From contig CAZPRY010000001.1 of NCBI GenBank assembly GCA_964589175.1, forward strand, positions 56,253-120,252: a stretch of 64,000 bases of DNA, in the 5' to 3' direction. This stretch comes from an uncultured bacterium. Lineage in GTDB: Bacteria > Fidelibacterota > UBA2242. The first letter of the stretch is position 1. The number at the start of each line of letters is the position of its first letter. Both the position numbers and the translations under genes were made by a program. This document shows, one piece after another, positions 1 to 64,000 of the stretch. The notes beneath the pieces are model-generated. The model was not told where the DNA came from and did not search any database. It saw only the letters and a program-made list of their open reading frames with translations.

Positions 1-2
1 TT

Positions 3-368
3 TTCAACAAAATCAAATATCCTTATAATGTCAACGGCGTTACCCAGAAAATGGCCCTCGAAGCGTTGGGGAGAGAGGATTCGAAAAATTCCATGGTTGC
101 TGTGATTCTGGAGGAGAGAGTCAAATTGGCTCGGCGGCTGGCGGAGTTGGCCATTGTGGAAAAAGTGTTTCCGTCGGAAGCCAATTTTCTGTTGGCGCGC
201 TTCCGGAACGGACGGCGGGTTTTTGATTATTTGAAAACAAAGGAATTGATCGTTCGCGACCGGTCGCGCGTGATGCATTGCGCCGGCTGTCTGCGCATTA
301 CGGTTGGTACGCCCTCCGAAAACGCTGAACTCATGCAAATGTTACACGCATATAAAGGTGACGAATGA
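3..368 (+). CDS. hisC: Histidinol-phosphate aminotransferase, C-terminal fragment (5' end outside window)
   Basis: Open frame runs from the window edge with no stop between 3 and 50. The C-terminal sequence ([19 protein letters not shown]) is typical of class-II aminotransferase HisC. It overlaps hisB by 4 nt in an operon arrangement. Confidence 0.7.
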
Positions 369-1456
369 AAAAGGCACTTTTTATTGACAGGGACGGGACG
401 ATCATCATCGAGCCACCCGACGAACAGATCGATTCGCTGGAAAAATTAGAGTTCTATCCCGGGGCAATCACCGGGCTGGCGCGCATCGCCGCAGAGTTGG
501 ATTTCGAACTGGTCATGGTCAGCAACCAGGATGGACTGGGCACGGCTTCGTTTCCGGAAGAAAAGTTCTGGCCGGCGCACAATAAAATGCTCCGAACGCT
601 GGAGAATGAAGGCATCGTGTTTGCGGATATCCTGATCGACCGCAGCTTTCCGACCGATAATGCCCCGACCCGCAAACCGCGTACGGGGATGCTGACGAAA
701 TATATTCAGGGTGATTACGACCTCTCAAATTCGTTTGTTATCGGCGACCGCGCCACGGATGTGGAGTTGGCCCGTAACCTGGGCTGCCGGGCCATTTATC
801 TCGGTCAAAACGAGCAGATTTTCGCCGACCTGCAAAGCGCGGACTGGCACACGATTTTTGCTTTTCTGGCGGCGCAAGGCCGAACGGCGCAGGTCCACCG
901 CAAGACCAATGAAACCGATATTTCCATGAAGCTCGCATTGGACGGCCAGGGCAACGCCGGAATTGATACAGGGATCGGTTTTCTCGATCACATGCTTGAG
1001 CTTTTCACGAAGCATTCCGGCTGCGACATTTCCCTGGTCGCACGCGGCGACCTTGATGTCGACGAGCATCACACAGTTGAAGACGTCGCGCTGGTGCTGG
1101 GCGAAGGGTTTCTGAAAGCGCTGGGCGACAAACGCGGCATCGAACGCTATGGCTTCCTGCTGCCGATGGATGAAGCCCTGGCGCAGGTCGCGATCGATTT
1201 TTCGGGGCGCAGCGAACTGGTCTGGGCGGCTGAATTTACGCGCGAGTACGTGGGCAAAATGCCGACTGAACTCTTCCGGCATTTCTTCAAATCGTTCGCC
1301 GATACGGCTAAATGCAATCTCAATATCAAAGCCGAAGGCCGGAACGAACATCACAAAATTGAGGCTATTTTTAAGGCCGTGGCGCGGGCCGTAGGGATGG
1401 CCGTGCGGCGCGATCCGAACAGCCGCCAGGTTCCGAGCACCAAGGGGACATTATGA
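365..1456 (+). CDS. hisB: Bifunctional histidinol-phosphatase / imidazoleglycerol-phosphate dehydratase
   Basis: 363 aa. The N-terminus has a HAD motif ([10 protein letters not shown], histidinol phosphatase). The C-terminal half carries IGPD motifs ([26 protein letters not shown]). It is translationally coupled to hisC and hisH. Confidence 0.9.
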
Positions 1457-2034
1457 AAATTGCCGTGATTCAATACAATGCCGGCAATATCCATTCGGTG
1501 CGCATTGCGCTGCAGCGAATTGGGGTCGATCCGACCGTCACCGGCGATATAGAAGCCATTCGAAGTGCGGACAAAGTCATCTTTCCGGGCGTCGGCGAAG
1601 CTTCATCGGCGATGGCCTACATCCGGGCCAATGGCGTAGCGGATTTGCTGCCGACATTGCGGCAGCCGGTCCTGGGCATTTGCCTGGGCCTGCAGTTGAT
1701 GTGCAGTTATTCGGAAGAAAACGCTACGGGATGCCTTGGGATTTTCAATAACGCCGTGAAGAAATTCCCGCCGCAGGACAAGGTTCCCCACATGGGCTGG
1801 AACACCATTTCCGGTTTAAAAGGCGATCTTTTCAACGGCATCGAAACCGATGCGTACGTCTATTTTGTGCATAGCTATTACGCGGAAAAGAGCGTTGACA
1901 GCGCGGCGATTTCCGAATACATTCTGCCCTTTTCGGCTGCGCTGCAGAAGGACAATTTCTACGCCACGCAGTTTCATCCTGAAAAAAGCGGTTCGGTCGG
2001 AGAACGGATATTGAGGAATTTTTTAGCATTATGA
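1453..2034 (+). CDS. hisH: Imidazole glycerol phosphate synthase, glutamine amidotransferase subunit
   Basis: 193 aa. Class-I GATase with a catalytic Cys in GICLGLQLM and the C-terminal HPEKS motif. Sits in the his operon. Confidence 0.9.
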
Positions 2035-2753
2035 TAACGATCATACCGGCAATCGACATTATTGACGGAAAGAGCGTGCGGCTGAGTAAAGGCGATTTTG
2101 CCACGCAGAAAGTGTACTACGAAAATCCGCTGGATGTGGCCAAACTGTTTGAGGATGCCGGTGTGCGCCGGCTGCACCTGGTGGATCTGGATGGCGCCCG
2201 CAGCAAGCAGGTCGTGAACTGGAAAGTGCTTGAACGCATTGCCTCACAAACGAACCTGGTAATTGACTTCGGCGGCGGCGTGCAGTCGGACGATGATCTG
2301 CGCATCGTCTTTGAGGGCGGCGCTGCAATGGTGACGGCCGGCAGCATCGCAGTTAAAAATCCGGACAAGGTGCGGGCCTGGTTGCAACAATACGGCGGGG
2401 GAAAGATCATTTTGGGCGCTGATGTCCATGGCCGGCAAATCGCAATCCACGGCTGGCAGGAGGCCTCGGACGTCGATCTGTTTGATTTTCTTGAGAATTA
2501 CCGAAAGGCGGGCGCGCGGCAGGTGATCTGTACCGACGTGAGTAAAGACGGGATGCTGGCCGGGCCGGCGTTTGAATTGTACCGTGAAACTAAAGCGAAG
2601 CAGCCGGATTATTACCTGATTGCAAGCGGCGGCGTGAGCAAGATGGAAGACGTGGAGCGTCTGAACGACGACGGCATCGACGCCGTGATTATCGGCAAAG
2701 CAATCTACGAAGGCCGCATTCACCTGGCGGATTTGGAGGGATTCTTATGTTAG
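2031..2753 (+). CDS. hisA: ProFAR isomerase (HisA)
   Basis: 240 aa. N-terminus [15 protein letters not shown] and a C-terminal SGGV motif are typical of HisA. Overlaps hisH and hisF. Confidence 0.9.
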
Positions 2754-3502
2754 CAAAACGGATTGTACCTTGTCTGGATATAAAAGACGGGCAGACGGTC
2801 AAGGGTGTGAATTTTATTAACATCCGGCATGCCGGCGATCCCTTGGAATTGGGCGCGGCTTATGCCCGACAGGGCGCCGACGAACTGGTGTTCCTGGACA
2901 TCACGGCTTCGGTGGAAAAACGCCGGACCTTTGCCGAACTGGTGAAGCAGATTGCGCTGCATCTGAATATCCCGTTCACAGTCGGCGGCGGGATCCGCAA
3001 CGAGGACGACGTGGCGCGCCTGCTGGATGCCGGGGCCGACAAAATTTCGATCAATACATCCGCGGTCAATCATCCGCAAATGGTGGAGAAACTGGCGAAG
3101 CGCTTCGGCAGCCAGTGCGTTGTGGTGGCGATTGACACCCGGCATACGGAAACCGGGGACATCGTCTACATCCATGGCGGCCGCACGCCAACCGAGCGTA
3201 TCACACAGCAATGGGCGCGTGAAGTGGTTGAACGCGGCGCGGGGGAAATCCTGCTCACGTCCATGGATCATGACGGCACGAAGAACGGCTTTGCGCTGGA
3301 GATCACGCGCGAGCTATCGGAAATGTTGCCGATCCCGATTATCGCTTCGGGTGGCGCGGGAACGAGGGAGCATTTCGCGGAGGTGTTCCGGGAGGGCAAA
3401 GCCGATGCGGCTTTAGCGGCGAGCGTTTTCCATTTCGGTGAAATCCCGATCCCGGATTTGAAGCAATACTTGAAAAACGAAGGAATAGAGGTGCGGCTGT
3501 GA
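2747..3502 (+). CDS. hisF: Imidazole glycerol phosphate synthase, cyclase subunit
   Basis: 251 aa. N-terminus [12 protein letters not shown] and the motifs GADE and ASGGAG identify the HisF TIM barrel. Confidence 0.92.
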
Positions 3503-4092
3503 ATATCGATTTTGACAAAGGCGATGGGCTGGTCCCGGCGATTGTGCAGGATGCCGGGACGGGCAAGGTTCTGATGCTGGGCTATATGAACAAAGAGGCC
3601 CATGAAAAGACACGCAAAACACGTAATGTGACCTTCTTTAGCCGGTCGCGCCAGGAGCTGTGGACCAAGGGCGAAACCTCCGGTAATTATCTGCTTGTAA
3701 AGGAAATTCGGGTCGATTGCGACGGCGATACGCTGCTGATTAAAGCGGAACCCACCGGGCCGACCTGTCACACCGGCAGTGATACCTGTTTCGAAGAAAT
3801 CAATGCGGCCCCCAAGCCGTTTCTGTGGGAACTCGAAAGTGTCATCGCCGACCGGAAAGCCAATCCCACTCCGGAATCCTATACCTGTAAACTGTTCGAA
3901 AAGGGGACCAAAAAAATCGCCCAGAAAGTCGGCGAAGAGGCCACCGAAGTCGTAATCGATGCCGTGGCGAATGACATCCCACGCCTGCAGGAGGAGGTCG
4001 CCGATCTGCTCTATCACCTGCTGGTTTTACTGGCCGAAAAAAATATCTCGCTGGACGAGATTATGACGGTGCTGGAGAAGAGGCATAAATAA
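3499..4092 (+). CDS. hisI: Bifunctional phosphoribosyl-AMP cyclohydrolase / phosphoribosyl-ATP pyrophosphatase
   Basis: 197 aa. The HisI part shows LVPAIVQD...GYMNKEA...CDGD. The HisE part shows [10 protein letters not shown]...[11 protein letters not shown]. This is the last gene of the operon. Confidence 0.9.
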
Positions 4093-4212
4093 AAGCAAGA
4101 ATTCGCCAAGATCAATAGATTTAACGGTCTAAAGTCACGTTTTATAGTGAAAATGCTCTGGCTGATTGTAAAATATTATTGAGATCAGCAAAGAATAAAA
4201 AATACCCTCACT

Positions 4213-4839
4213 TCAGATATCTGCTAACCGACCATGAGAAACGTCGTTTCTTGCAACCTCTATTCTATCTCCAATGCTATTGATTTTTATCTTCTCTCTA
4301 TACGTTTTACTACCTATTGTTTTTAAATGATAAAAACATGTGGTGATAGGAGAAGGAAATAGAATATTATCAATCTCTCGAAATATTCTACCAATATCGT
4401 TATGGGGATCGGCGGCGATAATTTTATACGGTATTGAAAGATTATTGATCTTATTTTTCAACTTTTTTTCATTGAGCAATACAGATGAATGGGTTTTTGC
4501 GTTTTCGCTAATCCAGGAACCATCTGATTTCAGTTTCCCTGATAAAATTCTGAAGAAATATTCGAATCTGGTTAATAGGAAAACGGATGAAATAACTGAT
4601 TGTGATTCAAGAAAATCGCTCTTAGATATTTCCCTTATTGCATATGCTACGTGCTCTTTATATCTATCGGGAAAAATCGAATTTGGTTCTGTTAAATCCA
4701 TATCAAGTGCAACTTGTTCAATGAAGAATTTAACTTCATTGGAACCATTAAACTGACCTATTGAAAGACAATTATTAATGATAAAATCTACTGCCTTTTC
4801 TGTGTTAGTAGATTCTATTGTGTTGTTTCTATTTATCAT
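4213..4839 (-). CDS. Hypothetical protein, HEPN-like (R-x4-H-x-x-R motif at C-terminus); possible Abi/RNase-type effector
   Basis: 208-aa ORF in a markedly AT-rich segment unlike the flanks. The C-terminus reads ARNDVSHGRL, matching the HEPN Rx4-6H signature seen in Abi2/AbiD-F-like and other HEPN RNases. It lies 52 bp downstream of the AAA ATPase on the same strand. There is no signal peptide. Confidence 0.5.
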   Translation of the reverse strand: MINRNNTIESTNTEKAVDFIINNCLSIGQFNGSNEVKFFIEQVALDMDLTEPNSIFPDRYKEHVAYAIREISKSDFLESQSVISSVFLLTRFEYFFRILSGKLKSDGSWISENAKTHSSVLLNEKKLKNKINNLSIPYKIIAADPHNDIGRIFREIDNILFPSPITTCFYHLKTIGSKTYREKIKINSIGDRIEVARNDVSHGRLADI

Positions 4840-4891
4840 ATCTTAAAGAATTCTTGTAGAAAATAATCCTTCATAAATCGGATATCGCCAA

Positions 4892-6016
4892 TTACACAAT
4901 AAAATCATAAAAATGATCTTTAGTAACAATCGCCGTTTCGCTCCCCGGATAGGCGTTCAAAAACGTTTTAGGGATGCGAGTGTTGCGGGTCGGATTCCAC
5001 TTAAATTCAAAAGCGTGTAGTATGCCGTCGTATTCTTCGATGTAATCGATTTCCTGCTGAGCGTGAGTTCGCCAGAAATATTGGTTTACCCAGCGGTTGT
5101 TATAGTGATTGGCTTTGATGCGTTCCGAAATGAGAAAATTCTTCCAGAGTGCTCCAACATCCTGGCGTAGCGCAATCGGGCTGAAATTCTTGATGACGGC
5201 ATTCCGGATGCCGTTGTCGCAGAAATAGATTTTGCGGCTCTTTTTCAGTTCGTTTCTGAGATTCCGGCTCAGGGCCGAGAGTCGAAAAACGATAAAGGCC
5301 TTCTCCAGCAGATCGACATACTTTTCGACCGTTTCGTTATCGGCGCCGATCAACTGCCCCACTTCGCGGTAGGAAACCTCCTGGCCGATTTGCAGGGCCA
5401 GGGCCTGGACCAGTTTTTCCAGAATCACAGGTTTCTTCACCTTCTCCAAGGAGAAAATGTCCTTATACAGGTAACTGCTCGCTAGTAACTGAAGGATCTG
5501 TTTTTCGTCGCCGGCATGGGTCACCACCTCCGGGTAATAACCGTAAATCAGCCGGTGTTCCAGCAGACGCCTTTCCTCCAGCGGACTTGTATAATTTGCC
5601 ATTTCCCCATAGGATAGCGGAAACAGGAAGTATTCGAATTTCCGGCCTGTCAATGGTTCGCGGATTTGATTTGCCAATTCCAGTGACGATGAACCGGTCG
5701 CAATGACCTGCACGTCGGGTAGGTTGTCAACGATAAGTTTCAGTGTTATACCAATGTTGGCAATCCGCTGGGCTTCATCGATAATCAGCAGTTGATTCTT
5801 GCCGATTAGGGTTTTCAGTTGAGTGCTGGTAGTGTTGGATAAAAGACCGCGTACGTCTACTTCATCGCCGTTTAAATAGAGTGTGGGAACTTCAGTCTTT
5901 TGCACGATTCGGTTGACCAGGGTGGTTTTTCCTACCTGCCTTGCGCCCAATATCAGGATTGCTTTGCCCTTAAAAATCTGTTCGGAAATTTTTGATTCGA
6001 GAATACGTGAGATCAT
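4892..6016 (-). CDS. AAA+ ATPase of the DUF4143 family (COG1373) with C-terminal PD-(D/E)xK-like motif
   Basis: Walker A (GARQVGKTTL) and Walker B (LLIIDEAQ) are present. The C-terminal region has D...E-x-K (EIDYIEEYDGILHAFEFK), typical of the nuclease-like DUF4143 domain. The ORF track starts at a TTG at 6043; the ATG at 6016 (MISRILESK...) fits family N-termini better. GC content is intermediate between the AT-rich neighbour and the host genes. Confidence 0.8.
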   Translation of the reverse strand: MISRILESKISEQIFKGKAILILGARQVGKTTLVNRIVQKTEVPTLYLNGDEVDVRGLLSNTTSTQLKTLIGKNQLLIIDEAQRIANIGITLKLIVDNLPDVQVIATGSSSLELANQIREPLTGRKFEYFLFPLSYGEMANYTSPLEERRLLEHRLIYGYYPEVVTHAGDEKQILQLLASSYLYKDIFSLEKVKKPVILEKLVQALALQIGQEVSYREVGQLIGADNETVEKYVDLLEKAFIVFRLSALSRNLRNELKKSRKIYFCDNGIRNAVIKNFSPIALRQDVGALWKNFLISERIKANHYNNRWVNQYFWRTHAQQEIDYIEEYDGILHAFEFKWNPTRNTRIPKTFLNAYPGSETAIVTKDHFYDFIV

Positions 6017-6032
6017 GCGAAAATATAAACAT

Positions 6033-6081
6033 TTGCGATTCAAATCGCAATATTTATATGAATTTTGCGATTACGATCGCA
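6033..6081. promoter_or_regulatory. Two palindromic operator-like sites sharing a TTTGCGATT half-site, immediately upstream of the DUF4143 ATPase gene
   Basis: Site 1 at 6033-6050 is TTGCGATT-CA-AATCGCAA, with 8-bp perfect inverted arms. Site 2 at 6066-6081 is TGCGAT-TACG-ATCGCA. Both lie 17-65 bp upstream of the ATG at 6016 on the minus strand, within an AT-rich promoter-like stretch. Confidence 0.3.
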
Positions 6082-6150
6082 GAATTCATGTTTTTGAATC
6101 ATTTGCCACACTTAGACCTGGTTAATACCGGGACGTAGCTTGAATCGGAT

Positions 6151-6294
6151 TTATTTCGATTTGCGTTTCTTCGGCTTGCGTTCGCAGTAGGGTAGTCCGC
6201 CCTTGGCGTAGTGGTGTGCGCGGCAGGCCTCGCAATATCCGTAGCGGTTGCATTTCTTTTTACGGCAGGGACAATTTTCGATTCGCGGTTCCAT
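6151..6294 (-). CDS. Small Cys/His-rich protein (47 aa), putative zinc-ribbon / metal-binding
   Basis: Not in the ORF track because it is under 60 aa. The reverse-complement translates cleanly to MEPRIENCPCRKKKCNRYGYCEACRAHHYAKGGLPYCERKPKKRKSK*. It has 7 Cys in CPC...C...C..C and HH, with a basic tail. It sits 176 bp downstream of slyD on the same strand. Confidence 0.45.
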   Translation of the reverse strand: MEPRIENCPCRKKKCNRYGYCEACRAHHYAKGGLPYCERKPKKRKSK

Positions 6295-6470
6295 AGTTGA
6301 TCTTCCCCGGAAACATGTTCGGAGCAATTTTTCCTGGATTAAAACTTAATTGCCTTGCGGAGCGATTCAAAATCTGTTGAAATCGAAGAAATCGATAAAT
6401 CCGAAAGCAATGCGCGACTGGCGGGGTATTCCGGTTGCAGCAATCGGAGGAATAATCTCCGGCGGTATCT

Positions 6471-6935
6471 CTAATGAGCGTGGCCGTGATCCAGCTCTTC
6501 AGGTTCGGCCAGGCGGATGTCCACGATTTCGGTTTCGAAGTGCAGAACTTCGCCGGCCAGCGGATGGTTTAGGTCAAGCACGACCTCTGTATCGGTGTAT
6601 GATTTTACCACGACCTCAAACTGCCGTCCATCGTCATTTTGCCCGGTCAGTACCAATCCCTTTTTTACCTCGACATCAGGCGGCATCTCGTCACGGGCGA
6701 TTACCTGATACAACTGCTCGTTCACCGATCCGTAGCCGTCCTCAGGCTGGATCGTTACGGATTTTTTGTCGCCGATTTTCATATCGATCAACTCGTTTTC
6801 GAGGCCCGGTATAATCTGTGAATGCCCGCAGAGGAAGCTGAGCGGTTCGCTGCCTTCGGATGAATCGATAATCTCACCCGAATCGAGGGTGAGCGTATAA
6901 TGCATGGATACGACTGCGTCCTTTTTTATCTGCAT
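6471..6935 (-). CDS. slyD: FKBP-type peptidyl-prolyl cis-trans isomerase SlyD-like with His-rich metal-binding tail
   Basis: FKBP domain (MHYTLTLDSGEIIDSS...PLSFLCG) with an IF-insert region and a C-terminal ELDHGHAH tail. Start chosen at MQIKKD (aa 10 of the track ORF), by analogy with SlyD N-termini. Confidence 0.8.
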   Translation of the reverse strand: MQIKKDAVVSMHYTLTLDSGEIIDSSEGSEPLSFLCGHSQIIPGLENELIDMKIGDKKSVTIQPEDGYGSVNEQLYQVIARDEMPPDVEVKKGLVLTGQNDDGRQFEVVVKSYTDTEVVLDLNHPLAGEVLHFETEIVDIRLAEPEELDHGHAH

Positions 6936-7254
6936 AATAACTCCTTCGTTTGAGCCAAACATGATCGTGACTACAGAGGGAGTCCATGCAGAAAGTCAAC
7001 ACATTCGGCGGTATTGGTAAGCTAATAAAGTCCTTTCATCAAAAATCAGGGCTGGAATATAATGAAAAAAATGTATTTAGCGAATGATTTATTCTTGAGA
7101 CGCGCAGGCTGGACCCGCTCGATGTCAGATTTAAATTTCGGTAAATAATAAAAACGTTTTATCATGTTTACGACGTAATATTGCATAGGGGCCGTTTGGC
7201 GCCAGGGTTTTATAAACGATGTTTTGTTGAGCTGATTAGATCGATATAAAAAGC

Positions 7255-7268
7255 ATCTATTAATAGAT
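7255..7268. promoter_or_regulatory. Perfect 14-bp palindrome ATCTATTAATAGAT in the AT-rich leader upstream of the first LacI gene
   Basis: Seen directly in the sequence. It lies ~118 bp upstream of the start at 7386. A TTGACA-N17-TAGATT sigma70-like pair is at ~7329-7357. It could be an operator for one of the LacI regulators. Confidence 0.25.
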
Positions 7269-7385
7269 ATGTATAAACGGGTGAATTGGGAGAGGCGATT
7301 ATTTTATAATGGTAGCGACAAAAAGGCTTGACAAATATATTTTAATAAAATAGATTAAAACGTTTCGATTATTGGGGAAGGATTT

Positions 7386-8426
7386 ATGGCGACAACCATT
7401 AAAGACATTGCGGAAAAAGCCGGTGTTTCCATCTCGACGGTTTCCTTGATTTTAAACAATAAGGGTCGGGTCGCTCATTCTACCCGGCAGCAGGTTGAGA
7501 CAATTATCCGGGACTTAAACTACCGGCCGCTGCATTCGGCGCGCAAACTGGCAACCCAGATGACCGGAAATGTCGGATACATCATCTGGGAAGAATATTT
7601 TTCCGAAGTGGAAATGTTCTATAGCCAGGTTTTTCTCGGGATGGAATGTGCCGCCCGTGTGAACGATTACTATATACTGTTGACGACGGTCAAGGAGAAG
7701 TTCAATCCGAAAACAGATTTGCCAAGGTTCCTTAAGTATAATGACGTTGACGGAGTCGTTCTGGTGGGCCGGGTGCCGATGACATTGATCGAATACCTGG
7801 ATCATCAGAAGATACCCTTCGTGCTGATCGACTATGAGGTGCCTGGCAAAAATTATAATTATATCAAGATCGACAACTACAACGGGGCTTTTCGGGCAGT
7901 CGAAAACCTTGTTCTGTCAGGCCGGAAAAATATCGCTTTTGTGGGGGGATCCTATTTTCACCCCTCCATAAAAGAGAGATACCGGGGCTACCGCGAGGCC
8001 CTTGAGATTCACAATTTCGAGATATCCAGGATTGAAAAGTACAGTTATCGTAAAAATATAGAGACATCCCGATCCGTCGGGGAGGCCGGTGCGGCCTATC
8101 TTTTGGAAGCCTATCCCGAAATCGACGCCATCTTCGCCTGCACGGATCACACGGCGCTGGGCGTCATCGAAGGTATCCAGAAGTTGAATCGCAAAATCCC
8201 GGATGAAATAGCGATAATCGGGTTTGATGATATATCGCTTGCGATGTACAACAAACCGAAATTATCCACCCTCAGTGTTCCTAAAATGGAAATCGGGAAA
8301 GCGGCCTTCAAATTGCTGAATGAATTGATCAATAATCCCGGGATGGCCCCCCAAACGAGGGTCTTATCCGTCGATCTGATAATTCGGGAAAGCAGTCTGT
8401 CGAATGGTGATGGTAATCGACCTTGA
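7386..8426 (+). CDS. LacI-family transcriptional regulator
   Basis: N-terminal HTH (TIKDIAEKAGVSISTVSLILNN) followed by a periplasmic-binding-protein-like sugar-binding fold. 346 aa. Confidence 0.85.
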   Translation: MATTIKDIAEKAGVSISTVSLILNNKGRVAHSTRQQVETIIRDLNYRPLHSARKLATQMTGNVGYIIWEEYFSEVEMFYSQVFLGMECAARVNDYYILLTTVKEKFNPKTDLPRFLKYNDVDGVVLVGRVPMTLIEYLDHQKIPFVLIDYEVPGKNYNYIKIDNYNGAFRAVENLVLSGRKNIAFVGGSYFHPSIKERYRGYREALEIHNFEISRIEKYSYRKNIETSRSVGEAGAAYLLEAYPEIDAIFACTDHTALGVIEGIQKLNRKIPDEIAIIGFDDISLAMYNKPKLSTLSVPKMEIGKAAFKLLNELINNPGMAPQTRVLSVDLIIRESSLSNGDGNRP

Positions 8427-8471
8427 ATTGGAAGTCTGTTGTGAATATTCATGGTTTTATGGAGTTCTCAA

Positions 8472-9488
8472 ATGATTACAATTAAAGATATAGCCCAAGC
8501 CGCCGAATGTTCCCTGTCGACCGTATCGAAAGCGATCAATGGCAGAGATGATATCAGCGCCTCGACGCGCGCGCGGATCCTCAAAATCGTTGAAGAATTG
8601 GATTACACTCCCAACGCATTCGGCAAAGGATTGAAAAATAAAAAAACCGAAAATATTGGCGTGATTTTTTCCCGGGAAAGCAGACCTCTGTCATTGAATC
8701 CGTTCTACTCCCGGGTGCTGGAGGGAATAGAAGCCGAATTGGCAATCAACGACTATAATCTGGTCTTGCACATGTTACCTGAAAAATATGACGGCGAGTA
8801 TCCGAAAATGCTTAAAGAGCATAACGTAGACGGCATCATCCTGTTCAGTGCTCTGCATGATCGACTGATCCAGCAGCTGTCGGATGACATGATTCCGATG
8901 GTGCATGTGGATCCCGGTGTGAATTCGGACAGGTGCAGCCAGGTGATCATTGATAATGAACGCGGCGCTTTTCTGGCAACCCAGTATTTGATCCATAATG
9001 GACATAAGAAAATCGCCTTTATATCCCCTGATATTGATCGCGAGAGCTTTCGTCTGCGATATCTCGGATTTCGACGCGCCATGGATCATTATCGTCTGAA
9101 AATGGATGAACGCTACATACGGATAGGCGGGCTGGAACAGGGGTATGAGCAGGTCAGGGATCTGGTGCAATTAAAGAAACGCCCAACAGCCATTTTTATC
9201 ACCAATGATCTCAACGTCATGTACGCCTATCAGGCGATTAAGGACTGTAATCTGACGCTTCCCGATGATATCAGCATCATCGGATTCGATGATATTTCGT
9301 GGGCGAAAAGCGCCACGCCGTCTTTGACCACCATCCGGGTTTATAAGGAGGAGATGGGATCCATCGCCGTCCGGATGCTATTGAGAATTATTAATAACGA
9401 ATTGAATTCTCCGGTGACGACTATGATTCCGGTGAGACTGGTCGAACGAAAATCGGTTAAAAATCTCTCCCAACCGGATGGAACATAG
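8472..9488 (+). CDS. LacI-family transcriptional regulator (second, tandem)
   Basis: HTH motif ITIKDIAQAAECSLSTVSKAING, with a GGAG RBS 8 nt upstream of the ATG at 8472. It is a paralog of the upstream gene. The track ORF starts 21 nt earlier. Confidence 0.85.
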   Translation: MITIKDIAQAAECSLSTVSKAINGRDDISASTRARILKIVEELDYTPNAFGKGLKNKKTENIGVIFSRESRPLSLNPFYSRVLEGIEAELAINDYNLVLHMLPEKYDGEYPKMLKEHNVDGIILFSALHDRLIQQLSDDMIPMVHVDPGVNSDRCSQVIIDNERGAFLATQYLIHNGHKKIAFISPDIDRESFRLRYLGFRRAMDHYRLKMDERYIRIGGLEQGYEQVRDLVQLKKRPTAIFITNDLNVMYAYQAIKDCNLTLPDDISIIGFDDISWAKSATPSLTTIRVYKEEMGSIAVRMLLRIINNELNSPVTTMIPVRLVERKSVKNLSQPDGT

Positions 9489-9549
9489 TGAACATCAGAT
9501 ATCAAAATACACGATAAGATGAACAATATCACACGAGAGGAGGACTGAA

Positions 9550-12500
9550 ATGAAGAGGGCTATTGTATTTTTTTGCGTATGCACCGTTGCCTTGAGCGGG
9601 GGTCTGTTTGCTCAGGTGATTTTTGATTTTGAAACGGATAATGGCGGATTTACACTAAAGTCCGATCCAAATTATGATTTGATTACTTCGGTAGCACAAG
9701 CCAGCGATCCTTCCGGCTTAAGCGGCGGGGCCCTGGCAGTCACCATGGATTTTAATGCATCGACCGGAAAGAAGGGAAATGCCTATGTCGCAGCTTTTGA
9801 TCCCGGAGATGCTCGTGTAATAACTTTTTATGTTTGGTTGCCAAGCGGTATACCGGATTCCACTTACATCAAGTATTTTGCTCAGGATAAAAATTGGACT
9901 TACACCGATGCTCAATTCTGGGTCAGTGCTATTCCCAAAGAAGTCTGGTTTCCATTGCAATTGAACCTGGAGGCTGCAAATATTAAGAGTAGCTCCTTCG
10001 ATGTGGCCGAAGGTGCTCTACAAACTCTTGGAATTCAATTTATCTCCAGTTATGAACACGATGCGGATGCTTCCTGGACCGGCACTGCTTATATCGATAA
10101 TGTTACTCTTTTAGGCGTTAATCCGACAGTGCTGTTTGATTTCGAAAGCGATGATAGTGGGTTTATATTAGCTTACGATTTTTTTACATCTCTGGTGCAC
10201 GCCGCAGATCCAGCCGCTGCAAGTAGTGGTGCTCTGGCAGCCACCCTAAATGCAGATTTGACAGCCAATAAAAAAGGGAATGTATATAAGAATACAAAGA
10301 TTGGCGCAAGTGATGCCCATATGGCAACTGTTTATGTCTGGTGTCCGGCAGACTTACCCAATAACGTCTATTTCAAGTTTTATTTTAAGGATAATAACTG
10401 GACGACCGCGTATTCGAATTATCTGTATTATGCCAGTGCTATACCCAAAGAAGTTTGGTATCCACTGCAATACGATCTGGAAGCAGCCCACCTTAAGAGC
10501 AGTTCTTTCGATGTAGCGGAAGGTGATTTGCAGACGGTGGGGCTTGAGGTGCAATCCTACGGTTTGTCAGGTGCTGACACGCTTTATACCGGCACGATCT
10601 ACATTGATAATATTTCGTTTTTAGGTGTTGAGGTTCCTGATGAAAGACCCAGATATGTCATCGCTGATTTTGAAGATGAAGCCGAAGGAACGGTTGGCTT
10701 TAAAGCCAGTACTTCAGCCGGATATGCAGCGCTTACCAATGTAGCCCGGATAGCCGATCCGACTTCTGAAACAGTCGGTGTGCTCGGTACCGATTGGAAT
10801 TTCAGTCTGGCAACCAAAGGCTGGGCATACAATTCGACCTTTGATCTGCTCTGGGATTCCACCGGGTATGCCGCCGGCGGTCCTCTTGATACCGGGGCCA
10901 CGGCTGTTTCCATAGATATTTTTATTCCCGGCGATTTTCCGGTTTCCGGGGAATCTTTCGGACTTGTTCTGCGTGATCATAAAAACTGGAAATGGTATGA
11001 GAGTAAGTTTACGGTCGATGGATCCAATCTGGTTGCCGGACAGTGGAATACCTTGGAGATAGATGTACTCTATTATTTCGGTCTGGAAAACAAATTTTTC
11101 CCTTACTATACCGTTGATTTTGGAGTACAGATCTCTCATTCCAGCAATAATACCTGGACTGGCAGCATTCTTTTCGATAATGTGACATTGATAGGTGTGG
11201 AAGCACCGGAAGAACCGATTGATGAAACTCCCAAATATGTCGTGGCAGCTTTCGAAAAAGAGGCGGCCGGTGTCCAGGGTTATGCGAAAAGCACAACGGC
11301 AGGTTTCGAAGCCTGCACGGGAGTCGCACGTATTGCCGATCCGACCAGTGTGTCCGAAGGCGTCTTGAGCGGCAGCTGGGATTTCAGCCGCAGCGCGAAA
11401 GGATACATCGGTAACGGCAGTTTCAATCTTTTCTGGGCCGATACGGGTACCGTGGTCGATACCGGCGCCACGGCTATCCGGGTCGACGTTTGGATTCCGG
11501 CTGACTTTCCGGTCTCCGACGGGACACTGGGCCTGGTTCTGCGCGACAAGGTGGGCTGGACCTGGAACGAAACGAAATATCCTCTTAGCGATTCAATAAC
11601 AGTCGTTCCCGGTGCGTGGAACACCTTTTCTTTGGATGTTTTGCAGTATATCTTGAATGGCACGTTTAATCCGTATGGGACGAGTTCCTTTGGTATTCAG
11701 CTGCAGCATTCGAGCAATACCACCTGGCAAGGTGACGTTTATTTCGATAACGTTACTCTGGTGGGAGTCGAAGAACCCGAAGGCGTTTTGGTATCACCGA
11801 TTTCGATTGGAGCGGTCGAGACCTACAGCGATGTTGGGATTCCCTTCGATTATGTCCATATCGTCTGGGTGGATAATACAATCGGTTCCGAAACATACCG
11901 GGTCTACGTGAGCCTGTCCGAAATCACCGATCTGGATGCAGCCGGTGTCACCCGGATCGCGCGTGAAATTCCCCATGGAACGGAATACTGGAATTACCGG
12001 CCCTATAGCCGTACGGCGGAAGAAAATACCTATTATTTCGCCGTGATTGCAATGGGTGCCGACGGTACCCTCAGCGATCTGAATAATGACTGCAAAGTCG
12101 GACCTGTTACGATTACGACTTCGGCTACGGCCAAAGCGTTGTACGATCCGTGGTTTGCCCAATCCTTCGTGTTGGACGGCTTGGATACGGAATTTCTGGA
12201 TATGCACAAAGCCTATTTAATCACCGCCGAAGTGGCCGGGGGAACGGATACTGCCGGCTGGACGCCGGCATCCACCGATATGAGTTTCAAGACTACTTTT
12301 GTGGTTGATGACGATTATCTCTATATCTCCACGGATGTGACCGATAATGATCTGAATGCTTCCGGGAACGAGGCTATCATCGGCGGCCAGGCCTGGATGG
12401 GCGACGCCTTGGAATTCTATATGGGCATCTATGATGTCAATCCGTTGCATCAACTGCACGGTTACCGGGATGTGATGACCGAAGGAACCGGCGATTACCG

Positions 12501-13134
12501 GATTAGTTTCTGCGCTTGGGGAGAGGTGCAGAGCGCGACCGCCGTGCACGCTTTTCCGGGACTTCAAAGCACGCATTACCAAAAATTTTCGGGTGACGGC
12601 TATATCATTGAAGCCCGTATTGCGCTGGATTCCCTGGCTCAGGGCGGCAATATCGACATTGCCGATGGCGTGATGCTGCCTCTCAGAATCGACGGGACGG
12701 ATCTGGATCCGACTGACAACGACGAGACCCGGTCACTGATTGCTCAATGGGGCAGTAATAGCAATAGCGAAAACTGGTTGAGACCGAGTTGCTGGGGCTA
12801 CCTGGAGGTGTTGGTGGATCCGTCGATTTTGGCGATTGAAGAATCCGATTTACCCAAACAGTTCCGGCTCTATCCCAACTATCCCAATCCCTTTAATCCG
12901 GTGACTACTATCCAATTTGAATTGCCCAAGGCAACTGATATTTCCATGGCGGTGTACGATCTGCTTGGCAATGAGGTTCGGACGCTGGTCAGGGAAAAGA
13001 AGGATGCCGGTACCTATTTTGTCCAATGGAATGGCCGCAATAACCAGGGCGCCCAGGTTACCAGCGGTATCTACTTTTGCCGATTTACGACACTTGAATA
13101 TACGCGTACCCAGAAAATGATTTTCCTGAAGTAA
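9550..13134 (+). CDS. Secreted multi-domain glycan-binding protein: signal peptide, 4x ~170-aa CBM-like repeats, CBM9/DOMON-like domain, T9SS C-terminal sorting domain
   Basis: 1194 aa. The signal peptide is MKRAIVFFCVCTVALSGGLFAQ. Internal repeats start at VIFDFETDNGGF, VLFDFESDDSGF, YVIADFEDEAEG and YVVAAFEKEAAG, and each ends ...IDNVTLLGV. The C-terminus reads YPNYPNPFNPVTTIQFELP...GIYFCRF...K (Por_Secre_tail type). Confidence 0.7.
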   Translation: MKRAIVFFCVCTVALSGGLFAQVIFDFETDNGGFTLKSDPNYDLITSVAQASDPSGLSGGALAVTMDFNASTGKKGNAYVAAFDPGDARVITFYVWLPSGIPDSTYIKYFAQDKNWTYTDAQFWVSAIPKEVWFPLQLNLEAANIKSSSFDVAEGALQTLGIQFISSYEHDADASWTGTAYIDNVTLLGVNPTVLFDFESDDSGFILAYDFFTSLVHAADPAAASSGALAATLNADLTANKKGNVYKNTKIGASDAHMATVYVWCPADLPNNVYFKFYFKDNNWTTAYSNYLYYASAIPKEVWYPLQYDLEAAHLKSSSFDVAEGDLQTVGLEVQSYGLSGADTLYTGTIYIDNISFLGVEVPDERPRYVIADFEDEAEGTVGFKASTSAGYAALTNVARIADPTSETVGVLGTDWNFSLATKGWAYNSTFDLLWDSTGYAAGGPLDTGATAVSIDIFIPGDFPVSGESFGLVLRDHKNWKWYESKFTVDGSNLVAGQWNTLEIDVLYYFGLENKFFPYYTVDFGVQISHSSNNTWTGSILFDNVTLIGVEAPEEPIDETPKYVVAAFEKEAAGVQGYAKSTTAGFEACTGVARIADPTSVSEGVLSGSWDFSRSAKGYIGNGSFNLFWADTGTVVDTGATAIRVDVWIPADFPVSDGTLGLVLRDKVGWTWNETKYPLSDSITVVPGAWNTFSLDVLQYILNGTFNPYGTSSFGIQLQHSSNTTWQGDVYFDNVTLVGVEEPEGVLVSPISIGAVETYSDVGIPFDYVHIVWVDNTIGSETYRVYVSLSEITDLDAAGVTRIAREIPHGTEYWNYRPYSRTAEENTYYFAVIAMGADGTLSDLNNDCKVGPVTITTSATAKALYDPWFAQSFVLDGLDTEFLDMHKAYLITAEVAGGTDTAGWTPASTDMSFKTTFVVDDDYLYISTDVTDNDLNASGNEAIIGGQAWMGDALEFYMGIYDVNPLHQLHGYRDVMTEGTGDYRISFCAWGEVQSATAVHAFPGLQSTHYQKFSGDGYIIEARIALDSLAQGGNIDIADGVMLPLRIDGTDLDPTDNDETRSLIAQWGSNSNSENWLRPSCWGYLEVLVDPSILAIEESDLPKQFRLYPNYPNPFNPVTTIQFELPKATDISMAVYDLLGNEVRTLVREKKDAGTYFVQWNGRNNQGAQVTSGIYFCRFTTLEYTRTQKMIFLK

Positions 13135-13146
13135 TTCTCCCTTTGA

Positions 13147-13185
13147 AAACGGAGCGGTTTCGAACAGAGATCGCTCCGTTTTTGA
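13147..13185 (+). terminator. Rho-independent terminator after the CBM-repeat gene
   Basis: A 10-bp perfect stem (AAACGGAGCG / CGCTCCGTTT) with a 15-nt loop, followed by TTTTG, lies 13 nt after the stop at 13134. Confidence 0.55.
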
Positions 13186-13325
13186 TCCATTCTTGCGTTG
13201 CTTTTTGATATTTCAAACAGGATCAGTTTGTTATTTTATCCTGTACTCTTAAGCAGAAAATATTTTAATTCTTCTATTGATAAATCCCGGGTTTTCAATC
13301 TTGGGATTGCCCGTTCGGAGGGAGC

Positions 13326-16307
13326 ATGAATTGTCGGCGGCTATACGGCCTTTTTTGCATTGCCCTGCTGTCCACGGCCATATCGAACGGCGGGACAACC
13401 GGTAAAATTGCCGGACGCATTACCGATTCCGCGACCGGCCAGGCCCTGATCGCGGCGAATGTCATTTTGATTGAAAGGATGGCCGATGGGCGGATGCTGC
13501 CGTTATCAGCCGCCCTTCAGCAGGGTGCGGCGTCCGATCTGAGCGGGGAATATTATATCATCAATATTCCGCCGGGAATGTATTCCGTGAAATTCAGCTA
13601 CATGGGCTATCAGTCGATTATCGTTCCGGACGTTCGCGTTTCTTCGGATTTGACCACGCGCATCGACCGGGAGCTGTCATCCACTATCATCGAGGCCGGA
13701 GAGGCCGTCGTCGTCACCGGGGAGCGGCGTGAAATCCAGAAAGATCTGACCTCTTCGCAGGTCAGCATTGGTGCCGACCAGATCGATGAAATGCCGGTCC
13801 GCTCCGTGCGCGACCTGCTTTCCCTGCAGGCCGGGGTGACCCTGGATGCCTCTGGAAACCTGCACATCCGCGGCGGCCGTTCGACGGAAATCACCTATAT
13901 GGTTGATGGTGTCCAGATTCTCGATCCGCTCAACCGCAGCTCCGGCATCAGCATCGACGACCAATCCATCGATGAGCTGAAGACCATCACGGGAACTTTC
14001 AACGCCGAGTACGGCCAGGCCCTCTCCGGGGTGGTCAACATCGTGACCAAGCAGGGCAGCGATCAATTCAAACTGAACCTGACCGGCTATTGCGGCGATT
14101 ACTACAGCCGAGACGCCGATGTTTATTACGTCATGGATAATCCCGAATGGGCCAATGCCGTGGTCCGCTATGCCACCGGGGCCGATGATAACCTGAATTA
14201 TGAATTTCCCAATTCGGAGGGCCTTCCGGATGCCGGATATATCGCGGAAAAATCTTATTTAACTCGCAAATCGTATCTCAGCAATTTTAATCCGCTTCAG
14301 GCGAAAGATGCCCAATTAAATGTCTCCGGACCAGTCCCGTTTACGAACGCCCGGCTGACCTACTACACTTCCGGCCGCTATAACTACAATCCCGGCTATA
14401 TTTACGGGGCGAGGTATTTTATGCCGTGGGGTTTCCAGTCCCCGGTTTCGGATACGCTCAACACCTTTCAAGCCGTCGATAACCGCCTGGTCGCGATGAG
14501 ATCCTATGAAGGTTATTCGACCAATTCCAAGTTAAACTATCGACTGACCAACGCCATCAACCTGAGTTACGGACTATATTACAACCATGATTCAGGGCAA
14601 TACGGCTACACACACAATTATAAATACGTTCCCGATGCCCAGCGCCAATACACAACCGATGCCTGGACGCATATCTTTTCCTTAAAGCATTCCCTGTCGC
14701 CTAGAACCTTTTACGATTTCAAGGTGAGTCTGTACAATAAGGACCACGCCAATTACCGCTACAAAGATCCCGAAGACTATCGCTATATGCCGACGGAATC
14801 CAGCGATTTTGAGCTCTATGTTTTCGGGTATGAGAATCAGGAAGACATCTCGATGTGGTCCAATTCCTACGATTTCCGCTACTGGGGCAACCCGGTTAGT
14901 TATGGCATCACCGATGTCAAATTTCAATCGTATAAACTGGATATGACCAGCCAGCTTACGAAGCGCCATTTGATGAAATGGGGAGGCAATGTTACCCGCC
15001 ACGAGCTCTTCTACGACCAGTTTGAGATTCAGTTTTCGAGCAACGATTACCGTCCCTATGTACCCGGCGATAATTCACCTTACCATGTAAAATACAAGGC
15101 CTCGCCGCGCGAAATGGCCGCCTATGTCCAGGACAAGATCGAATTTGAAGAGTTGATTATTAATTTCGGTGTGCGTTTCGATTATTTCGATTCCGGCGGG
15201 CGGATTTTGATCGATCCCAAGGACCCGCAAATCTACGATCCGTTCAAGCTGGAGCATATCTATAAAAATTACAGCCAAACCACGCCGGACAGCGATCTGG
15301 TCGACTACAGCGTGGCCGAACGCGAGGAATTCTGGTACGCGAACGCCTCGTCGAAATACCAGGTCAGCCCGCGCTTCGGACTCTCTTTCCCGATCACCGA
15401 ACGGGGCGTTATTCACTTCTCTTACGGTCATTTTTTCCAGAATCCCGAATTCCGATTTTTATACGACAATCCGAATTTCTGGATTGAAGGCGCCGGTGCG
15501 GAGAACCTGGTGGGCAATGCCGATCTGAATGCCGAGCGGACGGTGATGTACGAACTCGGCCTGCAGCAGCAATTGCGTCAGAACATTTACCTGCACATCA
15601 CCGGTTTTTACCGGGACATTCGCGACTGGATCGGTACCGGTACGCCGATTGACACTTACCGGGGTATCACCTATTACCGCTATGAGAATAAGGATCACGC
15701 CGCCGCGAAGGGCATAACCCTCTCGGGAAAAGCCAATTTCGGGCATCTTATGCTCAACCTGGATTATACGTATATGACGGCCCAGGGGACCTCGTCCGAT
15801 CCCAAAGACGCCTATAACGATTCGCAGGCCGACCGGGCGCCGCGCCTGACTTTTATTAATCTGAACTGGGACCAGCGCCATTCGATTAGCGCTGTCCTGA
15901 ATTATACCGTTAAGCAATGGTCGCTGACCATGACGGGCAGCGCCAATTCGGGCTTTCCATATACACCTGAGTTTGCCCGGGGCGAAGTGTCGGGTTCGGG
16001 TACTTTCATCGGATTGACCGAAAACAGCGCCCGCAAGCCCTGGACCAGCAACGTGGACCTGCGTATTTCACGGACCATTAACATCGGAACAACCCGCGTT
16101 TCGGCCTTTCTGAATATTCGCAATCTCTTCGACCGGCGCAATGCGAATAACGTCTATTCTGATACCGGTCTGGCCGATTATACCATGCAGGGAATTACGC
16201 AGAAAGACCGGTTTCTGGAAATATCCAATGTGGATGATTACTACAATAATCCGAATTATTACAGCCCGCCGCGCTTTATCCAGTTCGGGCTGCGGATCGG
16301 ATTATGA
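13326..16307 (+). CDS. TonB-dependent outer-membrane receptor with N-terminal carboxypeptidase-regulatory-like domain
   Basis: 993 aa. Has a signal peptide and a CarbopepD_reg-like domain (GKIAGRITDSATGQAL...GEYYIINIPPGMYSVKFSYMGY). The plug motifs are DEMPVRSVRDLLSLQAGV...NLHIRGGRS, followed by a C-terminal beta-barrel. No SusD-like partner follows. Confidence 0.8.
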   Translation: MNCRRLYGLFCIALLSTAISNGGTTGKIAGRITDSATGQALIAANVILIERMADGRMLPLSAALQQGAASDLSGEYYIINIPPGMYSVKFSYMGYQSIIVPDVRVSSDLTTRIDRELSSTIIEAGEAVVVTGERREIQKDLTSSQVSIGADQIDEMPVRSVRDLLSLQAGVTLDASGNLHIRGGRSTEITYMVDGVQILDPLNRSSGISIDDQSIDELKTITGTFNAEYGQALSGVVNIVTKQGSDQFKLNLTGYCGDYYSRDADVYYVMDNPEWANAVVRYATGADDNLNYEFPNSEGLPDAGYIAEKSYLTRKSYLSNFNPLQAKDAQLNVSGPVPFTNARLTYYTSGRYNYNPGYIYGARYFMPWGFQSPVSDTLNTFQAVDNRLVAMRSYEGYSTNSKLNYRLTNAINLSYGLYYNHDSGQYGYTHNYKYVPDAQRQYTTDAWTHIFSLKHSLSPRTFYDFKVSLYNKDHANYRYKDPEDYRYMPTESSDFELYVFGYENQEDISMWSNSYDFRYWGNPVSYGITDVKFQSYKLDMTSQLTKRHLMKWGGNVTRHELFYDQFEIQFSSNDYRPYVPGDNSPYHVKYKASPREMAAYVQDKIEFEELIINFGVRFDYFDSGGRILIDPKDPQIYDPFKLEHIYKNYSQTTPDSDLVDYSVAEREEFWYANASSKYQVSPRFGLSFPITERGVIHFSYGHFFQNPEFRFLYDNPNFWIEGAGAENLVGNADLNAERTVMYELGLQQQLRQNIYLHITGFYRDIRDWIGTGTPIDTYRGITYYRYENKDHAAAKGITLSGKANFGHLMLNLDYTYMTAQGTSSDPKDAYNDSQADRAPRLTFINLNWDQRHSISAVLNYTVKQWSLTMTGSANSGFPYTPEFARGEVSGSGTFIGLTENSARKPWTSNVDLRISRTINIGTTRVSAFLNIRNLFDRRNANNVYSDTGLADYTMQGITQKDRFLEISNVDDYYNNPNYYSPPRFIQFGLRIGL

Positions 16308-17395
16308 ACTTTTTGGGAGAACTGCCGATGTACCCCGATGATCGTTTACTAAAACTGAGGCAACGGGCTGCCCTGCTCGGATTGCTGCTTGCTCTGTTGA
16401 CCGGTTTAGCGTTCCGTCCGCTTCAAGCCCAGACCGTTTCCAAGGTCGGTACTTCGGCCGCGAGTTTTCTGAAAATCGGTGTCGGCGGACGCGCTCTCGG
16501 GATGGGAGAAGCGTTTACGACCCAGGCGGACGACATCACGGCTATTTTCTGGAATCCGGCCGGCCTGGCCACTTTCCGGAATACGCAGATTCTGCTCAAT
16601 CATTACGATTATATCGCCGATCTCAGCTTCGATTACGGCGCGATTGCGACCGCCATCCCTGCCATTGGCACCGTCGGCGTTCACGTTTGTTTTTTAGGGA
16701 TGCCCGATATCGAGCGCACGACGGTCCAGGAACCCGACGGCACCGGCGAGATGGTTACGGCTTCCTCGATGACCGCCGGGGTCAGCTATGCCCGCAACCT
16801 GACCGATCGCTTTGCTATCGGCGGGACTGCCAAATATATCCAGGAAAAACTCTGGCATTGCAGCGCGTCCGGCTACGCCCTGGATGTCGGTGTTTTGTAC
16901 CGTACCTTTTTTAAGAATATCATGATCGGTATGTCGATATCGAATTTCGGTACGAATCTGCAACTTAAGGGACGAGACCTGCTGATCCAGCACGATATCG
17001 ACGAACGGAGCGACGGCAACAATGCCAACATAAACGGCTACCTGGCGTCCGATGCCTACAGTCTGCCCATCCTGTTCCGGGTCGGCGTCTCATCGAATCT
17101 GACCCGAGATTTTCTGAATATCCGGAATACTGATTTCATCATCTCCGTGGATGCCGTTCATCCCAGCGATAACTATGAATATCTGAATGTGGGCGCCGAA
17201 TATCAGTATCGCAATTTGATTGCCTTGCGCGCCGGCTACCGGCAATTGTACCTGGAGAATAGTGAAGGAGGACTGACTTTTGGCTTCGGTTTGCATCTGG
17301 ATGTAAAGAGTTTCAATTTCCGGGTTGATTATGCCGCCGTGGATTTCGGGCACCTGGACCGCCTCAACAAGTTTTCTTTGATATTATCATTCTAA
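16304..17395 (+). CDS. PorV/PorQ-family-like outer-membrane beta-barrel protein (T9SS-associated?)
   Basis: 363 aa with a signal peptide. The N-terminal motif is FLKIGVGGRALGMGEAFTTQADDITAIFWNPAGLA, which I recall as characteristic of the PorV/PorQ family (from memory, not searched). The C-terminus ends in an aromatic residue (LSF). It overlaps the TBDR stop by 4 nt. Confidence 0.5.
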   Translation: MNFLGELPMYPDDRLLKLRQRAALLGLLLALLTGLAFRPLQAQTVSKVGTSAASFLKIGVGGRALGMGEAFTTQADDITAIFWNPAGLATFRNTQILLNHYDYIADLSFDYGAIATAIPAIGTVGVHVCFLGMPDIERTTVQEPDGTGEMVTASSMTAGVSYARNLTDRFAIGGTAKYIQEKLWHCSASGYALDVGVLYRTFFKNIMIGMSISNFGTNLQLKGRDLLIQHDIDERSDGNNANINGYLASDAYSLPILFRVGVSSNLTRDFLNIRNTDFIISVDAVHPSDNYEYLNVGAEYQYRNLIALRAGYRQLYLENSEGGLTFGFGLHLDVKSFNFRVDYAAVDFGHLDRLNKFSLILSF

Positions 17396-17416
17396 TGTTG
17401 GGAGTTTAGCGAAGCA

Positions 17417-20400
17417 ATGAAAATAAAATCTCTGCTGCTATTCTGTCTGATGATACAGACCTCACTATTTGCCCAGATGACGCATGGCGACGCTCAGCAC
17501 CGCGCCCGCAACGTTCATTCCGGCAACCTGATCCGGATGACCTTTTACAACCACGGCATGATGGGGAGTCTGTATGGCGATCAGAGTCAGATCTATGCCG
17601 GGGAATGGCCGATCAACAGCGGCATGATTCAGATGGGCAATGCCACCAGTTACGTCGGCACGGAATTGCGCGTCTTCGCCGGAATCGATTCGACCGGCGA
17701 TTCGACTTACGTCAATATCACACCCATTTCGATGTGCCAGGGCTGGAATCCGGACCGCTTCCCGCATGATTCCCTGGGTAACTTTCTGGGATTCGAACCG
17801 CTTCCCGGCTATTTGAACCTGACCCAGAGAGAAATCAATCCGCATAACGCTGTGGCGATGAGCCACGAAGCCTTTACCTGGCCGGTCCTCTGGCCGGATA
17901 AAACGGGTGACGGTTACGATCCGGGCTGGTCGGGACACTGGAACGGCTACTTCGGGAAGGATCAGCGCAACGCCGACCAGGAAAGCTATTATGTACTGGA
18001 TGATTACCAATTCAAAAAGAAAATTTCAGGCCATAAAATGCCCCGGCCCATTGCCGCGGAGCCGAACCGCGGCGGCCTGGGCTTGCGGCAGGCGATTCGC
18101 GGGTTACAATGGTCAAATCCGGATGCCGAAGACTGCATTTTCTGGATATATGATATCGAAAATATCGGTGAACTGAACCTCTCCAAAACGGTTTTCGGAC
18201 TGAATGTCGGGGCCGGGATGGGCTCCAGCCTTTTCAGCTCATCCAGCGATCATAATGACGATTGCGCCACATTTTACCGCGAGACGAACCTGACCGTGAA
18301 TTACGACTGGGATAATGTCGGGGCCGGCGGTTATTCACCCGTGCCCTGGGTCGGATTCGCCTTTCTCGAAAGCCCGGGCAATGCGGTGGACGGCATCGAT
18401 AACGACGGCGACGGCATCGATGCGCCGGGCGGCGGCAAAGTGATCACCACGGACGATTTCTATGCGACCTATAGCGTCGGTGCTCCCATCGTACGGATCA
18501 ATTATTATAACTACGAGCGGGAATTGTCCGCGATGCCGGCCGACGGAGTGCGGTTCACGGTCAACGGGATCACCTATGAAAAACTGCCGGGCAGGCCACT
18601 GGCCGAGATTCCACGCAACGGTATCGACGACAACCTGAACGGTATCATCGATGAATCCGACGGCGCCCAATTGACCGAATCGGAAGAGTACTACTATCTC
18701 TATATCCGCGATCCGTATTACAACAACCGGGAATATCTGGCCGTCGATTATTTCAGCGGCAACGGCCTGGCCAATGCCATGATCGACGAGCGCCGCGACG
18801 ATGGTATCGACAATGACGACGACTGGGATGCCAACATCGACGATACCGGTCTGGACGGTAAGCCCGGCACGGGCGACACCGGCGAAGGCGATGGAATTTT
18901 TACGCCGGGTTACGGCGATCTCCCCGGTGAGACGAATATCGATAAAACCGATGTCGACGAATCCGATCAGATCGGCTTGACCAGTTTTATCTTTTATATC
19001 TACGGCACCCTGACCTACAGCAATGACGCGGATATGTGGGACGTATCCAAACCCGGTTTCTTCGATGCCCGGCTGGTCAACGTCGATGCGGACTACGTTT
19101 TCTCCTGCGGTTACTTTCCCCTGTTAGCGCGGCAGAGCGAGTTTTTCTCGGTGGCTCTGATCTACGGCTGGGACGAAACGGATATCGTGCGTAACAAGCA
19201 GATCGTCCAGAAGATTTACAATTCGAATTATAACTTTGCGGTTGCGCCCGACAAACCGAATGTCCGGGCTGTGGCCGGGGACAAGAAGGTCACCCTGTAC
19301 TGGGATGAAAGCGCCGAATTGAGTTTCGACCGCTATCTGAAAGAATTTGATTTTGAAGGCTACAAGATTTACCGGGCTACCGATCCGGGATTTTCCGACG
19401 CCGGAACGATCACCGACGGCTACGGCTACGACCGCTTTACGGTACCCATTGCCATTTATGACAAAGTCGACAGCGTTTTCGGTTTTTTTCCGAACACTTT
19501 CGGAACCGGCGTGCAGTTCAATCTGGGCAGCGAGACGGGCCTGGTCCACACCTATGTCGATACGCCGCTGGTCAACGGCAAACGCTACTATTATGCCGTT
19601 ACCGCGTATGACAAAGGCGAACTCGAAAAGAATATTTCGCCGTCCGAAACCAACAAATACGTTGCCATCGACGCCGCTGGAAACGTCAAGACCGGCGAGA
19701 ATGTCGTGACCGTCGTGCCCCAGGCGCCTTCCCTGGGCTACTGCCCGCCCGGCTTCGACGCGCAGCCGGAATTTGTCGGGACCGGTATTACGACCGGCGC
19801 GGTTTACGTAAGTTTTATCGAGCCTGATTCGATTTATGACGGCCACGAGTTTGAGATCCGTTTCCTCGATCAAAGCATGGACAAACGCGATAATGATTGC
19901 GATTCACTGATCGACGGGCAGGACCGCGATGAACTGCTGCCGACGCTCACGACCGGCTTTGTGGTTGAAGACCTCACCCGCTCCGAAGTGCTCGATAGCG
20001 TCTGGTTCTTTGAGTACCGCTACACGCAGGATCGATGGACTATGGTCAGGAACCTGTATAACGATAATGACGGGAATCCCTACACCCTGACCAGGATCGT
20101 GAACGGAATCGAGTATATCGTGTACAATCCGCCGCCGGGAATCATCCATATCCCGGAGCAAAACATCTATAACGGGATTCGCTGGAGCAGCAATATCGAT
20201 TATGCAACGGCGTACAATTTGATTTTTTCAACTTTCAAACTGGGCGGATTCAAGCCCGGGATCGATTATCCGCGCCAGTACCGGATCGTGTTTTATGATG
20301 AAATCGTCGGTAAATCGGAAGCCGTGTACCCCATCCTGGCAACCACCGGAACGCCGATTCCGGTCGCCTCGGCGGACGTGAATTTCAAAATATTCGATCA

Positions 20401-21025
20401 GCAGAGCGGGGAAGAGGTTTCCTTCGGGTTTGTCGATGCCACCGTCGATGCCAACATCGTCCCGCGGGGCCATTTTTCGGCCAAGGACCGGATCATCTTT
20501 TTCGAGAAACTGCCGGATAATACTTCGGTGATCACGATGAACGTCCTGAATAACGAGGTGGAAGACACCAGCTTCGTTAACTGGTTCGGGCGTACGCTGG
20601 GAGCTGGTGATACCCTGAGTCTCTATCCCGATTTTTCGTTTAATCACAATTCGAAATTGCGGTTTACATCCAAAGGCCAGAAAATCGACGAGGTGGCAGC
20701 CAGGCGCAATCTGGACGATATTCGCGTGGTGCCCAATCCCTATGTCGTGACGGCCTCTTGGGAACCCTCCAATCCGTATACCAGCGGACGCGGGCCGCGC
20801 CAGATCCATTTCATCAATCTGCCGATGGAATGCACGATCCGGATATTTGCCACCGACGGCACTTTGGTGCGTAAACTGGATCATAAATCTACGATGACGA
20901 ACGGTGCTGAAGTCTGGGACCTGCTCACCAGGGACAACATGGAACTGGCCTATGGTGTCTACATCTACCACATCGAAGCACCGGGCCTGGGTGAAAAAGT
21001 CGGACGTATGATTATTATCAAATAG
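17417..21025 (+). CDS. Large secreted protein with Asp-rich Ca-binding (dockerin/thrombospondin-3-like) repeats, FN3 domain and a C-terminal beta-sandwich sorting-like domain
   Basis: 1202 aa with signal peptide MKIKSLLLFCLMIQTSLFAQ. Asp-rich repeats include DGIDNDGDGIDAPGGG, NGIDDNLNGIIDESDG and DGIDNDDDWDANIDDTGLDGKPGTGDTGEGDG. An FN3-like segment reads PDKPNVRAVAGDKKVTLYWDES...GYKIYRATDPGF. The C-terminus reads ...VPNPYVV...IRIFATDGTLVRKL...GVYIYHIEA...K. Confidence 0.65.
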   Translation: MKIKSLLLFCLMIQTSLFAQMTHGDAQHRARNVHSGNLIRMTFYNHGMMGSLYGDQSQIYAGEWPINSGMIQMGNATSYVGTELRVFAGIDSTGDSTYVNITPISMCQGWNPDRFPHDSLGNFLGFEPLPGYLNLTQREINPHNAVAMSHEAFTWPVLWPDKTGDGYDPGWSGHWNGYFGKDQRNADQESYYVLDDYQFKKKISGHKMPRPIAAEPNRGGLGLRQAIRGLQWSNPDAEDCIFWIYDIENIGELNLSKTVFGLNVGAGMGSSLFSSSSDHNDDCATFYRETNLTVNYDWDNVGAGGYSPVPWVGFAFLESPGNAVDGIDNDGDGIDAPGGGKVITTDDFYATYSVGAPIVRINYYNYERELSAMPADGVRFTVNGITYEKLPGRPLAEIPRNGIDDNLNGIIDESDGAQLTESEEYYYLYIRDPYYNNREYLAVDYFSGNGLANAMIDERRDDGIDNDDDWDANIDDTGLDGKPGTGDTGEGDGIFTPGYGDLPGETNIDKTDVDESDQIGLTSFIFYIYGTLTYSNDADMWDVSKPGFFDARLVNVDADYVFSCGYFPLLARQSEFFSVALIYGWDETDIVRNKQIVQKIYNSNYNFAVAPDKPNVRAVAGDKKVTLYWDESAELSFDRYLKEFDFEGYKIYRATDPGFSDAGTITDGYGYDRFTVPIAIYDKVDSVFGFFPNTFGTGVQFNLGSETGLVHTYVDTPLVNGKRYYYAVTAYDKGELEKNISPSETNKYVAIDAAGNVKTGENVVTVVPQAPSLGYCPPGFDAQPEFVGTGITTGAVYVSFIEPDSIYDGHEFEIRFLDQSMDKRDNDCDSLIDGQDRDELLPTLTTGFVVEDLTRSEVLDSVWFFEYRYTQDRWTMVRNLYNDNDGNPYTLTRIVNGIEYIVYNPPPGIIHIPEQNIYNGIRWSSNIDYATAYNLIFSTFKLGGFKPGIDYPRQYRIVFYDEIVGKSEAVYPILATTGTPIPVASADVNFKIFDQQSGEEVSFGFVDATVDANIVPRGHFSAKDRIIFFEKLPDNTSVITMNVLNNEVEDTSFVNWFGRTLGAGDTLSLYPDFSFNHNSKLRFTSKGQKIDEVAARRNLDDIRVVPNPYVVTASWEPSNPYTSGRGPRQIHFINLPMECTIRIFATDGTLVRKLDHKSTMTNGAEVWDLLTRDNMELAYGVYIYHIEAPGLGEKVGRMIIIK

Positions 21026-21035
21026 GAATTGCATT

Positions 21036-22493
21036 GTGTTCTCGATTTGCCAAAACAGACCTGTGCATTCACTTTTACTTCTATGTCTGGTTGTTTGTCT
21101 TGGTTGGCATTGCGGACCGCCTTCCGACGCCGTTGTCGCCCGCTTCGGCAAACAAAAGATCTTGCTCGGAGAATTCAAAATCGGCTACCTTGACCTGCTG
21201 AAAAAGCCGCATGTCCTGGATTCGGCGGAGTTACGTGAAAATTTCCTGAATGAGATGATCAACCAGCGTCTGATTGCAGCTGCGGCGCGCGCGCGCGGCT
21301 TGCAGAACGATGATAAATTCCGCTACAGAGTCGATGCTTATCGCGATAAATGTCTGCGGGATGCTCATTACCAGGAAATTATTCAACCGCAAATCCGGGT
21401 TGATGAAGAAAAATTGAGAGAAGTATATTCGTATATTACTCAACAGCGGCATCTTCGCCACTTCTTCTTTAAAACCGAAGAAGAGGCTGATCAATATTAT
21501 CAGCGATTATTGGACGGCGAATCCTGGGATGCGCTGGCAGCGGAAGTTATCGCGGATAGTTTGCTGGCCTGCAATGGAGGCGACCTGGGCTGGGTTTACT
21601 GGGACCAGCTGGAATACGAAATGGGCCTGGCGGCGTTTCGCCTGAAAGTCGATGCGATTTCAGCGCCGGTGTCGTCATCGTTCGGATTTCATATCGTCAA
21701 GGTTGTGGATTACCGTATCGATCCGCTCGTCTCCGAAACGGAATTCGACCAGCGCCGCCGCAAAGTGAAATTTATGCTGGAAAAGAAAATCGGCGATAAA
21801 CTCGCGGCGGATTATATCACCGCGATGATGACCGCTAAGCACCTGCAAGTCCGCACCGACATTCTACGGATACTTTCGCAGAAGTTCATGTCCCCGTTCA
21901 GCCGCAATCCATCCCCGTATGATCAGATGCTGGAAGCGCAACTGACCCCCGCGGAAACCCGTGCGCTGGAAAATAAGTTCTGGGATTATCGCAACGCAAC
22001 GCTGGTTATCATCGATGGGAAACCGCTGACGGTCGGGGAATTTATTTATCAGCTGAATTATGTTCCCTTTGCGGCTGTCCGGCAGGGATTCAAAACGGCT
22101 TTGGATTTCGTGATCCGCGACCGGGTCCTGACCGATGAAGCCCGGCAAATGAAGCTGGAACGCAAATATCCGGCTGTTCGGCAGAAGGCTGTTATTTACG
22201 AAGATTACCTGCTGCAAACGGAACTGCGCCGGGACTTGGTTCGGAGTATCGAAATCAGCGAAGCGGCGATTGGGGACCGGTTCGAACGCGACCGGAATTC
22301 GCTTTACAAACAGTTGGAATTGGGGGAAGTTCGGGATACGATTTATGAAATCCTGGTCCAGGAAGCAAGACAGCGGGTAGTTAGCGACCTGATTGCGGAA
22401 TTACGAAGCCAGCAGAGCATCCGGACCGATTACCGGCCGATTCACACCTATTATGACAATCTGAAAAATGCGAGTACGGAGAACGAAAATTGA
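21036..22493 (+). CDS. Parvulin-type peptidyl-prolyl isomerase (SurA/PrsA-like chaperone)
   Basis: 485 aa with a signal/lipoprotein-like N-terminus. The PpiC domain reads GGDLGWVYWDQLEYEMGLAAFRLKVDAISAPVSSSFGFHIVKV. It has SurA-like N- and C-terminal chaperone regions. Confidence 0.7.
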   Translation: MFSICQNRPVHSLLLLCLVVCLGWHCGPPSDAVVARFGKQKILLGEFKIGYLDLLKKPHVLDSAELRENFLNEMINQRLIAAAARARGLQNDDKFRYRVDAYRDKCLRDAHYQEIIQPQIRVDEEKLREVYSYITQQRHLRHFFFKTEEEADQYYQRLLDGESWDALAAEVIADSLLACNGGDLGWVYWDQLEYEMGLAAFRLKVDAISAPVSSSFGFHIVKVVDYRIDPLVSETEFDQRRRKVKFMLEKKIGDKLAADYITAMMTAKHLQVRTDILRILSQKFMSPFSRNPSPYDQMLEAQLTPAETRALENKFWDYRNATLVIIDGKPLTVGEFIYQLNYVPFAAVRQGFKTALDFVIRDRVLTDEARQMKLERKYPAVRQKAVIYEDYLLQTELRRDLVRSIEISEAAIGDRFERDRNSLYKQLELGEVRDTIYEILVQEARQRVVSDLIAELRSQQSIRTDYRPIHTYYDNLKNASTENEN

Positions 22494-25399
22494 ATATCGG
22501 TCTGACGACAAAACGAATCCTGACAAGCCTGTTGTTTCCCCTGCTGATCGGATGGGCGCAGGTCACCGGTTTGCGGGAAGATTTCAATGATAATCTTTTA
22601 ACCGGCTGGGAAGTCCCGGCAGCGCACCAGGTTACCTACCAGATCGCCGAGACGGACAGTATGCTGGTGATTGCATATCACCGGACGGTCGCCAGTGGTG
22701 AATGGGATGTGATCAATTTTACACCGCCAGGCTTGATTGACATATCGGAGTTTGCCTTTATATCGATCCGGGCCAAATCCGATATCAAAACCGAACTGGT
22801 TCTGAAACCGAAATATGAAAACAGTGGCGATGACTGGCTGGAGCTGCAGTTGCCGGCCGATAATACCTGGCACAGCTACTTTTTCGAACTGGAGGCCGCG
22901 CCGCCGCTGGTTATGAACCGGATGTATCTTTACCTGGATGGCGGCACAAGCGCAATAAAATCCGGCACGATTTGCCTGGATGATTTCTGCGCGGGCGACC
23001 AGGTTGATACGAGCTATGTCGATGTGAGTTTGCTGGAAACGGCCATTACGGCAGCGATGGCCCTGTATAGTAATTCCGTCGAGGGCGACGGAGAAGGGTG
23101 GTTTCAATCCGGATCGAAAGCCGCCTTTCTTACGGCCATTCATGCGGCCCAGGGACTGATCGGTTCCGACTCCCTGACGCCGGAAAAGGTGGAAAAAGCA
23201 ACCTTGAGCCTATATGACGCCTGCGTCACTTTCGAGACGCAGGTCAATACGATTGATGTCGGAATCATTGACCGTATTGCCACGTGCGAAACCCGCTACC
23301 TGTACGCCAACCTGAAGAAACTGGCCCCGGATTACCTGATTTTTGGAATGCATGATGTCACGGGTTACGGTGTCGGCTGGAGCGGTGACGATGATCGCAG
23401 CGATGTCAAGGATGTCTGCGGCTCCTACCCGGCGCTCTACAGTGAGGATATGAATAAAATTACCCGGGGTATCGACGTCGATCGCGTGCGTTACCGCGTG
23501 ACTTCGGCCTACAATCGCGGCGGTATCACGACCTTTTCCTGGCATCAGATCGATCCGCTCGGCCGCGGATTCAATGCCAGCGATGTCAATCATGAAAACA
23601 TCGTCGCCACCTTGATACCGGGCGGGAAATATCACGAGGTATATAAAGAAAAACTACGTACGATCGCAATTTTCCTGAAGTCCCTGCGCGGACTGAATGG
23701 GCAAAATGTCCCGATCATCTTCCGACCTTATCACGAACATACCGGCGGCTGGTTCTGGTGGGGTGCCGGCGAGTGCAGCATAGACCAATACAACAGCATC
23801 TGGCAATTTACGGTTGGATTCCTGCGCGACTCGCTCAATGTGCATAATGTGTTGTATGCGCTCTCCCCTGCCGGTCAGCACGTTAATAGAAAAGAAGATT
23901 ATTATAATATTTTTCCAGGCGTCGATTATGTCGACATCTTTGGAGTTGACGATTATTTCAGCGACAATATCACGGAGTTCGAAAAGCATGAGTTTCAGAA
24001 GACCCTGTGTTACTGTGTGGAGGCCGCCCGCGATCACGATAAGGTTGCAGCACTGACCGAAACCGGCCAGGAGAATTTGCCGACCTCAAACTTTTTTACC
24101 GACGCCCTGCTGGAGCCCATCAAAACCGACACTATCGCCATGAAAATATCCTACGCCGCGGTCTGGCGCAATTCCTACGAACTGCATCATTTTGCGCCCT
24201 ACCCGGGGCATCCTACGGTTCCGGATTTCCTGGAATTTTACCGCGATCCGTTTACCTTGTTTGAAGACAATTTGCCCGATATGTACCGGCTGACCACAGC
24301 CGATTCCGCCTCACCTGTTTTCGTTGGTTATCCCGGGGAATACTTTGTCGCCTTCGATACGACGATCACATTGTCGGTCACGACTAACGAGCGCGCCTTC
24401 CTGCGCTACAGCGTAGCGGATGAATCCTACGAAATGATGCAATCCGAATTTCAAAACGGGCAGGGCACACTGTATCACAGCACGGAAGTTACCGGCCGGC
24501 AGGGCGGCGAGTATCGTTTTTATGTGCGCGCCGCCGATTACGCCGGTAATATTAGCGCTGCTCCGCTTGTCATCGATTTCAAGATCGATACTTTGCAGAA
24601 GCCGGTGCACTGGTTTGATAATCGTTATGCTGTCGACGATTGGCCGCAAGCCGCCGCCCCCTTCGTTTTCCAGGGCGAACAGGGTGGAGCGACGGCTGTC
24701 AATCCGGTGAGAACGGCCTATTTCCGCAAGACCTTCAGGCTGGAGAACGCCGCCGCCCAACGACAACTAATTGTACACCTGAACTATGATAATGGATTTG
24801 TGATCTATCTGAACGGCAACGAAGTCGATCGTCACGGAGTTCCCGAAGGGGATATCGCTTACGAAACCTGGGCGATGTCGGCCGCTTCCGGTCTGATGAC
24901 GCGGACCCTGGATGCCGCCGATTGCCGGTACCTGGTCGACGGTGAAAACTGGATCGCTGTGGAAGTTCACCAGGCAGAGTCGGATTCCAGCGATCTGCTC
25001 TTCGACCTGAGAATGATGGCGCCCACGTACCTCATCGAATTTGGCGCTAACTGGTATTATTACGATCTGGGTCAGCAGCCGCCGGATCGGACGGTAGGTA
25101 CGCTGGGAATTATTCCCGACTATACGGCTCTTCCGGAGAAATTGCTGCTCTACCCGAATTATCCAAATCCGTTCAATGCCGAAACGACGATCCGGTACTA
25201 TTTGCCGCAAAGCGAAGAAGTGAGCATGGCAATCTATGATATCCGGGGACGCAATATCAAAACGCTGGTTTCGGGTAAGCAAGCTTCCGGGCTGTATAGA
25301 ATCAATTTCGAGGCCGGTGACTTATCGACGGGAATTTATCTGCTGCGTATTGTCGCGGGGCAAGCGGCGGACACGCAGAAGTTGCTGCTGTTAAAATAA
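22490..25399 (+). CDS. Glycoside hydrolase family 26 (beta-mannanase-like) with GH2-N-like sugar-binding domain and T9SS C-terminal domain
   Basis: 969 aa. The GH26 signature region is FRPYHEHTGGWFWWGAGEC plus WHQIDP. Near aa 740 is a YFRKTFRLENAAAQRQLIVHLNYDNGFVIYLNG jelly-roll, as in GH2 N-terminal domains. The C-terminus reads YPNYPNPFNAETTIRYYLP...GIYLLRIVAG...K. It overlaps the PPIase by 4 nt. Confidence 0.75.
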   Translation: MNIGLTTKRILTSLLFPLLIGWAQVTGLREDFNDNLLTGWEVPAAHQVTYQIAETDSMLVIAYHRTVASGEWDVINFTPPGLIDISEFAFISIRAKSDIKTELVLKPKYENSGDDWLELQLPADNTWHSYFFELEAAPPLVMNRMYLYLDGGTSAIKSGTICLDDFCAGDQVDTSYVDVSLLETAITAAMALYSNSVEGDGEGWFQSGSKAAFLTAIHAAQGLIGSDSLTPEKVEKATLSLYDACVTFETQVNTIDVGIIDRIATCETRYLYANLKKLAPDYLIFGMHDVTGYGVGWSGDDDRSDVKDVCGSYPALYSEDMNKITRGIDVDRVRYRVTSAYNRGGITTFSWHQIDPLGRGFNASDVNHENIVATLIPGGKYHEVYKEKLRTIAIFLKSLRGLNGQNVPIIFRPYHEHTGGWFWWGAGECSIDQYNSIWQFTVGFLRDSLNVHNVLYALSPAGQHVNRKEDYYNIFPGVDYVDIFGVDDYFSDNITEFEKHEFQKTLCYCVEAARDHDKVAALTETGQENLPTSNFFTDALLEPIKTDTIAMKISYAAVWRNSYELHHFAPYPGHPTVPDFLEFYRDPFTLFEDNLPDMYRLTTADSASPVFVGYPGEYFVAFDTTITLSVTTNERAFLRYSVADESYEMMQSEFQNGQGTLYHSTEVTGRQGGEYRFYVRAADYAGNISAAPLVIDFKIDTLQKPVHWFDNRYAVDDWPQAAAPFVFQGEQGGATAVNPVRTAYFRKTFRLENAAAQRQLIVHLNYDNGFVIYLNGNEVDRHGVPEGDIAYETWAMSAASGLMTRTLDAADCRYLVDGENWIAVEVHQAESDSSDLLFDLRMMAPTYLIEFGANWYYYDLGQQPPDRTVGTLGIIPDYTALPEKLLLYPNYPNPFNAETTIRYYLPQSEEVSMAIYDIRGRNIKTLVSGKQASGLYRINFEAGDLSTGIYLLRIVAGQAADTQKLLLLK

Positions 25400-25407
25400 G
25401 GGAAACT

Positions 25408-26901
25408 GTGAAGATGAACGGCAATCCGAAATATTCCGCTCTTTTGATCTGGGGCCTGTGCTTAGCGTCTTTTCAGCAGGCGTTGGCTGTCGATTTTCCC
25501 CTCGTTTACGAAGCCGAAGAGGCGGCTTACGAAAGCCTGAAACTACGCTCCGATACGAAGGCCTCCGGTGGCGAATACCTGCAAATGCGCAAAAGCGGAA
25601 AAGTCGTTTGGAACATCGTTATGAGCGATGCGGGATGGTACAATCTCACGTTCCGGTACCGGTCGCCGCGGGGCGAGAAGGAGAACTTCGTTATTCAAAA
25701 CGGGGTAAAGCGGCCGATGGGATTCGGCCTAGCGGTAACCTGGACCGAAACGGCAAGACCGCTGGCCCTGAAGGCCGGTACCAATACCATTGAACTGGCG
25801 AGTAACTGGGGATGGATCGATATCGATTGCCTGATGATCGATACGGTTGTCCTTACCCCCGAAATTACACCGCACAAAAACGTCTTTTATACCAAATTTC
25901 CGCGTGATATTTTTGTTAAAGTCAATGCTTACGGACGATCGATTCAGTCGGTAACAGCAAACGGTTCACCATTGTTGTTCGACATGAATCCGTACGAATT
26001 CGAAGAGGACGCCCGGATGGTCAGGATTGACGGCCAATCACTTGCCGCATTACCGGAAGGCGAACATGCGATTTCGATTGATTTTGATACGGACGAATCC
26101 GTGACATTTCAACTCCGGGTAATGACCGGGCGGGCAGCTGCTGATTTGACGATCATTGCTCCCGATGTAAGTCACGGCAATTCGGTGTTGTTTCTCTTAC
26201 CGAACGGTAAAACGATGCTGGTGGATTGCGGGCAGGCCTTTATTCGCGATGGCGTGATTATCCCTTTATTAGAGCAAAACGGCATTTCTCACCTGGATTA
26301 TTTTATCCTCACGCATTATCATGACGATCATGACAGCGGTGATAAGGGCGCAACGATCCGCGACAGATTCAAGGTTGAAAATTTCCGGGATTACCGGGAT
26401 TTCAATGCCGGAGAGGAACTGGAAATCGGCGGCGTGCAGATTAAGATCCTGAACGCCTATGCGGACGGCACGGACGAAAATACCCGTTCCCTGGCATTTC
26501 AGTTGAAGTACAAGGGCTTTGTCTATCGCCATGATGCCGATATTTACGCCGATAACCAGCGCTCGATCATGCGCCGTTTTCCTGATGATGTCAGGGCCGA
26601 TGTCTATTTTGCCAATCATCACTTTCACGGCTCGTCCGATGCGGACTATCTGCGCGCCACCGATCCGACGGTCGTGCTCATTCAGGCTGAACAGGCGCTG
26701 TATGCCCGCAGCACCTACACGACGACATATCTGCTCGAGACAGTCAAATGGCTTCAGGACAACGAAGCGAAAACCGTTGAGAATTTACCGGCGATTGAAG
26801 TTGGAACGACGGTTATCCGGGTCAATTCGGTTGACGATTGGAACTATGAAACCTATAAAAACAGTGAAACTCCGCTTATCCCGTTTCTTCCTAAACGATG
26901 A
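25408..26901 (+). CDS. Secreted metallo-beta-lactamase-fold hydrolase (ComEC/Rec2-type MBL domain) with N-terminal CBM6/35-like domain
   Basis: 497 aa with a signal peptide. The N-terminal region is CBM-like (FPLVYEAEEAAYESLKLRSD...GEYLQMRKSGKVVWNIVMSDAGWYNLTFRYRS...IDIDCLMID). The MBL motifs are HGNSVLFLLPNGKTMLVDCG and LTHYHDDHDSG. Confidence 0.65.
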   Translation: MKMNGNPKYSALLIWGLCLASFQQALAVDFPLVYEAEEAAYESLKLRSDTKASGGEYLQMRKSGKVVWNIVMSDAGWYNLTFRYRSPRGEKENFVIQNGVKRPMGFGLAVTWTETARPLALKAGTNTIELASNWGWIDIDCLMIDTVVLTPEITPHKNVFYTKFPRDIFVKVNAYGRSIQSVTANGSPLLFDMNPYEFEEDARMVRIDGQSLAALPEGEHAISIDFDTDESVTFQLRVMTGRAAADLTIIAPDVSHGNSVLFLLPNGKTMLVDCGQAFIRDGVIIPLLEQNGISHLDYFILTHYHDDHDSGDKGATIRDRFKVENFRDYRDFNAGEELEIGGVQIKILNAYADGTDENTRSLAFQLKYKGFVYRHDADIYADNQRSIMRRFPDDVRADVYFANHHFHGSSDADYLRATDPTVVLIQAEQALYARSTYTTTYLLETVKWLQDNEAKTVENLPAIEVGTTVIRVNSVDDWNYETYKNSETPLIPFLPKR

Positions 26902-26946
26902 ATTTATACGGCGGTTAAATTTGGGGAACTGGGGTTTGGAATTAAA

Positions 26947-28560
26947 ATGAAGCGACGTGAATTCTTATCGCAGGTGGGTAAGAGCGTCGGCGGCGCGTGC
27001 CTGCTGCCTTTGATGTCCAATCTTTGCCGCTGCAGTGCCGGTCCAGCAAAAAAACAAAATGTCTTGTTCATTATTCTGGAAGATTTGAATACACAACTGG
27101 GCTGCTACGGCCGGCCGTATATGCATACGCCCAATATCGATCGTCTGGCCGGGGAAGGGATTTTGTTTAAGCGCGCCTATGTCCAGCAGGCCGTGTGCGC
27201 CGCCTCGCGTGCCAGCCTGTTTACCGGTTTGCATCCGGAATCGACCGGCGTCGATTACCCCTACAGTTACTATTTTGTCGAGGAGCTTTTGCCCAAATAC
27301 GGGACCCTGGCCCGGCAGTTTTTCAGGCACGGTTATTACACGCGGGATTTCAGCAAAATCCATCACGGCATTGTGGAAGACGATCTTTCCGCGCCGCACT
27401 TCGAGCCCCAATACCGGCCGTACATGCTTGCCGAAAACATCCGTCTCAGAGAAGAGAAGGGCAATTCGGCCACGCCGCCGTACGAGATGGCGGATTTGCC
27501 CGATGCCGAATATGCCGACGGACAGACAAGCGGGGCGGTGATCTCGGCCCTGCAGCTTGCCGCCCGGAGTGATGCACCGTTTTTCTTCTCGGTTGGATTT
27601 CTGAAACCGCATATTCCTTTCAATTCCCCCAGGAAATACTGGGATTTATACGAGCGCGAATCCATTCCACTAGCCGGGAACAAAGACCGCCCGGTGAATT
27701 TCCCGCCGATTGCCATGGATCGTTACAACCTGAAGCAATACACCTGGGAACACGACGATCCCGAGCGGCTGTTCAGCGATGATTATGCCCGCCTCATTCG
27801 TCATGCCTATTTCGCCTGCGTGAGCTTCATCGACGCGCAGATCGGGCGGATTCTTAATGAGTTGGATCGGTTGAAATTGCGGGAGAATACGACTGTCATT
27901 TTCCTGTCCGATCACGGCTTTCATCTGGGCGAGCAGAATCATTGGGGTAAAACGACCTTGTACGAGGCTTCGCTGCATGTTCCGCTTATCGTTTCAGTGC
28001 CGGGCATGAAGCTAAAGGGCGCTACCTGCAACGGACTGGTTGAATACGTGGACATCTACCCGACGTTGCTGGATCTGGCCGGAATTGAAATTCCCGATCA
28101 GGTTGAAGGTGTTAGTTTCAGGCCGCTGCTCGAAGAACCGTCGCGTAGGTGGAAGAGGGCGGCTTTCAGCCAACAGAGCCGCAGCATGATCGGTGAGAAA
28201 TACGGATTTTCGATGCGCACCGACCGCTATCGCTATACGGAGTGGAAGGAAGTCCTGCTGAACACAGTCCTGGCCCGTGAGTTGTACGATCTGGAGAACG
28301 ATCCCGATGAGACGATCAATATCGCCGGTCAATCGCGACCCGATTTGATCGATGTTTTATCACAACAACTGAAATCCGGCTGGCGCGGCGCTCTGCCGGA
28401 TGGTATCCGCAACCGCTCCGCCAATCCGCCGGCGCCGCCGGCCTATCCCTGGGGGCCTGAAGGGCAAAGTCGCCGCGATGTCTGGCATCGGAAATACGGC
28501 GGGAAAGAGGGCGACGACTGGCGGGAACTGACCCGCATTCGGATCGCACAAGACGCGTAA
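26947..28560 (+). CDS. Sulfatase (formylglycine-dependent arylsulfatase family), TAT/Sec exported
   Basis: 537 aa. The N-terminus has RREFL, and the sulfatase signature is CAASRASLFTG (the C-x-A-S-R FGly motif). The fold runs through FLSDHGFHLGE. Confidence 0.85.
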   Translation: MKRREFLSQVGKSVGGACLLPLMSNLCRCSAGPAKKQNVLFIILEDLNTQLGCYGRPYMHTPNIDRLAGEGILFKRAYVQQAVCAASRASLFTGLHPESTGVDYPYSYYFVEELLPKYGTLARQFFRHGYYTRDFSKIHHGIVEDDLSAPHFEPQYRPYMLAENIRLREEKGNSATPPYEMADLPDAEYADGQTSGAVISALQLAARSDAPFFFSVGFLKPHIPFNSPRKYWDLYERESIPLAGNKDRPVNFPPIAMDRYNLKQYTWEHDDPERLFSDDYARLIRHAYFACVSFIDAQIGRILNELDRLKLRENTTVIFLSDHGFHLGEQNHWGKTTLYEASLHVPLIVSVPGMKLKGATCNGLVEYVDIYPTLLDLAGIEIPDQVEGVSFRPLLEEPSRRWKRAAFSQQSRSMIGEKYGFSMRTDRYRYTEWKEVLLNTVLARELYDLENDPDETINIAGQSRPDLIDVLSQQLKSGWRGALPDGIRNRSANPPAPPAYPWGPEGQSRRDVWHRKYGGKEGDDWRELTRIRIAQDA

Positions 28561-28593
28561 AGTGTAAAGAACCTGTAACCGCAAGACTCCTAA

Positions 28594-28623
28594 AATGCCA
28601 TGATTCCGTCGAATCATGGCATT
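28594..28623. terminator. Bidirectional hairpin terminator between the convergent sulfatase and Fe-S genes
   Basis: A 13-bp perfect stem (AATGCCATGATTC / GAATCATGGCATT) with a 4-nt loop. It lies 34 nt after the sulfatase stop and 63 nt after the minus-strand gene stop. Confidence 0.5.
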
Positions 28624-28685
28624 CGTTGTACTCGTGCAAACTCAGAGTTCTTCCCGGTTACAATTGCAGCGAAGAAGGGCAAATT

Positions 28686-29723
28686 TTAGTGGATCAGGGC
28701 ACTGAGGTTGCGGGTGAAAACCGGGAAATACTTCGCGTCGGTGCCCGGGTAGAAATCTTTTAATTTATCGGACAGGGATGCCAGCAGTTTCGGGTCCGGT
28801 TCGCCGCGCAGGATTTTGCCGGTTTCCTCGGCGCTGATATCTTCAAACCGGCCGGCCTGCCGGACGACTTCACGATTCACGGGACAATGCAGCTGACATT
28901 TTATGCAGCCCATCAGGGCGTTGTGGGCTTTGGCCGGAATCCAGGCGGGAAACTCACCCGGCACTTCGTTATACAGGGAGAGGCAGTTTCCGGCGCTGAT
29001 GATGAAGTTTTCATCAGGAATACATTTGGTCGGACACAGGCTGCGGCAGATCTTACAATTCTCGCAGGCCTCCACCATTTGTATTTCGCCCCAGTGATCT
29101 TCCGGAAACTGGAAATCGGTAAAGAAGGCCCAGAGCACCAGGAAAGTGCCCATACCGTCCACGAAACAGATATTGTTGCGGCCGTATTTTCCCAGTCCGC
29201 TGCGCACCGCCAGTAACTTAAGCGGGATTTTGTAGGTATTCTCAATCTGATGGTCGGGTTCTTTGATAATTTCCGTCTGAACAATGTTGAGCATCTGTTC
29301 CATCGTGGAGCCATCATCGAAATAGGAAGGCGGAACAATCAAATCGTAAACCTTGTCATTCCAGTGGAAATTGACATACATCATCCGGGCGGCGGTGGCC
29401 ATAACGATCAGCGACCTGGCGTTGGGCATTTCTTCCGGTAGATCAGCCGTGAATTTGCTGATATAACGGCGGAAAGTGGCTTGCTCGCTGATTTTTCCTT
29501 CGCGTTTGAGCTGCTCATAAAAGTCAACAGCTTCCTTTAGATGTTCCACCGAAAATGTTCTGTAGCGATAGGTGATCTCGGGGACCTCGGTCGGACTTTG
29601 CGCCAGATTGGGGAAGGCCCAAGCTCTTTGCAAAGTCAATGGAGAAAGGGCGCCGGCCAGCAGGATCGTTTTCAGGAAATCACGGCGGGAAAAGGCAGGC
29701 GAAAAACGCGCTATCATCTTCAT
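28686..29723 (-). CDS. TAT-exported Fe-S protein of the epoxyqueuosine reductase (QueG) / reductive dehalogenase superfamily
   Basis: The twin-arginine signal is SRRDFLKTILLAGALSPLTLQRAWA. The core shows a QueG-like pattern (GLGKYGRNNICFVDGMGTFLVL...) and two Cys clusters (CENCKICRSLCPTKCI and AGNCLSLYNEV...CIKCQLHCPVN). Start placed at the internal Met (MKMIARF); the track ORF begins 66 nt earlier. Confidence 0.6.
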   Translation of the reverse strand: MKMIARFSPAFSRRDFLKTILLAGALSPLTLQRAWAFPNLAQSPTEVPEITYRYRTFSVEHLKEAVDFYEQLKREGKISEQATFRRYISKFTADLPEEMPNARSLIVMATAARMMYVNFHWNDKVYDLIVPPSYFDDGSTMEQMLNIVQTEIIKEPDHQIENTYKIPLKLLAVRSGLGKYGRNNICFVDGMGTFLVLWAFFTDFQFPEDHWGEIQMVEACENCKICRSLCPTKCIPDENFIISAGNCLSLYNEVPGEFPAWIPAKAHNALMGCIKCQLHCPVNREVVRQAGRFEDISAEETGKILRGEPDPKLLASLSDKLKDFYPGTDAKYFPVFTRNLSALIH

Positions 29724-29871
29724 CTCCAGGTTGTGCGAAATTTGGAAAATTACGCCGTACATGCTATTGATGTTGTAGCGTAATGCCAACGGAATTTCGA
29801 TAAACGGTCAAATCACCGGTTAAGCGTATGCTTTCCATCTGCGAGCGAGTCTGTGCCGGAACAAATTTTCT

Positions 29872-31932
29872 CTATTTCAAATAATTGATTTTGATCGTGC
29901 TCGTGATCCGGTTGTGACTCTGCATCTGCACGAAATAAATACCGCTGGGCAGATTCTTTCGAAAAGCCTGATTCACGTCGAACAACACCTCGTGCCAGCC
30001 CGAAGACAGGGCGCTAATGTCGATCACGGCGACCAGCTGCCCGAGCATGTTGTAGATCTTGATCAACTTTAAGCCGCCAGGGCCCTCGGTAGAAATATAA
30101 ATCCGCAGGGTAGTCATCGAATTGAACGGATTGGGATAATTGCCGGCGATGAATGAGATCGGTACGACCGTATTTTGCCGGATTTGATCGACAGTAGCGG
30201 TGCCGTCATATTCGTTGTCATAATCGGCGATGTACGCCGTGTAGCGGCAGCGGATATTGTAGAGCAGGCTGAGATCGATCAACTGCTGTTTCAATTCCGG
30301 AGTCTCACCGTAAATTTCGATTTCCCATTCGAGCGCATCGATCATCTGCTTGGCCCACAGCGTCTCGACGAATTTGACCGTGTCCTGCTGGACGCTGAAA
30401 TCCAGCAGGAAGTCGTAAGCCCGGGGGCCGCCGGCGGAGTACCCGGCGATGCTCATGGCCGAAATGCCGGGATTGGCGTAACGTCCGCAAGTAAAGAAGC
30501 ATGAACCGGCGTAGGTGGACGGAATCGTCTGCGGCAAAATTTGCGATAGAGATGCCTGGCCGTATTCGATGGAAACGTCTTTGAGGACCGGTTGGCTGAT
30601 CTGGCTGAAGACCCGCTGCATCCCGGCTGCCAGGTTTTTTTCTTCATTGAGGTAAGTGACGAACCCGTAATTCAGATTGGCCAGCATTTCCAGGCGGGCG
30701 ACGTTGGGCTGATCGCCGATGCCGATCGGAAAAATGCCGGTTTTATGAGTATTCAACGATTCAATCTCGCGTGGATCGACCACATCGTAACCGCCGGTGA
30801 AGACCAGAATGGCATTGTTGTAATTATCATCCTGGATCTGATTCAGGCAAAGTTTAAGCCCCTCGTCCAGCATTGAGCCGGAACCGGTGGATAATCCGGA
30901 CAGATAACTTTTCGCCTCAGAAATGTTCGCCGTCGTGGGCGCAACCGGCTGATTTTTCCATGTAGAGGCGTTATATCGATAACACAGAAGATTGAAGCGA
31001 TCATTCATATTAAGATCGTCAAGAGCTTCGGAGATGCAGGCGATACTCTGGCTGAGTTTGTACCCGAACATGCGGCTGGATAGGGAAACGAGAAACAGGA
31101 TCCGGCGCGGCAGAAGACTGTCCGGTGGTACCTCGGCCTGGGGGCGGATAAAAAGCCCGAAATGCCCGTCACAGCTATCGTTCGCGACCGAAAAGAAATC
31201 GACGCCGAGTTCCGCCTGTTCGACTTTGTAGTAGAATTTCAGATTGTTGTTGATATAGGCCTTGGGCTGTGACAATTTAAGTTCCAGATGACGGCTTTGC
31301 GATTGAGAAATCCGAAAATCCGGGTGGGTTGGGATGTCGAATTCCGTAATCGGTGAATTCGAGTCGATGTGAATTTCGACTTCCAGCTGATCCAGCGGCC
31401 AAGTGACAAAATCCCCGGTCCCCAGCGGATAGTTGTAAGTACATTTGCCCCGGTAATAATCCAGCCGGCTGATATAGCGCAGCTGCACGCGCTGGACCGC
31501 GCCGGGTTTTATGCCCTTTAACAGGATTTTGATGCCGTTGCTGCCGATGTACTGGTTCACCAGGGCCGCGACGCCGCCTTCACCGGTGCCGGGATTGACG
31601 GCCTGCTCTCTGACTTTCAGCACGGCCTGGTAGACCTTGTCCTCGTACCAATAAAGAAAACGCGTGGCGCGCGCATCAACCGGTAAGGGAAAGGAATAGA
31701 CCACGTCGGTGGAATCGGTCCACTCGTTGACAAATTCCTGGTAGACGTAGGTTTCGGCAACAAGCCCGTGGATATCCACCATGACCTGGGTCAGGCGGTT
31801 GCGCAGGAAGTCTTTGGGGTAATTTTCATCGGTCGGCATCATTAGTCCGTCGGCGCATAGCATACCGGCCCAAAGCAAGACGAGTACGGTCAGAGAAATA
31901 TATTTGCTTTTCATGATAGTTAGCTCCTTCAC
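29872..31932 (-). CDS. Secreted VIT (vault/inter-alpha-trypsin) + von Willebrand factor A domain protein with T9SS C-terminal sorting domain
   Basis: 686 aa. Has a signal peptide and a VIT-like N-terminus (VYQEFVNEWTDSTDVVYSFPLPVDARATRFLYWYEDKVYQAV). The vWA region is ILFLVSLSSRMFGYKLSQ. The C-terminus reads NYPNPFNSMTTLRIYIS...GIYFVQM...K. It overlaps the upstream gene by 4 nt and is the last gene of the operon. Confidence 0.7.
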   Translation of the reverse strand: MKELTIMKSKYISLTVLVLLWAGMLCADGLMMPTDENYPKDFLRNRLTQVMVDIHGLVAETYVYQEFVNEWTDSTDVVYSFPLPVDARATRFLYWYEDKVYQAVLKVREQAVNPGTGEGGVAALVNQYIGSNGIKILLKGIKPGAVQRVQLRYISRLDYYRGKCTYNYPLGTGDFVTWPLDQLEVEIHIDSNSPITEFDIPTHPDFRISQSQSRHLELKLSQPKAYINNNLKFYYKVEQAELGVDFFSVANDSCDGHFGLFIRPQAEVPPDSLLPRRILFLVSLSSRMFGYKLSQSIACISEALDDLNMNDRFNLLCYRYNASTWKNQPVAPTTANISEAKSYLSGLSTGSGSMLDEGLKLCLNQIQDDNYNNAILVFTGGYDVVDPREIESLNTHKTGIFPIGIGDQPNVARLEMLANLNYGFVTYLNEEKNLAAGMQRVFSQISQPVLKDVSIEYGQASLSQILPQTIPSTYAGSCFFTCGRYANPGISAMSIAGYSAGGPRAYDFLLDFSVQQDTVKFVETLWAKQMIDALEWEIEIYGETPELKQQLIDLSLLYNIRCRYTAYIADYDNEYDGTATVDQIRQNTVVPISFIAGNYPNPFNSMTTLRIYISTEGPGGLKLIKIYNMLGQLVAVIDISALSSGWHEVLFDVNQAFRKNLPSGIYFVQMQSHNRITSTIKINYLK

Positions 31933-34283
31933 TTCAGGTACAGAATTTTAGCGGATTCGGTGTGAGTTTTTCCGTTATCGTCCCGCATCGAGAGTTTCGC
32001 GATGTACAATCCGGAGCCGATCGGAAGTCCTTGTTCGTTGCCGGTATTCCAGACAAAATGGGTATACGCATTTGGCGTCAGGCTGAATTTCCTGACCAGC
32101 TGCCCGAGCACATTGTAGATCAGGATATCGCCCGGCCGGTAGCGATCGCTGTCGATCCGGAAGGTGATTTCCTGGTTAAAGGGATTGGGATAAAAAGTCA
32201 GTACACGCAAACCGCTGCCGGCCGATGGCGGCTGGTAAGCAAAAGTCTGAATGGCGCCTCTGCCCTCGAAATGGATTTCAACGCACAAAAGATTCGAATC
32301 GCCCGAAGTGGAAGAACTGGTATAGGTGAGTACATATTTTTCGACGGCGAAAAGATTGGTGATATCCAGCAGAATGTCGCGATATTTTCCCGTAATGTCA
32401 TAAAAACTACCGCCGGTGGGTAGTACGATCGGATTCATCCACTCCGTCTGATGCTTCAACTGGCCGATTCCGTAAATCGTGATATCCATACTCAGCATTC
32501 GGTTGACGACTTGCTCTTTTGTGTAGTTATGTTCCGGGTAAGGCTCGTCGGTAATCCAGATGATGGTGCGTTTGCTGCCGGGGCGCCAGGAGAGTTGCGT
32601 GGCGCGATACAAGGCAGCGGGTGAATCTTCGATTCCTCCCCAGAGCTGGATACTGGCCAGATTTGCCTTGATCTGATCGATATCGTTGGTGAAGTCCCAT
32701 ACGTCGTCGATCGTGGTGCTAAAGGTGACAACTCCGATCTGGAAATCGTAGCCGTTGCGGGCGAGAGTTTCGGCAAACTCGTTGAGATTGACTCGCACAC
32801 TGTCGATGTCGTCACCCATGCTGCCGGAGCAATCCAGAACGAACACTATATCCACCAGGGTCGCGCCGCCGGTTGTCTGTTTTCCGAATTCAAAATCGGT
32901 GATCGGCAATCCGTTTTCGGAAATGGTGAGATTCTCCAAGGAAAGATCCCGAATCCGGTATTTTGTATCCTTGTCTTCCACAGTAAAAATGAAGGAAACC
33001 TCGGGAAAATTCTCTGTAATGATTGTATCGGGAGTGATGACCAAACCGGTGTCCGACATCGGAACTCCCGGCATGAAGATATTGCGCCGCATTTCATCAA
33101 ACAACTCGCCATCCTTACGGAGTTCGACGATGAGCGGCAGGATAAAATCCTCGTACACTACTTTGGATTGGAGCTCAGCCTGGGCAAAGGCCATCTCGCT
33201 GGCAGGCACGCTAATGGTAATATTTGTATCGGCAGATTGAATGGCGTCCGGCAGGGTGAGTTCCAGCTTCGCATCGGTGATCCCGGAACCGGTTTCATTG
33301 AAGATTTCAATGTAAGTCTTGAAATCGCGCGGAAACAGCCGGTTATTGGTTAACGAAAATGCAGTCGGGGCATCCCAGCGCAGCAACAGGCCGGTCGAAA
33401 AATCGGGTTCTTTCAACTGCAAGACTGTTACAGCGGTTTTCGTCGCGCCGGGCGGGAGTTCCTCTTCCGGCCAGTAGATTTTCAGGGCCAGGTCATAAAT
33501 CTTGCGCAGGAGGCTGTTTTCGAATTCCGGAGCGGGGGAAGTGTAGATATCCGCCCAGTTGGCGGCAATGATACGTTCCGGTATGGTATTCGGAAAAGCC
33601 AGATCGATTCCGATGCCCTTTGCTCCTGCCGACTTCTCCCAGATTGAAACCGGCGTCGACGCGTCCGGGGCAAGGAGAATTGTATCGTTGTCGATCCACT
33701 GCTGGTCCAGCATCAAGGCGCCGTCCCCCCATTGGCCGAGGGCCGGATCGAAAACCAGGCCGAGTCCCATTGCGTGCGCGATTGTATCCAGATTACTGAT
33801 CGCACAAGCAATCTCAAATGACTGGGACTCGCTTTGATAGACAAGGGTAAACTCGAAAGTTACTCTTTGGCTGTCGACTGCGTTGAAGCTGAGCGTGTCA
33901 CCGGAAATTTCGAGTGAAGTTATGGCTTGATTCGTGAAGTAATCCTCGGCCCTGTACCAGGTGCCATCGACGGAGAAAACGGGATAGGATGTTTTCGCGT
34001 AGGGGTGGCCATAGGCGATGGCACAACGGTCATCCGCCATTGAGGAGGAAATACCGCCGGTTGTTCCGAGGGTAAAATAGCCGCCGTCGATCATAGTCAT
34101 GGCGGCCTGATCGTCATCCCAGTCCAGATAATCGAAGCTGACGAGCGGCCAGCCGGAACTCGTTTTCCCCAGGCCGGGGGCCTCAAGATCGAATTCGGAT
34201 TTGTCAATCGGGGCTGCTGTCAGGATGTAGCAAACAACCACTAGAAACAGGCTAAGTTTTTTCATAGTGCCTCCTTTATACAA
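31929..34283 (-). CDS. Secreted vWA-domain (MIDAS) protein with T9SS C-terminal sorting domain
   Basis: 784 aa. The vWA domain with a DxSxS MIDAS motif is VDIVFVLDCSGSMGDDIDSVRVNL...GVVTFSTT...IIWITDE. The C-terminus reads FYPNPFNQEITFRIDS...GLYIAKL...K. The start may be the internal MKKLSLF (34265). Confidence 0.7.
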   Translation of the reverse strand: MYKGGTMKKLSLFLVVVCYILTAAPIDKSEFDLEAPGLGKTSSGWPLVSFDYLDWDDDQAAMTMIDGGYFTLGTTGGISSSMADDRCAIAYGHPYAKTSYPVFSVDGTWYRAEDYFTNQAITSLEISGDTLSFNAVDSQRVTFEFTLVYQSESQSFEIACAISNLDTIAHAMGLGLVFDPALGQWGDGALMLDQQWIDNDTILLAPDASTPVSIWEKSAGAKGIGIDLAFPNTIPERIIAANWADIYTSPAPEFENSLLRKIYDLALKIYWPEEELPPGATKTAVTVLQLKEPDFSTGLLLRWDAPTAFSLTNNRLFPRDFKTYIEIFNETGSGITDAKLELTLPDAIQSADTNITISVPASEMAFAQAELQSKVVYEDFILPLIVELRKDGELFDEMRRNIFMPGVPMSDTGLVITPDTIITENFPEVSFIFTVEDKDTKYRIRDLSLENLTISENGLPITDFEFGKQTTGGATLVDIVFVLDCSGSMGDDIDSVRVNLNEFAETLARNGYDFQIGVVTFSTTIDDVWDFTNDIDQIKANLASIQLWGGIEDSPAALYRATQLSWRPGSKRTIIWITDEPYPEHNYTKEQVVNRMLSMDITIYGIGQLKHQTEWMNPIVLPTGGSFYDITGKYRDILLDITNLFAVEKYVLTYTSSSTSGDSNLLCVEIHFEGRGAIQTFAYQPPSAGSGLRVLTFYPNPFNQEITFRIDSDRYRPGDILIYNVLGQLVRKFSLTPNAYTHFVWNTGNEQGLPIGSGLYIAKLSMRDDNGKTHTESAKILYLK

Positions 34284-34301
34284 GTCATTGCACGAATGTT
34301 T

Positions 34302-34715
34302 TTATCTCAATAATACCATTTTCCTTGTCGCCGCAAACTCCCCAGCCCGAATGCTGCAGATGTAGATGCCGCTCGGTACGAGCTGCCCGGCGTCGTCGAT
34401 GGCGTTCCAGTTGATCCGGTACTGCCCGGGATTCTGCCGCTCGTTGACCAGGGTCGCGATCAGTTTGCCGTTTAGGTCGTAAATGCGGATCAGGACGGTG
34501 TGGTTTGCCGCTCCGGCGGGCAATTCGTAAGAAATCACCGTGGTAGCGTTGAAGGGATTGGGGTAGTTCTGGTCGAGACGGAAGTTCTCTGGCCCGGGAT
34601 TTTTCTCCTCGTCAATATCCGTGGTCGCGTCGTAATCGATGAAGAAGCCGTTCGTATTCGAGCTCCAGAGGCTGTCGCCCTCCCAGCTGCGGGCCAGGAC
34701 CTTCCAGAAGTAGGT
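34302..34715 (-). repeat. ~414-bp near-identical DNA repeat, copy A (3' end of 34302-36146 gene: FN3-like + T9SS CTD coding)
   Basis: By-eye DNA alignment with 36149-36562 gives ~90% identity. The encoded 137 aa differ at only ~20 positions. Confidence 0.7.
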
Positions 34716-36146
34716 CTTGCCGGCGGCTAAAGAATCGATCGTATAGGTTGCGTCGCCGATTCCGGTTATGATACGTGGATTTGAGAATTCCAGGTCTTCT
34801 GCGATATAAAGATCATAGCCGACTTCCCAGGGAAAATTCTTCTCGATATCCGTAGCCTGATTCCATGTAAACTCGGGTTTACGGGTTTTTAGCGATGAGT
34901 CATCTTCCGGCAGGATAGTCTGGAAAAGGCGCAGGTTGTGAGAAACGATTTCATTGGAGAAGGACTTTCCGACAATGGCATATCTTGAACCACATTCCCA
35001 GAATATGATAAAGCGCCTAATACCAGCTGAAATCGAAGGATAGGTCTGCCAAGATCGTGTAAAGGAATTCACCTGAAATTCAGGCCCGATTCTATTTCCT
35101 GAGTTATCGAAAACCTGGGCAAATATTCCGTAGCCTGAGCCATCCTGTTCCCAACTTTGCCAGGCGATGATGAATTTATCCTCAGCAAAGGCCTGGACGG
35201 CTGGTAGTTCCTGCTGGGCATCTGTGTATGAATTAACCTGGAGTTCGGAACCGACTTGATTGCCGTTGTTATCGAAGATTTGAGCATAAATTCCTTCTTT
35301 GGAACCATCCTGCTCAAAACTCATCCAGCAGATGACGAACTTATTTTCACCAAGAACTGCTATAGCCGGGCGGCTCTGGGCTTGAGGTAAATAGGAGTTG
35401 ACCTGGAACTCGGAACCGAATCTGTTTGCTTGTGCATCGAAGAGTTGCGCGAATACCCCGACGTAAGCTCCGTCCTGATACATGCTTTCCCAGCAGATCA
35501 CAAACTTGCCATCGCTTAAAACGCATACTTCCGGATATTGCTGTGAGCTGGGCGTATAGGTGTTGACCTGGAATTCGGAAGCGATTGGATTCCCATTGCA
35601 GTCAAATAGTCTGGCGAATATACCGCTATTTGCTCCATCCTGCCAATCGCTCTGCCAGCAGATAACAAATTGATCGTTGGGGAGCGTGGCAATTGAAGAA
35701 TTCCATTGACCCTGATCAGTGTAAGTGTTCACCTGAAATTCTGATTTTACCCGCAGACCGCTTTGGTCAAACATCTGTGCGAAAACTTCATAACCAGGAT
35801 TACCGTGCCAGCAAATCACAAATTCACCGTTTTGAAGTGCAGTAATCGCAGGGAAATGTTGGTCGCTTTTCGTATATGTGTTCGCAATAAATTCATAACT
35901 AAGCTGAACACCGTTTTCATCTAGTAATCGTGCGTACACATCGGCATGAGTTGTCCAGCTAACCGCGAATTTACCATTGGATAAAATCGTTGAAGCAGGA
36001 AACATTGGTATATAATGTCGGTCAGTATAAGCACAGACCGTAAATTCAGGGTGGCGCGATACGCATTGCCCGAAGAGAATGTCAAGTAGTGCGTAAAGGA
36101 CGATGGCTAGCAAAAGCCGTTCTCGAAGTTTGATTGTGAATGTCAT
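34302..36146 (-). CDS. Secreted protein built of ~7 tandem ~52-aa repeats (propeller-like blades) + FN3-like region + T9SS C-terminal domain
   Basis: 614 aa. The repeat unit is EFQVNTYT.DQ..P.I.AL.NGEFVICW.....DG...GVFAQ.FD..G...GSEFQVN. The C-terminus reads NYPNPFNATTVISYELP...GIYICSIRAG...R. Confidence 0.65.
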   Translation of the reverse strand: MTFTIKLRERLLLAIVLYALLDILFGQCVSRHPEFTVCAYTDRHYIPMFPASTILSNGKFAVSWTTHADVYARLLDENGVQLSYEFIANTYTKSDQHFPAITALQNGEFVICWHGNPGYEVFAQMFDQSGLRVKSEFQVNTYTDQGQWNSSIATLPNDQFVICWQSDWQDGANSGIFARLFDCNGNPIASEFQVNTYTPSSQQYPEVCVLSDGKFVICWESMYQDGAYVGVFAQLFDAQANRFGSEFQVNSYLPQAQSRPAIAVLGENKFVICWMSFEQDGSKEGIYAQIFDNNGNQVGSELQVNSYTDAQQELPAVQAFAEDKFIIAWQSWEQDGSGYGIFAQVFDNSGNRIGPEFQVNSFTRSWQTYPSISAGIRRFIIFWECGSRYAIVGKSFSNEIVSHNLRLFQTILPEDDSSLKTRKPEFTWNQATDIEKNFPWEVGYDLYIAEDLEFSNPRIITGIGDATYTIDSLAAGKTYFWKVLARSWEGDSLWSSNTNGFFIDYDATTDIDEEKNPGPENFRLDQNYPNPFNATTVISYELPAGAANHTVLIRIYDLNGKLIATLVNERQNPGQYRINWNAIDDAGQLVPSGIYICSIRAGEFAATRKMVLLR

Positions 36147-36148
36147 AT

Positions 36149-36562
36149 TTACCTCAATAATACCATTTTCCTTGTCGCCGTAAACTCCCCGGCCCGGATG
36201 CTGCAGATGTAGATGCCGCTCGGCAGCGTCTGCCCGGCGTCGTCGGTAGCATTCCAGCTTATCCGGTACTGCCCGGGATTCTGCCGCTCGTTGATCAGAG
36301 TGGCGACCAGCTTGCCGTTCAGATCGTAGATGCGGATCAGCACGGAGTAGTCGGCAGCGCTGGCGGGCAGTTCGTAGGAAATCACTGTGGTAGCATTGAA
36401 GGGATTTGGGTAGTTCTGCTCGAGACGGAAGCCTTCGGGCTTGGCATTTGTCTCAGTCTCAATATCCGTAGTCGCGTCGTAATCGATGAAGAAGCCGTTG
36501 GTATTCGAACTCCAGAGGCTGTCGCCCTCCCAGCTGCGGGCCAGGACTTTCCAGAAGTAGGT
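36149..36562 (-). repeat. ~414-bp near-identical DNA repeat, copy B (3' end of 36149-38020 gene)
   Basis: Same as copy A, including the shared terminal motif TTACCTCAATAATACCATTTTCCTTGTCG. Confidence 0.7.
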
Positions 36563-38020
36563 TGTACCAGGGACAAGTTCTGATTCAATCGTATAATTTG
36601 TATCCTGAATTTCTGAAATAATTTGGGGATTGGTAAAATCGGGATTGTCAGCGATATAGAGGTCGTAAGTAATCTCCCAAGGAAAATTCTCCCTTATCTC
36701 AGAAGCTTCGTTCCACCGAAAAGTCGGATTTTGGATTTCTAAGGTCGCATCATTTTTTGGTACCAGGAGTGGCCGGGAAACAAGGGTGTGCGTTATCGGG
36801 TCGCTTAGGTAAACTTTGGCATACACACCTCTACCGGAACCATCCTGGCCATTGCTCGTCCAACAAACAATAAATTTACCATTTTCCAGACATTGAATCG
36901 ATGCATCCCATTGGTCGGATTCAATATGATCATTAACGCGGAACTCTGGTCCCATCCTTTCACCGTTGTTGTCAAATAATTGGGCGTGAATATCTGAACC
37001 GGAGCCATCGTGCCCGAAACTAGTCCAGCAGACGAGAAACCCACTTTCGAGCAAATCTGCTATAAAAGGTGTGCGTTGATCGAAATCTGTGTATGTGTTG
37101 ACCTGGAACTCAGTCCCAATTTTGCTGCCGCAGCTATCAAGGACCTGAGCGAAGATGTTATAATTTGATCCGAGAATAAGATGATTACTTTGCCAGCATA
37201 TGACAAATCGATCGCCCTGGATGGCGGCGACAGACGGGTAAGCCTGATCACCAAACGAGCTACTATGTACTTGGAATTCCTGTCCGTATTTTCCTCCATT
37301 TTCCTTGAACAGCTGGGCATAGATTCCGCCATCCGAACCATCCTGATGTAAACTTTGCCAGCAGATTAAAAATTGGGAATTCGGGAGAGTAGCGACGGAA
37401 TGTCTGAATTGATAACTTTCCCAATGTGAATTCACCTGAAATTCATATCCAATTTTGTTTGCATTTTCGTCAAACATTTGCGCATAGACCCCATAAACGG
37501 AGCCATCCTGGGAATGGCTTTCCCAAGAAATCAGGAACCGGCTATCAGCGAAGCATAAAATTGAAGGATATGCCTGATTATTAATAATGTAAGAATTTAC
37601 CTGAAATTCCTTACCAAGTTTTTCCCCATTGCTTTCGTACTTCTGAGCGTACACGCCATAGCCCGAGTTATCTTGATACTGGCTATGCCAAGAGACAATG
37701 AATTTATTATCCGGAAAGGAAGCAACCGTTGGCTTGCATTGATGGTTCGCCGTGTAGGTGTTTACCAAAAATTCTTCTCCGAAGATATTTTCGCTGATGT
37801 CCAGGATTCGGGCAAAAATTCCCTTATCAGAACCATCTCGATATCGGTCATACCACGTAATTACAATTCTTCCATCAGGAAGAGAGGTGCAGACGGGCAG
37901 CCCCTGATCATCCTCGATATACGTGTTCACCTGAAATTCGTGATTATACGGCACACCCTGCCCGAGGATAAGACCTGTTATTATCACTAGTATCATGCCG
38001 CTTAATGGGAGGTGTTTCAT
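36149..38020 (-). CDS. Tandem paralog of the propeller-like repeat protein with near-identical C-terminal 137 aa and T9SS domain
   Basis: 623 aa with the same repeat architecture (EFQVNTYIEDDQGLPVCTSLPDGRIVITW...DGSDKGIFARILD...). Its stop is 2 nt before the start codon of the downstream paralog. Confidence 0.65.
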   Translation of the reverse strand: MKHLPLSGMILVIITGLILGQGVPYNHEFQVNTYIEDDQGLPVCTSLPDGRIVITWYDRYRDGSDKGIFARILDISENIFGEEFLVNTYTANHQCKPTVASFPDNKFIVSWHSQYQDNSGYGVYAQKYESNGEKLGKEFQVNSYIINNQAYPSILCFADSRFLISWESHSQDGSVYGVYAQMFDENANKIGYEFQVNSHWESYQFRHSVATLPNSQFLICWQSLHQDGSDGGIYAQLFKENGGKYGQEFQVHSSSFGDQAYPSVAAIQGDRFVICWQSNHLILGSNYNIFAQVLDSCGSKIGTEFQVNTYTDFDQRTPFIADLLESGFLVCWTSFGHDGSGSDIHAQLFDNNGERMGPEFRVNDHIESDQWDASIQCLENGKFIVCWTSNGQDGSGRGVYAKVYLSDPITHTLVSRPLLVPKNDATLEIQNPTFRWNEASEIRENFPWEITYDLYIADNPDFTNPQIISEIQDTNYTIESELVPGTTYFWKVLARSWEGDSLWSSNTNGFFIDYDATTDIETETNAKPEGFRLEQNYPNPFNATTVISYELPASAADYSVLIRIYDLNGKLVATLINERQNPGQYRISWNATDDAGQTLPSGIYICSIRAGEFTATRKMVLLR

Positions 38021-38048
38021 CTTCTTGCTCCGGCTCCGGCTTTGTTAT

Positions 38049-38330
38049 TTACCTCAATAATACCATTTTCCTTGTCGTCGAAAATTCACCGGCCCGGATG
38101 CTGCAGAGGTAGATACCGCTCGGCAGCGGCTGCCCGGCGTCGTCGGTGGCGTTCCAACTGATCCGGTACTGCCCGGGATTCTGCCGCTCGTTGACCAGGA
38201 TCGCGATCAGTTTACCGTTCAGGTCATAGATGCGGATCAGGACGGAATAGTTTGCCGCGTCGGCGGGCAGTTCGTAGGAAATCACGGTTGTGGCGTTGAA
38301 GGGATTGGGGTAGTTCTGCTGCAGCGTGAA
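38049..38330 (-). repeat. ~282-bp copy C of the same repeat (T9SS CTD coding portion only) at the 3' end of the VIT-vWA gene
   Basis: The 93-aa C-terminus FTLQQNYPNPFNATTVISYELPADAANYSVLIRIYDLNGKLIAILVNERQNPGQYRISWNATDDAGQPLPSGIYLCSIRAGEFSTTRKMVLLR is near-identical to copies A and B at the DNA level. Confidence 0.65.
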
Positions 38331-40154
38331 CTGATCCGGTAACTGCTTTTGCGAATCGGTGTCCGTATTGTCGTTCGGGTTGTCTTCGTTCGGGTCGGAA
38401 TAGAAGGCCGTATAGGGCGTCAGGATCTGGAAGCGCAGGCTCAGTTCGATGATCTGATTGACGAGCTCATCGCTTTCACCGTAGGTATCGATGAGGTCCA
38501 GTAAGTGATCGATCTTGGCGTTGGCCCAGAGGCGCGGCACGAAGCGGTGCCCGCCGAGTGTATCGGGAAAGGTGATCGACTTGACATGCTCGAAAGGCTC
38601 CAACCGCATGTCGCCACGCAGGGCGACTTCGAAGATGCCGCTGTTGTTATACAGTCCGACGTAGAGCAGCTGCGTGCCGAAAAACAGGTCGTAAATCGTC
38701 TTGGGATACTGGTCCCAGGTCATCAGCCCGCCGAAGTCGAGATTGATATTCTGCAACACCGGTTTGGAAATTCGCAGGAAGTGGTCGTTGACCACCACGG
38801 CGATGCTATCGTCTGCGGTGATGAATTTAGCGTAGCCGTGATTGTTGAGGGCCAGTTCCTTGAGGAGCAGGCGGTTGAGGTCCTCACCGACGCCGAAGGG
38901 AAAGATACGCACGCCTTTCGAGTTGAGCCGGGTGATTTGGGCGATAATCGAATCGGGAAAGGTTTCGCCCCAGGTGGGACGCCCATCGGTCAGAAAAACC
39001 AGGTTGTTGGAAGTCTGCTCGCCGTAAGATTGCTGCAGCGAGTTCGTCAACGCCTGGCTGATATTGGTCATTCCCAGGGCATAGAGCTGGTACACGAAGT
39101 CTTTGGCCTGGGTGATATTGGCGAAATTGACCGGGACCAGGTCGGACTGGAACTGGCTGACGAAGGTGCCGAAGCTTATAATATTGAAGCGATCGTCGGG
39201 ATTGAGCAAATCCAGGAAATTGTTGAGCGCCTTCTTGACCTGCTGGATGCGCACTCCCTCCATACTCGATGAGACATCGACCGTGAAGACGATATCCTTG
39301 GGGATGATTTCCTCGTTCTCGATTGTATCCGGCGGATTGATCCACAGGGCATAGAAACTGTCGGTGCCGAAGGAATCGGCCGGCGCCGGGCTATACGTCA
39401 GGATTTGCATGTCTACATTTTCGCGTTTGACCTCGAATTCAATCTGCAGGTCTTTATCGGGCAGAAAGTTCTCGTCGCCGTAAAACAGCGTGTAATGATT
39501 CGCGGCGAGTTGCTGAATCTGGGTGGCGGTGGAACTCTGATGCGATGGAGAAGCGAAGCGCTTGAACATTGTCGCAGTTTGGACATCAACATCGACTGAG
39601 ACGGTCAGCAACGGGTGGGGTGAAAGCTCCAGCGTATTCAACAGGAATGTGTAGTAGACGATTCCCAGGTCATAATTCAGCGGTTCCATATAGGTGATCT
39701 CGGTGCGCACTTCGCTGAGCGCGTTGATCGGGGCGATGCTCAGGCGGAAGAGGTTGTCGCCCAGGTACTCGAGCAGGGCGGGGTCGAGATTGCGCCGGAT
39801 CGTCTGGTTATAATCCTGCACCGCCGCCTGCCGCTCGCGTATATTGGCGACATAGTGCTCGCCGTTGAACCAGTAGACCAGTTCGGTCATTGTTGCGTTT
39901 TCGGGAAGCGGGAAGATATAAATGGCCTCGACAGTGGAATTCTTTTCATTGAAAAACATCTGGTCCACATGCGTTACCGCGATCTGACCCTGTATCTCGA
40001 TATCGGCGCTGACGGTTTTTATCCACATTTTTTCGTATTCGGTGCTGGTCCCGATGCGGCGGCAGAACAAGGCTCCGACGGCGAATGTCTGCTCGCCAAA
40101 AGCCAGCAGCAGGACAATCAGAGCCAGAAAAGATAATCGTTGAGAATGGTTCAT
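38049..40154 (-). CDS. Secreted VIT + vWA domain protein with T9SS C-terminal domain (first gene of the five-gene operon)
   Basis: The VIT-like region is QIAVTHVDQMFFNEKNSTVEAIYIFPLPENATMTELVYWFNGEHYVANI. The vWA region is IVFTVDVSSSMEGVRIQQVKKALNNFLDLLNPDDRFNIISFGT. The C-terminal 93 aa are ~90% identical to those of the two repeat proteins. The ATG at 40154 (MNHSQRLSF..., signal peptide) has a GGAGGA SD 8 nt upstream; the track uses a GTG at 40169. Confidence 0.7.
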   Translation of the reverse strand: MNHSQRLSFLALIVLLLAFGEQTFAVGALFCRRIGTSTEYEKMWIKTVSADIEIQGQIAVTHVDQMFFNEKNSTVEAIYIFPLPENATMTELVYWFNGEHYVANIRERQAAVQDYNQTIRRNLDPALLEYLGDNLFRLSIAPINALSEVRTEITYMEPLNYDLGIVYYTFLLNTLELSPHPLLTVSVDVDVQTATMFKRFASPSHQSSTATQIQQLAANHYTLFYGDENFLPDKDLQIEFEVKRENVDMQILTYSPAPADSFGTDSFYALWINPPDTIENEEIIPKDIVFTVDVSSSMEGVRIQQVKKALNNFLDLLNPDDRFNIISFGTFVSQFQSDLVPVNFANITQAKDFVYQLYALGMTNISQALTNSLQQSYGEQTSNNLVFLTDGRPTWGETFPDSIIAQITRLNSKGVRIFPFGVGEDLNRLLLKELALNNHGYAKFITADDSIAVVVNDHFLRISKPVLQNINLDFGGLMTWDQYPKTIYDLFFGTQLLYVGLYNNSGIFEVALRGDMRLEPFEHVKSITFPDTLGGHRFVPRLWANAKIDHLLDLIDTYGESDELVNQIIELSLRFQILTPYTAFYSDPNEDNPNDNTDTDSQKQLPDQFTLQQNYPNPFNATTVISYELPADAANYSVLIRIYDLNGKLIAILVNERQNPGQYRISWNATDDAGQPLPSGIYLCSIRAGEFSTTRKMVLLR

Positions 40155-40163
40155 CGCTAAATC

Positions 40164-40207
40164 CTCCACGTTGTGGAGAAATGTTGATAATATTGCTGCA
40201 TTTCTCC
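40164..40207 (-). promoter_or_regulatory. 5'-leader with two mutually exclusive hairpins overlapping the Shine-Dalgarno of the operon's first gene
   Basis: The mRNA (minus strand) reads GGAGAAAUG-N15-CAUUUCUCC (9-bp stem, 40175-40183 / 40199-40207), followed by UCCAC-AAC-GUGGA (40165-40177). In the second hairpin the GUGGA arm overlaps the GGAGGA SD. Confidence 0.25.
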
Positions 40208-40428
40208 GGAAAATTGTTCAATGAGAAATAGTGCTCCTAATTCACGAAGTAAAAAAACGAACGTAACAATTCCCTCCGATTGCGTCGGAAGGCATTCCGT
40301 TGAGGTAGTTTCCCATCACCAAACCAGGATAGCAACTTTAGTAAATGTTAGGGGATTCCTTTGAAGAACGCAAGTGCTTTTTCGAAAAAGATCCAGGTTG
40401 TCTCCGGATTATCGGGCCTTAGAGGACT

Positions 40429-41661
40429 CTAACTACTCTGATTATAGTTTCGTAATAAATCCAATATCGGAAACATCAGATCTGCGTAGGGTTGAATTTC
40501 CAGAATATTGCGCGTGGCGGTGATGAATCCGCTGATGACGATATCCAAATCCTCGAAGTAAAACATGAAGCATACGAAACCAATCAGGCCGCCGGAGTGA
40601 TAATAGACACGCCCATAGTCTTCGTGAACCATCGTGATCATGCCACACCCATAATCCGAGTTTTCGCTGGGTGTTTGCATTCGGATAAGCGTCGAATCAT
40701 TTTGAAATAATTCACCATCCATCAGGGTCCGCATGAAAGTACTCAGGTCTTTGGGCGTGCTCAGCAAAGCGCCGGCCGCCCAGCCGGCACTCCCGTGGAT
40801 GCGGCTGCCGTCCACGCCGGCCTGATAACCGTGCGCGATCTCGCGGGAGTAATGATCGAAATCCTGCAAAAAGGTATTCTGCAGATTAATTTTATCATAG
40901 ATACGTTCCCGCAGGATGTTATTCAGGGGCTTTCCGCAAACATTCTCCAGAATGCAGCCCAGCAGGATATAGTTGGAGTTGGAATAATCGTATTGCTGGC
41001 CGGGTTCAAAAACGACATACCCCTGATCGACGGTCATCGTAATGATCTCCAGTGGTGTGTAGTGATGCTCGGTCTGCGTTTTAAGCATATTCAGAAATGA
41101 TGTTCGGAAGTAGTTATAGATACCGCTGCGATGGGAAAGAAGTTGGTAGACCGTGATGTCCTGCGAATATTCTCGAAACAGCACCATGGCAATAGGTTCG
41201 GGCAGATATTTGGCAATCGATCCGTTCAAATCGATGCGGTCCTCTTCAACGAGTTGCAGGATCATAGTTGCGATCCAGGTCTTGGTGACGCTGCCTAAAA
41301 TGAAAAGATTGTTCGGTGAGATGGCTTTCGATTTATCGGAATCGGTGTATCCGTAGAGGCTGTTCCAGACCGGATAGCCCCGCTTGTCGACACAAATACC
41401 CGCCGCCAGCAATTCCGGATCAGTCTGGCAGTGCTCCGTTAAAATTGCTTCTAAATCAGCAATCGGTAAAGTGGGTCCGATCGGCGTGTCGTCATCGGGT
41501 TCTTCGGCGGTCGACCCGGGATTCTGCTGGCATTGCATTAACGGAAGGAAAAGCAGAAATAACGCGAGGATCGCAACAGCCTTAAATTCCAATACTCTCC
41601 CCGTAAATCGGAGTTCTTTCACGAATTGAAAGGCTGTCAGAATGGATTTTCCCAGCCGCAT
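40429..41661 (-). CDS. Class-C beta-lactamase-like serine hydrolase (beta-lactamase/transpeptidase fold), exported
   Basis: 410 aa with an N-terminal hydrophobic signal and an S-x-x-K active-site motif (GSVTKTW). Confidence 0.75.
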   Translation of the reverse strand: MRLGKSILTAFQFVKELRFTGRVLEFKAVAILALFLLFLPLMQCQQNPGSTAEEPDDDTPIGPTLPIADLEAILTEHCQTDPELLAAGICVDKRGYPVWNSLYGYTDSDKSKAISPNNLFILGSVTKTWIATMILQLVEEDRIDLNGSIAKYLPEPIAMVLFREYSQDITVYQLLSHRSGIYNYFRTSFLNMLKTQTEHHYTPLEIITMTVDQGYVVFEPGQQYDYSNSNYILLGCILENVCGKPLNNILRERIYDKINLQNTFLQDFDHYSREIAHGYQAGVDGSRIHGSAGWAAGALLSTPKDLSTFMRTLMDGELFQNDSTLIRMQTPSENSDYGCGMITMVHEDYGRVYYHSGGLIGFVCFMFYFEDLDIVISGFITATRNILEIQPYADLMFPILDLLRNYNQSS

Positions 41662-42027
41662 GATTTTCCCCCTCCGTTACGGAATGTACCGATTTGATCA
41701 CCGATATTCAATACTTCAGGCAATTATTCCAGGTGATCATACATATGCAAAGTCAAAACGCATTTTATCTTTTATATGGTTTATACCCGAAAAAGTTGCG
41801 CGATTTATTTAACGGGATCGGGATTCTTAGAGTATTTCTCGACTTTATCCAGGATCGCCTTTACTTTGCGGTAGCGCACAAAGCCCAAGATTAGAGCGAG
41901 TAACTTAGCGGCAGCAGCAAATAGCCGAGGATCGACTGCTCGGGCTGAATTTCCCGGTAAGGTTTCATGATTTCACCGAAATGCGCCTCGCGAAGGTGGA
42001 TCGCCCTCACAGGGCTTTGTTTTCGGT

Positions 42028-43284
42028 TTAATCGTAAATCAAATATTTTTGGCGCATTTTTTCGAACTCCCGCAGCTCCCCGTCCCAGGACCGGATGATC
42101 GTTTCGGCGTCGACATCATTGAGAATCGCCGGTTGGACCTTGTCGGTACCCATGGCTTTTTGAAAGGAGCCGATGCGCGTCGTCTCGAAAATCGGCTGCT
42201 CCGGGTGCAGTTTATGAATTGCTTCGAGAATGTGAATCTGGGTGCGCTGCGGCTGGAATTTGCGAATATCCGTGATGTGAATCTGCACGCCCTGCAATTC
42301 GGCGCCTGCGCGGGTGAAATAGTATGGTTTATAATACAGCGGCCGGAAAAAGACACCCGGCAGCCCGCGGCTGTTCAGCTCGTTGGCCAGCGCCTCTCCG
42401 TCGATCCAGTCTTCACCGATCAGTTCAAAGGGCAGGGTATAACCGATGCCGGTGTCGATCGTATGCAATTCGCCGATGATGCCGGTTGCGGCACAGAAAA
42501 GGGCCGTCTTCCCATGCGGAATGTGCGGCGAAGTGATCACCCATTCCAGGCCGGTGTCGTCGAAAGTCATGCGGCGCTGCCAGCCTTGCATCGGCACCAC
42601 GGTCAGCTTACAATGGATGTCGAATTCAGTGTTGAAAAGTTGCGCCAGCTCGCCGACGGTCAAACCGTAAACGAATGGGATCGGGTACATGCCGATGAAT
42701 GAACTGAACTGCGGGTCGAGCACCGGGCCTTCGACCAGCTCGCCGCCCAGTGGATTGGGACGATCGAGGACGATAAAGGGAATATTGTATTCGGCGGCGG
42801 CCTGCATGGCCTGGGCCATGGTGTAAATATAGGTATAGGCGCGCGAGCCGATATCCTGGATGTCGTAGATCAGGACGTCGAGATCTTTGAGCATCTCCTC
42901 GTTGGGTTTGCGCGTTTTACCATAAAGGGAATAAACCGGGATCCCGGTTTTCGCATCGACGAAATTTTCGATCTCATCGCCGCCGGTGACGGCTCCGCGT
43001 ACGCCGTGTTCGGGACCGAAAAGCGCGACCAGGTCGATTTCGGAATTGTCGTTCAAAATATCGACGGTGGGCACGAGATCGCAATTCACACCGGTGGGAT
43101 TGGTGATCAGACCGATCCGCTTGCCACGCACCAGGTCGAGCTGTTCCCCGATCAGCACGTCAATGCCGAGTTTCACTTTTTCCACTTGCGGAATTTCCTC
43201 CGGCTTGCTCAGTTGGGGTGTACAGGAAACGGTCAGCAATAAAAGTATCGAACCGATTAAGAATAGCCGAAAATCGAATTTCAT
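42028..43284 (-). CDS. DUF1343-family lipoprotein (exo-beta-N-acetylmuramidase NamZ-like)
   Basis: 418 aa. The lipobox is LLTVSC. The DUF1343 N-terminal region is RIGLITNPTGVNCDLVPTVDILND...LFGPEHGVRG. Confidence 0.8.
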   Translation of the reverse strand: MKFDFRLFLIGSILLLLTVSCTPQLSKPEEIPQVEKVKLGIDVLIGEQLDLVRGKRIGLITNPTGVNCDLVPTVDILNDNSEIDLVALFGPEHGVRGAVTGGDEIENFVDAKTGIPVYSLYGKTRKPNEEMLKDLDVLIYDIQDIGSRAYTYIYTMAQAMQAAAEYNIPFIVLDRPNPLGGELVEGPVLDPQFSSFIGMYPIPFVYGLTVGELAQLFNTEFDIHCKLTVVPMQGWQRRMTFDDTGLEWVITSPHIPHGKTALFCAATGIIGELHTIDTGIGYTLPFELIGEDWIDGEALANELNSRGLPGVFFRPLYYKPYYFTRAGAELQGVQIHITDIRKFQPQRTQIHILEAIHKLHPEQPIFETTRIGSFQKAMGTDKVQPAILNDVDAETIIRSWDGELREFEKMRQKYLIYD

Positions 43285-43542
43285 GGTATCTCCATCTCGT
43301 TTGTCAGTTCAGTCGAAAAAAACAGTGGTTCGAAATTACCGAAAAATGCAACGGATTTCCAGTGCCAAAATATTTTTTAACGGAATTGAAAAATTGATCC
43401 GGAAACCGTAAACTCCAGCATTAAAACAGGTGTGATGAAATCGGGATTAAAATATCTAACCGGAAAGTATTTGACGTAGCGATCCGGTTTGGCAATTTGC
43501 GGAGCACTGGCGGGAAAATAAAAGATACAATGGGGAGAGAAT

Positions 43543-44067
43543 ATGTTCATCTTAAAAATAGTTAAAAAGATTATCAAAATTCTGGGTTCGGCAGCCAGCC
43601 CCAATCAGATTGCCTGGGGTTTCAGCCTCGGGATGATCCTGGGCTTAACGCCGTTTTGGAGCCCGCACAATCTGATCGTGATAGTACTGATCATTCTGCT
43701 CAATGTGAATATCGGTTCGGCCGTCTTCGGCTGGGCGATCTTCAGCGGATTTGCCTACCTGCTCGACGGTATTTTCCATAGCCTTGGCTATCTGCTGCTG
43801 GTCGGTGTGGATAGTTTGCAGGGTGTCTGGACCTTCTTCTACAACAGCCCGTTTCTGGCGCTGTTCCGTCTGAATAATACCGTGGTGCTGGGGAGCCTGA
43901 TCATTGCGCTGCTGGCTTTGGTCCCGGTGGTGATATTCATGAAATGGTTCGTTGTTTTTTATCGCAATAACCTGCAAGCCAGAGTCCAAAAATTTAAGAT
44001 CGTGAAGTTGCTGAAGGGTTCCAAGATTTATACGGCTTACGAAAAAATCAAATTATTGGGTGCTTAA
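43543..44067 (+). CDS. Small polytopic membrane protein (TIGR03546-like?)
   Basis: 174 aa with four hydrophobic segments. It ends 1 nt before the start of the next gene, indicating translational coupling. The family call is from memory and is not secure. Confidence 0.5.
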   Translation: MFILKIVKKIIKILGSAASPNQIAWGFSLGMILGLTPFWSPHNLIVIVLIILLNVNIGSAVFGWAIFSGFAYLLDGIFHSLGYLLLVGVDSLQGVWTFFYNSPFLALFRLNNTVVLGSLIIALLALVPVVIFMKWFVVFYRNNLQARVQKFKIVKLLKGSKIYTAYEKIKLLGA

Positions 44068-45915
44068 ATGATACGCTGGAAAGGTTTATTTGTAATAATC
44101 GGAATCGTGATTGTTGTTCTTGTGCTGGGTCTCGTGTTCAGCGATAGCTGGCTGGAGCGCAAGCTTGAAAACGCCGCTTCCGGTATCAACGGCGCAAAAG
44201 TCGAGATCGATGATCTCAACTTCTCGCTGTTTACGCTGGATTTTGGCTGGAAACGCCTGCAGGTCACCGATCCCGGGCAGACGATGCTGAACGCTTTCGA
44301 AACCGGCCCCGGCCGCTTTAACATGGAATTTCTGCCGCTCCTGTCGCGGCGGGTGATTATCGAGAACCTGGAACTGACTCAAATCCGGACGGGAACGCAG
44401 CGCGCCACGGACGGCAAATTGCCGCCCCGGAAGAAAGCGGAGCCGCGCGAGCCGGGTTTCCTCTCGGAGGCTATCGATAAAATCGATGCCGACGTTAAGG
44501 CCAAGGCCCAAATCGAAATCGGCGACATCAAGCAGAAGGCCAATATCGACAGCGTTCTGCAGATTCTGGATATTCGCTCGGTCGGCAAGATCGACTCGCT
44601 GCAGAGCGCCATGGCCGCCAGCTACCAACTCTGGGAAGAGAAAATGACCGGCTTCGATCCCGAGGGCGATCTGCGCGATATCGAGGCCAAGCTAAAAGCT
44701 CTCGATGTTAACAAGATCAAAACGGCGGATGATCTGCAAAAAGCGCTCACTGCCGCAACCCAATTGAAGACCGACGTTGAACGCGTTCAAAAGGACGTGA
44801 AAAGCGTCGGCAGCGACCTGACGAACGACTTTCGGCAGATTCGCGGCGGCCTTGGCAGCGTGGATGATTGGGTGAAACGCGATTATAAGCATGCCCTGAC
44901 ACTGGCGCATTTGCCCGAGATTGACGCTCAGAATATCGGACAGATGATCTTTGGCGAGAAGATTTTCAGCCGCCTGACGACGGCCTTGAAATATATCAAA
45001 GAGCTGCGTTATTACGCCGCTAAAATGAAATCGGATAAACCTGAAAAGGAAAAACCGGCGCGCCTGCGCGGTCAGAATATCGCCTTTCCGGCGAAGGCTA
45101 CGCGGCCGCAATTCTGGATCAAGAATGTCGCTATTACCGGCCAGACCAACGCTGCCGTCGATTACGGCGGAACGGTTAAAAATGTCGTCTCGGATCAGCG
45201 TCAGATTCAGCAGGCGACCGAGATTAAGGTGCAGGGTTCGAACGCGGCTGGCGTAAGTCTTGATTTGGCGGGCGTACTCGATTACCGGGGAGAAAAACCG
45301 GCCGAGCGCTTCGATCTGAATTATACGGGATTCGATCTGGCGGGAACCACGCTCTCCAATTCGAATTTTCTGCCGAATAAACTCAATCGAGGGACCGGCA
45401 AGATCGGGGCGAAACTGGTGCTCGAAGGCAAGCAAATTGACGGAGAGATCGATTTTACCGCGAATGCGCTGGCCTTCGATTTTAGCAAGACGACGCAACC
45501 ACGCAACCGGTTCGAGATGATCGGGCAAAAAATTGCCTGGGCCAATACGGACATTGAGATGACCGGCCTGATCCACGGTGATGAGGATGGATTCCGGCTT
45601 AGCCTGCGTTCCAGCCTTGACGATCAGATCGCCAGGGCGGTCAAGGCCATTGCCGGCCAGGAAGTGGAAAATGCCCGGCGTAAAATTGAAGAAAAAATCG
45701 ATCGGGCAGTCGCAGCCAAACGCGCCGAGTTGGATACTTTCGTGAAGCAGCAGGAGCAGAAATTGCGTGATGAACTGGCGCAATATGAAGCTGAAATCGC
45801 CGAACAGATGAAAGTCGTCGATGCCAGGAAGAAAGAGATTCAGGACCAGATCGACGCCCAAAAGAAAAAAGTGGAAAAACAGGTTAAGGATAAAGTGAAG
45901 AGCCTGATTCCCTGA
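44068..45915 (+). CDS. Membrane-anchored 615-aa protein with AsmA/TIGR03545-like body and Lys/Glu-rich coiled-coil C-terminus
   Basis: An N-terminal TM (LFVIIGIVIVVLVLGLVF) is followed by a long beta-rich region. The C-terminal ~150 aa are a charged coiled coil (KIEEKIDRAVAAKRAELDTFVKQQEQKLRDELAQYEAEIAEQMKVVDARKKEIQDQIDAQKKKVEKQVKDKVK). Confidence 0.5.
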   Translation: MIRWKGLFVIIGIVIVVLVLGLVFSDSWLERKLENAASGINGAKVEIDDLNFSLFTLDFGWKRLQVTDPGQTMLNAFETGPGRFNMEFLPLLSRRVIIENLELTQIRTGTQRATDGKLPPRKKAEPREPGFLSEAIDKIDADVKAKAQIEIGDIKQKANIDSVLQILDIRSVGKIDSLQSAMAASYQLWEEKMTGFDPEGDLRDIEAKLKALDVNKIKTADDLQKALTAATQLKTDVERVQKDVKSVGSDLTNDFRQIRGGLGSVDDWVKRDYKHALTLAHLPEIDAQNIGQMIFGEKIFSRLTTALKYIKELRYYAAKMKSDKPEKEKPARLRGQNIAFPAKATRPQFWIKNVAITGQTNAAVDYGGTVKNVVSDQRQIQQATEIKVQGSNAAGVSLDLAGVLDYRGEKPAERFDLNYTGFDLAGTTLSNSNFLPNKLNRGTGKIGAKLVLEGKQIDGEIDFTANALAFDFSKTTQPRNRFEMIGQKIAWANTDIEMTGLIHGDEDGFRLSLRSSLDDQIARAVKAIAGQEVENARRKIEEKIDRAVAAKRAELDTFVKQQEQKLRDELAQYEAEIAEQMKVVDARKKEIQDQIDAQKKKVEKQVKDKVKSLIP

Positions 45916-45939
45916 TTGACGGAAAAAATCGTTTGATCG

Positions 45940-45976
45940 AACGGCCGCCGGCATTTTATCGACGGCCGTTTTTTAT
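45940..45976 (+). terminator. Rho-independent terminator after the 615-aa gene
   Basis: An 8-bp perfect GC-rich stem (AACGGCCG / CGGCCGTT) with a 15-nt loop, followed by TTTTTTAT. Confidence 0.6.
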
Positions 45977-46043
45977 CGTACCGTTTCTGCAATAATATTG
46001 TTTAATTCAAGGGTGATTTACGGGAAATTATGATGGAACAGGC

Positions 46044-46700
46044 ATGGACGTAATCTACGAGGACAATCATCTGCTGGTGCTGCGCAAACCCGCGGGCGTT
46101 CTGGTTCAGGGCGACCGGACCGGGGACATCTCCCTGCTCGCGATGGCCAAAGAATATATCAAGGAGAAGTACCAGAAACCGGGCGAAGTGTACCTGGGGC
46201 TTGTGCATCGCCTGGACCGACCCGTGTCCGGTGTTGTCGTTCTTGCGCGGACTTCCAAAGCCGCCAGCCGGCTGTCCGAGCAGTTTAAAAAGCGTGAAAT
46301 CCGCAAAATTTACTGGGCCCTGGTCGAAGGCAAAGTGCCGGAAACGGGAATTTTTCACGACCAAGTGCGGCGCGGCGGACACCGCAGCCGGGTGCTTGAT
46401 GATGCCGAAGAAGGCCAGAGCGCCCGCCTAAATTACCGCTTATGCAAATATACGGGCGGCATTTCCTGGGTTGAGATTGATCTGGGTACCGGCCGCCATC
46501 ACCAGATTCGGGCCCAGTTTGCGCATCGCGGTTTTCCGCTGCTGGGCGATTTCCGCTACGGATCACACATAAAATTTCCCGAACGTTCGATTGCCCTGCT
46601 GGCCCGTTCGATCACGGTCAGTCATCCGGTTTTGCATGAGGAAATGACCTTCACTGCCGAGCCGGAAGATTACTGGCAGCCGCAATTCAGAGCCCAATAG
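46044..46700 (+). CDS. rluA: RluA-family pseudouridine synthase (catalytic domain only, no S4 domain)
   Basis: 218 aa. The catalytic Asp motif is HRLDRPVSGVVVLARTSKAASRL, and the N-terminus reads YEDNHLLVLRKPAGVLV. Confidence 0.8.
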   Translation: MDVIYEDNHLLVLRKPAGVLVQGDRTGDISLLAMAKEYIKEKYQKPGEVYLGLVHRLDRPVSGVVVLARTSKAASRLSEQFKKREIRKIYWALVEGKVPETGIFHDQVRRGGHRSRVLDDAEEGQSARLNYRLCKYTGGISWVEIDLGTGRHHQIRAQFAHRGFPLLGDFRYGSHIKFPERSIALLARSITVSHPVLHEEMTFTAEPEDYWQPQFRAQ

Positions 46701-46704
46701 TGCG

Positions 46705-47670
46705 ATGAAGTTTAAAAATATAATACAGATTGCCGGAATTATCGATCAGCCGGAAGCCGATTTGCTGATGCAATGCGGTGTCGAGTGGCTGGGCTTTCCG
46801 CTGCGCCTGTCCGTGAACCGGGAAGACCTAAGCGAGGACGAAGCGGCGGTTGTCATCCGGAATATTCCCAGTCCGCATGTCCCTGTTTTAATTACTTACC
46901 TGGATCGCGCTGCCGATATTGCCGAATTTTGCGGGCGGCTCGGCGTCGGCATGGTGCAGCTCCACGGAGCAATTGCCATTTCCGAGATTACCGAACTGAA
47001 AAGCATTGCGCCGTCGTTGCAGATCATCAAAAGCCTGATCGTCAGGGGCGATAATCTTGCGCAATTGCTCGAAGCGCTGGTCGACTATGCACTCTATGTG
47101 GACGCTTTCATCACCGATACTTTCGACCCGGCGACGGGCGCCAGCGGTGCGACCGGGAAAGTGCACGACTGGTCGATCAGCCGTGAACTGGTGGAGAATT
47201 CGAGCAAGCCGATCATCCTGGCCGGCGGTTTAACGCCCGAGAATGTCCGTGCGGCGATCCTGTCAGTTCGTCCGGCGGGTGTCGATGCGCACACCGGCGT
47301 GGAAGCCCTGAACGGCCGCAAAGGCCCTGAGCGCGTCTGGCGTTTTGTTACCGAGGCACGGGAGGCCTTCAGGCAACTGGAGCGTGACGAAGAGTACGAC
47401 AACGATATTGATCCGGAAGTGCCGGTGGACGGCGTGCTTGACCTGCACACTTTCAGCCCCAAAGAGGTCAAAGACCTCGTGCCGGAATATATCCGGGCTT
47501 GCCGGGAGAAGGGCATTTATCAAATCCGCATCATCCACGGCAAAGGCACCGGAACCCTGCGGCGGACGGTGCAGGCCCTTCTGGATCGCTCGACGGAAGT
47601 GGAGTCGTATGCAACGGCCGACGGGCCCGGAGGCGGTTGGGGCGCCACGCTTGTCGTGTTGCGCCGGTGA
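46705..47670 (+). CDS. Fusion protein: N-terminal phosphoribosylanthranilate isomerase (TrpF) domain + C-terminal Smr (small MutS-related nuclease) domain
   Basis: Residues 1-~215 show TrpF-like motifs (IQIAGI, VQLHG, GASGATGKVHDWS, ILAGGLTPENVRAAILSVRPAGVDAHTGVEALNGRKG). Residues ~245-321 form a canonical Smr domain (VLDLHTF...IRIIHGKGTGTLRRTVQALL...GGGWGATLVVL). It starts 4 nt after the rluA stop. No other trp genes are in the window. Confidence 0.75.
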   Translation: MKFKNIIQIAGIIDQPEADLLMQCGVEWLGFPLRLSVNREDLSEDEAAVVIRNIPSPHVPVLITYLDRAADIAEFCGRLGVGMVQLHGAIAISEITELKSIAPSLQIIKSLIVRGDNLAQLLEALVDYALYVDAFITDTFDPATGASGATGKVHDWSISRELVENSSKPIILAGGLTPENVRAAILSVRPAGVDAHTGVEALNGRKGPERVWRFVTEAREAFRQLERDEEYDNDIDPEVPVDGVLDLHTFSPKEVKDLVPEYIRACREKGIYQIRIIHGKGTGTLRRTVQALLDRSTEVESYATADGPGGGWGATLVVLRR

Positions 47671-47856
47671 TCCCCGAGGCATATTAGTCCTGATCCGTCA
47701 TTCTGAGGGCATAGAATGCCCGAAGAATCAGATTGGTAGGTTATTGCCTGTTTTATAGATAAATCCAATCCATGAGAAATTAGTATTGCATTTTTGGCTA
47801 TGAAGTATTATTGTCTGTTAATCTACAAACCACAACCTAATAAAGGCGGGTAAATA

Positions 47857-48987
47857 ATGCAGAAAAATAAAATGAAAAAGCAGAAGAGTTGTTTTTTGTA
47901 TCGGGTGTTTTTCACCCTCGTCCTGGGAGCGTGCGCCTTGTTGTTGACGGTTAACTCATACGCCCAGACCGCAGAACCCATCGAAGGGCTAGGTCCTCTA
48001 CTCTCGGAAGCGGCCACGCAGTACCTTCAGCCGGTTTTTCCGGCCCTGAGCGCCAATTTTAACAGCGGCTGGTTCAGTTCGATACCGCCCCGCAAAAAAC
48101 TGGCTTTCGATATCGAGATCGGCCTGGCGGCTGTCGGTACCCGGATTGGTTCGGGAGCGGAGGATTTTTCCATTCCGGGGCACTATTATTTTTCACCGAC
48201 CATGGCGCAGGAATTTACCGAATCGATTGCCGACCAGCCGAATATCCGCAGCCAAGTGGTCGATCAACTGGTCAATACCGGCATCGCCATGTCGATGAGC
48301 GGCGGAACGATCATCGGCGGCAATCAGAATGTCACGCTGCATTTCGGCGACAAAGACGAGATTAATTTCGTGATCCGGCATCCCGACTACCCCTTCCCGG
48401 TCTATGTGAACCTGGAAGCCGAGCCCTTCGAAGTCGAAGCGGGCGGCGTTCTGGGGGGCTGGCCGGCCCTGCCGCTGGCGTTTCCGCAGATAAAACTGGG
48501 CACGATCATGGGCACGCAGCTGATTTTCCGGGGTGTCCCGCCGATCGCCATCAACGACGATGTCGGGGACTTTTCGTTTACCGGCTTCGGCCTGATGCAC
48601 AACCCGATGGTCTGGCTGCCCAAAATCCTGCCGGTGCAGGCGGCCCTCGGTGGCATGTGGCAAAGCATCAGCCTCGGCGATCATCTCGATATCCGGACCC
48701 TGAGTTTTGCGGGAATGGTCGGTTACCAGCTGGGCAAGCGCTGGGTTCGCCTGACGCCGCAGCTGGGATTCATCAGTGACCGGACGACGATGGAATTTAA
48801 CTACACCGAATCGATCGACGTGCCGGGCGGTGAGGAAGAAATCACCTTGGATATGTCACTCGAACAGGCGCAGTCCCGGCGCACGTTTGTCGGTTTGCAT
48901 CTCTATCTTGTCCATCTCAACTTCTTCGCGCGCTATTTTATGAGTGGTGAGACCGGCGTCGCGGGCGGAATATCGATCAGCTTCTAA
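47857..48987 (+). CDS. Hypothetical exported protein, probable outer-membrane beta-barrel (C-terminal ...GGISISF)
   Basis: 376 aa with signal peptide (FFTLVLGACALLLTVNSYAQ). It has Gly/aromatic-rich alternating segments and a terminal Phe. No family was recognised. Confidence 0.5.
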   Translation: MQKNKMKKQKSCFLYRVFFTLVLGACALLLTVNSYAQTAEPIEGLGPLLSEAATQYLQPVFPALSANFNSGWFSSIPPRKKLAFDIEIGLAAVGTRIGSGAEDFSIPGHYYFSPTMAQEFTESIADQPNIRSQVVDQLVNTGIAMSMSGGTIIGGNQNVTLHFGDKDEINFVIRHPDYPFPVYVNLEAEPFEVEAGGVLGGWPALPLAFPQIKLGTIMGTQLIFRGVPPIAINDDVGDFSFTGFGLMHNPMVWLPKILPVQAALGGMWQSISLGDHLDIRTLSFAGMVGYQLGKRWVRLTPQLGFISDRTTMEFNYTESIDVPGGEEEITLDMSLEQAQSRRTFVGLHLYLVHLNFFARYFMSGETGVAGGISISF

Positions 48988-49010
48988 TCAATTAGGAATG
49001 GAGTAATAAG

Positions 49011-49913
49011 ATGAAACCAATGATTATCGCATCAATCATACTCTTTATCGTATCGTTTACAGCAGTCAATTATACCCATAGCGATCCGGAAGTCTGGGTG
49101 GAAACCGAGTCAGAAGAACACAGCCAGTTTATCTTTTCCAAGACCGGTGAAACAATCACGGCCAAATATTCACAGAATGTTAGTCTAACGGAACCGGAGG
49201 ATGCGGAAAATCCGAAAGAAAATGACGAAAAGGATTTAAAGGTCGACTACGTGACAGCGCAAATCACTACTTTTTCGGGGACGTTCGCAGGAGGCGCGGC
49301 TGTGTCGACGGGCGATCCATTCTTGTTCGCATCCGAAAAACAGATACCCATCGCCGAGTTGCGGCTCTATCAATTCGAGGTCATTGAAGAAAAGTTCTCC
49401 TTTCAAAACGCTGATTGTGATCGTACCTGGGAAGATGCGACACAAACGGAAACCGTTTCAAAATCCTGTTACATTCTTGCCGCTTCAGGGAGCTATCAAT
49501 TGGATGGAGTGACCTATGATTATACCGACAATGCCGGTACAAATCATAACGGATCATTGTCACTTTCAGATAGCCAGAAGCAAGCCAACACGCTGCATTG
49601 TAAAGACAAGTATAATCTTATCGATATGAACATAGATCTGGACGTAACGACTTTCGGTTTAACCTGGCTGCAGGAGTATATGGATAACAATGGATATGAC
49701 GATCCCAATTTTACGGAGAATGTTAAGGACGCAAAAGTCAGTATTGTGGAAACGGGTGGTGCGCCGCCAATTGCCGTTTCCGATCCCGAAATCAGCGATG
49801 ATGGCGAGATCCATTTCGACTGGAAGGTTGAGATGGACGGAGGCGTCATTCACCTGGTTTTGAATCCCGTGGAATATCCCTTTACGATGGACTTCAAGCG
49901 GACCGGGGATTAA
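49011..49913 (+). CDS. Hypothetical secreted protein
   Basis: 300 aa with an N-terminal TM/signal (MKPMIIASIILFIVSFTAV). It is acidic and visibly lower in GC than its neighbours. It sits 23 nt downstream of the putative OMP gene. Confidence 0.5.
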   Translation: MKPMIIASIILFIVSFTAVNYTHSDPEVWVETESEEHSQFIFSKTGETITAKYSQNVSLTEPEDAENPKENDEKDLKVDYVTAQITTFSGTFAGGAAVSTGDPFLFASEKQIPIAELRLYQFEVIEEKFSFQNADCDRTWEDATQTETVSKSCYILAASGSYQLDGVTYDYTDNAGTNHNGSLSLSDSQKQANTLHCKDKYNLIDMNIDLDVTTFGLTWLQEYMDNNGYDDPNFTENVKDAKVSIVETGGAPPIAVSDPEISDDGEIHFDWKVEMDGGVIHLVLNPVEYPFTMDFKRTGD

Positions 49914-50203
49914 GACAGAAACTACATAAGGGTGACCTTGTACCCTCATGACGGATCGTTATGAAAAACCGTTGAAACGGTTATGACGATTGCCGCTTTT
50001 TCAAATGAGATGCTGTCCCCAAAGTAATATTTTAGCCCGAATCGGTCATATTGATCCCGCAAAACGGGAGAAACATCGGGTTTACTTCGACGAGATCCTT
50101 CTCCCGCTCCACGGGATCACGCCGGAAGCATCTCTTCGAAAGGATGACATACTCTTCAGATCTTTGGGATGGACTCTTCATTTATAGCTAGCGCAGGAAT
50201 TTT

Positions 50204-51016
50204 ATGTATCCAACTCTATTGCATTTTGGTTCTATTCGCGTCAGCAGCTACGGTGTCATGCTTACGGCGGCCTTTGTCGTCGGTTACCTGCTGCTGTACT
50301 GGGAGGTGCGGCGGCGTAATATCGACGTAAAGTTCATGCAGCGCGGCTACGGCTCGGCGATTATCGGCGCTTTCGCCGGGGCCCGGATCCACTCGATTCT
50401 GCTAGATACTGCCCACTTTTTCAAAGAGCCGCTGCGAGTTCTGTTTGCCAAAGGCGGCTGGACCTTCCAGGGAGCGCTGATCGGCGGAATCACGGTCGCG
50501 ATTGTTTACCTCTTGATTCACAAGCGCAATCTGCTGGCGGACCTGGATGTCGTCGCGCCGATCATTTTCGTCGGGCAGGGGATCGGCCGTATGGGCTGCC
50601 TGCTGGCGGGTTGCTGCCACGGCAAGGCAACCGGTTTCTTCCTGGGAGCCTGTTATCCGGCCGGCAGCGAGGTGTCATACTACCAGTTCGAGCATGGCCT
50701 GCTGCAATCGGCACAGCTGCCGTCCCTGCCGGTGCACCTGACGCCGGTCTATGAGGCGCTTTTCAATTTCGCCATGTTTTTTGTGCTCGTGAAGTGGCTG
50801 CGCCCGCGCCTGAAGTACCGCGGTTCGACCTTCGCGCTCTACCTGATCATCTCGGGTGTCGAACGCTTTCTGATCGAGTTTATCCGCATCAACCCGGTTG
50901 GGGCGCTGGGACTGACCGATTTCCAGTGGATGGCAATGGGGCTGGCGCTGACGGGGACGATCGTTCTGATTTTCTTCGCGAAGCAAGCCAAAGGCGCTGA
51001 AGAGCTCGGTCTGTAG
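50204..51016 (+). CDS. lgt: Prolipoprotein diacylglyceryl transferase
   Basis: 270 aa polytopic. The Lgt-like signature region is APIIFVGQGIGRMGCLLAGCCHG, and the C-terminus reads GVERFLIEFIR. Confidence 0.7.
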   Translation: MYPTLLHFGSIRVSSYGVMLTAAFVVGYLLLYWEVRRRNIDVKFMQRGYGSAIIGAFAGARIHSILLDTAHFFKEPLRVLFAKGGWTFQGALIGGITVAIVYLLIHKRNLLADLDVVAPIIFVGQGIGRMGCLLAGCCHGKATGFFLGACYPAGSEVSYYQFEHGLLQSAQLPSLPVHLTPVYEALFNFAMFFVLVKWLRPRLKYRGSTFALYLIISGVERFLIEFIRINPVGALGLTDFQWMAMGLALTGTIVLIFFAKQAKGAEELGL

Positions 51017-51054
51017 TATCGTCCGATCTTTTAAACTATCGTTGGGTCGGGTCC

Positions 51055-53505
51055 TCAGACCGAACCCATTCGTGAAGTTATCCGCCCAAAGACAATTTCG
51101 CTCAAAGCATCATAATCATAGTCATCGGGGTAAACGGGCTCCATAAATTCCAGCCTGATTTTTTTGAATGGCCGGGGCAGACGATGCCCGCGCGGGTAGG
51201 CCGCAATCGCACCGTCGAGCGCCACGGGTACGACCGGCACATTTAATTCCTTACTCAAAATGGCGAAGGTTTTTTTGAATTCCTGAACGGAACCGTCATG
51301 GGTCCGGGTTCCTTCGGGAAAGATCAGAATACTTTTGCCGGCCTTCAGCGCCGCCGCCAGTTTGCGGATGGAGTTTTCCAGGGCCTCACCGCCGTCGATC
51401 AGGATGATCTGGTTCGTATCGGCTAAAAACTTAATGAAGCGATTGCGGAAGTAGCGCTCCTTGGCGGTGTAAAATACATTCCGGAAAATCCGGTAATCCA
51501 CCTTGCAGAAAATGAAAAACGGGTCCAGGTAGGTCTGATGGTTCGCGGCGTAAATGACCGGACCGCCGGGAATATTGTCCGTGCCCCGGATGGATAGATT
51601 GTAGAATATCGAGAACAGGAAACGAACCCCCGCGATGATCAGGTGATGCGTTCTCCATCTCTGCGGCAGGATTGTATCCGGTGATCGATCCAGAATCTTG
51701 TGCCAGTCGGGATCTTCAATTTGCATTTTTCGCTTTTGTTGCCGGATGAGGGTCGCCCAATCGCGGACAGTTTTGGATTCCCACTCCTCATCGGTTTTCA
51801 CGCCGAAGGAAGACGCGACGAAGGCCCGGAGAATCAATCGGTCCAGCGAATCCAATCCCAAATCAATCCCGATGTGATCGTCCGGCCGGACGGCGTTCTT
51901 CGTCAACTTCTGCAGATAATCTTTCAGGATATGGTATTCAATGAAATCCGGTTCAGGGCCGTTTTGGAGACTTTGCCTGTCGGTTTGGATGAATGAGGCC
52001 AGGGAGTAGCGCCGGATTTTCCCCAGCGCGGTGCGGGGCAATGCCCGGTCGGTGAGGATCAGCCGGGATATCTTACGAAACGGCGGAGCTGTGCGGTTGT
52101 ACAGATCGATCACTTCCCACTTGATATGGTTTTCGACGGCGCCAATTCCCCGCTTTTTACACCGGGCGCAATCGGGATAAACGAGCGCATGCAGCCGGTC
52201 GTTCTTCTCAAAGACGGCGACCTCCCGGATCAGATCCGACAATTGGGCGATCTCCGCTTCGATGGTTTCGGCATGCATGTTCTTGCCGTTGGACAGCACG
52301 ATCCGGTCGTTCTTGCGCCCTGTAATCCAGAGATAGCCGTCCTGGTCGAGACGACCCAGATCGTCCGTATAGAGCCAGTCGTCCCGCAGCGCATTTTTCG
52401 TTTGAGGTGAATCGGCATAATAACCGGGCATGACATTGGCGCCTTTTACAGCGATTTCATCATCAGCTGTTTTAATCTCGCAGCCGCGGATCGGCAGACC
52501 GACCGAGCCGATTTTGATCCTATCGGGTGGATTGAAGGCGATCATCGGGGCTGTTTCGGTCATACCGTAACCGGTATGAAATCGAAAACCCAATGTGCGG
52601 AAATCCTTTTCGATTTGCGGATCGATGGCCGCACCGCCGCAGATCAGGTAGCGGATATTCCCGCCGAATTTCTCGTGGACTTCCCGGAAGATCCATGCTG
52701 AAAGTTTCCTGTTTTGCAATAGCTCCGAGAGACGCAACATCAGCATTCCGAATTTCCGGGCTTTTATCGTTTCCATAATGCGTGTGTGCAACTCCGCAAA
52801 TAAGCGCGGCACCCCGACGATGGCGGAAACGTAGTGATCGGCGAGTGTATCCATTAGCTCTTTCGCTTCGAGAGAGGGCGAAAACACGCAGACGGCACCG
52901 GCGTAAAGCGGCAACAAGAGCGTCCAAAGCAGCGGGAAAATATGGCAGAGCGGCAGGAGCACCAGCACCGCGTCCTTTTCCGTGGCGAAATCTCCCAGGC
53001 CGAGGATGGCTTCGATGTTAGTCCGTAGATTTCGAAGAGTCAGCATGACGCCCCTGGGACCGGAAGTGGTTCCCGATGTATAGGCGATCAGGGCGACATC
53101 ATCGCTTTTCTGCGGTTTAAATGTCATCGCTGTGTCGCTGCCGCCGGACACGGTCATTTGATCGGGATTAATAACTCGCGCCCGGTACGCCAGCTTTGGA
53201 CAGAGTTTATTAAATTTTGCCTGATGAGTATTAGATACAAAAATGAGCTCCGGCCGGCATTCATCCAAAATCGCCCGGATTGTATCCTCGTCTTCGGAAA
53301 AATCGAAAATTACCGGAATCGTATGGTTGTACCAGGCCGCGTAGATTGCATAGGCCCATTCCGGCCGGTTTTCCAGCATGAGGGCAATTTTAGAATTTGC
53401 GGGAATCAGCGAGCGAAATACGTCGATATTCGCGTATAGTTCCCGGTAGAGAATACGCTGATTTTTCCAGATGATGGCCGTGTTATCGCTTTTTTCGGAT
53501 AGCAT
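51055..53505 (-). CDS. Tri-domain acyl-AMP ligase (AMP-binding) - acyl-carrier domain - 1-acyl-sn-glycerol-3-phosphate acyltransferase (PlsC-like); Aas-like in reversed order
   Basis: 816 aa. The AMP-binding motifs are YTSGTTSGPRGVMLT and GYGMTETAP. The carrier-protein Ser motif is IDLGLDSLDRLIL. The acyltransferase motifs are H-x4-D (AANHQTYLDP) and FPEGTRTHDG. Confidence 0.75.
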   Translation of the reverse strand: MLSEKSDNTAIIWKNQRILYRELYANIDVFRSLIPANSKIALMLENRPEWAYAIYAAWYNHTIPVIFDFSEDEDTIRAILDECRPELIFVSNTHQAKFNKLCPKLAYRARVINPDQMTVSGGSDTAMTFKPQKSDDVALIAYTSGTTSGPRGVMLTLRNLRTNIEAILGLGDFATEKDAVLVLLPLCHIFPLLWTLLLPLYAGAVCVFSPSLEAKELMDTLADHYVSAIVGVPRLFAELHTRIMETIKARKFGMLMLRLSELLQNRKLSAWIFREVHEKFGGNIRYLICGGAAIDPQIEKDFRTLGFRFHTGYGMTETAPMIAFNPPDRIKIGSVGLPIRGCEIKTADDEIAVKGANVMPGYYADSPQTKNALRDDWLYTDDLGRLDQDGYLWITGRKNDRIVLSNGKNMHAETIEAEIAQLSDLIREVAVFEKNDRLHALVYPDCARCKKRGIGAVENHIKWEVIDLYNRTAPPFRKISRLILTDRALPRTALGKIRRYSLASFIQTDRQSLQNGPEPDFIEYHILKDYLQKLTKNAVRPDDHIGIDLGLDSLDRLILRAFVASSFGVKTDEEWESKTVRDWATLIRQQKRKMQIEDPDWHKILDRSPDTILPQRWRTHHLIIAGVRFLFSIFYNLSIRGTDNIPGGPVIYAANHQTYLDPFFIFCKVDYRIFRNVFYTAKERYFRNRFIKFLADTNQIILIDGGEALENSIRKLAAALKAGKSILIFPEGTRTHDGSVQEFKKTFAILSKELNVPVVPVALDGAIAAYPRGHRLPRPFKKIRLEFMEPVYPDDYDYDALSEIVFGRITSRMGSV

Positions 53506-53887
53506 CGAATAATCCTCACAGTGCGATAGAGGAAGTCAGTACCCATTACGTTCCGGAATAGAACTTTTGTCCATACGCCCATGCTGCTTCGAATCTCTCC
53601 GGCTGACAGAGGCGGTATATTTTAAGTGACGAGAAGAACATTATGGCAATCCTGATTCGCTTGATGCAAAATATACAAGGCCGAGATTACGAAATTCACA
53701 CCTTACTGTCAAGCCGGTGCCGATAGTGCCAGGTTTGAAGATTTGCCGGAGCTACAACACAACACGTCCCGGTTATTATTTTTCACTGCTTCACGGAACT
53801 ATCGGTTGCTTGTTAATTTCATATCCGTTAAGCTACGCGGCGGACGTCGACAGAAAAACCAATTCATAGTAAAGTACGGGGGTTCAT

Positions 53888-54544
53888 ATGCGCATTACTC
53901 ACGAATTCCGAAAAACGGCGGTTGTGCTTACTTTCCTTCTTTTGGGTTTACTGGCCTGTTCGGGGCAGCCGGAGTCGGATTTTGTCGAACTGGTGGACGT
54001 GATCCCGGATGTCGTGCTCGATATTCGCTATGCCACCGAAAACAATTTTGTCGGCGAAGTGCTCTATCCGTCGGCGCGCTGTTTTCTGATGCGCGAGCCG
54101 GCCCTGGCGCTGGCCAAAGTCCAGGACGATCTGAAATCCCGGGGCTACCAATTGAAAGTATACGACGGTTATCGTCCGCTCTCGGTGCAAAAGCGCATGT
54201 GGGAAATCCTGCCCGACTCGCGCTATGTGGCCGACCCCGCCACCGGATCGATGCACAACCGCGGTTATTCGGTTGATGTGGCTCTGCTGGACAGCGCTGG
54301 TAATGAACTGCTGATGCCGACGCCTTTCGATGATTTTACCGAAGCCGCGCGGCAGGATAATATGGATTTACCCGAAGACGCCATCCGCCATCGCGCGATT
54401 CTGCGCACGGCCATGGAGAAACAGGGCTTCTCGATCATCGATACGGAATGGTGGCACTATAATTACCGGGGCGCCAGGGACAAACCGGTTCTGGATGTAT
54501 CGCTCGACGATTTGGTAGCAGCCCAAAAGAGCATCAAAAAGTAA
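53888..54544 (+). CDS. ddpX: D-alanyl-D-alanine dipeptidase (peptidase M15D, VanX/DdpX family)
   Basis: 218 aa with a signal peptide. The VanX motifs are DIRYATENNF, SMHNRGYSVDVAL and EWWHYNY. Confidence 0.85.
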   Translation: MRITHEFRKTAVVLTFLLLGLLACSGQPESDFVELVDVIPDVVLDIRYATENNFVGEVLYPSARCFLMREPALALAKVQDDLKSRGYQLKVYDGYRPLSVQKRMWEILPDSRYVADPATGSMHNRGYSVDVALLDSAGNELLMPTPFDDFTEAARQDNMDLPEDAIRHRAILRTAMEKQGFSIIDTEWWHYNYRGARDKPVLDVSLDDLVAAQKSIKK

Positions 54545-54571
54545 ATCTCGTAAAATTCAAGGAAATATAAG

Positions 54572-55825
54572 ATGAGCGCAAAGAGGATTTTTATCGCCAC
54601 AGTATGCCTGCTGCTGGGATTGTTTGAGTTCGCCTGCGATTCGGCGCGCCCGGCCACCCGTCTGCGCCTGGGGCACCCGGTTGAAGTGGGCATGGATGCG
54701 GCGCGCTTGGACCGGATCGGGGATGTCATTCGTGAAGATATTGCGGCTGGTAAATTGCCCGGCGCGACAGTGGTGGTCGGTCGAAAAGGAACGATTGTGT
54801 ATAGTGAGGCTTTCGGCAATGCGCAACTGGTTCCCGAGCCGGAGCCGATGACGATCAATAAGATTTTCGATATGGCTTCGGTTTCCAAGCCGGTCGCTAC
54901 TGCGACATCCGTGATGATCCTGGTCGAGGAGGGCAAAATCCGCCTGATGGACCCGGTGAACCTGTACATCCCCGAATTTCGGAATTATACAGACCGTGAT
55001 GGCAACGAGGAGGTGATCCGCATCTTCCACCTGCTGACGCATACATCCGGCCTGCCGCCGTACACCGATGCGCCGCCGCTGCGAGAGAAATACGGTGCGC
55101 CCTGCCCGGAGCAGGTGATTCAAACCATTGCGGCGCTGGACAGGACTTGCCCGCCCGGTACGGAATTTCACTACAGCTGCCTGGGCTTTATTACGCTGGC
55201 GGAGATCGTTCATCGCGTTTCCGGCCAGACGATTGATGCCTTTACGCGGGATCGGATTTTCATACCGCTGGGCATGAAAAGCAGCACCTACTGCCCGCCC
55301 GATTCCTGGAAACGTTGGATCGTTTCTACGGAAGTTTTCGACGGCCAGCCTCTGCGGGGATTCGTGCACGATCCGCTGGCCCAACTGATGGACGGCAAAT
55401 CCGGCAACGCCGGGCTGTTTTCATCGGCCTACGATCTGGCCATCTTCTGCCAGATGCTGCTGAATGGCGGCAGCTATGGTGATGTGCGCATTCTATCCCC
55501 CCTGACGGTCAAAGCCATGACGACGGTCTATGAGCCGCTGGCCTTTGCCGGTCGCGGATTGGGCTGGGACGTGCGTTCGGATTATTCCTCCAATCTGGGC
55601 GATATCTTCCCGGTCAGTTCCTTCGGCCATACCGGCTTTACCGGCACTTCCATCTGCATTGACCCGGGCACACAGACCTTCGTGATTTTATTGACGAATC
55701 GGGTTCACATGCCTGATGGAAGCGTCATCCCGTTGCGCAGTAAAGTCGCCAACATCGTGGCGGCCAGCATTGTCGATCCGGGAGTGCTATCCCTGAAGAA
55801 CCGGGTGCTGGGAATCCTGCAATGA
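54572..55825 (+). CDS. Class-C beta-lactamase-like serine hydrolase (second copy)
   Basis: 417 aa with a signal peptide. The S-x-x-K motif is MASVSKPVA and the KTG-like motif is GHTGFTGTS. Confidence 0.75.
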   Translation: MSAKRIFIATVCLLLGLFEFACDSARPATRLRLGHPVEVGMDAARLDRIGDVIREDIAAGKLPGATVVVGRKGTIVYSEAFGNAQLVPEPEPMTINKIFDMASVSKPVATATSVMILVEEGKIRLMDPVNLYIPEFRNYTDRDGNEEVIRIFHLLTHTSGLPPYTDAPPLREKYGAPCPEQVIQTIAALDRTCPPGTEFHYSCLGFITLAEIVHRVSGQTIDAFTRDRIFIPLGMKSSTYCPPDSWKRWIVSTEVFDGQPLRGFVHDPLAQLMDGKSGNAGLFSSAYDLAIFCQMLLNGGSYGDVRILSPLTVKAMTTVYEPLAFAGRGLGWDVRSDYSSNLGDIFPVSSFGHTGFTGTSICIDPGTQTFVILLTNRVHMPDGSVIPLRSKVANIVAASIVDPGVLSLKNRVLGILQ

Positions 55826-56049
55826 GTTGATGCCTACCGGATCAAGGCCGGTAGAATTAAGGTTGCCGAAAAAAAATTCGGCGGCGTCCGGATACCGCCG
55901 GTTCCATATCGATTTCTGATCCGCTTTATTAAGAGTGTAGACTTGCTGCTTCCGTTAGATCACCTGAAGATGCGGTCGCTGGTCACCTGATTTGGAGATC
56001 GTTATAATAATGCTACTCGTAGTTGATGACTTTCAACCGGTTGTGATTC

Positions 56050-57726
56050 TTAAAAATCGCGCCGAAACGAACGCAGCCCCATCCGGTAGAAATGGATCGT
56101 TATTATCACGGATACGATCGTGATGATGATTAGGGCGTTGCGAAACAGGGCAAATCCCGCAATGCCGGCGGCGCTGTCTTCGAAATAAATCTTAATTGGG
56201 AACATGAGCAGGGCGATTACGAACACGATATAGATCAGGCTCAGCAGAAAGCTGAGCGTCGCCCCCTGGGACGATGAAATCCGGATCGGGCTCTTCTCAC
56301 TGTAATTAGCAAAGGCGCCGCCCATGCCGAAATTAAGGGATGTCAGGGCGCTGCTCATGCAAACGATCACCAGCGCGCCCATGACGGTCAGGGTGCGTGA
56401 GAAGTGGTAGTTGGAGAAGTAACTCAGGAATTCGCCGGCGATCAGAACGATCACAAAAAACGGCAGCAGTTTGCGATTCATCAGGACATGCGCAGGGATC
56501 GGTGCGCTACGTAATCTCCAGAATGTGGGCCCTTCCAGGCTGATCAGCGGGTAGACGAAACGCAAGGCCAGGGAGGAGATCAGGAAGGCGTTGAAGGAGT
56601 AGACGGTTAGATAGATCAGGGTCTGCAACTGCGTGTTGCGTGCGCCAAGCAGGCTGACGCGCGTCAGGCTGCCCACAAAAATCAGGATCAGAAATATAAT
56701 AACTGCGAAGTGGACGATTTGACTTGGCTCACGCACGAAGTTGAGTAAATCCCGCTTCAGAATGGCCTCCGTGCGGGGTGCGAAGATCGACGATTGGGCA
56801 AATAACGCACCGTCGGACAGCCGGTTTTGGGAACGGTGGCTTTTCAAGGCGGGCAGTGACAGCCAGGTTTTGTAGTAGAGTCGGTAGCCCAGAAACAGCG
56901 TCACTCCGAGGAAGACGAGGCAGAAGCCGAATTGATAGAAAATATAGCGCGCCGACTCCGCCAGGTTGCCTTTGACGATCCAGAAAAGCGAGGAGGCCAG
57001 CCAGTTGTTGGGCAGCAGTTTGATGCCCAGCGGCAGCAGGTTGCCGAAGTACTGATTGACATCGGGATAATGCTCGAGAACCGCATTGACGAGGCGGATG
57101 GGCGAGGTTCCCCGGAAAAACCCGAAGAACACGAAGAAATAGCCGGTCGCAAGAACGAGGATCACCGGCTTCAGGCCGATCCGGGTCGCGACGCGCAGAA
57201 CGAGTAAAAGGATCAGGACGCCGATTAATCCGGCGCTGAAAATAAAAGGCAGGAAGTCGAACAGGATCACCGCGGCGGTCGTGAAGAAACCGAGTTTGAA
57301 ATAGTGCGCATACGCCAGGATGGCAGACAGCAAAATCATGATGAGAGTCGCCGAACTGTAAAAGAAGTTATCCAGAAATTTGATCAGGAAGATTGTGGTC
57401 GGCTGCACCGGTTTGGTCATCAGGTAGGTCACCTCGCCCGATTTGTAGAGGGTGGAATAGGAGACGATAATGTTGCCGATATTGACCGTCACGAAAAAGA
57501 CAAACAGCGCCATGGAGATGAACTGGTGCAGCAGGAACAGGCCGATTTTGGTCTGGGTCAGGGTGTACTGCAGAATCGCATGCGAGAAGATGTAGGTGCC
57601 GACGGCGAAAGCGATATAGACCAGGGAGGCGCCCAGGCTGCGGGTGATAATACCCAGGCTGAGATTCTTCTGAATTTTAACGAACGCCAGAAATTTGTAG
57701 CGCAGAATGTGGAAAATTTGCAGCAT
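56050..57726 (-). CDS. ABC exporter permease (putative ABC-2/ABC_export-type, ~12 TM)
   Basis: 558 aa and highly hydrophobic. It lies immediately downstream of, and abutting, the ABC ATPase gene (57727). Confidence 0.65.
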   Translation of the reverse strand: MLQIFHILRYKFLAFVKIQKNLSLGIITRSLGASLVYIAFAVGTYIFSHAILQYTLTQTKIGLFLLHQFISMALFVFFVTVNIGNIIVSYSTLYKSGEVTYLMTKPVQPTTIFLIKFLDNFFYSSATLIMILLSAILAYAHYFKLGFFTTAAVILFDFLPFIFSAGLIGVLILLLVLRVATRIGLKPVILVLATGYFFVFFGFFRGTSPIRLVNAVLEHYPDVNQYFGNLLPLGIKLLPNNWLASSLFWIVKGNLAESARYIFYQFGFCLVFLGVTLFLGYRLYYKTWLSLPALKSHRSQNRLSDGALFAQSSIFAPRTEAILKRDLLNFVREPSQIVHFAVIIFLILIFVGSLTRVSLLGARNTQLQTLIYLTVYSFNAFLISSLALRFVYPLISLEGPTFWRLRSAPIPAHVLMNRKLLPFFVIVLIAGEFLSYFSNYHFSRTLTVMGALVIVCMSSALTSLNFGMGGAFANYSEKSPIRISSSQGATLSFLLSLIYIVFVIALLMFPIKIYFEDSAAGIAGFALFRNALIIITIVSVIITIHFYRMGLRSFRRDF

Positions 57727-58449
57727 CTAATCGGCCGTCAGTTCGATGAAGAGTTGTTCGAAATTGTGATTTTTCTGCGATTTCAGAAGTTCGAGGGCGG
57801 CGATCTTATCGTCGAAGATAATCCGGCCGCGGTTGATGATGCTGACCCGGCTGCAGATTTCCTCGGCGACATTCAGGCTGTGCGTGGACATAAAAATGGT
57901 CGTTCCCCGGGCCGCCTGCTGCCGCAGGAATTGCTTGACGATGTGCGCGGTTTGCGGGTCCAGGCCGACCATCGGTTCGTCGATGACAATCAGCCCCGGT
58001 TCATGCAGAAAGGCCGAAGCGATCGTGATTCTCTGCCGCATCCCCTGGGAGTACTCCTCGGTGCGCTGGTCCAGCCAGTCGCCGATCTTGAGAAGTTCCA
58101 CGATCTCGGCGATGCGGTTGTGAAGCCGGGATTTGGGGAGCCCATAGAGGCCGCCGGAGAAGTAGAGAAATTCCCGCCCGGTGAGTTTATCGTACAGGAA
58201 GGGCTGGTCCGGAATATAGCCGATCTGGGCTTTGGCCTCCAAGGGATTGGCGGTGACATCATGGCCGTTCAGTGAAATTGTGCCGGATGTGAGCGAATAT
58301 AATCCGACGATCATTTTGATGGTGGTCGTCTTGCCGGCTCCGTTGGGCCCCAAAAACCCAAACAGTTCGCCTTTCGGCACGACCAAGTTGATATGATCGA
58401 CGGCGGTGAAACTTCCGAAATTCTTGGATACATTGTTGAGTTGTAGCAT
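57727..58449 (-). CDS. ABC transporter ATP-binding protein
   Basis: Walker A GPNGAGKTTT, signature YSQGMRQR, Walker B LIVIDEP and an H-loop are all present. Confidence 0.85.
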   Translation of the reverse strand: MLQLNNVSKNFGSFTAVDHINLVVPKGELFGFLGPNGAGKTTTIKMIVGLYSLTSGTISLNGHDVTANPLEAKAQIGYIPDQPFLYDKLTGREFLYFSGGLYGLPKSRLHNRIAEIVELLKIGDWLDQRTEEYSQGMRQRITIASAFLHEPGLIVIDEPMVGLDPQTAHIVKQFLRQQAARGTTIFMSTHSLNVAEEICSRVSIINRGRIIFDDKIAALELLKSQKNHNFEQLFIELTAD

Positions 58450-58473
58450 AAGCCAACCTCGGGGGCGCTTGCT

Positions 58474-59334
58474 CTAATGCTGTTTCCGGGTCGGGTGCAG
58501 CAGATCGGAAAAAAGCTTGGAGAACGGCGCAGCTGCTTTTTCAACCGGTTTTGAATCCGCTTTGGGTTCGGCGTTTTCGGATTTTTTCTCGTCCAGTATT
58601 TTCTGTCTTTCCTGATAGATCTCCTCGCTCTCGATGGCGCCGATCACGTTGGAGAGATCATTCTGGGAATTGAACACCGGGTAAAAAACGATATAGCATT
58701 CTTTAGATTCGCCGGCCGCACCGAGCCGTATCATTTTCTTCATCGGGATATTTTTGACTTTTTTAATGTCGTTGGCCAGTAGCGTGAAATTGAGGCCTTC
58801 GATGATTTCGTCGACGAATTTGCCATAAATATATTTGGGTTCAATCTCAAAATCCAGCATAAAGCGTTTGCTAACCTTGGTAATTTGCCCGGAAATGTCC
58901 GAGATGAAGAGAGGCCGGTCGATTTTCGCCAGCAGGAAATTGATGGTGTTGGAAATCGAACTGATTTTGAGGGTTTTCATGGTATTCAGGCTGTAGAGCC
59001 GGGTATTGATTTCCAGGATTTTCTGGCCCAGTACATCCAGTTTCTTAAGGTAATCCTCGGGCGAGTATTTGCCCTGCTTGGAGAGTTCGATGAGTTTGTC
59101 CAGTACATTCAGAATCTGTTTGCCCTTCGCGAAAGTTACCCAGAAAGTAAAAATGATTACCAGGAGCGCGATCATGGTCAGGTATAAAAACTGTTCAGCG
59201 AAGTATTTCAGGCTGATTGGATTGGACGGGTCCAGCTGGATAAATTGCCGGTAGCTCAGAATTCCGAGCAGAATAAAGAGCACCATCGTCGTGATGAAAA
59301 TGAAATATATGTAGGATTTTTTGATGATGATCAT
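58474..59334 (-). CDS. Hypothetical membrane protein (2 TM + cytoplasmic domain)
   Basis: 286 aa. It has two N-terminal TM helices, a Lys-rich soluble region and an AT-rich coding sequence. Its start codon abuts the ktrA stop (59335). Confidence 0.45.
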   Translation of the reverse strand: MIIIKKSYIYFIFITTMVLFILLGILSYRQFIQLDPSNPISLKYFAEQFLYLTMIALLVIIFTFWVTFAKGKQILNVLDKLIELSKQGKYSPEDYLKKLDVLGQKILEINTRLYSLNTMKTLKISSISNTINFLLAKIDRPLFISDISGQITKVSKRFMLDFEIEPKYIYGKFVDEIIEGLNFTLLANDIKKVKNIPMKKMIRLGAAGESKECYIVFYPVFNSQNDLSNVIGAIESEEIYQERQKILDEKKSENAEPKADSKPVEKAAAPFSKLFSDLLHPTRKQH

Positions 59335-60027
59335 TTATAGATCCTTTAGTCTTTCGATTTCACGCTCCGCCCCCACCACGACCATGATATCATTTTTCTG
59401 CACGGTTGTCAGAGGCCCGGGAAAGCTGATCGTCTCTTCCTCCTGCGGGTTGCCCATCTCGTCCACGTTCATCTGGATGCGTTTGATCGTGATGACGTTG
59501 ATATTAAACTTTTTGCGCAGATCGAGTTCCTGCAGGGTTTTCCCGAAAAAGGATTTGGGGGCCAGCACTTCGGCCAGAATCTGGTTCTTGCCGATCGGGA
59601 TTTTTTCGACGATATCAGGCGAGATCAGGCGATTGGCAAGACGATTGCCCTCTTCGATTTCGATGTTGATCACCTCGGTAGCCCCGACCTGCCGCAGCAC
59701 CTGGGCGTGGATATCCGAAATGGCGCGCGCGATGATATGGGGAACGCTCAGATTTTTGAGAATCGCAGTGGTCAGAATGCTGGATTCGATATTTTCACCG
59801 ATTCCGACGATGGCGATATCGACATCCTCTATCGGAGCGGCTTTCAGTGATTCCTCATCGGTGCTGTCGATCAGGATCGCCTGAGTAACGAGATTTTTAA
59901 TTTTCTCGATTTGGCCGACCTTATGATCGACGGCGATTACCTGGCTGCCTTTTTCGGCCAGGACGCGGCATACTTCGAGCCCGAATGAGCCAAGACCGAA
60001 CACGGCGAATACTTTTTCTTTGGGCAT
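59335..60027 (-). CDS. ktrA: K+ uptake system regulatory subunit (TrkA/KtrA, RCK N+C domains)
   Basis: The Rossmann motif is FAVFGLGSFGLEVCRVLAEKGSQVIAVD, and there is a C-terminal TrkA-C domain. Confidence 0.8.
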   Translation of the reverse strand: MPKEKVFAVFGLGSFGLEVCRVLAEKGSQVIAVDHKVGQIEKIKNLVTQAILIDSTDEESLKAAPIEDVDIAIVGIGENIESSILTTAILKNLSVPHIIARAISDIHAQVLRQVGATEVINIEIEEGNRLANRLISPDIVEKIPIGKNQILAEVLAPKSFFGKTLQELDLRKKFNINVITIKRIQMNVDEMGNPQEEETISFPGPLTTVQKNDIMVVVGAEREIERLKDL

Positions 60028-60095
60028 TGTTTATACCTCCGGATCTAAGATGATTTTATGAATTGGCAAGCGGTATAGTGCTCTCATTTTGAGTA

Positions 60096-61835
60096 TTACC
60101 CGATCAATACGTTACCTTCGGGGTAGCGGATTTGCAGTTTGCTCTGTTTACGCGAAAGCGCCACGATCAGGGTCAGTGGTCCGATGCGCCCGATAAACAT
60201 TAAGATGATGATGACGATTTTGCCTGCGCCCGACAGCGCCCCCGTAATTCCGAGGGAGAGCCCGACGGTGCCGAAGGCCGAAACGACTTCGAACAGAATC
60301 TCTTCAAAGGCAAAGTTCTCGCTGATCGATAGAATCAGCGCGCCCATGAAAACGGCGATAATCGCCAAAATTACGATGAAGAACGATTTATTGACGAGGT
60401 CTTTGGAAATGGAGTGGTTCATCAGCGTCGTATTTTCACGACCGCGGAAGATCGAATACAGGTAGGCGTAGATGACGGTAAAGGTATTGACCTTGATGCC
60501 GCCGGCGGTCGAACCGGAAGCCCCGCCGATGAACATGAAAAGCATCATAATCAAAAGCGTGTTGATATGCAGTTTGGCCAGGTTGATGGTGTTGAATCCC
60601 GCGGTACGCAGCGTAACGGACTGGAAAAAAGCATTCAGATATTGCGTTTTGAGGTCTTTGGTCAGCAGAATACTGCCGTGTTCAAAGCCGTAGATCAGCA
60701 GCGTACCGCCCAGGATCAGAATACCCGTCATGATCAGCACGGCTTTGGCATTCAGGTTCAATTTGGCTCCCCGAACCCGTTTTCTAAACATGTTGCGAAC
60801 GCGCGAAATGACGATCTCGATCAGGTTGAAAATCACGGGAAAACTAATTCCGCCCAAAATTATCAGCAAACATATGATCATGTTCATCGGGGTGCTGGAT
60901 TGAAAATTCTCCAGGCTGTTGGTGAACAGCGCGAAGCCCGCATTGCAGAAGGCCGAAACCGCATGAAAGGCGGAGAACAGCAGCGTTTGAGCGGTAAAGC
61001 CGAAGAGATCGCTGAATTCATTAAAGAGGAAAATGGCCCCGATGATCTCAATGGCGAAAGTGATGATGATGATTTTGGCGATGGATTCTGAAATTTTGTG
61101 CAGATCCTGTTCATTTAGCAGGTATGACATCGCCAGTTTTTCTTCCAGCGAAATTCGTTTGCCGACGACAAACGCGCCGAAGTAAGATAATATCATGATA
61201 CCCAGTCCGCCGATCTGGATCAGGATCATGATGATGATCTGGCCGTAGACCGTGAATTTCGTGGCGGTGTCGACCACGATCAGTCCGGTCACGCAGACCG
61301 CCGAGGTTGACGTGAAGAGCGCTTCCATGGCATGCAGCTCGCCGTTCGAGGCGAAGGGCAGCATCAGGAGGATGCCGCCAACCACGATGATGATGAAAAA
61401 ACTGGTGACAATGGTTTGCGCCGGATGGGTTGTGATCGATTTGATGAAATAGTTCAGGCGTTTGATGCGGCCGAGAATTTTTAAGGCGACAAAGGCGTTG
61501 CGCAGGATAATAATATTGGTGGAGACCACGGTCAGGTTGCCATGCGCAACCCGAAAGGAGGTGATTTTATTCAGGATAAACAGAGTAACCAGCACCGTCA
61601 ACAGCAGCAGGCTGAAGAGATTGAAGCGCAGGAAGTTCAGTTTACGCGGGGCCGCGACGAAGCGCAAGACGGTTTCAGTGATGAACAGAATGATAATGGC
61701 ATAATCGACAATATTGATAAAGAGCCGCACATGCGGATCGGGGGAAGCTCCATGCTCGAAAAAGAGCGTGACGATTCCCAGGAAAAGGACGATCAGAATC
61801 AGTCGATCGAGTATATTTTTATTCATTGTCTTCAT
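60096..61835 (-). CDS. trkH: TrkH/KtrB-family K+ transporter with N-terminal extension
   Basis: 579 aa with multiple M-P-M repeats carrying Gly-rich selectivity-filter-like loops (IGGLG, TAGFN, GGASGSTAGGIK, GTVGLSLG). The ~120-aa extra N-terminal region resembles an ion-channel S5/S6 hairpin. Confidence 0.8.
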   Translation of the reverse strand: MKTMNKNILDRLILIVLFLGIVTLFFEHGASPDPHVRLFINIVDYAIIILFITETVLRFVAAPRKLNFLRFNLFSLLLLTVLVTLFILNKITSFRVAHGNLTVVSTNIIILRNAFVALKILGRIKRLNYFIKSITTHPAQTIVTSFFIIIVVGGILLMLPFASNGELHAMEALFTSTSAVCVTGLIVVDTATKFTVYGQIIIMILIQIGGLGIMILSYFGAFVVGKRISLEEKLAMSYLLNEQDLHKISESIAKIIIITFAIEIIGAIFLFNEFSDLFGFTAQTLLFSAFHAVSAFCNAGFALFTNSLENFQSSTPMNMIICLLIILGGISFPVIFNLIEIVISRVRNMFRKRVRGAKLNLNAKAVLIMTGILILGGTLLIYGFEHGSILLTKDLKTQYLNAFFQSVTLRTAGFNTINLAKLHINTLLIMMLFMFIGGASGSTAGGIKVNTFTVIYAYLYSIFRGRENTTLMNHSISKDLVNKSFFIVILAIIAVFMGALILSISENFAFEEILFEVVSAFGTVGLSLGITGALSGAGKIVIIILMFIGRIGPLTLIVALSRKQSKLQIRYPEGNVLIG

Positions 61836-62002
61836 TCAGATAACCATGTATTCCCAATGTCAATTACGACGAACTTTCACTTTTTTTTGAAAATATGCAA
61901 CCTAATCCGCATATGCAAACTTTTGCTGCGGATTTGGGACTCGCACACTTGCATTGGCCGGGGGGCTGATCTAAATTCCGATTCATTAAGAGGAGTAAAA
62001 CA

Positions 62003-63334
62003 ATGGATTTGTTCAAGCAAGATAAAAAACGGGAAGAGATCTTGGCGCCGCTGGCCGAGCGGATGCGTCCGGTGCGGGCGGAAGATTTTATCGGTCAGCA
62101 GGAGATATTCGGGGAGGGCAAAATCCTGCGGCAGGTGCTCCAGGCCCAAAAGGTTTTTTCGATGATTCTGTGGGGACCGCCCGGTTCCGGTAAAACCACA
62201 CTGGCGAAGCTCGTTTCGCGGCAGGTTCAGGCCCAATTCTACCAGGTCAATGCGGTTGCGGCGGGCGTGAAAGACATCCGCAAGGTTATCGATCAGTCGC
62301 AGGTAAACCGCCGTAATGGTCTGCGGACAATCCTGTTCATCGATGAAATTCACCGATTCAATAAAGCCCAGCAGGACGCCCTGCTGCATGCCGTGGAAGA
62401 TGGTTCTGTTACTCTGATCGGCGCAACCACGGAGAATCCGTCTTTCGAGGTCATTGCGCCGCTGCTCTCACGCTGCAGGGTGTTAAAATTGCACTATTTA
62501 TCAGAAGAAGAACTTGGTCAAATTCTGGATGCGGCATTGGCGAGAGACCCGGTGCTGCGGGAGTATCGCGCCGAGATTGATGCTGAAACCCGGGCGTTTT
62601 TATTGGGACAGGTCGGCGGCGATGCCCGCAAATTGCTCAACACCCTCGAAATCTGTCTGCAATTGTCGGCTGTCGCGGCCGGCGAGATCCTGCAGATTCG
62701 CCTGCCCCTGGTGCGGGAAGCGCTGCAGCAGAAGCATCTTCTCTACGATAAAAAAGGGGACTACCATTACGATATCATCTCCGCCTTTATCAAAAGCATC
62801 CGCGGCAGTGATCCCGATGCCGGACTCTACTGGCTGTCAGTGATGCTCGAAGGCGGCGAGGATCCGCTGTTTATTGCCAGACGACTGATCATCCTGGCCA
62901 GTGAAGATGTCGGCAATGCGGCACCGCTGGCGTTAAACATCATGGTTTCGGGGTATCAGGCCGTGCACGCGATCGGCATGCCCGAAGGCGCCATCGTCCT
63001 GGCTCAAATGACGACCTACCTGGCATCCCTGCCCAAAAGCAATGCCTCCTATCTGGGACTGCAAGCGGCATTGGCAGAAGTACGGGGGGGAGAAGCTCCG
63101 GACGTTCCGCTTCACCTGCGGAATGCCCCCACCGGGCTGATGAAAGCCATGAATTACGGTAAAGATTATCAGTATGCTCACGATCATCCCGGCCATTTTG
63201 TGCAGGAAAACTATTTTCCCCGGGATGTGCAACCGCGGGCTTTCTACCAGCCTACGGAACAGGGCAAAGAACTGTCGATCCGCAATCATCTCAGGGAATT
63301 ATGGGGGAATAGATATAGTAGCAGTAGTAAATAA
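62003..63334 (+). CDS. rarA: Replication-associated recombination protein A (MgsA/RarA AAA+ ATPase)
   Basis: 443 aa. Walker A is GPPGSGKTT and Walker B is [11 protein letters not shown]. The MgsA C-terminal domain is conserved throughout. Confidence 0.9.
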
Positions 63335-63619
63335 GAATAACAATATTTTGTATAATTATGTAAATATACGATTATTAGCGACATAACCGGCAAGTGTTTT
63401 AGATTATTATTAACTATTCCCCAATTGGATAATTTCTGTTAAATACAATTGGGCGCTTAATAATGTCATGCCAATATTTTCCCGGATATTTTGATGTACA
63501 AGTACATATTTATATTTAGATGATTATAAACACAAAATATTTTTTATTACATGACTTGACATTTTTAATTATTTCTATTAGTTTGAGTGGTAGAAATAAA
63601 ACCCTGGAGGGTCAGGTAA

Positions 63620-63865
63620 ATGAAAAGGAAAATTGTCCGTGTGGGTGCGAGTTTATGTATATTATTGCCCAAAGATGTTATCAAAAGCATGGATTGGGAC
63701 TTTGGCGATACGGTTGACCTGATACTGGATGAGGAAAGCGAGAAGGTAATCCTAAAGAATCCCCGAGAAGAAAAGGATGAGAAGCAGACCTACCTGGAAG
63801 ACTTCGATGCGTTTTTGCGGGAATATGAGAACGTGTTAACCGAAGTGGATATTCGCAAAGAGTAA
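63620..63865 (+). CDS. SpoVT/AbrB-domain small protein (MazE/AbrB-like antitoxin or regulator)
   Basis: 81 aa. MKRKIVRVGASLCILLPKDVIKSMDWDFGDTVDLILDEESEKVILKNP matches the swapped-hairpin AbrB/MazE pattern (vkrwGnS.av.iP...l.......d.v.l..........). A GGAGGG RBS lies 9 nt upstream. The upstream 285 bp is very AT-rich. Confidence 0.5.
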   Translation: MKRKIVRVGASLCILLPKDVIKSMDWDFGDTVDLILDEESEKVILKNPREEKDEKQTYLEDFDAFLREYENVLTEVDIRKE

Positions 63866-63890
63866 GCTAAGGGAATGCTTTGAGGTAAAC

Positions 63891-64000
63891 ATGAAAAGGA
63901 AAATAATCAGAGTAGGATCGAGTAGAGGCGTACTGTTGCCGCGCGAAGTTACGCGCGCCATGAGCTGGGATTTCGGAACGGAGATTGATCTGAATGTGGA
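63891..64000 (+). CDS. Second, tandem paralog of the SpoVT/AbrB-domain small protein (3' end outside window)
   Basis: MKRKIIRVGSSRGVLLPREVTRAMSWDFGTEIDLNV... shares register and motif with the preceding gene. It starts 26 nt after that gene's stop. Confidence 0.45.
   Translation, partial: MKRKIIRVGSSRGVLLPREVTRAMSWDFGTEIDLNV

Follow-up and report, generated by a model that had tools for sequence, protein, structure and literature searches.

Five consecutive minus-strand open reading frames, in the order g5-g4-g3-g2-g1, occupy positions 29872-40154 of the window, the 64,000-nucleotide stretch that was analysed as a whole. Domain search confirmed the predicted order of VIT-vWA, repeat, repeat, vWA and VIT-vWA proteins. 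The genes, their domains and the adjoining features are:

40155..40428, minus: upstream intergenic region; terminator-like hairpin at 40391-40409 after the preceding gene
38049..40154, minus: g5, ITIH-like VIT-vWA protein with T9SS sorting domain, 701 aa (Pfam, TIGR04183)
40080-40154, minus: g5 putative signal peptide (basic n-region and hydrophobic stretch)
39690-40022, minus: g5 VIT domain (Pfam VIT, 96.7 bits)
38808-39296, minus: g5 vWA domain (Pfam VWA, 68.2 bits)
39264-39278, minus: g5 MIDAS motif DVSSS (alignment)
38052-38312, minus: g5 sorting domain (Por_Secre_tail 33.9 bits, TIGR04183 38.5 bits)
36149..38020, minus: g4, propeller, fn3 and sorting domain, 623 aa
36806-37939, minus: g4 seven-bladed propeller (AF2 model, seven 55-aa repeats)
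36470-36769, minus: g4 fn3 domain (PDB profile matches)
36152-36430, minus: g4 sorting domain (TIGR04183, 42.1 bits)
34302..36146, minus: g3, paralogous propeller-fn3 protein, 614 aa (identity to g4)
34932-36047, minus: g3 propeller, first two blades shortened
34305-34565, minus: g3 sorting domain (TIGR04183, 41.2 bits)
34302..34721, minus: shared 3' block (fn3 end, linker, sorting domain), g3 copy (direct repeat)
36149-36568 (g4) and about 38049-38348 (g5), minus: other copies of the shared 3' block (direct repeat)
31929..34265, minus: g2, N-region, integrin-beta-like vWA and sorting domain, 778 aa
32871-34205, minus: g2 N-region, family-specific, beta-rich and sandwich-like (fold matches)
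32412-32852, minus: g2 vWA domain, integrin-beta-like (DCSGS at 32820-32834)
31932-32192, minus: g2 sorting domain (TIGR04183, 26.4 bits)
29872..31914, minus: g1, VIT-vWA paralogue with degenerate MIDAS, 680 aa (Pfam)
31474-31791, minus: g1 VIT domain (Pfam VIT, 48.7 bits)
30634-31104, minus: g1 vWA domain (VWA_3 33.2 bits, VWA 28.0 bits)
29875-30138, minus: g1 sorting domain (TIGR04183, 36.0 bits)

Gene layout and export signals

The ATG starts, taken from the annotation of identical metagenome contigs by independent gene callers, leave intergenic gaps of 28, 2, 36, and 14 nt from g5 to g1. The spacing of 28 bp or less given in the original prediction fits alternative TTG/GTG starts, which shorten the third gap to 18 nt and make g2 and g1 overlap by 4 nt. 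Position 40207, the end coordinate in that prediction, does not lie in the g5 frame; g5 begins with the ATG at 40154. A Shine-Dalgarno-like motif lies 6-9 nt upstream of all five starts (GGAGGA 7 nt ahead of the g5 ATG). Promoter-like and terminator-like sites are no more frequent within the cluster than in shuffled sequence; the sigma-70 promoter/terminator scan stayed at chance level and identified no promoter, and a sigma-70 model may not fit this lineage. The cluster promoter presumably sits in 40155..40428. No Rfam family or tRNA was detected in the window, and none of the five proteins matched a PADLOC model of anti-phage defence.

The sorting domain foreseen at the C-terminus of all five proteins is borne out by TIGR04183 (T9SS type A sorting domain), which scores every one of them above its cutoff of 23 bits. 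The corresponding Pfam family (PF18962) is above threshold in four, with g2 at 22.0 bits against a cutoff of 27. At each N-terminus, a basic n-region precedes 12-18 hydrophobic residues, as in a Sec signal peptide. Directly after that hydrophobic segment, the mature N-terminus "A|DGLLMP" is found in 13 of 13 g1 orthologues, and "FA|VGALF" is conserved at the mature N-terminus across g5 orthologues. With its tight spacing and a sorting domain on every product, the cluster is an operon-like array of T9SS cargo genes, as had been proposed, which are probably co-transcribed.

Among the other products of the window are a PorV-family protein (33.5 bits against a cutoff of 27) and two further sorting-domain cargo proteins; the core T9SS translocon genes lie outside it. 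Also in the window is a polysaccharide-utilisation-like cluster, with T9SS-tailed GH26 and CBM9 proteins among its products. To our knowledge, T9SS cargo beyond the classical Bacteroidota is almost unstudied.

Architecture of the vWA and propeller proteins

The g5 family profile matches ITIH4 (E = 9e-69, at query positions 282-598 and in a second segment), ITIH1 (6e-48), and PARP4 (5e-31). The MIDAS residues D293, S295, S297, T363, and D390 are invariant among 16 orthologues. Between loci, g5 orthologues are 55-73% identical (mean 61%), at locus GC3 values from 0.23 to 0.74. The named orthologues belong to MAGs of Calditrichaceae, KSB1, and Ignavibacteriales, the closest being a 68% identical cluster labelled as a Caldithrix abyssi MAG. 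Such conservation is unusual for an adhesin and may be a hint that the partner of g5 is itself conserved, and possibly endogenous, instead of being a variable ligand from the environment. g1 is 28% identical to g5; at the MIDAS positions it reads SLSSR / S / G against DVSSS / T / D in g5, and only 3 of 14 members of the g1 family retain the first Asp. Alignments of each family thus uphold the predicted metal sites in g5 and g2, whereas that of g1 is degenerate.

In g2, the metal site consists of DxSxS, a Glu, and an Asp, and these ligands align with those of integrin beta8. Its fold matches include ITIH1 and about 40 integrin beta headpieces, the latter at TM scores of only 0.24-0.47. Pfam Integrin_beta has no significant match on g2 of the window and only a faint one in its relatives. 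PSI and EGF domains, a transmembrane helix, and a cytoplasmic tail were not detected in g2, and its C-terminus is the sorting domain. The N-region fits no Pfam family, even at E ≤ 1, and has no relative among the other open reading frames of the window; a fold search likened it to sandwich domains of carbohydrate-active enzymes. It is not detectably a VIT domain, since an hhalign comparison of the g2 and g5 families aligned the vWA core alone.

That the repeat proteins are propeller-like was also supported: the AF2 model of g4 has seven blades of four strands each (pLDDT 86.3), built from seven repeats of 55 aa (165-nt period). The blade consensus EFQVNTYT..Q..P...L.DG.FVICW.S..QDGS..GIYAQ contains a conserved motif common to all seven. 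No Pfam family covers the propeller, even at E ≤ 1, and a PDB sequence search with it gave no match. The best Foldseek match is the enzyme CylK (E = 2.3e-12, TM 0.49/0.47, 12% identity), followed by sialidases, GH93, and GH43, with integrin alpha chains at ranks 19 and 22. Homologues of the propeller occur in fusion with flagellin, RTX, SLH, and dockerin modules, many of them with RTX repeats, and this suggests that the propeller serves in display or binding.

Identity between g3 and g4 rises from 37.5% in the propeller to 66% in the fn3 domain and 87.5% in the sorting domain. The 3' block that g4 and g3 share with g5 (85-93% identical) is present in the cluster as a 300-nt direct repeat of 84-86% identity. 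g4 and g3 are 0.80-0.93 identical for 420 nt upstream of the stop; between the propeller genes and g5, identity is 0.80-0.93 over the last about 240-300 nt and then drops to ~0.2. GC3 is 0.68-0.90 in the block versus 0.47-0.50 in the propeller gene bodies, which is much below that of their neighbours in the window. At every locus examined, GC3 of the propeller body differs from that of the neighbouring genes. The shared block is a small, clear example of how imported genes may gain a local secretion tag.

Conserved neighbourhoods and proposed function

The cluster is composed of two conserved modules, g5 and g2-g1, and an accessory propeller insertion (g4, g3). Outside the window, the g2 and g1 genes are adjacent in 16 of 16 orthologous loci (L093-L106, L124, L125). 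In the window, and at the five of these loci for which gene calls exist, about 11-16 nt separate the two. At nine of 12 g5 loci, g2-g1 lies within 10 kb on the same strand. Homologues are syntenic elsewhere rather than scattered, in line with the original prediction. The trio of g5, g2, and g1 spans several little-studied phyla, in MAGs that bear the labels Calditrichaceae, KSB1, Ignavibacteriales, Marinimicrobia, and Bacteroidota, and the pairwise identities of its members co-vary over seven loci (r = 0.60-0.81).

The most frequent arrangement is g5-g2-g1 without propellers (L093, L095, L100, L124, L125). One propeller and another gene lie between or around the modules in L094 and L098; in L097 these places are taken by a different, 524-aa propeller-like protein and a 929-aa VIT-like protein. 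Elsewhere g5 is accompanied by propellers only (L007, L011) or stands alone (L123), g2-g1 stands alone (about seven loci), or tandem propeller genes occur with no vWA gene (L009, L010). Propeller genes flank g5 in 5 of 12 g5 loci versus 0 of 80 control T9SS-cargo loci (1.16 Mb in total, from a contig scan with the g5 alignment). The scan was dominated by the sorting-domain pattern QNYPNPFN and returned mostly unrelated cargo loci. Of the single multi-subunit unit that had been envisaged, g5 and g2-g1 stand as a conserved core; the five genes are not one conserved set and the propellers are optional. Because the modules occur apart, a five-part complex is not obligatory.

The cluster is read here, with moderate confidence, as encoding a T9SS-exported set for metal-dependent adhesion or ligand capture, made of the two modules and the propeller insertion. 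Sec would export all five proteins, T9SS would recognise their C-terminal sorting domains, and the products would be displayed on the cell surface or released from it. Via a divalent cation, the MIDAS of g5 and that of g2 would engage acidic groups, either on a ligand or on one another. To judge from gene linkage, g1 would associate with g2 as its non-metal-binding partner, probably in a heterodimer. The propellers, with their near-identical blade repeats, could add multivalent binding that is lectin-like or Ca-dependent; that their best structural match, CylK, is an enzyme speaks against this reading.

There is a modest chance that the genes instead encode independent surface proteins that form no complex, each with its own target, and that the locus is a permissive spot collecting co-regulated T9SS cargo. 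The variable gene content between and around the modules (nothing there in five loci) agrees with this, as do the deviating GC3 of propeller bodies in every locus examined and the tandem propellers without a vWA gene. Against it stand the link of g5 to g2-g1 in the same orientation at nine of 12 loci, the lack of propellers in all 80 control loci, and the short gaps and invariant adjacency of g2-g1; with that adjacency, functional coupling of the pair is hard to avoid. A surface degradative unit, in which the propellers are secreted glycosidase- or CylK-like enzymes acting on a substrate that the vWA proteins hold in place or present, is improbable. It would suit the propeller's fold matches to CylK (E 2e-12, TM 0.49), sialidases, GH93, and GH43, the polysaccharide-utilisation-like cluster of the window, and the likeness of the g2 N-region to sandwich domains of carbohydrate-active enzymes. 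However, the propeller matches no glycoside hydrolase or BNR family, the same motif recurs on all seven blades, which we take to be typical of binding or structural propellers and not of enzymes with a single active site, and the fusion of its homologues with flagellin, RTX, SLH, and dockerin modules suggests display or binding.

An integrin-like alpha/beta head, in which a propeller-fn3 protein docks on the vWA domain of g2 or g5 and forms a composite metal-dependent ligand site, appears very unlikely. The beta-I style metal site of g2 with its roughly 40 headpiece matches, the ITIH-like g5, whose fold type has been described as integrin-like (PMC7170535), the position of the seven-bladed propeller-fn3 genes between g5 and g2, and the integrin alpha chains among the propeller's fold matches all point in that direction. 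Integrin-type propellers are, however, defined by FG-GAP/Cage and DxDxDG motifs (PMC3192720). The propeller here has neither and does not match FG-GAP (PF01839) at E ≤ 1, CylK and sialidases are closer to it in fold, and most g5-g2-g1 loci contain no propeller gene at all. In a broader and speculative version, to which little credence is given, the trio would be a bacterial counterpart of the integrin/ITIH head, with a beta-I-type vWA protein and a MIDAS-dead VIT-vWA partner. Some lineages would then have recruited "alpha-like" propeller-fn3 subunits and connected them to the secretion route of the host by recombining the resident sorting-domain cassette onto an imported body.

As an adhesion or ligand-capture set, the trio is a candidate core surface apparatus of sediment phyla, serving adhesion, particle capture, or an envelope function. 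One member is conserved at ~60% identity, and one invariant pair combines a metal-binding with a metal-site-dead subunit.

Comparison with known systems

The original prediction could match the cluster to no described system, and a literature search likewise found none with this architecture; for "VIT domain" together with T9SS it returned a single proteome table entry. The closest known proteins are the ITIH heavy chains, Mfa5, and the proteobacterial sortase-target VIT-vWA proteins. The last are represented by TIGR03788 (marine proteobacterial sortase target), the best NCBIfam match, whose model aligns over positions 176-601 of 629; membership was rejected for g5 and g1, as their 258.0 and 166.5 bits are far under the equivalog cutoff of 551.65 bits. 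The sortase-target proteins are delivered to the surface via a dedicated sorting signal, as is predicted for g5 and g1, whose signal is a T9SS sorting domain and not a sortase signal. No sortase gene lies in the cluster, and those of its relatives that are named belong to MAGs of Calditrichaceae, KSB1, and Ignavibacteriales and not to Proteobacteria.

Mfa5 of Porphyromonas gingivalis is a T9SS-targeted vWA adhesin with a MIDAS that acts within a multi-protein fimbria (PMC7835359). In contrast to the cluster proteins, it has isopeptide-stabilised Ig domains and no VIT domain and is encoded in the mfa fimbrial operon, whereas no fimbrilin genes are found at this cluster. Identity with the BatA-BatE operon was rejected as well: neither the five proteins nor the flanking genes gave a BatA, BatD, or TPR match, and all five cluster proteins, unlike the Bat system, carry a putative signal peptide and a sorting domain. 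A separate Bat operon adjoins the g5 orthologue in L123, and both systems therefore coexist there.

Among solved structures, CylK comes closest in fold to the g4 propeller; each of its own blades binds Ca2+ (PMC8916777). The two differ in that g4 has no CylK-type N-domain and, at 12% identity, no sequence-level match. The vWA domain of g2 resembles integrin headpieces in its beta-I-like metal site and, at low TM scores, in its fold, and seven-bladed propeller proteins with an Ig-type domain are encoded next to it. The cluster differs from integrin headpieces in having no detected transmembrane or EGF regions and in the optional nature of its propellers.

The likeness to ITIH1 and ITIH4 extends over the full architecture of g5 and g1, a VIT domain plus a vWA inserted in a hybrid domain, with the MIDAS kept in g5. 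ITIH1 dimerises via its MIDAS, and two paralogous heavy chains act together (PMC7170535). The cluster proteins differ in being bacterial and in carrying a T9SS sorting domain, the MIDAS of g1 is lost, and no bikunin/chondroitin partner is seen in the cluster. The trio thereby gives a bacterial context to the ITIH and integrin-beta fold.

Gene layout and predicted export signals

The original prediction of five consecutive genes on the minus strand is borne out at the level of open reading frames. Their ATG starts are those picked by independent gene callers on seven metagenome contigs that encode proteins identical to g1–g5; the six contigs listed are five from ENA and one from JGI. In transcription order, the genes are:

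38049-40154, minus strand, g5, VIT-vWA protein, 701 aa
36149-38020, minus strand, g4, propeller-fn3 protein, 623 aa
34302-36146, minus strand, g3, propeller-fn3 protein, 614 aa
31929-34265, minus strand, g2, N-region and vWA, 778 aa
29872-31914, minus strand, g1, VIT-vWA protein, 680 aa

The gaps from g5 to g1 measure 28, 2, 36, and 14 nt, and a Shine-Dalgarno-like motif lies 6-9 nt 5′ of every ATG. The cluster end was previously placed at 40207, which is not in the g5 reading frame. A terminator-like hairpin (40391-40409) is located 3′ of the upstream beta-lactamase-family gene. Promoter-like and terminator-like matches within the cluster are no more numerous than in shuffled sequence, and co-transcription of g5–g1 is therefore plausible. 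The gene 155 nt after g1 on the same strand (28686-29789) codes for an Fe-S protein that has a twin-arginine signal and a weak similarity to QueG/reductive dehalogenases; its adjacency to g1 is not kept in other loci.

Each of the five proteins carries candidate export signals: the N-termini are signal-peptide-like, and the C-terminal tails score above the NCBIfam cutoff for the T9SS type A sorting domain. Because a PorV-family protein and two further sorting-domain cargo proteins are also encoded in the window, the source organism probably uses a T9SS.

The plus-strand region 7386-28560 is a polysaccharide-utilisation-like cluster. Its genes encode two LacI regulators, a CBM9 protein of 1194 aa carrying a T9SS sorting domain, a TonB-dependent receptor and, immediately after it, the PorV-family protein (16304-17395), a 1202-aa protein without Pfam match, a PPIase, a GH26 protein that also carries a sorting domain, a CBM35/metallo-beta-lactamase-fold protein, and a sulfatase. 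The receptor has a PorV-like partner in place of the expected SusD-type one.

The vWA proteins and the conserved unit

Pfam assigns VIT and vWA domains to g5 and g1 and a vWA domain to g2. The g5 family profile (16 orthologues) matches human ITIH4 (E = 9e-69), ITIH1 (6e-48), and PARP4 (5e-31). The closest named relative of g5 comes from a MAG labelled Caldithrix abyssi (68% identical cluster), and others come from Calditrichaceae, KSB1, and Ignavibacteriales MAGs. Metal-binding MIDAS sites had been expected in the vWA domains, which holds for g5, where all five residues are invariant across the 16-orthologue alignment. The expectation fails for g1, a paralogue of g5 with 28% identity, because its MIDAS positions read S-L-S-S-R, S, G; of 14 family members compared, just three retain the first Asp, and the fifth position varies. 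In the vWA domain of g2, DxSxS and the final Asp are retained, and an invariant Glu occupies the position of the MIDAS Thr of g5. The N-region of g2 is rare (272 representatives in 1.84 billion clusters), with 82 strong matches, nearly all in proteins of 760-800 aa, and weak relatives at the N-termini of giant Big_2, LRR, and RHS proteins.

Neighborhoods were gathered starting from propeller genes and from vWA genes. In 16 of 16 orthologous loci outside the window, g1 comes directly after g2; the gap is ~11-16 nt in the window itself and in the five loci for which genes were called. The 12 loci with g5 orthologues, window included, are arranged as follows:

g5-g2-g1 directly adjacent: L093, L095, L100, L124, L125 (5/12)
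g5-propeller-propeller-g2-g1: window (1/12)
g2-g1, then one or two other cargo genes, then g5: L094, L097, L098 (3/12)
g5-propeller-propeller without g2-g1: L007, L011 (2/12)
g5 alone: L123 (1/12)

Given these arrangements and the invariant g2-g1 pair, the conserved unit is g5 with g2-g1, and the propellers are optional, though they recur beside g5. The homologues are syntenic rather than scattered, and the cluster splits into modules.

In L097, the slot between g2-g1 and g5 (9833-14220) is filled by cargo unlike that of the window, namely a 524-aa protein that has a sorting domain and a 'WVVWESDRDGDFDLYGK'-type motif recalling a g4 blade, and a 929-aa sorting-domain protein whose N-terminus is VIT-like by eye. 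A 522-aa gene occupies the same slot in L094. In L123 (CP070762.1), a BatA/BatD/TPR aerotolerance-type operon (1-4459) lies ~6-10 kb upstream of the lone g5 orthologue, so that the Bat vWA system and the g5 family share one genome.

Mosaic 3′ ends

In their sorting domains, g5, g4, and g3 share 88-90% identity, whereas the g4 and g3 propellers share just 37.5%. The sorting domains of g2 and g1 belong to a different type, with 46% identity between the two and 26-30% identity to those of g5/g4/g3. The shared high-GC3 3′ block comprises the end of fn3, the linker, and the sorting domain:

38049-38348, minus strand, block in g5
36149-36568, minus strand, block in g4
34302-34721, minus strand, block in g3

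Measured backwards from the stop codon, g4 and g3 DNA is 80-93% identical over the last 420 nt and ~20% beyond; both match g5 at 85-93% over the last ~240 nt, at 65-70% over the next 60 nt, and then at ~20%. The propeller gene bodies have a GC3 of 0.47-0.50 and the block one of 0.68-0.90, which matches g5 (0.74-0.79). Propeller bodies are also lower in GC3 than the neighboring vWA genes in L007, L011, L094, and L098, and the propeller sorting domains of L011 are GC3-rich (0.59-0.61 versus 0.31-0.35 in the bodies). A high-GC3 block common to three 3′ ends whose gene bodies are low in GC3 and otherwise unrelated implies exchange of a sorting-domain cassette, and we read the pattern as recombination or gene conversion that probably put a resident cassette onto compositionally foreign bodies. 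Third-position identity is 0.75-0.78, which would make the transfer not very recent, or recurrent.

Propellers and the proposed function

Pfam matches nothing in the first ~400 residues of g4 and g3, and each protein contains seven 55-aa repeats:

36806-37939, minus strand, propeller of g4
34932-36047, minus strand, propeller of g3

An AF2 model of g4 (pLDDT 86) shows a seven-bladed propeller, then fn3, then the sorting domain. The propeller family has >3,300 matches and no Pfam model, and its fusion partners are T9SS sorting domains, RTX repeats, flagellin termini, SLH, dockerin, and DUF11, a breadth that suggests a portable extracellular binding module. Among proteins P0002-P0120, flagellin N and C termini surround a central propeller in, e.g., P0009, P0011, and P0016. 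Among solved folds, the CylK propeller comes closest (E = 2e-12, TM 0.49), with sialidases next; an enzymatic role for the propellers would draw on such matches and is improbable beside this range of partners. An integrin-like alpha/beta head would accommodate the HMMER alignment of the g2 Glu and Asp with “PE” and “TD” of integrin beta8, and is very improbable: integrin alpha chains appear among the fold matches of g4 at ranks 19 and 22 only. The integrin-type propeller is defined by FG-GAP (PMC3192720), a signal that Pfam did not find here, and this type is therefore rejected for g4 and g3.

Independent cargo genes gathered at a permissive site would explain the variable arrangements, and this is unlikely. 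Homologues of the propellers and of the g2 N-region are absent from 80 unrelated T9SS-cargo loci (1.16 Mb), and the distances of g5, g2, and g1 co-vary (r = 0.60-0.81) in the seven loci with the full trio, with mean pairwise identities of 61% for g5, 54% for g1, and 41% for g2. Between genomes whose GC3 at the locus spans 0.23-0.74 (L007-L125), g5 retains 55-73% identity; conservation this high is unusual for a presumed adhesin and may point to a conserved partner.

On the reading with the best support, the cluster encodes a set of T9SS-exported proteins for metal-dependent adhesion or ligand capture. The predicted functional metal sites are those of g5 and g2, the g2-g1 pair probably forms a heterodimer, and the propellers would contribute multivalent binding. 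Each element of the adhesion/capture reading has a precedent; Mfa5, for one, is a MIDAS adhesin targeted to the T9SS and part of a multi-protein fimbria (PMC7835359). The literature searched yielded no description of a system that has this gene set. The nearest curated family is TIGR03788, with a match well below its cutoff, and the cluster is rated as falling in the known class of T9SS-delivered vWA surface proteins.

What the first reader, a model, noticed from the sequence alone, without database searches (positions are those of the whole stretch)
46044..47670. Unusual TrpF-Smr fusion co-transcribed with an RluA-family pseudouridine synthase
A full PRA-isomerase-like TIM barrel is fused to a canonical Smr nuclease domain (LDLH...IIHGKGTG...). 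No other trp genes are nearby, so this is either a stand-alone trpF, as in some genomes, with an added nucleic-acid nicking domain, or a TrpF-fold domain repurposed, for example for phosphoribosyl or sugar-phosphate recognition. Smr proteins act in ribosome-collision rescue and DNA nicking. The 4-nt spacing from rluA suggests an RNA-related operon. I am not aware of this architecture being described.
Basis: partly seen in the sequence, partly recalled or inferred. Interest (0 to 1): 0.5.

Follow-up and report, generated by a model that had tools for sequence, protein, structure and literature searches.

The report
Altered TrpF-like barrel fused to Smr
A marine bacterium carries a real, evolutionarily conserved gene that joins an RNA-cutting Smr domain to a look-alike of the tryptophan enzyme TrpF that has lost TrpF's key catalytic cysteine, pointing to an uncharacterised, widespread enzyme family that probably handles unusual nucleotides rather than making tryptophan.

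Summary
[quoted passage not shown] It starts 4 nt after a 218-aa RluA-family pseudouridine synthase gene (46044-46700).

It is not an assembly artefact. The same fusion occurs in more than 55 protein clusters and at least 23 species genomes, nearly all Marinimicrobia. Two genomes carry the halves as adjacent separate genes.

The barrel is not an ordinary TrpF. It belongs to a sharply defined, highly conserved paralogue family found in at least 580 species. In this family the catalytic Cys is invariably Ala, while the acid Asp and the phosphate loops are kept. The gene is never next to trp genes (0 of 81 loci).

On plasmids of Corynebacterium, Agrobacterium and Streptomyces, family members head indigoidine/minimycin-type C-nucleoside clusters that contain a pseudouridine-5'-phosphate-glycosidase homologue.

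The Smr half matches a large family of stand-alone mini-Smr proteins and keeps the catalytic DxH and HGxG motifs.

My best reading is an RNA or modified-nucleotide processing protein, not a tryptophan enzyme. The chemistry is inferred, not shown. This is a new variant of known kinds and is moderately interesting.

The parts
46044..46700 (+). RluA-family pseudouridine synthase gene (218 aa, no S4 domain). The catalytic-Asp motif HRLD is at residues 55-58 (nt 46206-46217).
   Evidence: ORF. PF00849 E 2.7e-35. NCBIfam RluA subfamily 155 bits, below the 192.7 cut-off. Orthologue (53-61% id) directly upstream of the fusion gene in 13 Marinimicrobia loci. Motif coordinates.
46701..46704 (+). 4-nt spacer (TGCG) between the rluA-like stop codon TAG and the fusion gene's ATG. 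It implies co-transcription or translational coupling.
   Evidence: Sequence. Spacing in the 13 syntenic loci is -4 to +18 nt.
46705..47325 (+). A-type TrpF-like (beta/alpha)8 barrel, residues 1-207. Signature: Q8-x-A10-G11 (A10 = nt 46732-46734, replacing the catalytic Cys), PLRL 32-35, ITY 63-65, QLHG 85-88, ITDT 136-139 (D138 = general-acid position), GATGKVHDW 148-156, LAGGL 172-176, VDAHTGVE 193-200.
   Evidence: Pfam and NCBIfam. Alignment to 1NSJ/1LBM. Family alignment A1. Signature table for A-type against Cys-type. AF2 model. Foldseek. Coordinates.
47326..47433 (+). Connector, residues 208-243: a long helix (208-232) that also ends the stand-alone proteins, then a short acidic variable linker.
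   Evidence: AF2 secondary structure, with a pLDDT dip to 72 around residues 231-240. Stand-alone homologues end at about residue 225-230. Variable-length gap region in A1.
47434..47670 (+). Mini-Smr domain, residues 244-321, plus the stop codon. DxH motif = D246-L247-H248 (nt 47437-47448 covers LDLH). HGxG = H278-G279-K280-G281 (within nt 47533-47553). GGWGAT at 310-315.
   Evidence: PF01713 full-length match. PDB MutS2 Smr 2ZQE E 1.4e-9. Both motifs conserved in all 27 aligned fusions. 60-74% identical to stand-alone 90-105-aa Smr proteins. Motif roles from Saito 2021 and Park 2023.
45941..45975 (+). Terminator-like hairpin (CGGCCG-N15-CGGCCG followed by a T-run) after the upstream 615-aa gene. 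It suggests that rluA plus the fusion gene form their own two-gene unit.
   Evidence: Read directly from the sequence. The automatic scanner did not call it, so this is weak evidence.

Best explanation
SHOWN. The gene is a true, selectively maintained fusion of two modules, each of which exists as a conserved stand-alone protein in many bacteria.

Module 1 is an 'A-type' TrpF paralogue. It has a TrpF-fold barrel that keeps the ring-oxygen-protonating Asp (D138) and both phosphate-binding loops. The general-base Cys is replaced by Ala, and the family has acquired its own invariant residues (Q8, Y65, T137, T139, A149, H196, T197).

Module 2 is a mini-Smr endonuclease domain with intact catalytic DxH and RNA-contacting HGxG motifs.

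In Marinimicrobia the fusion is usually translationally coupled to an RluA-type pseudouridine synthase.

INFERRED. The barrel is not the tryptophan-pathway PRA isomerase. It still binds a 5-phosphoribosyl group carrying a (hetero)aromatic aglycone, that is, a nucleotide-like and quite possibly C-glycosidic substrate resembling pseudouridine-5'-phosphate. It probably performs an acid-catalysed ring-opening step that does not need the Cys base.

MOST SPECULATIVE. In the fusion, the Smr module binds or cuts RNA, free or on ribosomes, and the tethered barrel processes a modified ribonucleotide released or exposed by that cut. Together with the co-transcribed Psi synthase this would form an RNA-modification/turnover or nucleotide-sanitising unit.
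For: Real and conserved:
- Fusion proteins P0001-P0057 at 47-98% identity from independent assemblies.
- 23 fused species genomes.
- Both halves are under constraint: median identity 54% for the barrel and 63% for Smr.
- Two genomes (L014, L050) encode the halves as adjacent separate genes.

Not a canonical TrpF:
- Cys7 of TmTrpF aligns to Ala10, and Asp126 to Asp138.
- Ala10 is invariant in alignment A1 and, by the grouping criterion, in the 57 full-length representatives classed as A-type, whereas the nearest 27 Cys-type TrpFs read K-x-C-G.
- The best NCBIfam TrpF equivalog scores 104 bits against a cut-off of 215.
- No trp gene is a conserved neighbour in 81 non-redundant loci or in three Pfam-annotated loci.
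- Identity is 55-64% between phyla, which is unusually high for TrpF.

Nucleotide / C-nucleotide link:
- On 12 plasmids, bona fide A-type members (about 300 bits against the family HMM, full signature) occur. In all four plasmids inspected, from three genera, the gene heads a cluster of UPRTase, EamA transporter, IndC-like NRPS, tautomerase, IndA/PsuG-type C-glycosynthase (PF04227, E 1e-96 to 1e-110) and reductase, with PRPP synthetase in some.
- The characterised minimycin cluster has MinC/IndB where these clusters have the A-type gene.
- A trpF homologue is reported inside the showdomycin C-nucleoside cluster.
- One representative (P0135) is fused to an adenosine/nucleoside-kinase-like PfkB domain.
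- Streptomyces already covers PRA isomerisation with PriA.

Smr competence:
- DxH is the catalytic motif and HGxG the RNA loop in SmrB and Cue2. Both are conserved in all 27 fusions and in the mini-Smr consensus.

RNA context:
- The RluA-like gene lies directly upstream in 13 of 20 assessable fusion loci.
Against: - No biochemical data exist for any family member.
- The C-nucleoside context is confined to the plasmid clade. No PsuG, UPRTase, PfkB or Prs homologue lies within 10 kb of any of 87 chromosomal loci or in the window.
- Stand-alone A-type genes and stand-alone mini-Smr genes have no conserved neighbours and were never found next to each other outside Marinimicrobia.
- The rluA linkage is lineage-restricted and could be inherited gene order.
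- The fused kinase is not specifically PsuK-like, and P0135 itself has Cys at position 10.
- Actinomycete TrpF homologues outside trp operons do complement E. coli delta-trpF. I could not determine whether those are A-type.
- An isolated Smr domain of SmrB does not bind ribosomes.
- Genome-wide co-occurrence with a canonical trpF could not be tested.
Confidence: 0.45

Rival explanations
1. It is a genuine tryptophan-pathway PRA isomerase (a stand-alone trpF that uses a different general base) that happens to carry an Smr domain in Marinimicrobia.
For: - Pfam PRAI match, and TrpF structures are the closest folds.
- The general-acid Asp, the QLHG motif and the phosphate loops are retained.
- Sources name the stand-alone forms 'phosphoribosylanthranilate isomerase'.
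- TrpF homologues outside trp operons in Nonomuraea and Streptosporangium complement delta-trpF.
- No other trpF was seen in the 64-kb window.
Against: - Ala at the general-base position is invariant. From the established literature (Henn-Sax et al. 2002, recalled from memory and not re-read here), Cys7 is the essential base.
- All TrpF equivalog models score far below their cut-offs.
- The gene is never adjacent to trp genes in 81 loci.
- It is present as an extra plasmid gene inside pigment / C-nucleoside clusters, including in Streptomyces, where PriA performs this step.
- Cross-phylum conservation is unusually high for a TrpF.
Confidence: 0.17
2. The barrel is an Amadori-type isomerase for a different phosphoribosylamine metabolite (for example a pterin/folate or flavin intermediate, as with Chlamydia TrpF). 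The Smr fusion and the rluA neighbour are incidental.
For: - Chlamydia TrpF, encoded away from trp genes, converts the RibA product to H2NMP.
- The family is an orphan single gene in most genomes, as expected of a housekeeping metabolic enzyme.
- The phosphate loops and the Asp are retained.
Against: - An Amadori rearrangement still needs a base to remove the C2' proton, and the usual one is missing.
- No folate, flavin or pterin genes are conserved neighbours.
- The fusion, the split adjacent genes and the long persistence of the fusion (47-65% identity) argue for a functional tie to Smr.
Confidence: 0.15
3. The barrel is a non-catalytic or regulatory ligand sensor (a phosphoribosyl or nucleotide signal) that gates partner effector domains. 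Here it would gate an Smr RNase acting as a stress, toxin or defence nuclease.
For: - The module is fused to very different partners: Smr, a GHKL-like ~380-aa domain in four representatives, an ABC ATPase, a SAM methyltransferase and a kinase.
- The canonical catalytic base has been lost.
Against: - Most members are stand-alone ~225-aa proteins.
- The invariant polar residues lie in the segments that align to TrpF's catalytic residues and phosphate-binding loops (Q8/A10 to Cys7, D138 to Asp126, H196-T197 in the beta8 loop), as in an enzyme.
- There is no defence-island context in the window, where the neighbours are envelope genes.
- No member was found on viral contigs.
- PADLOC was not scanned.
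Confidence: 0.1
4. The fusion is a sequencing or assembly frameshift that joined two genes.
For: Two related genomes do have the halves as separate genes.
Against: The ORF is continuous here and in more than 55 independent clusters and 23 species genomes from different projects and assemblers. The connector region is conserved.
Confidence: 0.01

Closest known systems
TrpF / phosphoribosylanthranilate isomerase (PF00697; T. maritima 1NSJ/1LBM)
   Same: Same (beta/alpha)8 fold (TM-score 0.83-0.90). Shares the general-acid Asp on beta6, the QLHG motif, the GG and xxGVE phosphate-binding loops and the xDW motif.
   Different: - The general-base Cys is Ala.
- Family-specific invariant residues: Q8, P32, Y65, T137, T139, A149, H196, T197.
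- Scores are about half of every TrpF equivalog cut-off.
- The gene is never in trp operons.
- Conservation across phyla is much higher than usual for TrpF.

SmrB / Cue2 / NONU-1-type Smr endonucleases (ribosome-collision mRNA cleavage)
   Same: Smr fold with intact DxH (D246, H248) and HGxG (H278-G281) motifs, the features tied to RNA cleavage and RNA contact.
   Different: There is no SmrB N-terminal uS2-binding hook, no KOW domain and no MutS2 ATPase. The three described bacterial clades do not include this architecture or the stand-alone ~95-aa mini-Smr family to which it is 60-74% identical. Ribosome binding is untested.
orf20 of Corynebacterium aurimucosum pET44827 and its counterparts in Agrobacterium vitis and Streptomyces plasmids (indigoidine / minimycin-type C-nucleoside clusters)
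   Same: Same A-type family: 45-50% identity, full signature and about 300 bits against the family HMM.
   Different: Those are stand-alone barrels inside an NRPS + IndA(PsuG-like) + UPRTase cluster. The window gene has no such neighbours and carries Smr. The role of orf20 has only been guessed at.
Chlamydia TrpF (promiscuous PRA isomerase recruited to folate synthesis) and PriA/AdeK recruitments
   Same: Precedents for TrpF- or HisA-type barrels, encoded away from trp genes, acting on other phosphoribosyl substrates, including in nucleoside-antibiotic clusters.
   Different: Those enzymes keep their catalytic base and retain isomerase activity. No Smr or nucleic-acid domain is attached.
PsuK-PsuG pseudouridine catabolism pair
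   Same: A thematic parallel only. A-type modules are found fused to a PfkB nucleoside-type kinase (P0135), next to PsuG-family C-glycosynthases (plasmids) and next to a Psi synthase (here).
   Different: There is no sequence relationship to PsuG. The fused kinase is closest to adenosine kinases, not to PsuK. No activity on pseudouridine-5'-phosphate has been shown.

Membership tests
TrpF / PRA isomerase (EC 5.3.1.24) | (beta/alpha)8 barrel matching PF00697 | tested here: met
   PF00697 E 1.5e-17, above the gathering score. Top Foldseek hits are all TrpF.
TrpF / PRA isomerase (EC 5.3.1.24) | General-base cysteine at the end of beta1 (Cys7 in T. maritima) | tested here: not met
   It aligns to Ala10. 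Ala is invariant in alignment A1 (38 sequences) and, by the grouping criterion, in the 57 full-length representatives classed as A-type.
TrpF / PRA isomerase (EC 5.3.1.24) | General-acid aspartate on beta6 (Asp126 in T. maritima) | tested here: met
   Asp138 within ITDT, present in 56 of 57 representatives.
TrpF / PRA isomerase (EC 5.3.1.24) | Score above a curated equivalog threshold | tested here: not met
   The best NCBIfam TrpF model, NF002298, scores 104 bits against a cut-off of 215. All 12 other TrpF models also fall below their cut-offs.
TrpF / PRA isomerase (EC 5.3.1.24) | Genomic association with other trp genes (typical of TrpF, not obligatory) | tested here: not met
   None in the window. 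None among the conserved neighbours in 81 loci. None in three Pfam-annotated loci.
TrpF / PRA isomerase (EC 5.3.1.24) | PRA to CdRP isomerase activity, or delta-trpF complementation | not testable with these tools
   This needs an enzyme assay or genetics. Published complementing actinomycete TrpFs could not be typed as A-type or Cys-type.
Smr domain nucleases (PF01713) | Full-length Smr domain match | tested here: met
   Model positions 1-77 of 77, E 3.9e-21. MutS2 Smr structure 2ZQE E 1.4e-9.
Smr domain nucleases (PF01713) | Catalytic DxH motif and (H)GxG RNA-contact loop | tested here: met
   D246-L-H248 and H278-G-K-G281. Both are conserved in all 27 aligned fusions.
Smr domain nucleases (PF01713) | Endonuclease activity or binding to collided ribosomes | not testable with these tools
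   Biochemistry or cryo-EM is required.
SmrB clade | N-terminal helical hook with the acidic '--xxxa' motif that binds uS2 | tested here: not met
   [quoted passage not shown] Clade definition.
MutS2 and KOW-Smr clades | MutS core/clamp/ABC ATPase and/or a KOW domain before Smr | tested here: not met
   Only the PRAI and Smr Pfam domains are found. Clade definitions.
RluA-family pseudouridine synthase (upstream gene) | PF00849 catalytic domain with the HRLD catalytic-Asp motif | tested here: met
   E 2.7e-35. HRLD at residues 55-58. The protein falls below every NCBIfam equivalog cut-off, so its RNA target is unassigned.
Indigoidine / minimycin-type C-nucleoside gene cluster | Co-location with an IndC-like NRPS, an IndA/PsuG-like C-glycosynthase and a UPRTase | tested here: not met
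   This holds for plasmid-borne family members. It does not hold for the window or for any of 87 chromosomal loci.

The most novel reading that the evidence does not exclude
A-type TrpF paralogues are a previously unrecognised enzyme class that acts on C-ribosyl-5'-phosphates such as pseudouridine-5'-phosphate. They would be an alternative to PsuG-type chemistry, used for salvage or 'sanitising' of modified nucleotides and co-opted by C-nucleoside antibiotic or pigment clusters. In Marinimicrobia this enzyme would be physically coupled to an active mini-Smr RNase and co-expressed with a Psi synthase. That would form a dedicated pseudouridine/RNA turnover module and a fourth functional type of bacterial Smr protein.
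Probability: 0.15. Interest if true: 0.8.

Novelty: new variant of a known kind. Interest (0 to 1): 0.55.

Why it matters
TrpF is a textbook model for (beta/alpha)8-barrel catalysis and enzyme evolution. A large, deeply conserved sister family that has lost the catalytic cysteine but kept the rest of the active site would be a natural experiment in how this fold is repurposed. It is currently mis-annotated as 'phosphoribosylanthranilate isomerase' in hundreds of genomes.

Published surveys of bacterial Smr proteins recognise three architectures. This fusion, and the abundant stand-alone mini-Smr it derives from, fall outside them. They offer a new handle on what Smr nucleases do beyond collision rescue.

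The recurrent presence of the same barrel at the head of indigoidine/minimycin-like clusters suggests an unassigned step or self-protection function in C-nucleoside biosynthesis. That can be tested directly in cultured Corynebacterium, Agrobacterium and Streptomyces strains.

Tried and rejected
1. Assembly artefact: rejected because the fusion recurs.

2. Conserved neighbourhood of the stand-alone A-type genes: unbiased clustering of ORFs within 6 kb in 81 loci found nothing conserved beyond the Marinimicrobia rluA. The next best was a generic SDR in 10 loci.

3. Neighbourhood of the stand-alone mini-Smr: three contexts looked at, and they vary (GDT1, a methyltransferase).

4. A 'triad' linking the barrel, Smr and a methyltransferase (P0124 fusion against the L091 operon): the two methyltransferases share only the SAM-binding motif. 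Rejected.

5. PsuK identity of the kinase fused in P0135: it is closest to adenosine kinases. This supports 'nucleoside-like' but not Psi-specific.

6. PsuG, UPRTase, PfkB or Prs near chromosomal family members: none.

7. Viral contigs: no family member.

8. Rfam: no known RNA element anywhere in the window.

9. Promoter/terminator scan: nothing above the shuffled expectation.

10. NJ tree to date the fusion: the internal branches are too short to decide between a single and multiple origins. The only safe points are that the family is separate from Cys-type TrpFs, that the plasmid copies form a clade, and that the split forms group together.

11. L066 as a third split form: the contig ends after an inserted unrelated ORF, so it is uninformative.

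12. Typing the complementing actinomycete TrpFs and the showdomycin-cluster trpF as A-type or Cys-type: no sequences were available in the paper or its supplement.

13. The ~380-aa partner domain of the 610-aa architecture: only a faint HATPase_c hit (E 0.04).

Full report
**1. What is there**

The window carries two same-strand ORFs at the stated coordinates. The first, 46044..46700, encodes 218 aa. The second, 46705..47670, encodes 321 aa. They are separated by four bases, TAG-TGCG-ATG.

Pfam assigns the first to PseudoU_synth_2 (E 2.7e-35). It assigns the second to PRAI (residues 41-216, E 1.5e-17) plus a full-length Smr domain (residues 245-320, E 3.9e-21), all above the gathering scores.

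An AlphaFold2 model built on a 38-sequence alignment is confident, with pLDDT 91 and pTM 0.79. It shows eight beta/alpha units (residues 6-207), a long helix (208-232), a short lower-confidence acidic linker and an alpha/beta Smr domain (244-319). Its nearest solved structures are all TrpF, with TM-score 0.83-0.90 on the target.

The RluA-like protein has the HRLD catalytic motif and lacks an S4 domain. A hairpin followed by a T-run after the upstream 615-aa gene suggests the pair is its own transcription unit, but the automatic scan did not call it.

**2. Not an artefact**

A search of 5.8 billion proteins returned the same PRAI+Smr architecture in P0001 (98% identity) and in P0002-P0057 (47-64% identity). 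These come from independent JGI, ENA, NCBI and Logan assemblies, and where named they are 'Smr/MutS family protein' from Marinimicrobia, Fidelibacterota or Aminicenantes.

A scan of one genome per species found at least 580 genomes encoding relatives. Among the best 80, 23 are fusions. Nearly all are Neomarinimicrobiota, plus one Aminicenantes bin and two bins labelled Bacteroidota and Eubacteriales.

Both halves are conserved across the fusions, with median identity 54% for the barrel and 63% for Smr. Two genomes (L014, L050) encode a 232-aa barrel followed by a separate 101-aa Smr gene, 18 and 313 nt downstream. That is an independent sign that the two modules belong together.

**3. The barrel is a distinct TrpF paralogue**

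In the HMMER alignment to T. maritima TrpF (1NSJ/1LBM), VKICGI aligns to IQIAGI. The general-base Cys7 is therefore Ala10. The general-acid Asp126 (ILLDT) aligns to Asp138 (FITDT).

In an alignment of 27 fusions and 11 stand-alone relatives, Q8, A10, G11, T64, Y65, Q85, H87, K109, S110, D138, G148-G151, H154, W156, A173-G175, N180, H196-G198, E200, G204 and K206 are invariant.

An exhaustive phmmer search of 1.84 billion cluster representatives, using residues 1-228, gave 112 hits at E <= 1e-30. Mapping key positions separates two groups:

| Feature | A-type group (57 full-length representatives) | Nearest Cys-type TrpFs (lower-scoring) |
|---|---|---|
| beta1 motif | Q-x-A-G | K-x-C-G |
| Position 32 | P32 | L32 |
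| Positions 63-65 | I-T-Y | V-T-H |
| Positions 137-139 | T-D-T | L-D-S |
| Positions 148-151 | G-A-T-G | G-G-T-G |
| Positions 194-198 | D-x-H-T-G | D-x-N-S-G |

Two representatives (P0130, P0135) have every A-type signature but carry Cys10 and Thr194.

All NCBIfam TrpF equivalog models score far below their cut-offs, the best being 104 bits against 215. Stand-alone members of 222-247 aa are 58-64% identical to the window protein. They occur in Ignavibacteria, Melioribacter, Calditrichia, Verrucomicrobiota, Latescibacterota, Poribacteria, Binatia, delta- and gamma-proteobacteria, Kiritimatiellia and Bacillota. That is much tighter conservation than is usual for TrpF; this last comparison rests on my own knowledge.

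**4. Genomic context**

Pfam-annotated loci for one fusion (P0026) and two stand-alone members (P0112, P0110) show no trp genes.

I clustered all ORFs within 6 kb of the gene in 81 non-redundant loci. The only strongly recurrent neighbour is the RluA-like gene. It is found in 13 loci, always directly upstream on the same strand and spaced -4 to +18 nt. All 13 are fusion-type Marinimicrobia loci. Of 20 fusion loci with enough upstream sequence, 13 have it and 7 do not. No stand-alone locus has it.

The window itself holds a his operon (365-4092), a polysaccharide-utilisation-like block, and envelope genes around the pair (NamZ, DUF2062, DUF748-like, DUF6588, Lgt, Aas-like). It has no second PRAI or Smr gene and no Rfam element.

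**5. The Smr half**

Searching with residues 227-321 alone returned a very large set of stand-alone Smr proteins of about 90-105 aa, at 60-74% identity. Where named they include Marinimicrobia and Nitrospinae proteins. Their consensus reproduces the motifs of the fusion's C-terminus: PIDGxLDLHTFxPREVKxLVPxYLxACRExGI..VRIIHGKGTGTLRR...GGWGATLV. Their neighbourhoods vary.

According to Saito et al. (bioRxiv 10.1101/2021.08.16.456513) and Park et al. (PMC10897456), bacterial Smr proteins fall into three clades: SmrB-like, MutS2-like and KOW-Smr. DxH is the catalytic motif and (H)GxG contacts RNA. SmrA and most MutS2 proteins lack DxH. An isolated SmrB Smr domain does not bind ribosomes.

The window protein has D246-L-H248 and H278-G-K-G281, and both are conserved in all 27 aligned fusions. 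By sequence criteria it is therefore a catalytically competent Smr domain, of an architecture outside the three described clades.

**6. A functional lead from plasmids**

A tblastn search of the barrel against 72,556 plasmids found 12 records with 45-50% identical homologues: six Streptomyces, three Agrobacterium vitis and three Corynebacterium. The three I translated carry the full A-type signature and score about 300 bits against the family HMM.

In all four plasmids inspected, from three genera, the gene is first in the same cluster:
- the A-type barrel
- a uracil phosphoribosyltransferase
- an EamA transporter
- an IndC/BpsA-like A-T-TE NRPS
- a small tautomerase
- an IndA-type 'pseudouridine-5'-phosphate glycosidase' homologue (PF04227, E 1e-96 and 1e-110)
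- an alkene reductase or NAD(P)H-binding protein
- in Streptomyces, a PRPP synthetase

This is a variant of the indigoidine/minimycin system described by Kong et al. (PMC6908994). In that system MinB (IndA-like) C-ribosylates the NRPS product with ribose-5-phosphate, MinC (HAD phosphatase + DUF4243) finishes the pathway and MinD (UPRTase) protects the producer. The plasmid clusters lack a MinC/IndB equivalent and carry the A-type barrel instead.

Trost et al. (PMC2830990) noted the pET44827 gene (orf20) and only guessed at its role. Rosas-Becerra et al. (PMC13055916) report a trpF homologue inside the showdomycin cluster, another PsuG-like C-nucleoside pathway. They also restate that most Actinomycetota rely on PriA, not TrpF.

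One further representative (P0135) fuses the module to a PfkB kinase closest to adenosine kinases. Other partners are a SAM methyltransferase, an ABC ATPase, a solute-binding protein, and a recurrent ~380-aa domain with a faint HATPase_c signal.

**7. Interpretation**

Shown:
- The fusion is real and conserved.
- The barrel belongs to a distinct TrpF-derived family that lacks the catalytic Cys.
- The Smr domain has intact catalytic motifs.
- The rluA operon is lineage-specific but tight.
- The family is recruited to C-nucleoside-type clusters.

Inferred: the barrel still binds a 5-phosphoribosyl group attached to an aromatic ring, because the phosphate loops, the acid Asp and the QLHG motif are retained. 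It no longer performs the Cys-dependent Amadori rearrangement of PRA. The contexts point to nucleotide-like, possibly C-glycosidic substrates related to pseudouridine-5'-phosphate.

Most speculative: in Marinimicrobia the Smr RNase and the barrel cooperate on RNA or on modified nucleotides, alongside the Psi synthase.

Against this reading:
- The C-nucleoside context is limited to one plasmid clade.
- Most family members are orphan genes.
- The fused kinase is not PsuK-like.
- TrpF homologues outside trp operons in some actinomycetes do complement delta-trpF, and I could not type them.
- Co-occurrence with a canonical trpF could not be tested.

I put about 0.45 on the overall explanation. Within it, roughly 0.75 goes on 'not the tryptophan enzyme' and about 0.15-0.25 on a pseudouridine-related substrate. 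The rivals are a true TrpF with a different base (0.17), another phosphoribosylamine isomerase with an incidental fusion (0.15), a ligand-sensing regulatory barrel (0.10) and an artefact (0.01).

**8. Novelty and verdict**

No paper in the searchable library combines an Smr domain with PRA isomerase, and none describes a Cys-less TrpF paralogue. Databases label the proteins 'Smr/MutS family protein' or 'phosphoribosylanthranilate isomerase'.

The finding is a new variant of known kinds: a new Smr architecture and an unrecognised TrpF-derived family. It is not a categorically new system.

Interest is moderate (0.55). It would surprise specialists in TrpF enzymology and in Smr-mediated ribosome rescue, and it is directly testable in cultured strains, but the function remains inferred.

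Noticed in passing
window 365-4092 (+): Complete-looking his operon segment: hisB (IGPD + HAD phosphatase), hisH, hisA, hisF, hisIE. The organism therefore has a normal HisA barrel. No trp genes are in the window.
   Followed up: partly
window 7386-28560: Polysaccharide-utilisation-like block. It has two LacI-type regulators (read by eye), several very large secreted proteins, a TonB-dependent receptor (13326-16307) and a sulfatase (26947-28560).
   Followed up: partly
window 53888-55825 (+); compare L001 9025-10867 and L011 11054-12910: A Peptidase_M15 / beta-lactamase-fold gene pair lies 6 kb downstream here. In other Marinimicrobia the same pair sits immediately downstream of the fusion gene on the opposite strand. 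This indicates a local rearrangement or insertion (DUF6588, Lgt, Aas-like genes) in this genome.
   Followed up: partly
window 45941-45975 (+): A palindromic CGGCCG...CGGCCG hairpin followed by a T-run, after the DUF748-like gene. It looks like an intrinsic terminator, but the scanner missed it because the loop is 15 nt.
   Followed up: no
L014 338-1360; L050 9983-11300: Marinimicrobia-related genomes in which the A-type barrel (232 aa) and the mini-Smr (101 aa) are separate adjacent genes. In L050 the 313-nt gap looks like an insertion.
   Followed up: yes
proteins P0126, P0127, P0134, P0159 (about 602-617 aa): A recurrent architecture: the A-type barrel plus a ~380-aa C-terminal domain with an 'SRIVYEAMTNAIRHP' N-box-like motif. 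The only Pfam signal is a faint HATPase_c hit (E 0.04). It may be a GHKL/anti-sigma-kinase-like partner and is uncharacterised.
   Followed up: partly
proteins P0130 and P0135: Two family representatives keep every A-type signature but have Cys at position 10 together with Thr instead of Asp at position 194. This may be a covarying pair that marks an intermediate or reverted active site.
   Followed up: no
L093 8992-17721, L094 8824-17630, L095 8998-18666, L096 7998-16666 (plasmids): A conserved variant of the indigoidine/minimycin cluster that lacks IndB/MinC. It includes the A-type barrel, an alkene reductase and sometimes a PRPP synthetase. Its product and the barrel's role are unknown.
   Followed up: partly
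proteins P0269-P0388; loci L088-L092: A very large, highly conserved family of stand-alone ~95-aa Smr proteins with DxH and HGKG motifs. It does not fit the three published bacterial Smr clades. In L091 one is followed, 4 nt downstream, by a SAM methyltransferase.
   Followed up: partly
L066 6655-7034: A small ORF that looks like a four-helix-bundle protein (judged by eye from the translation, no profile run) is inserted just downstream of a Marinimicrobia stand-alone A-type gene. The contig ends before any Smr gene could be seen.
   Followed up: no
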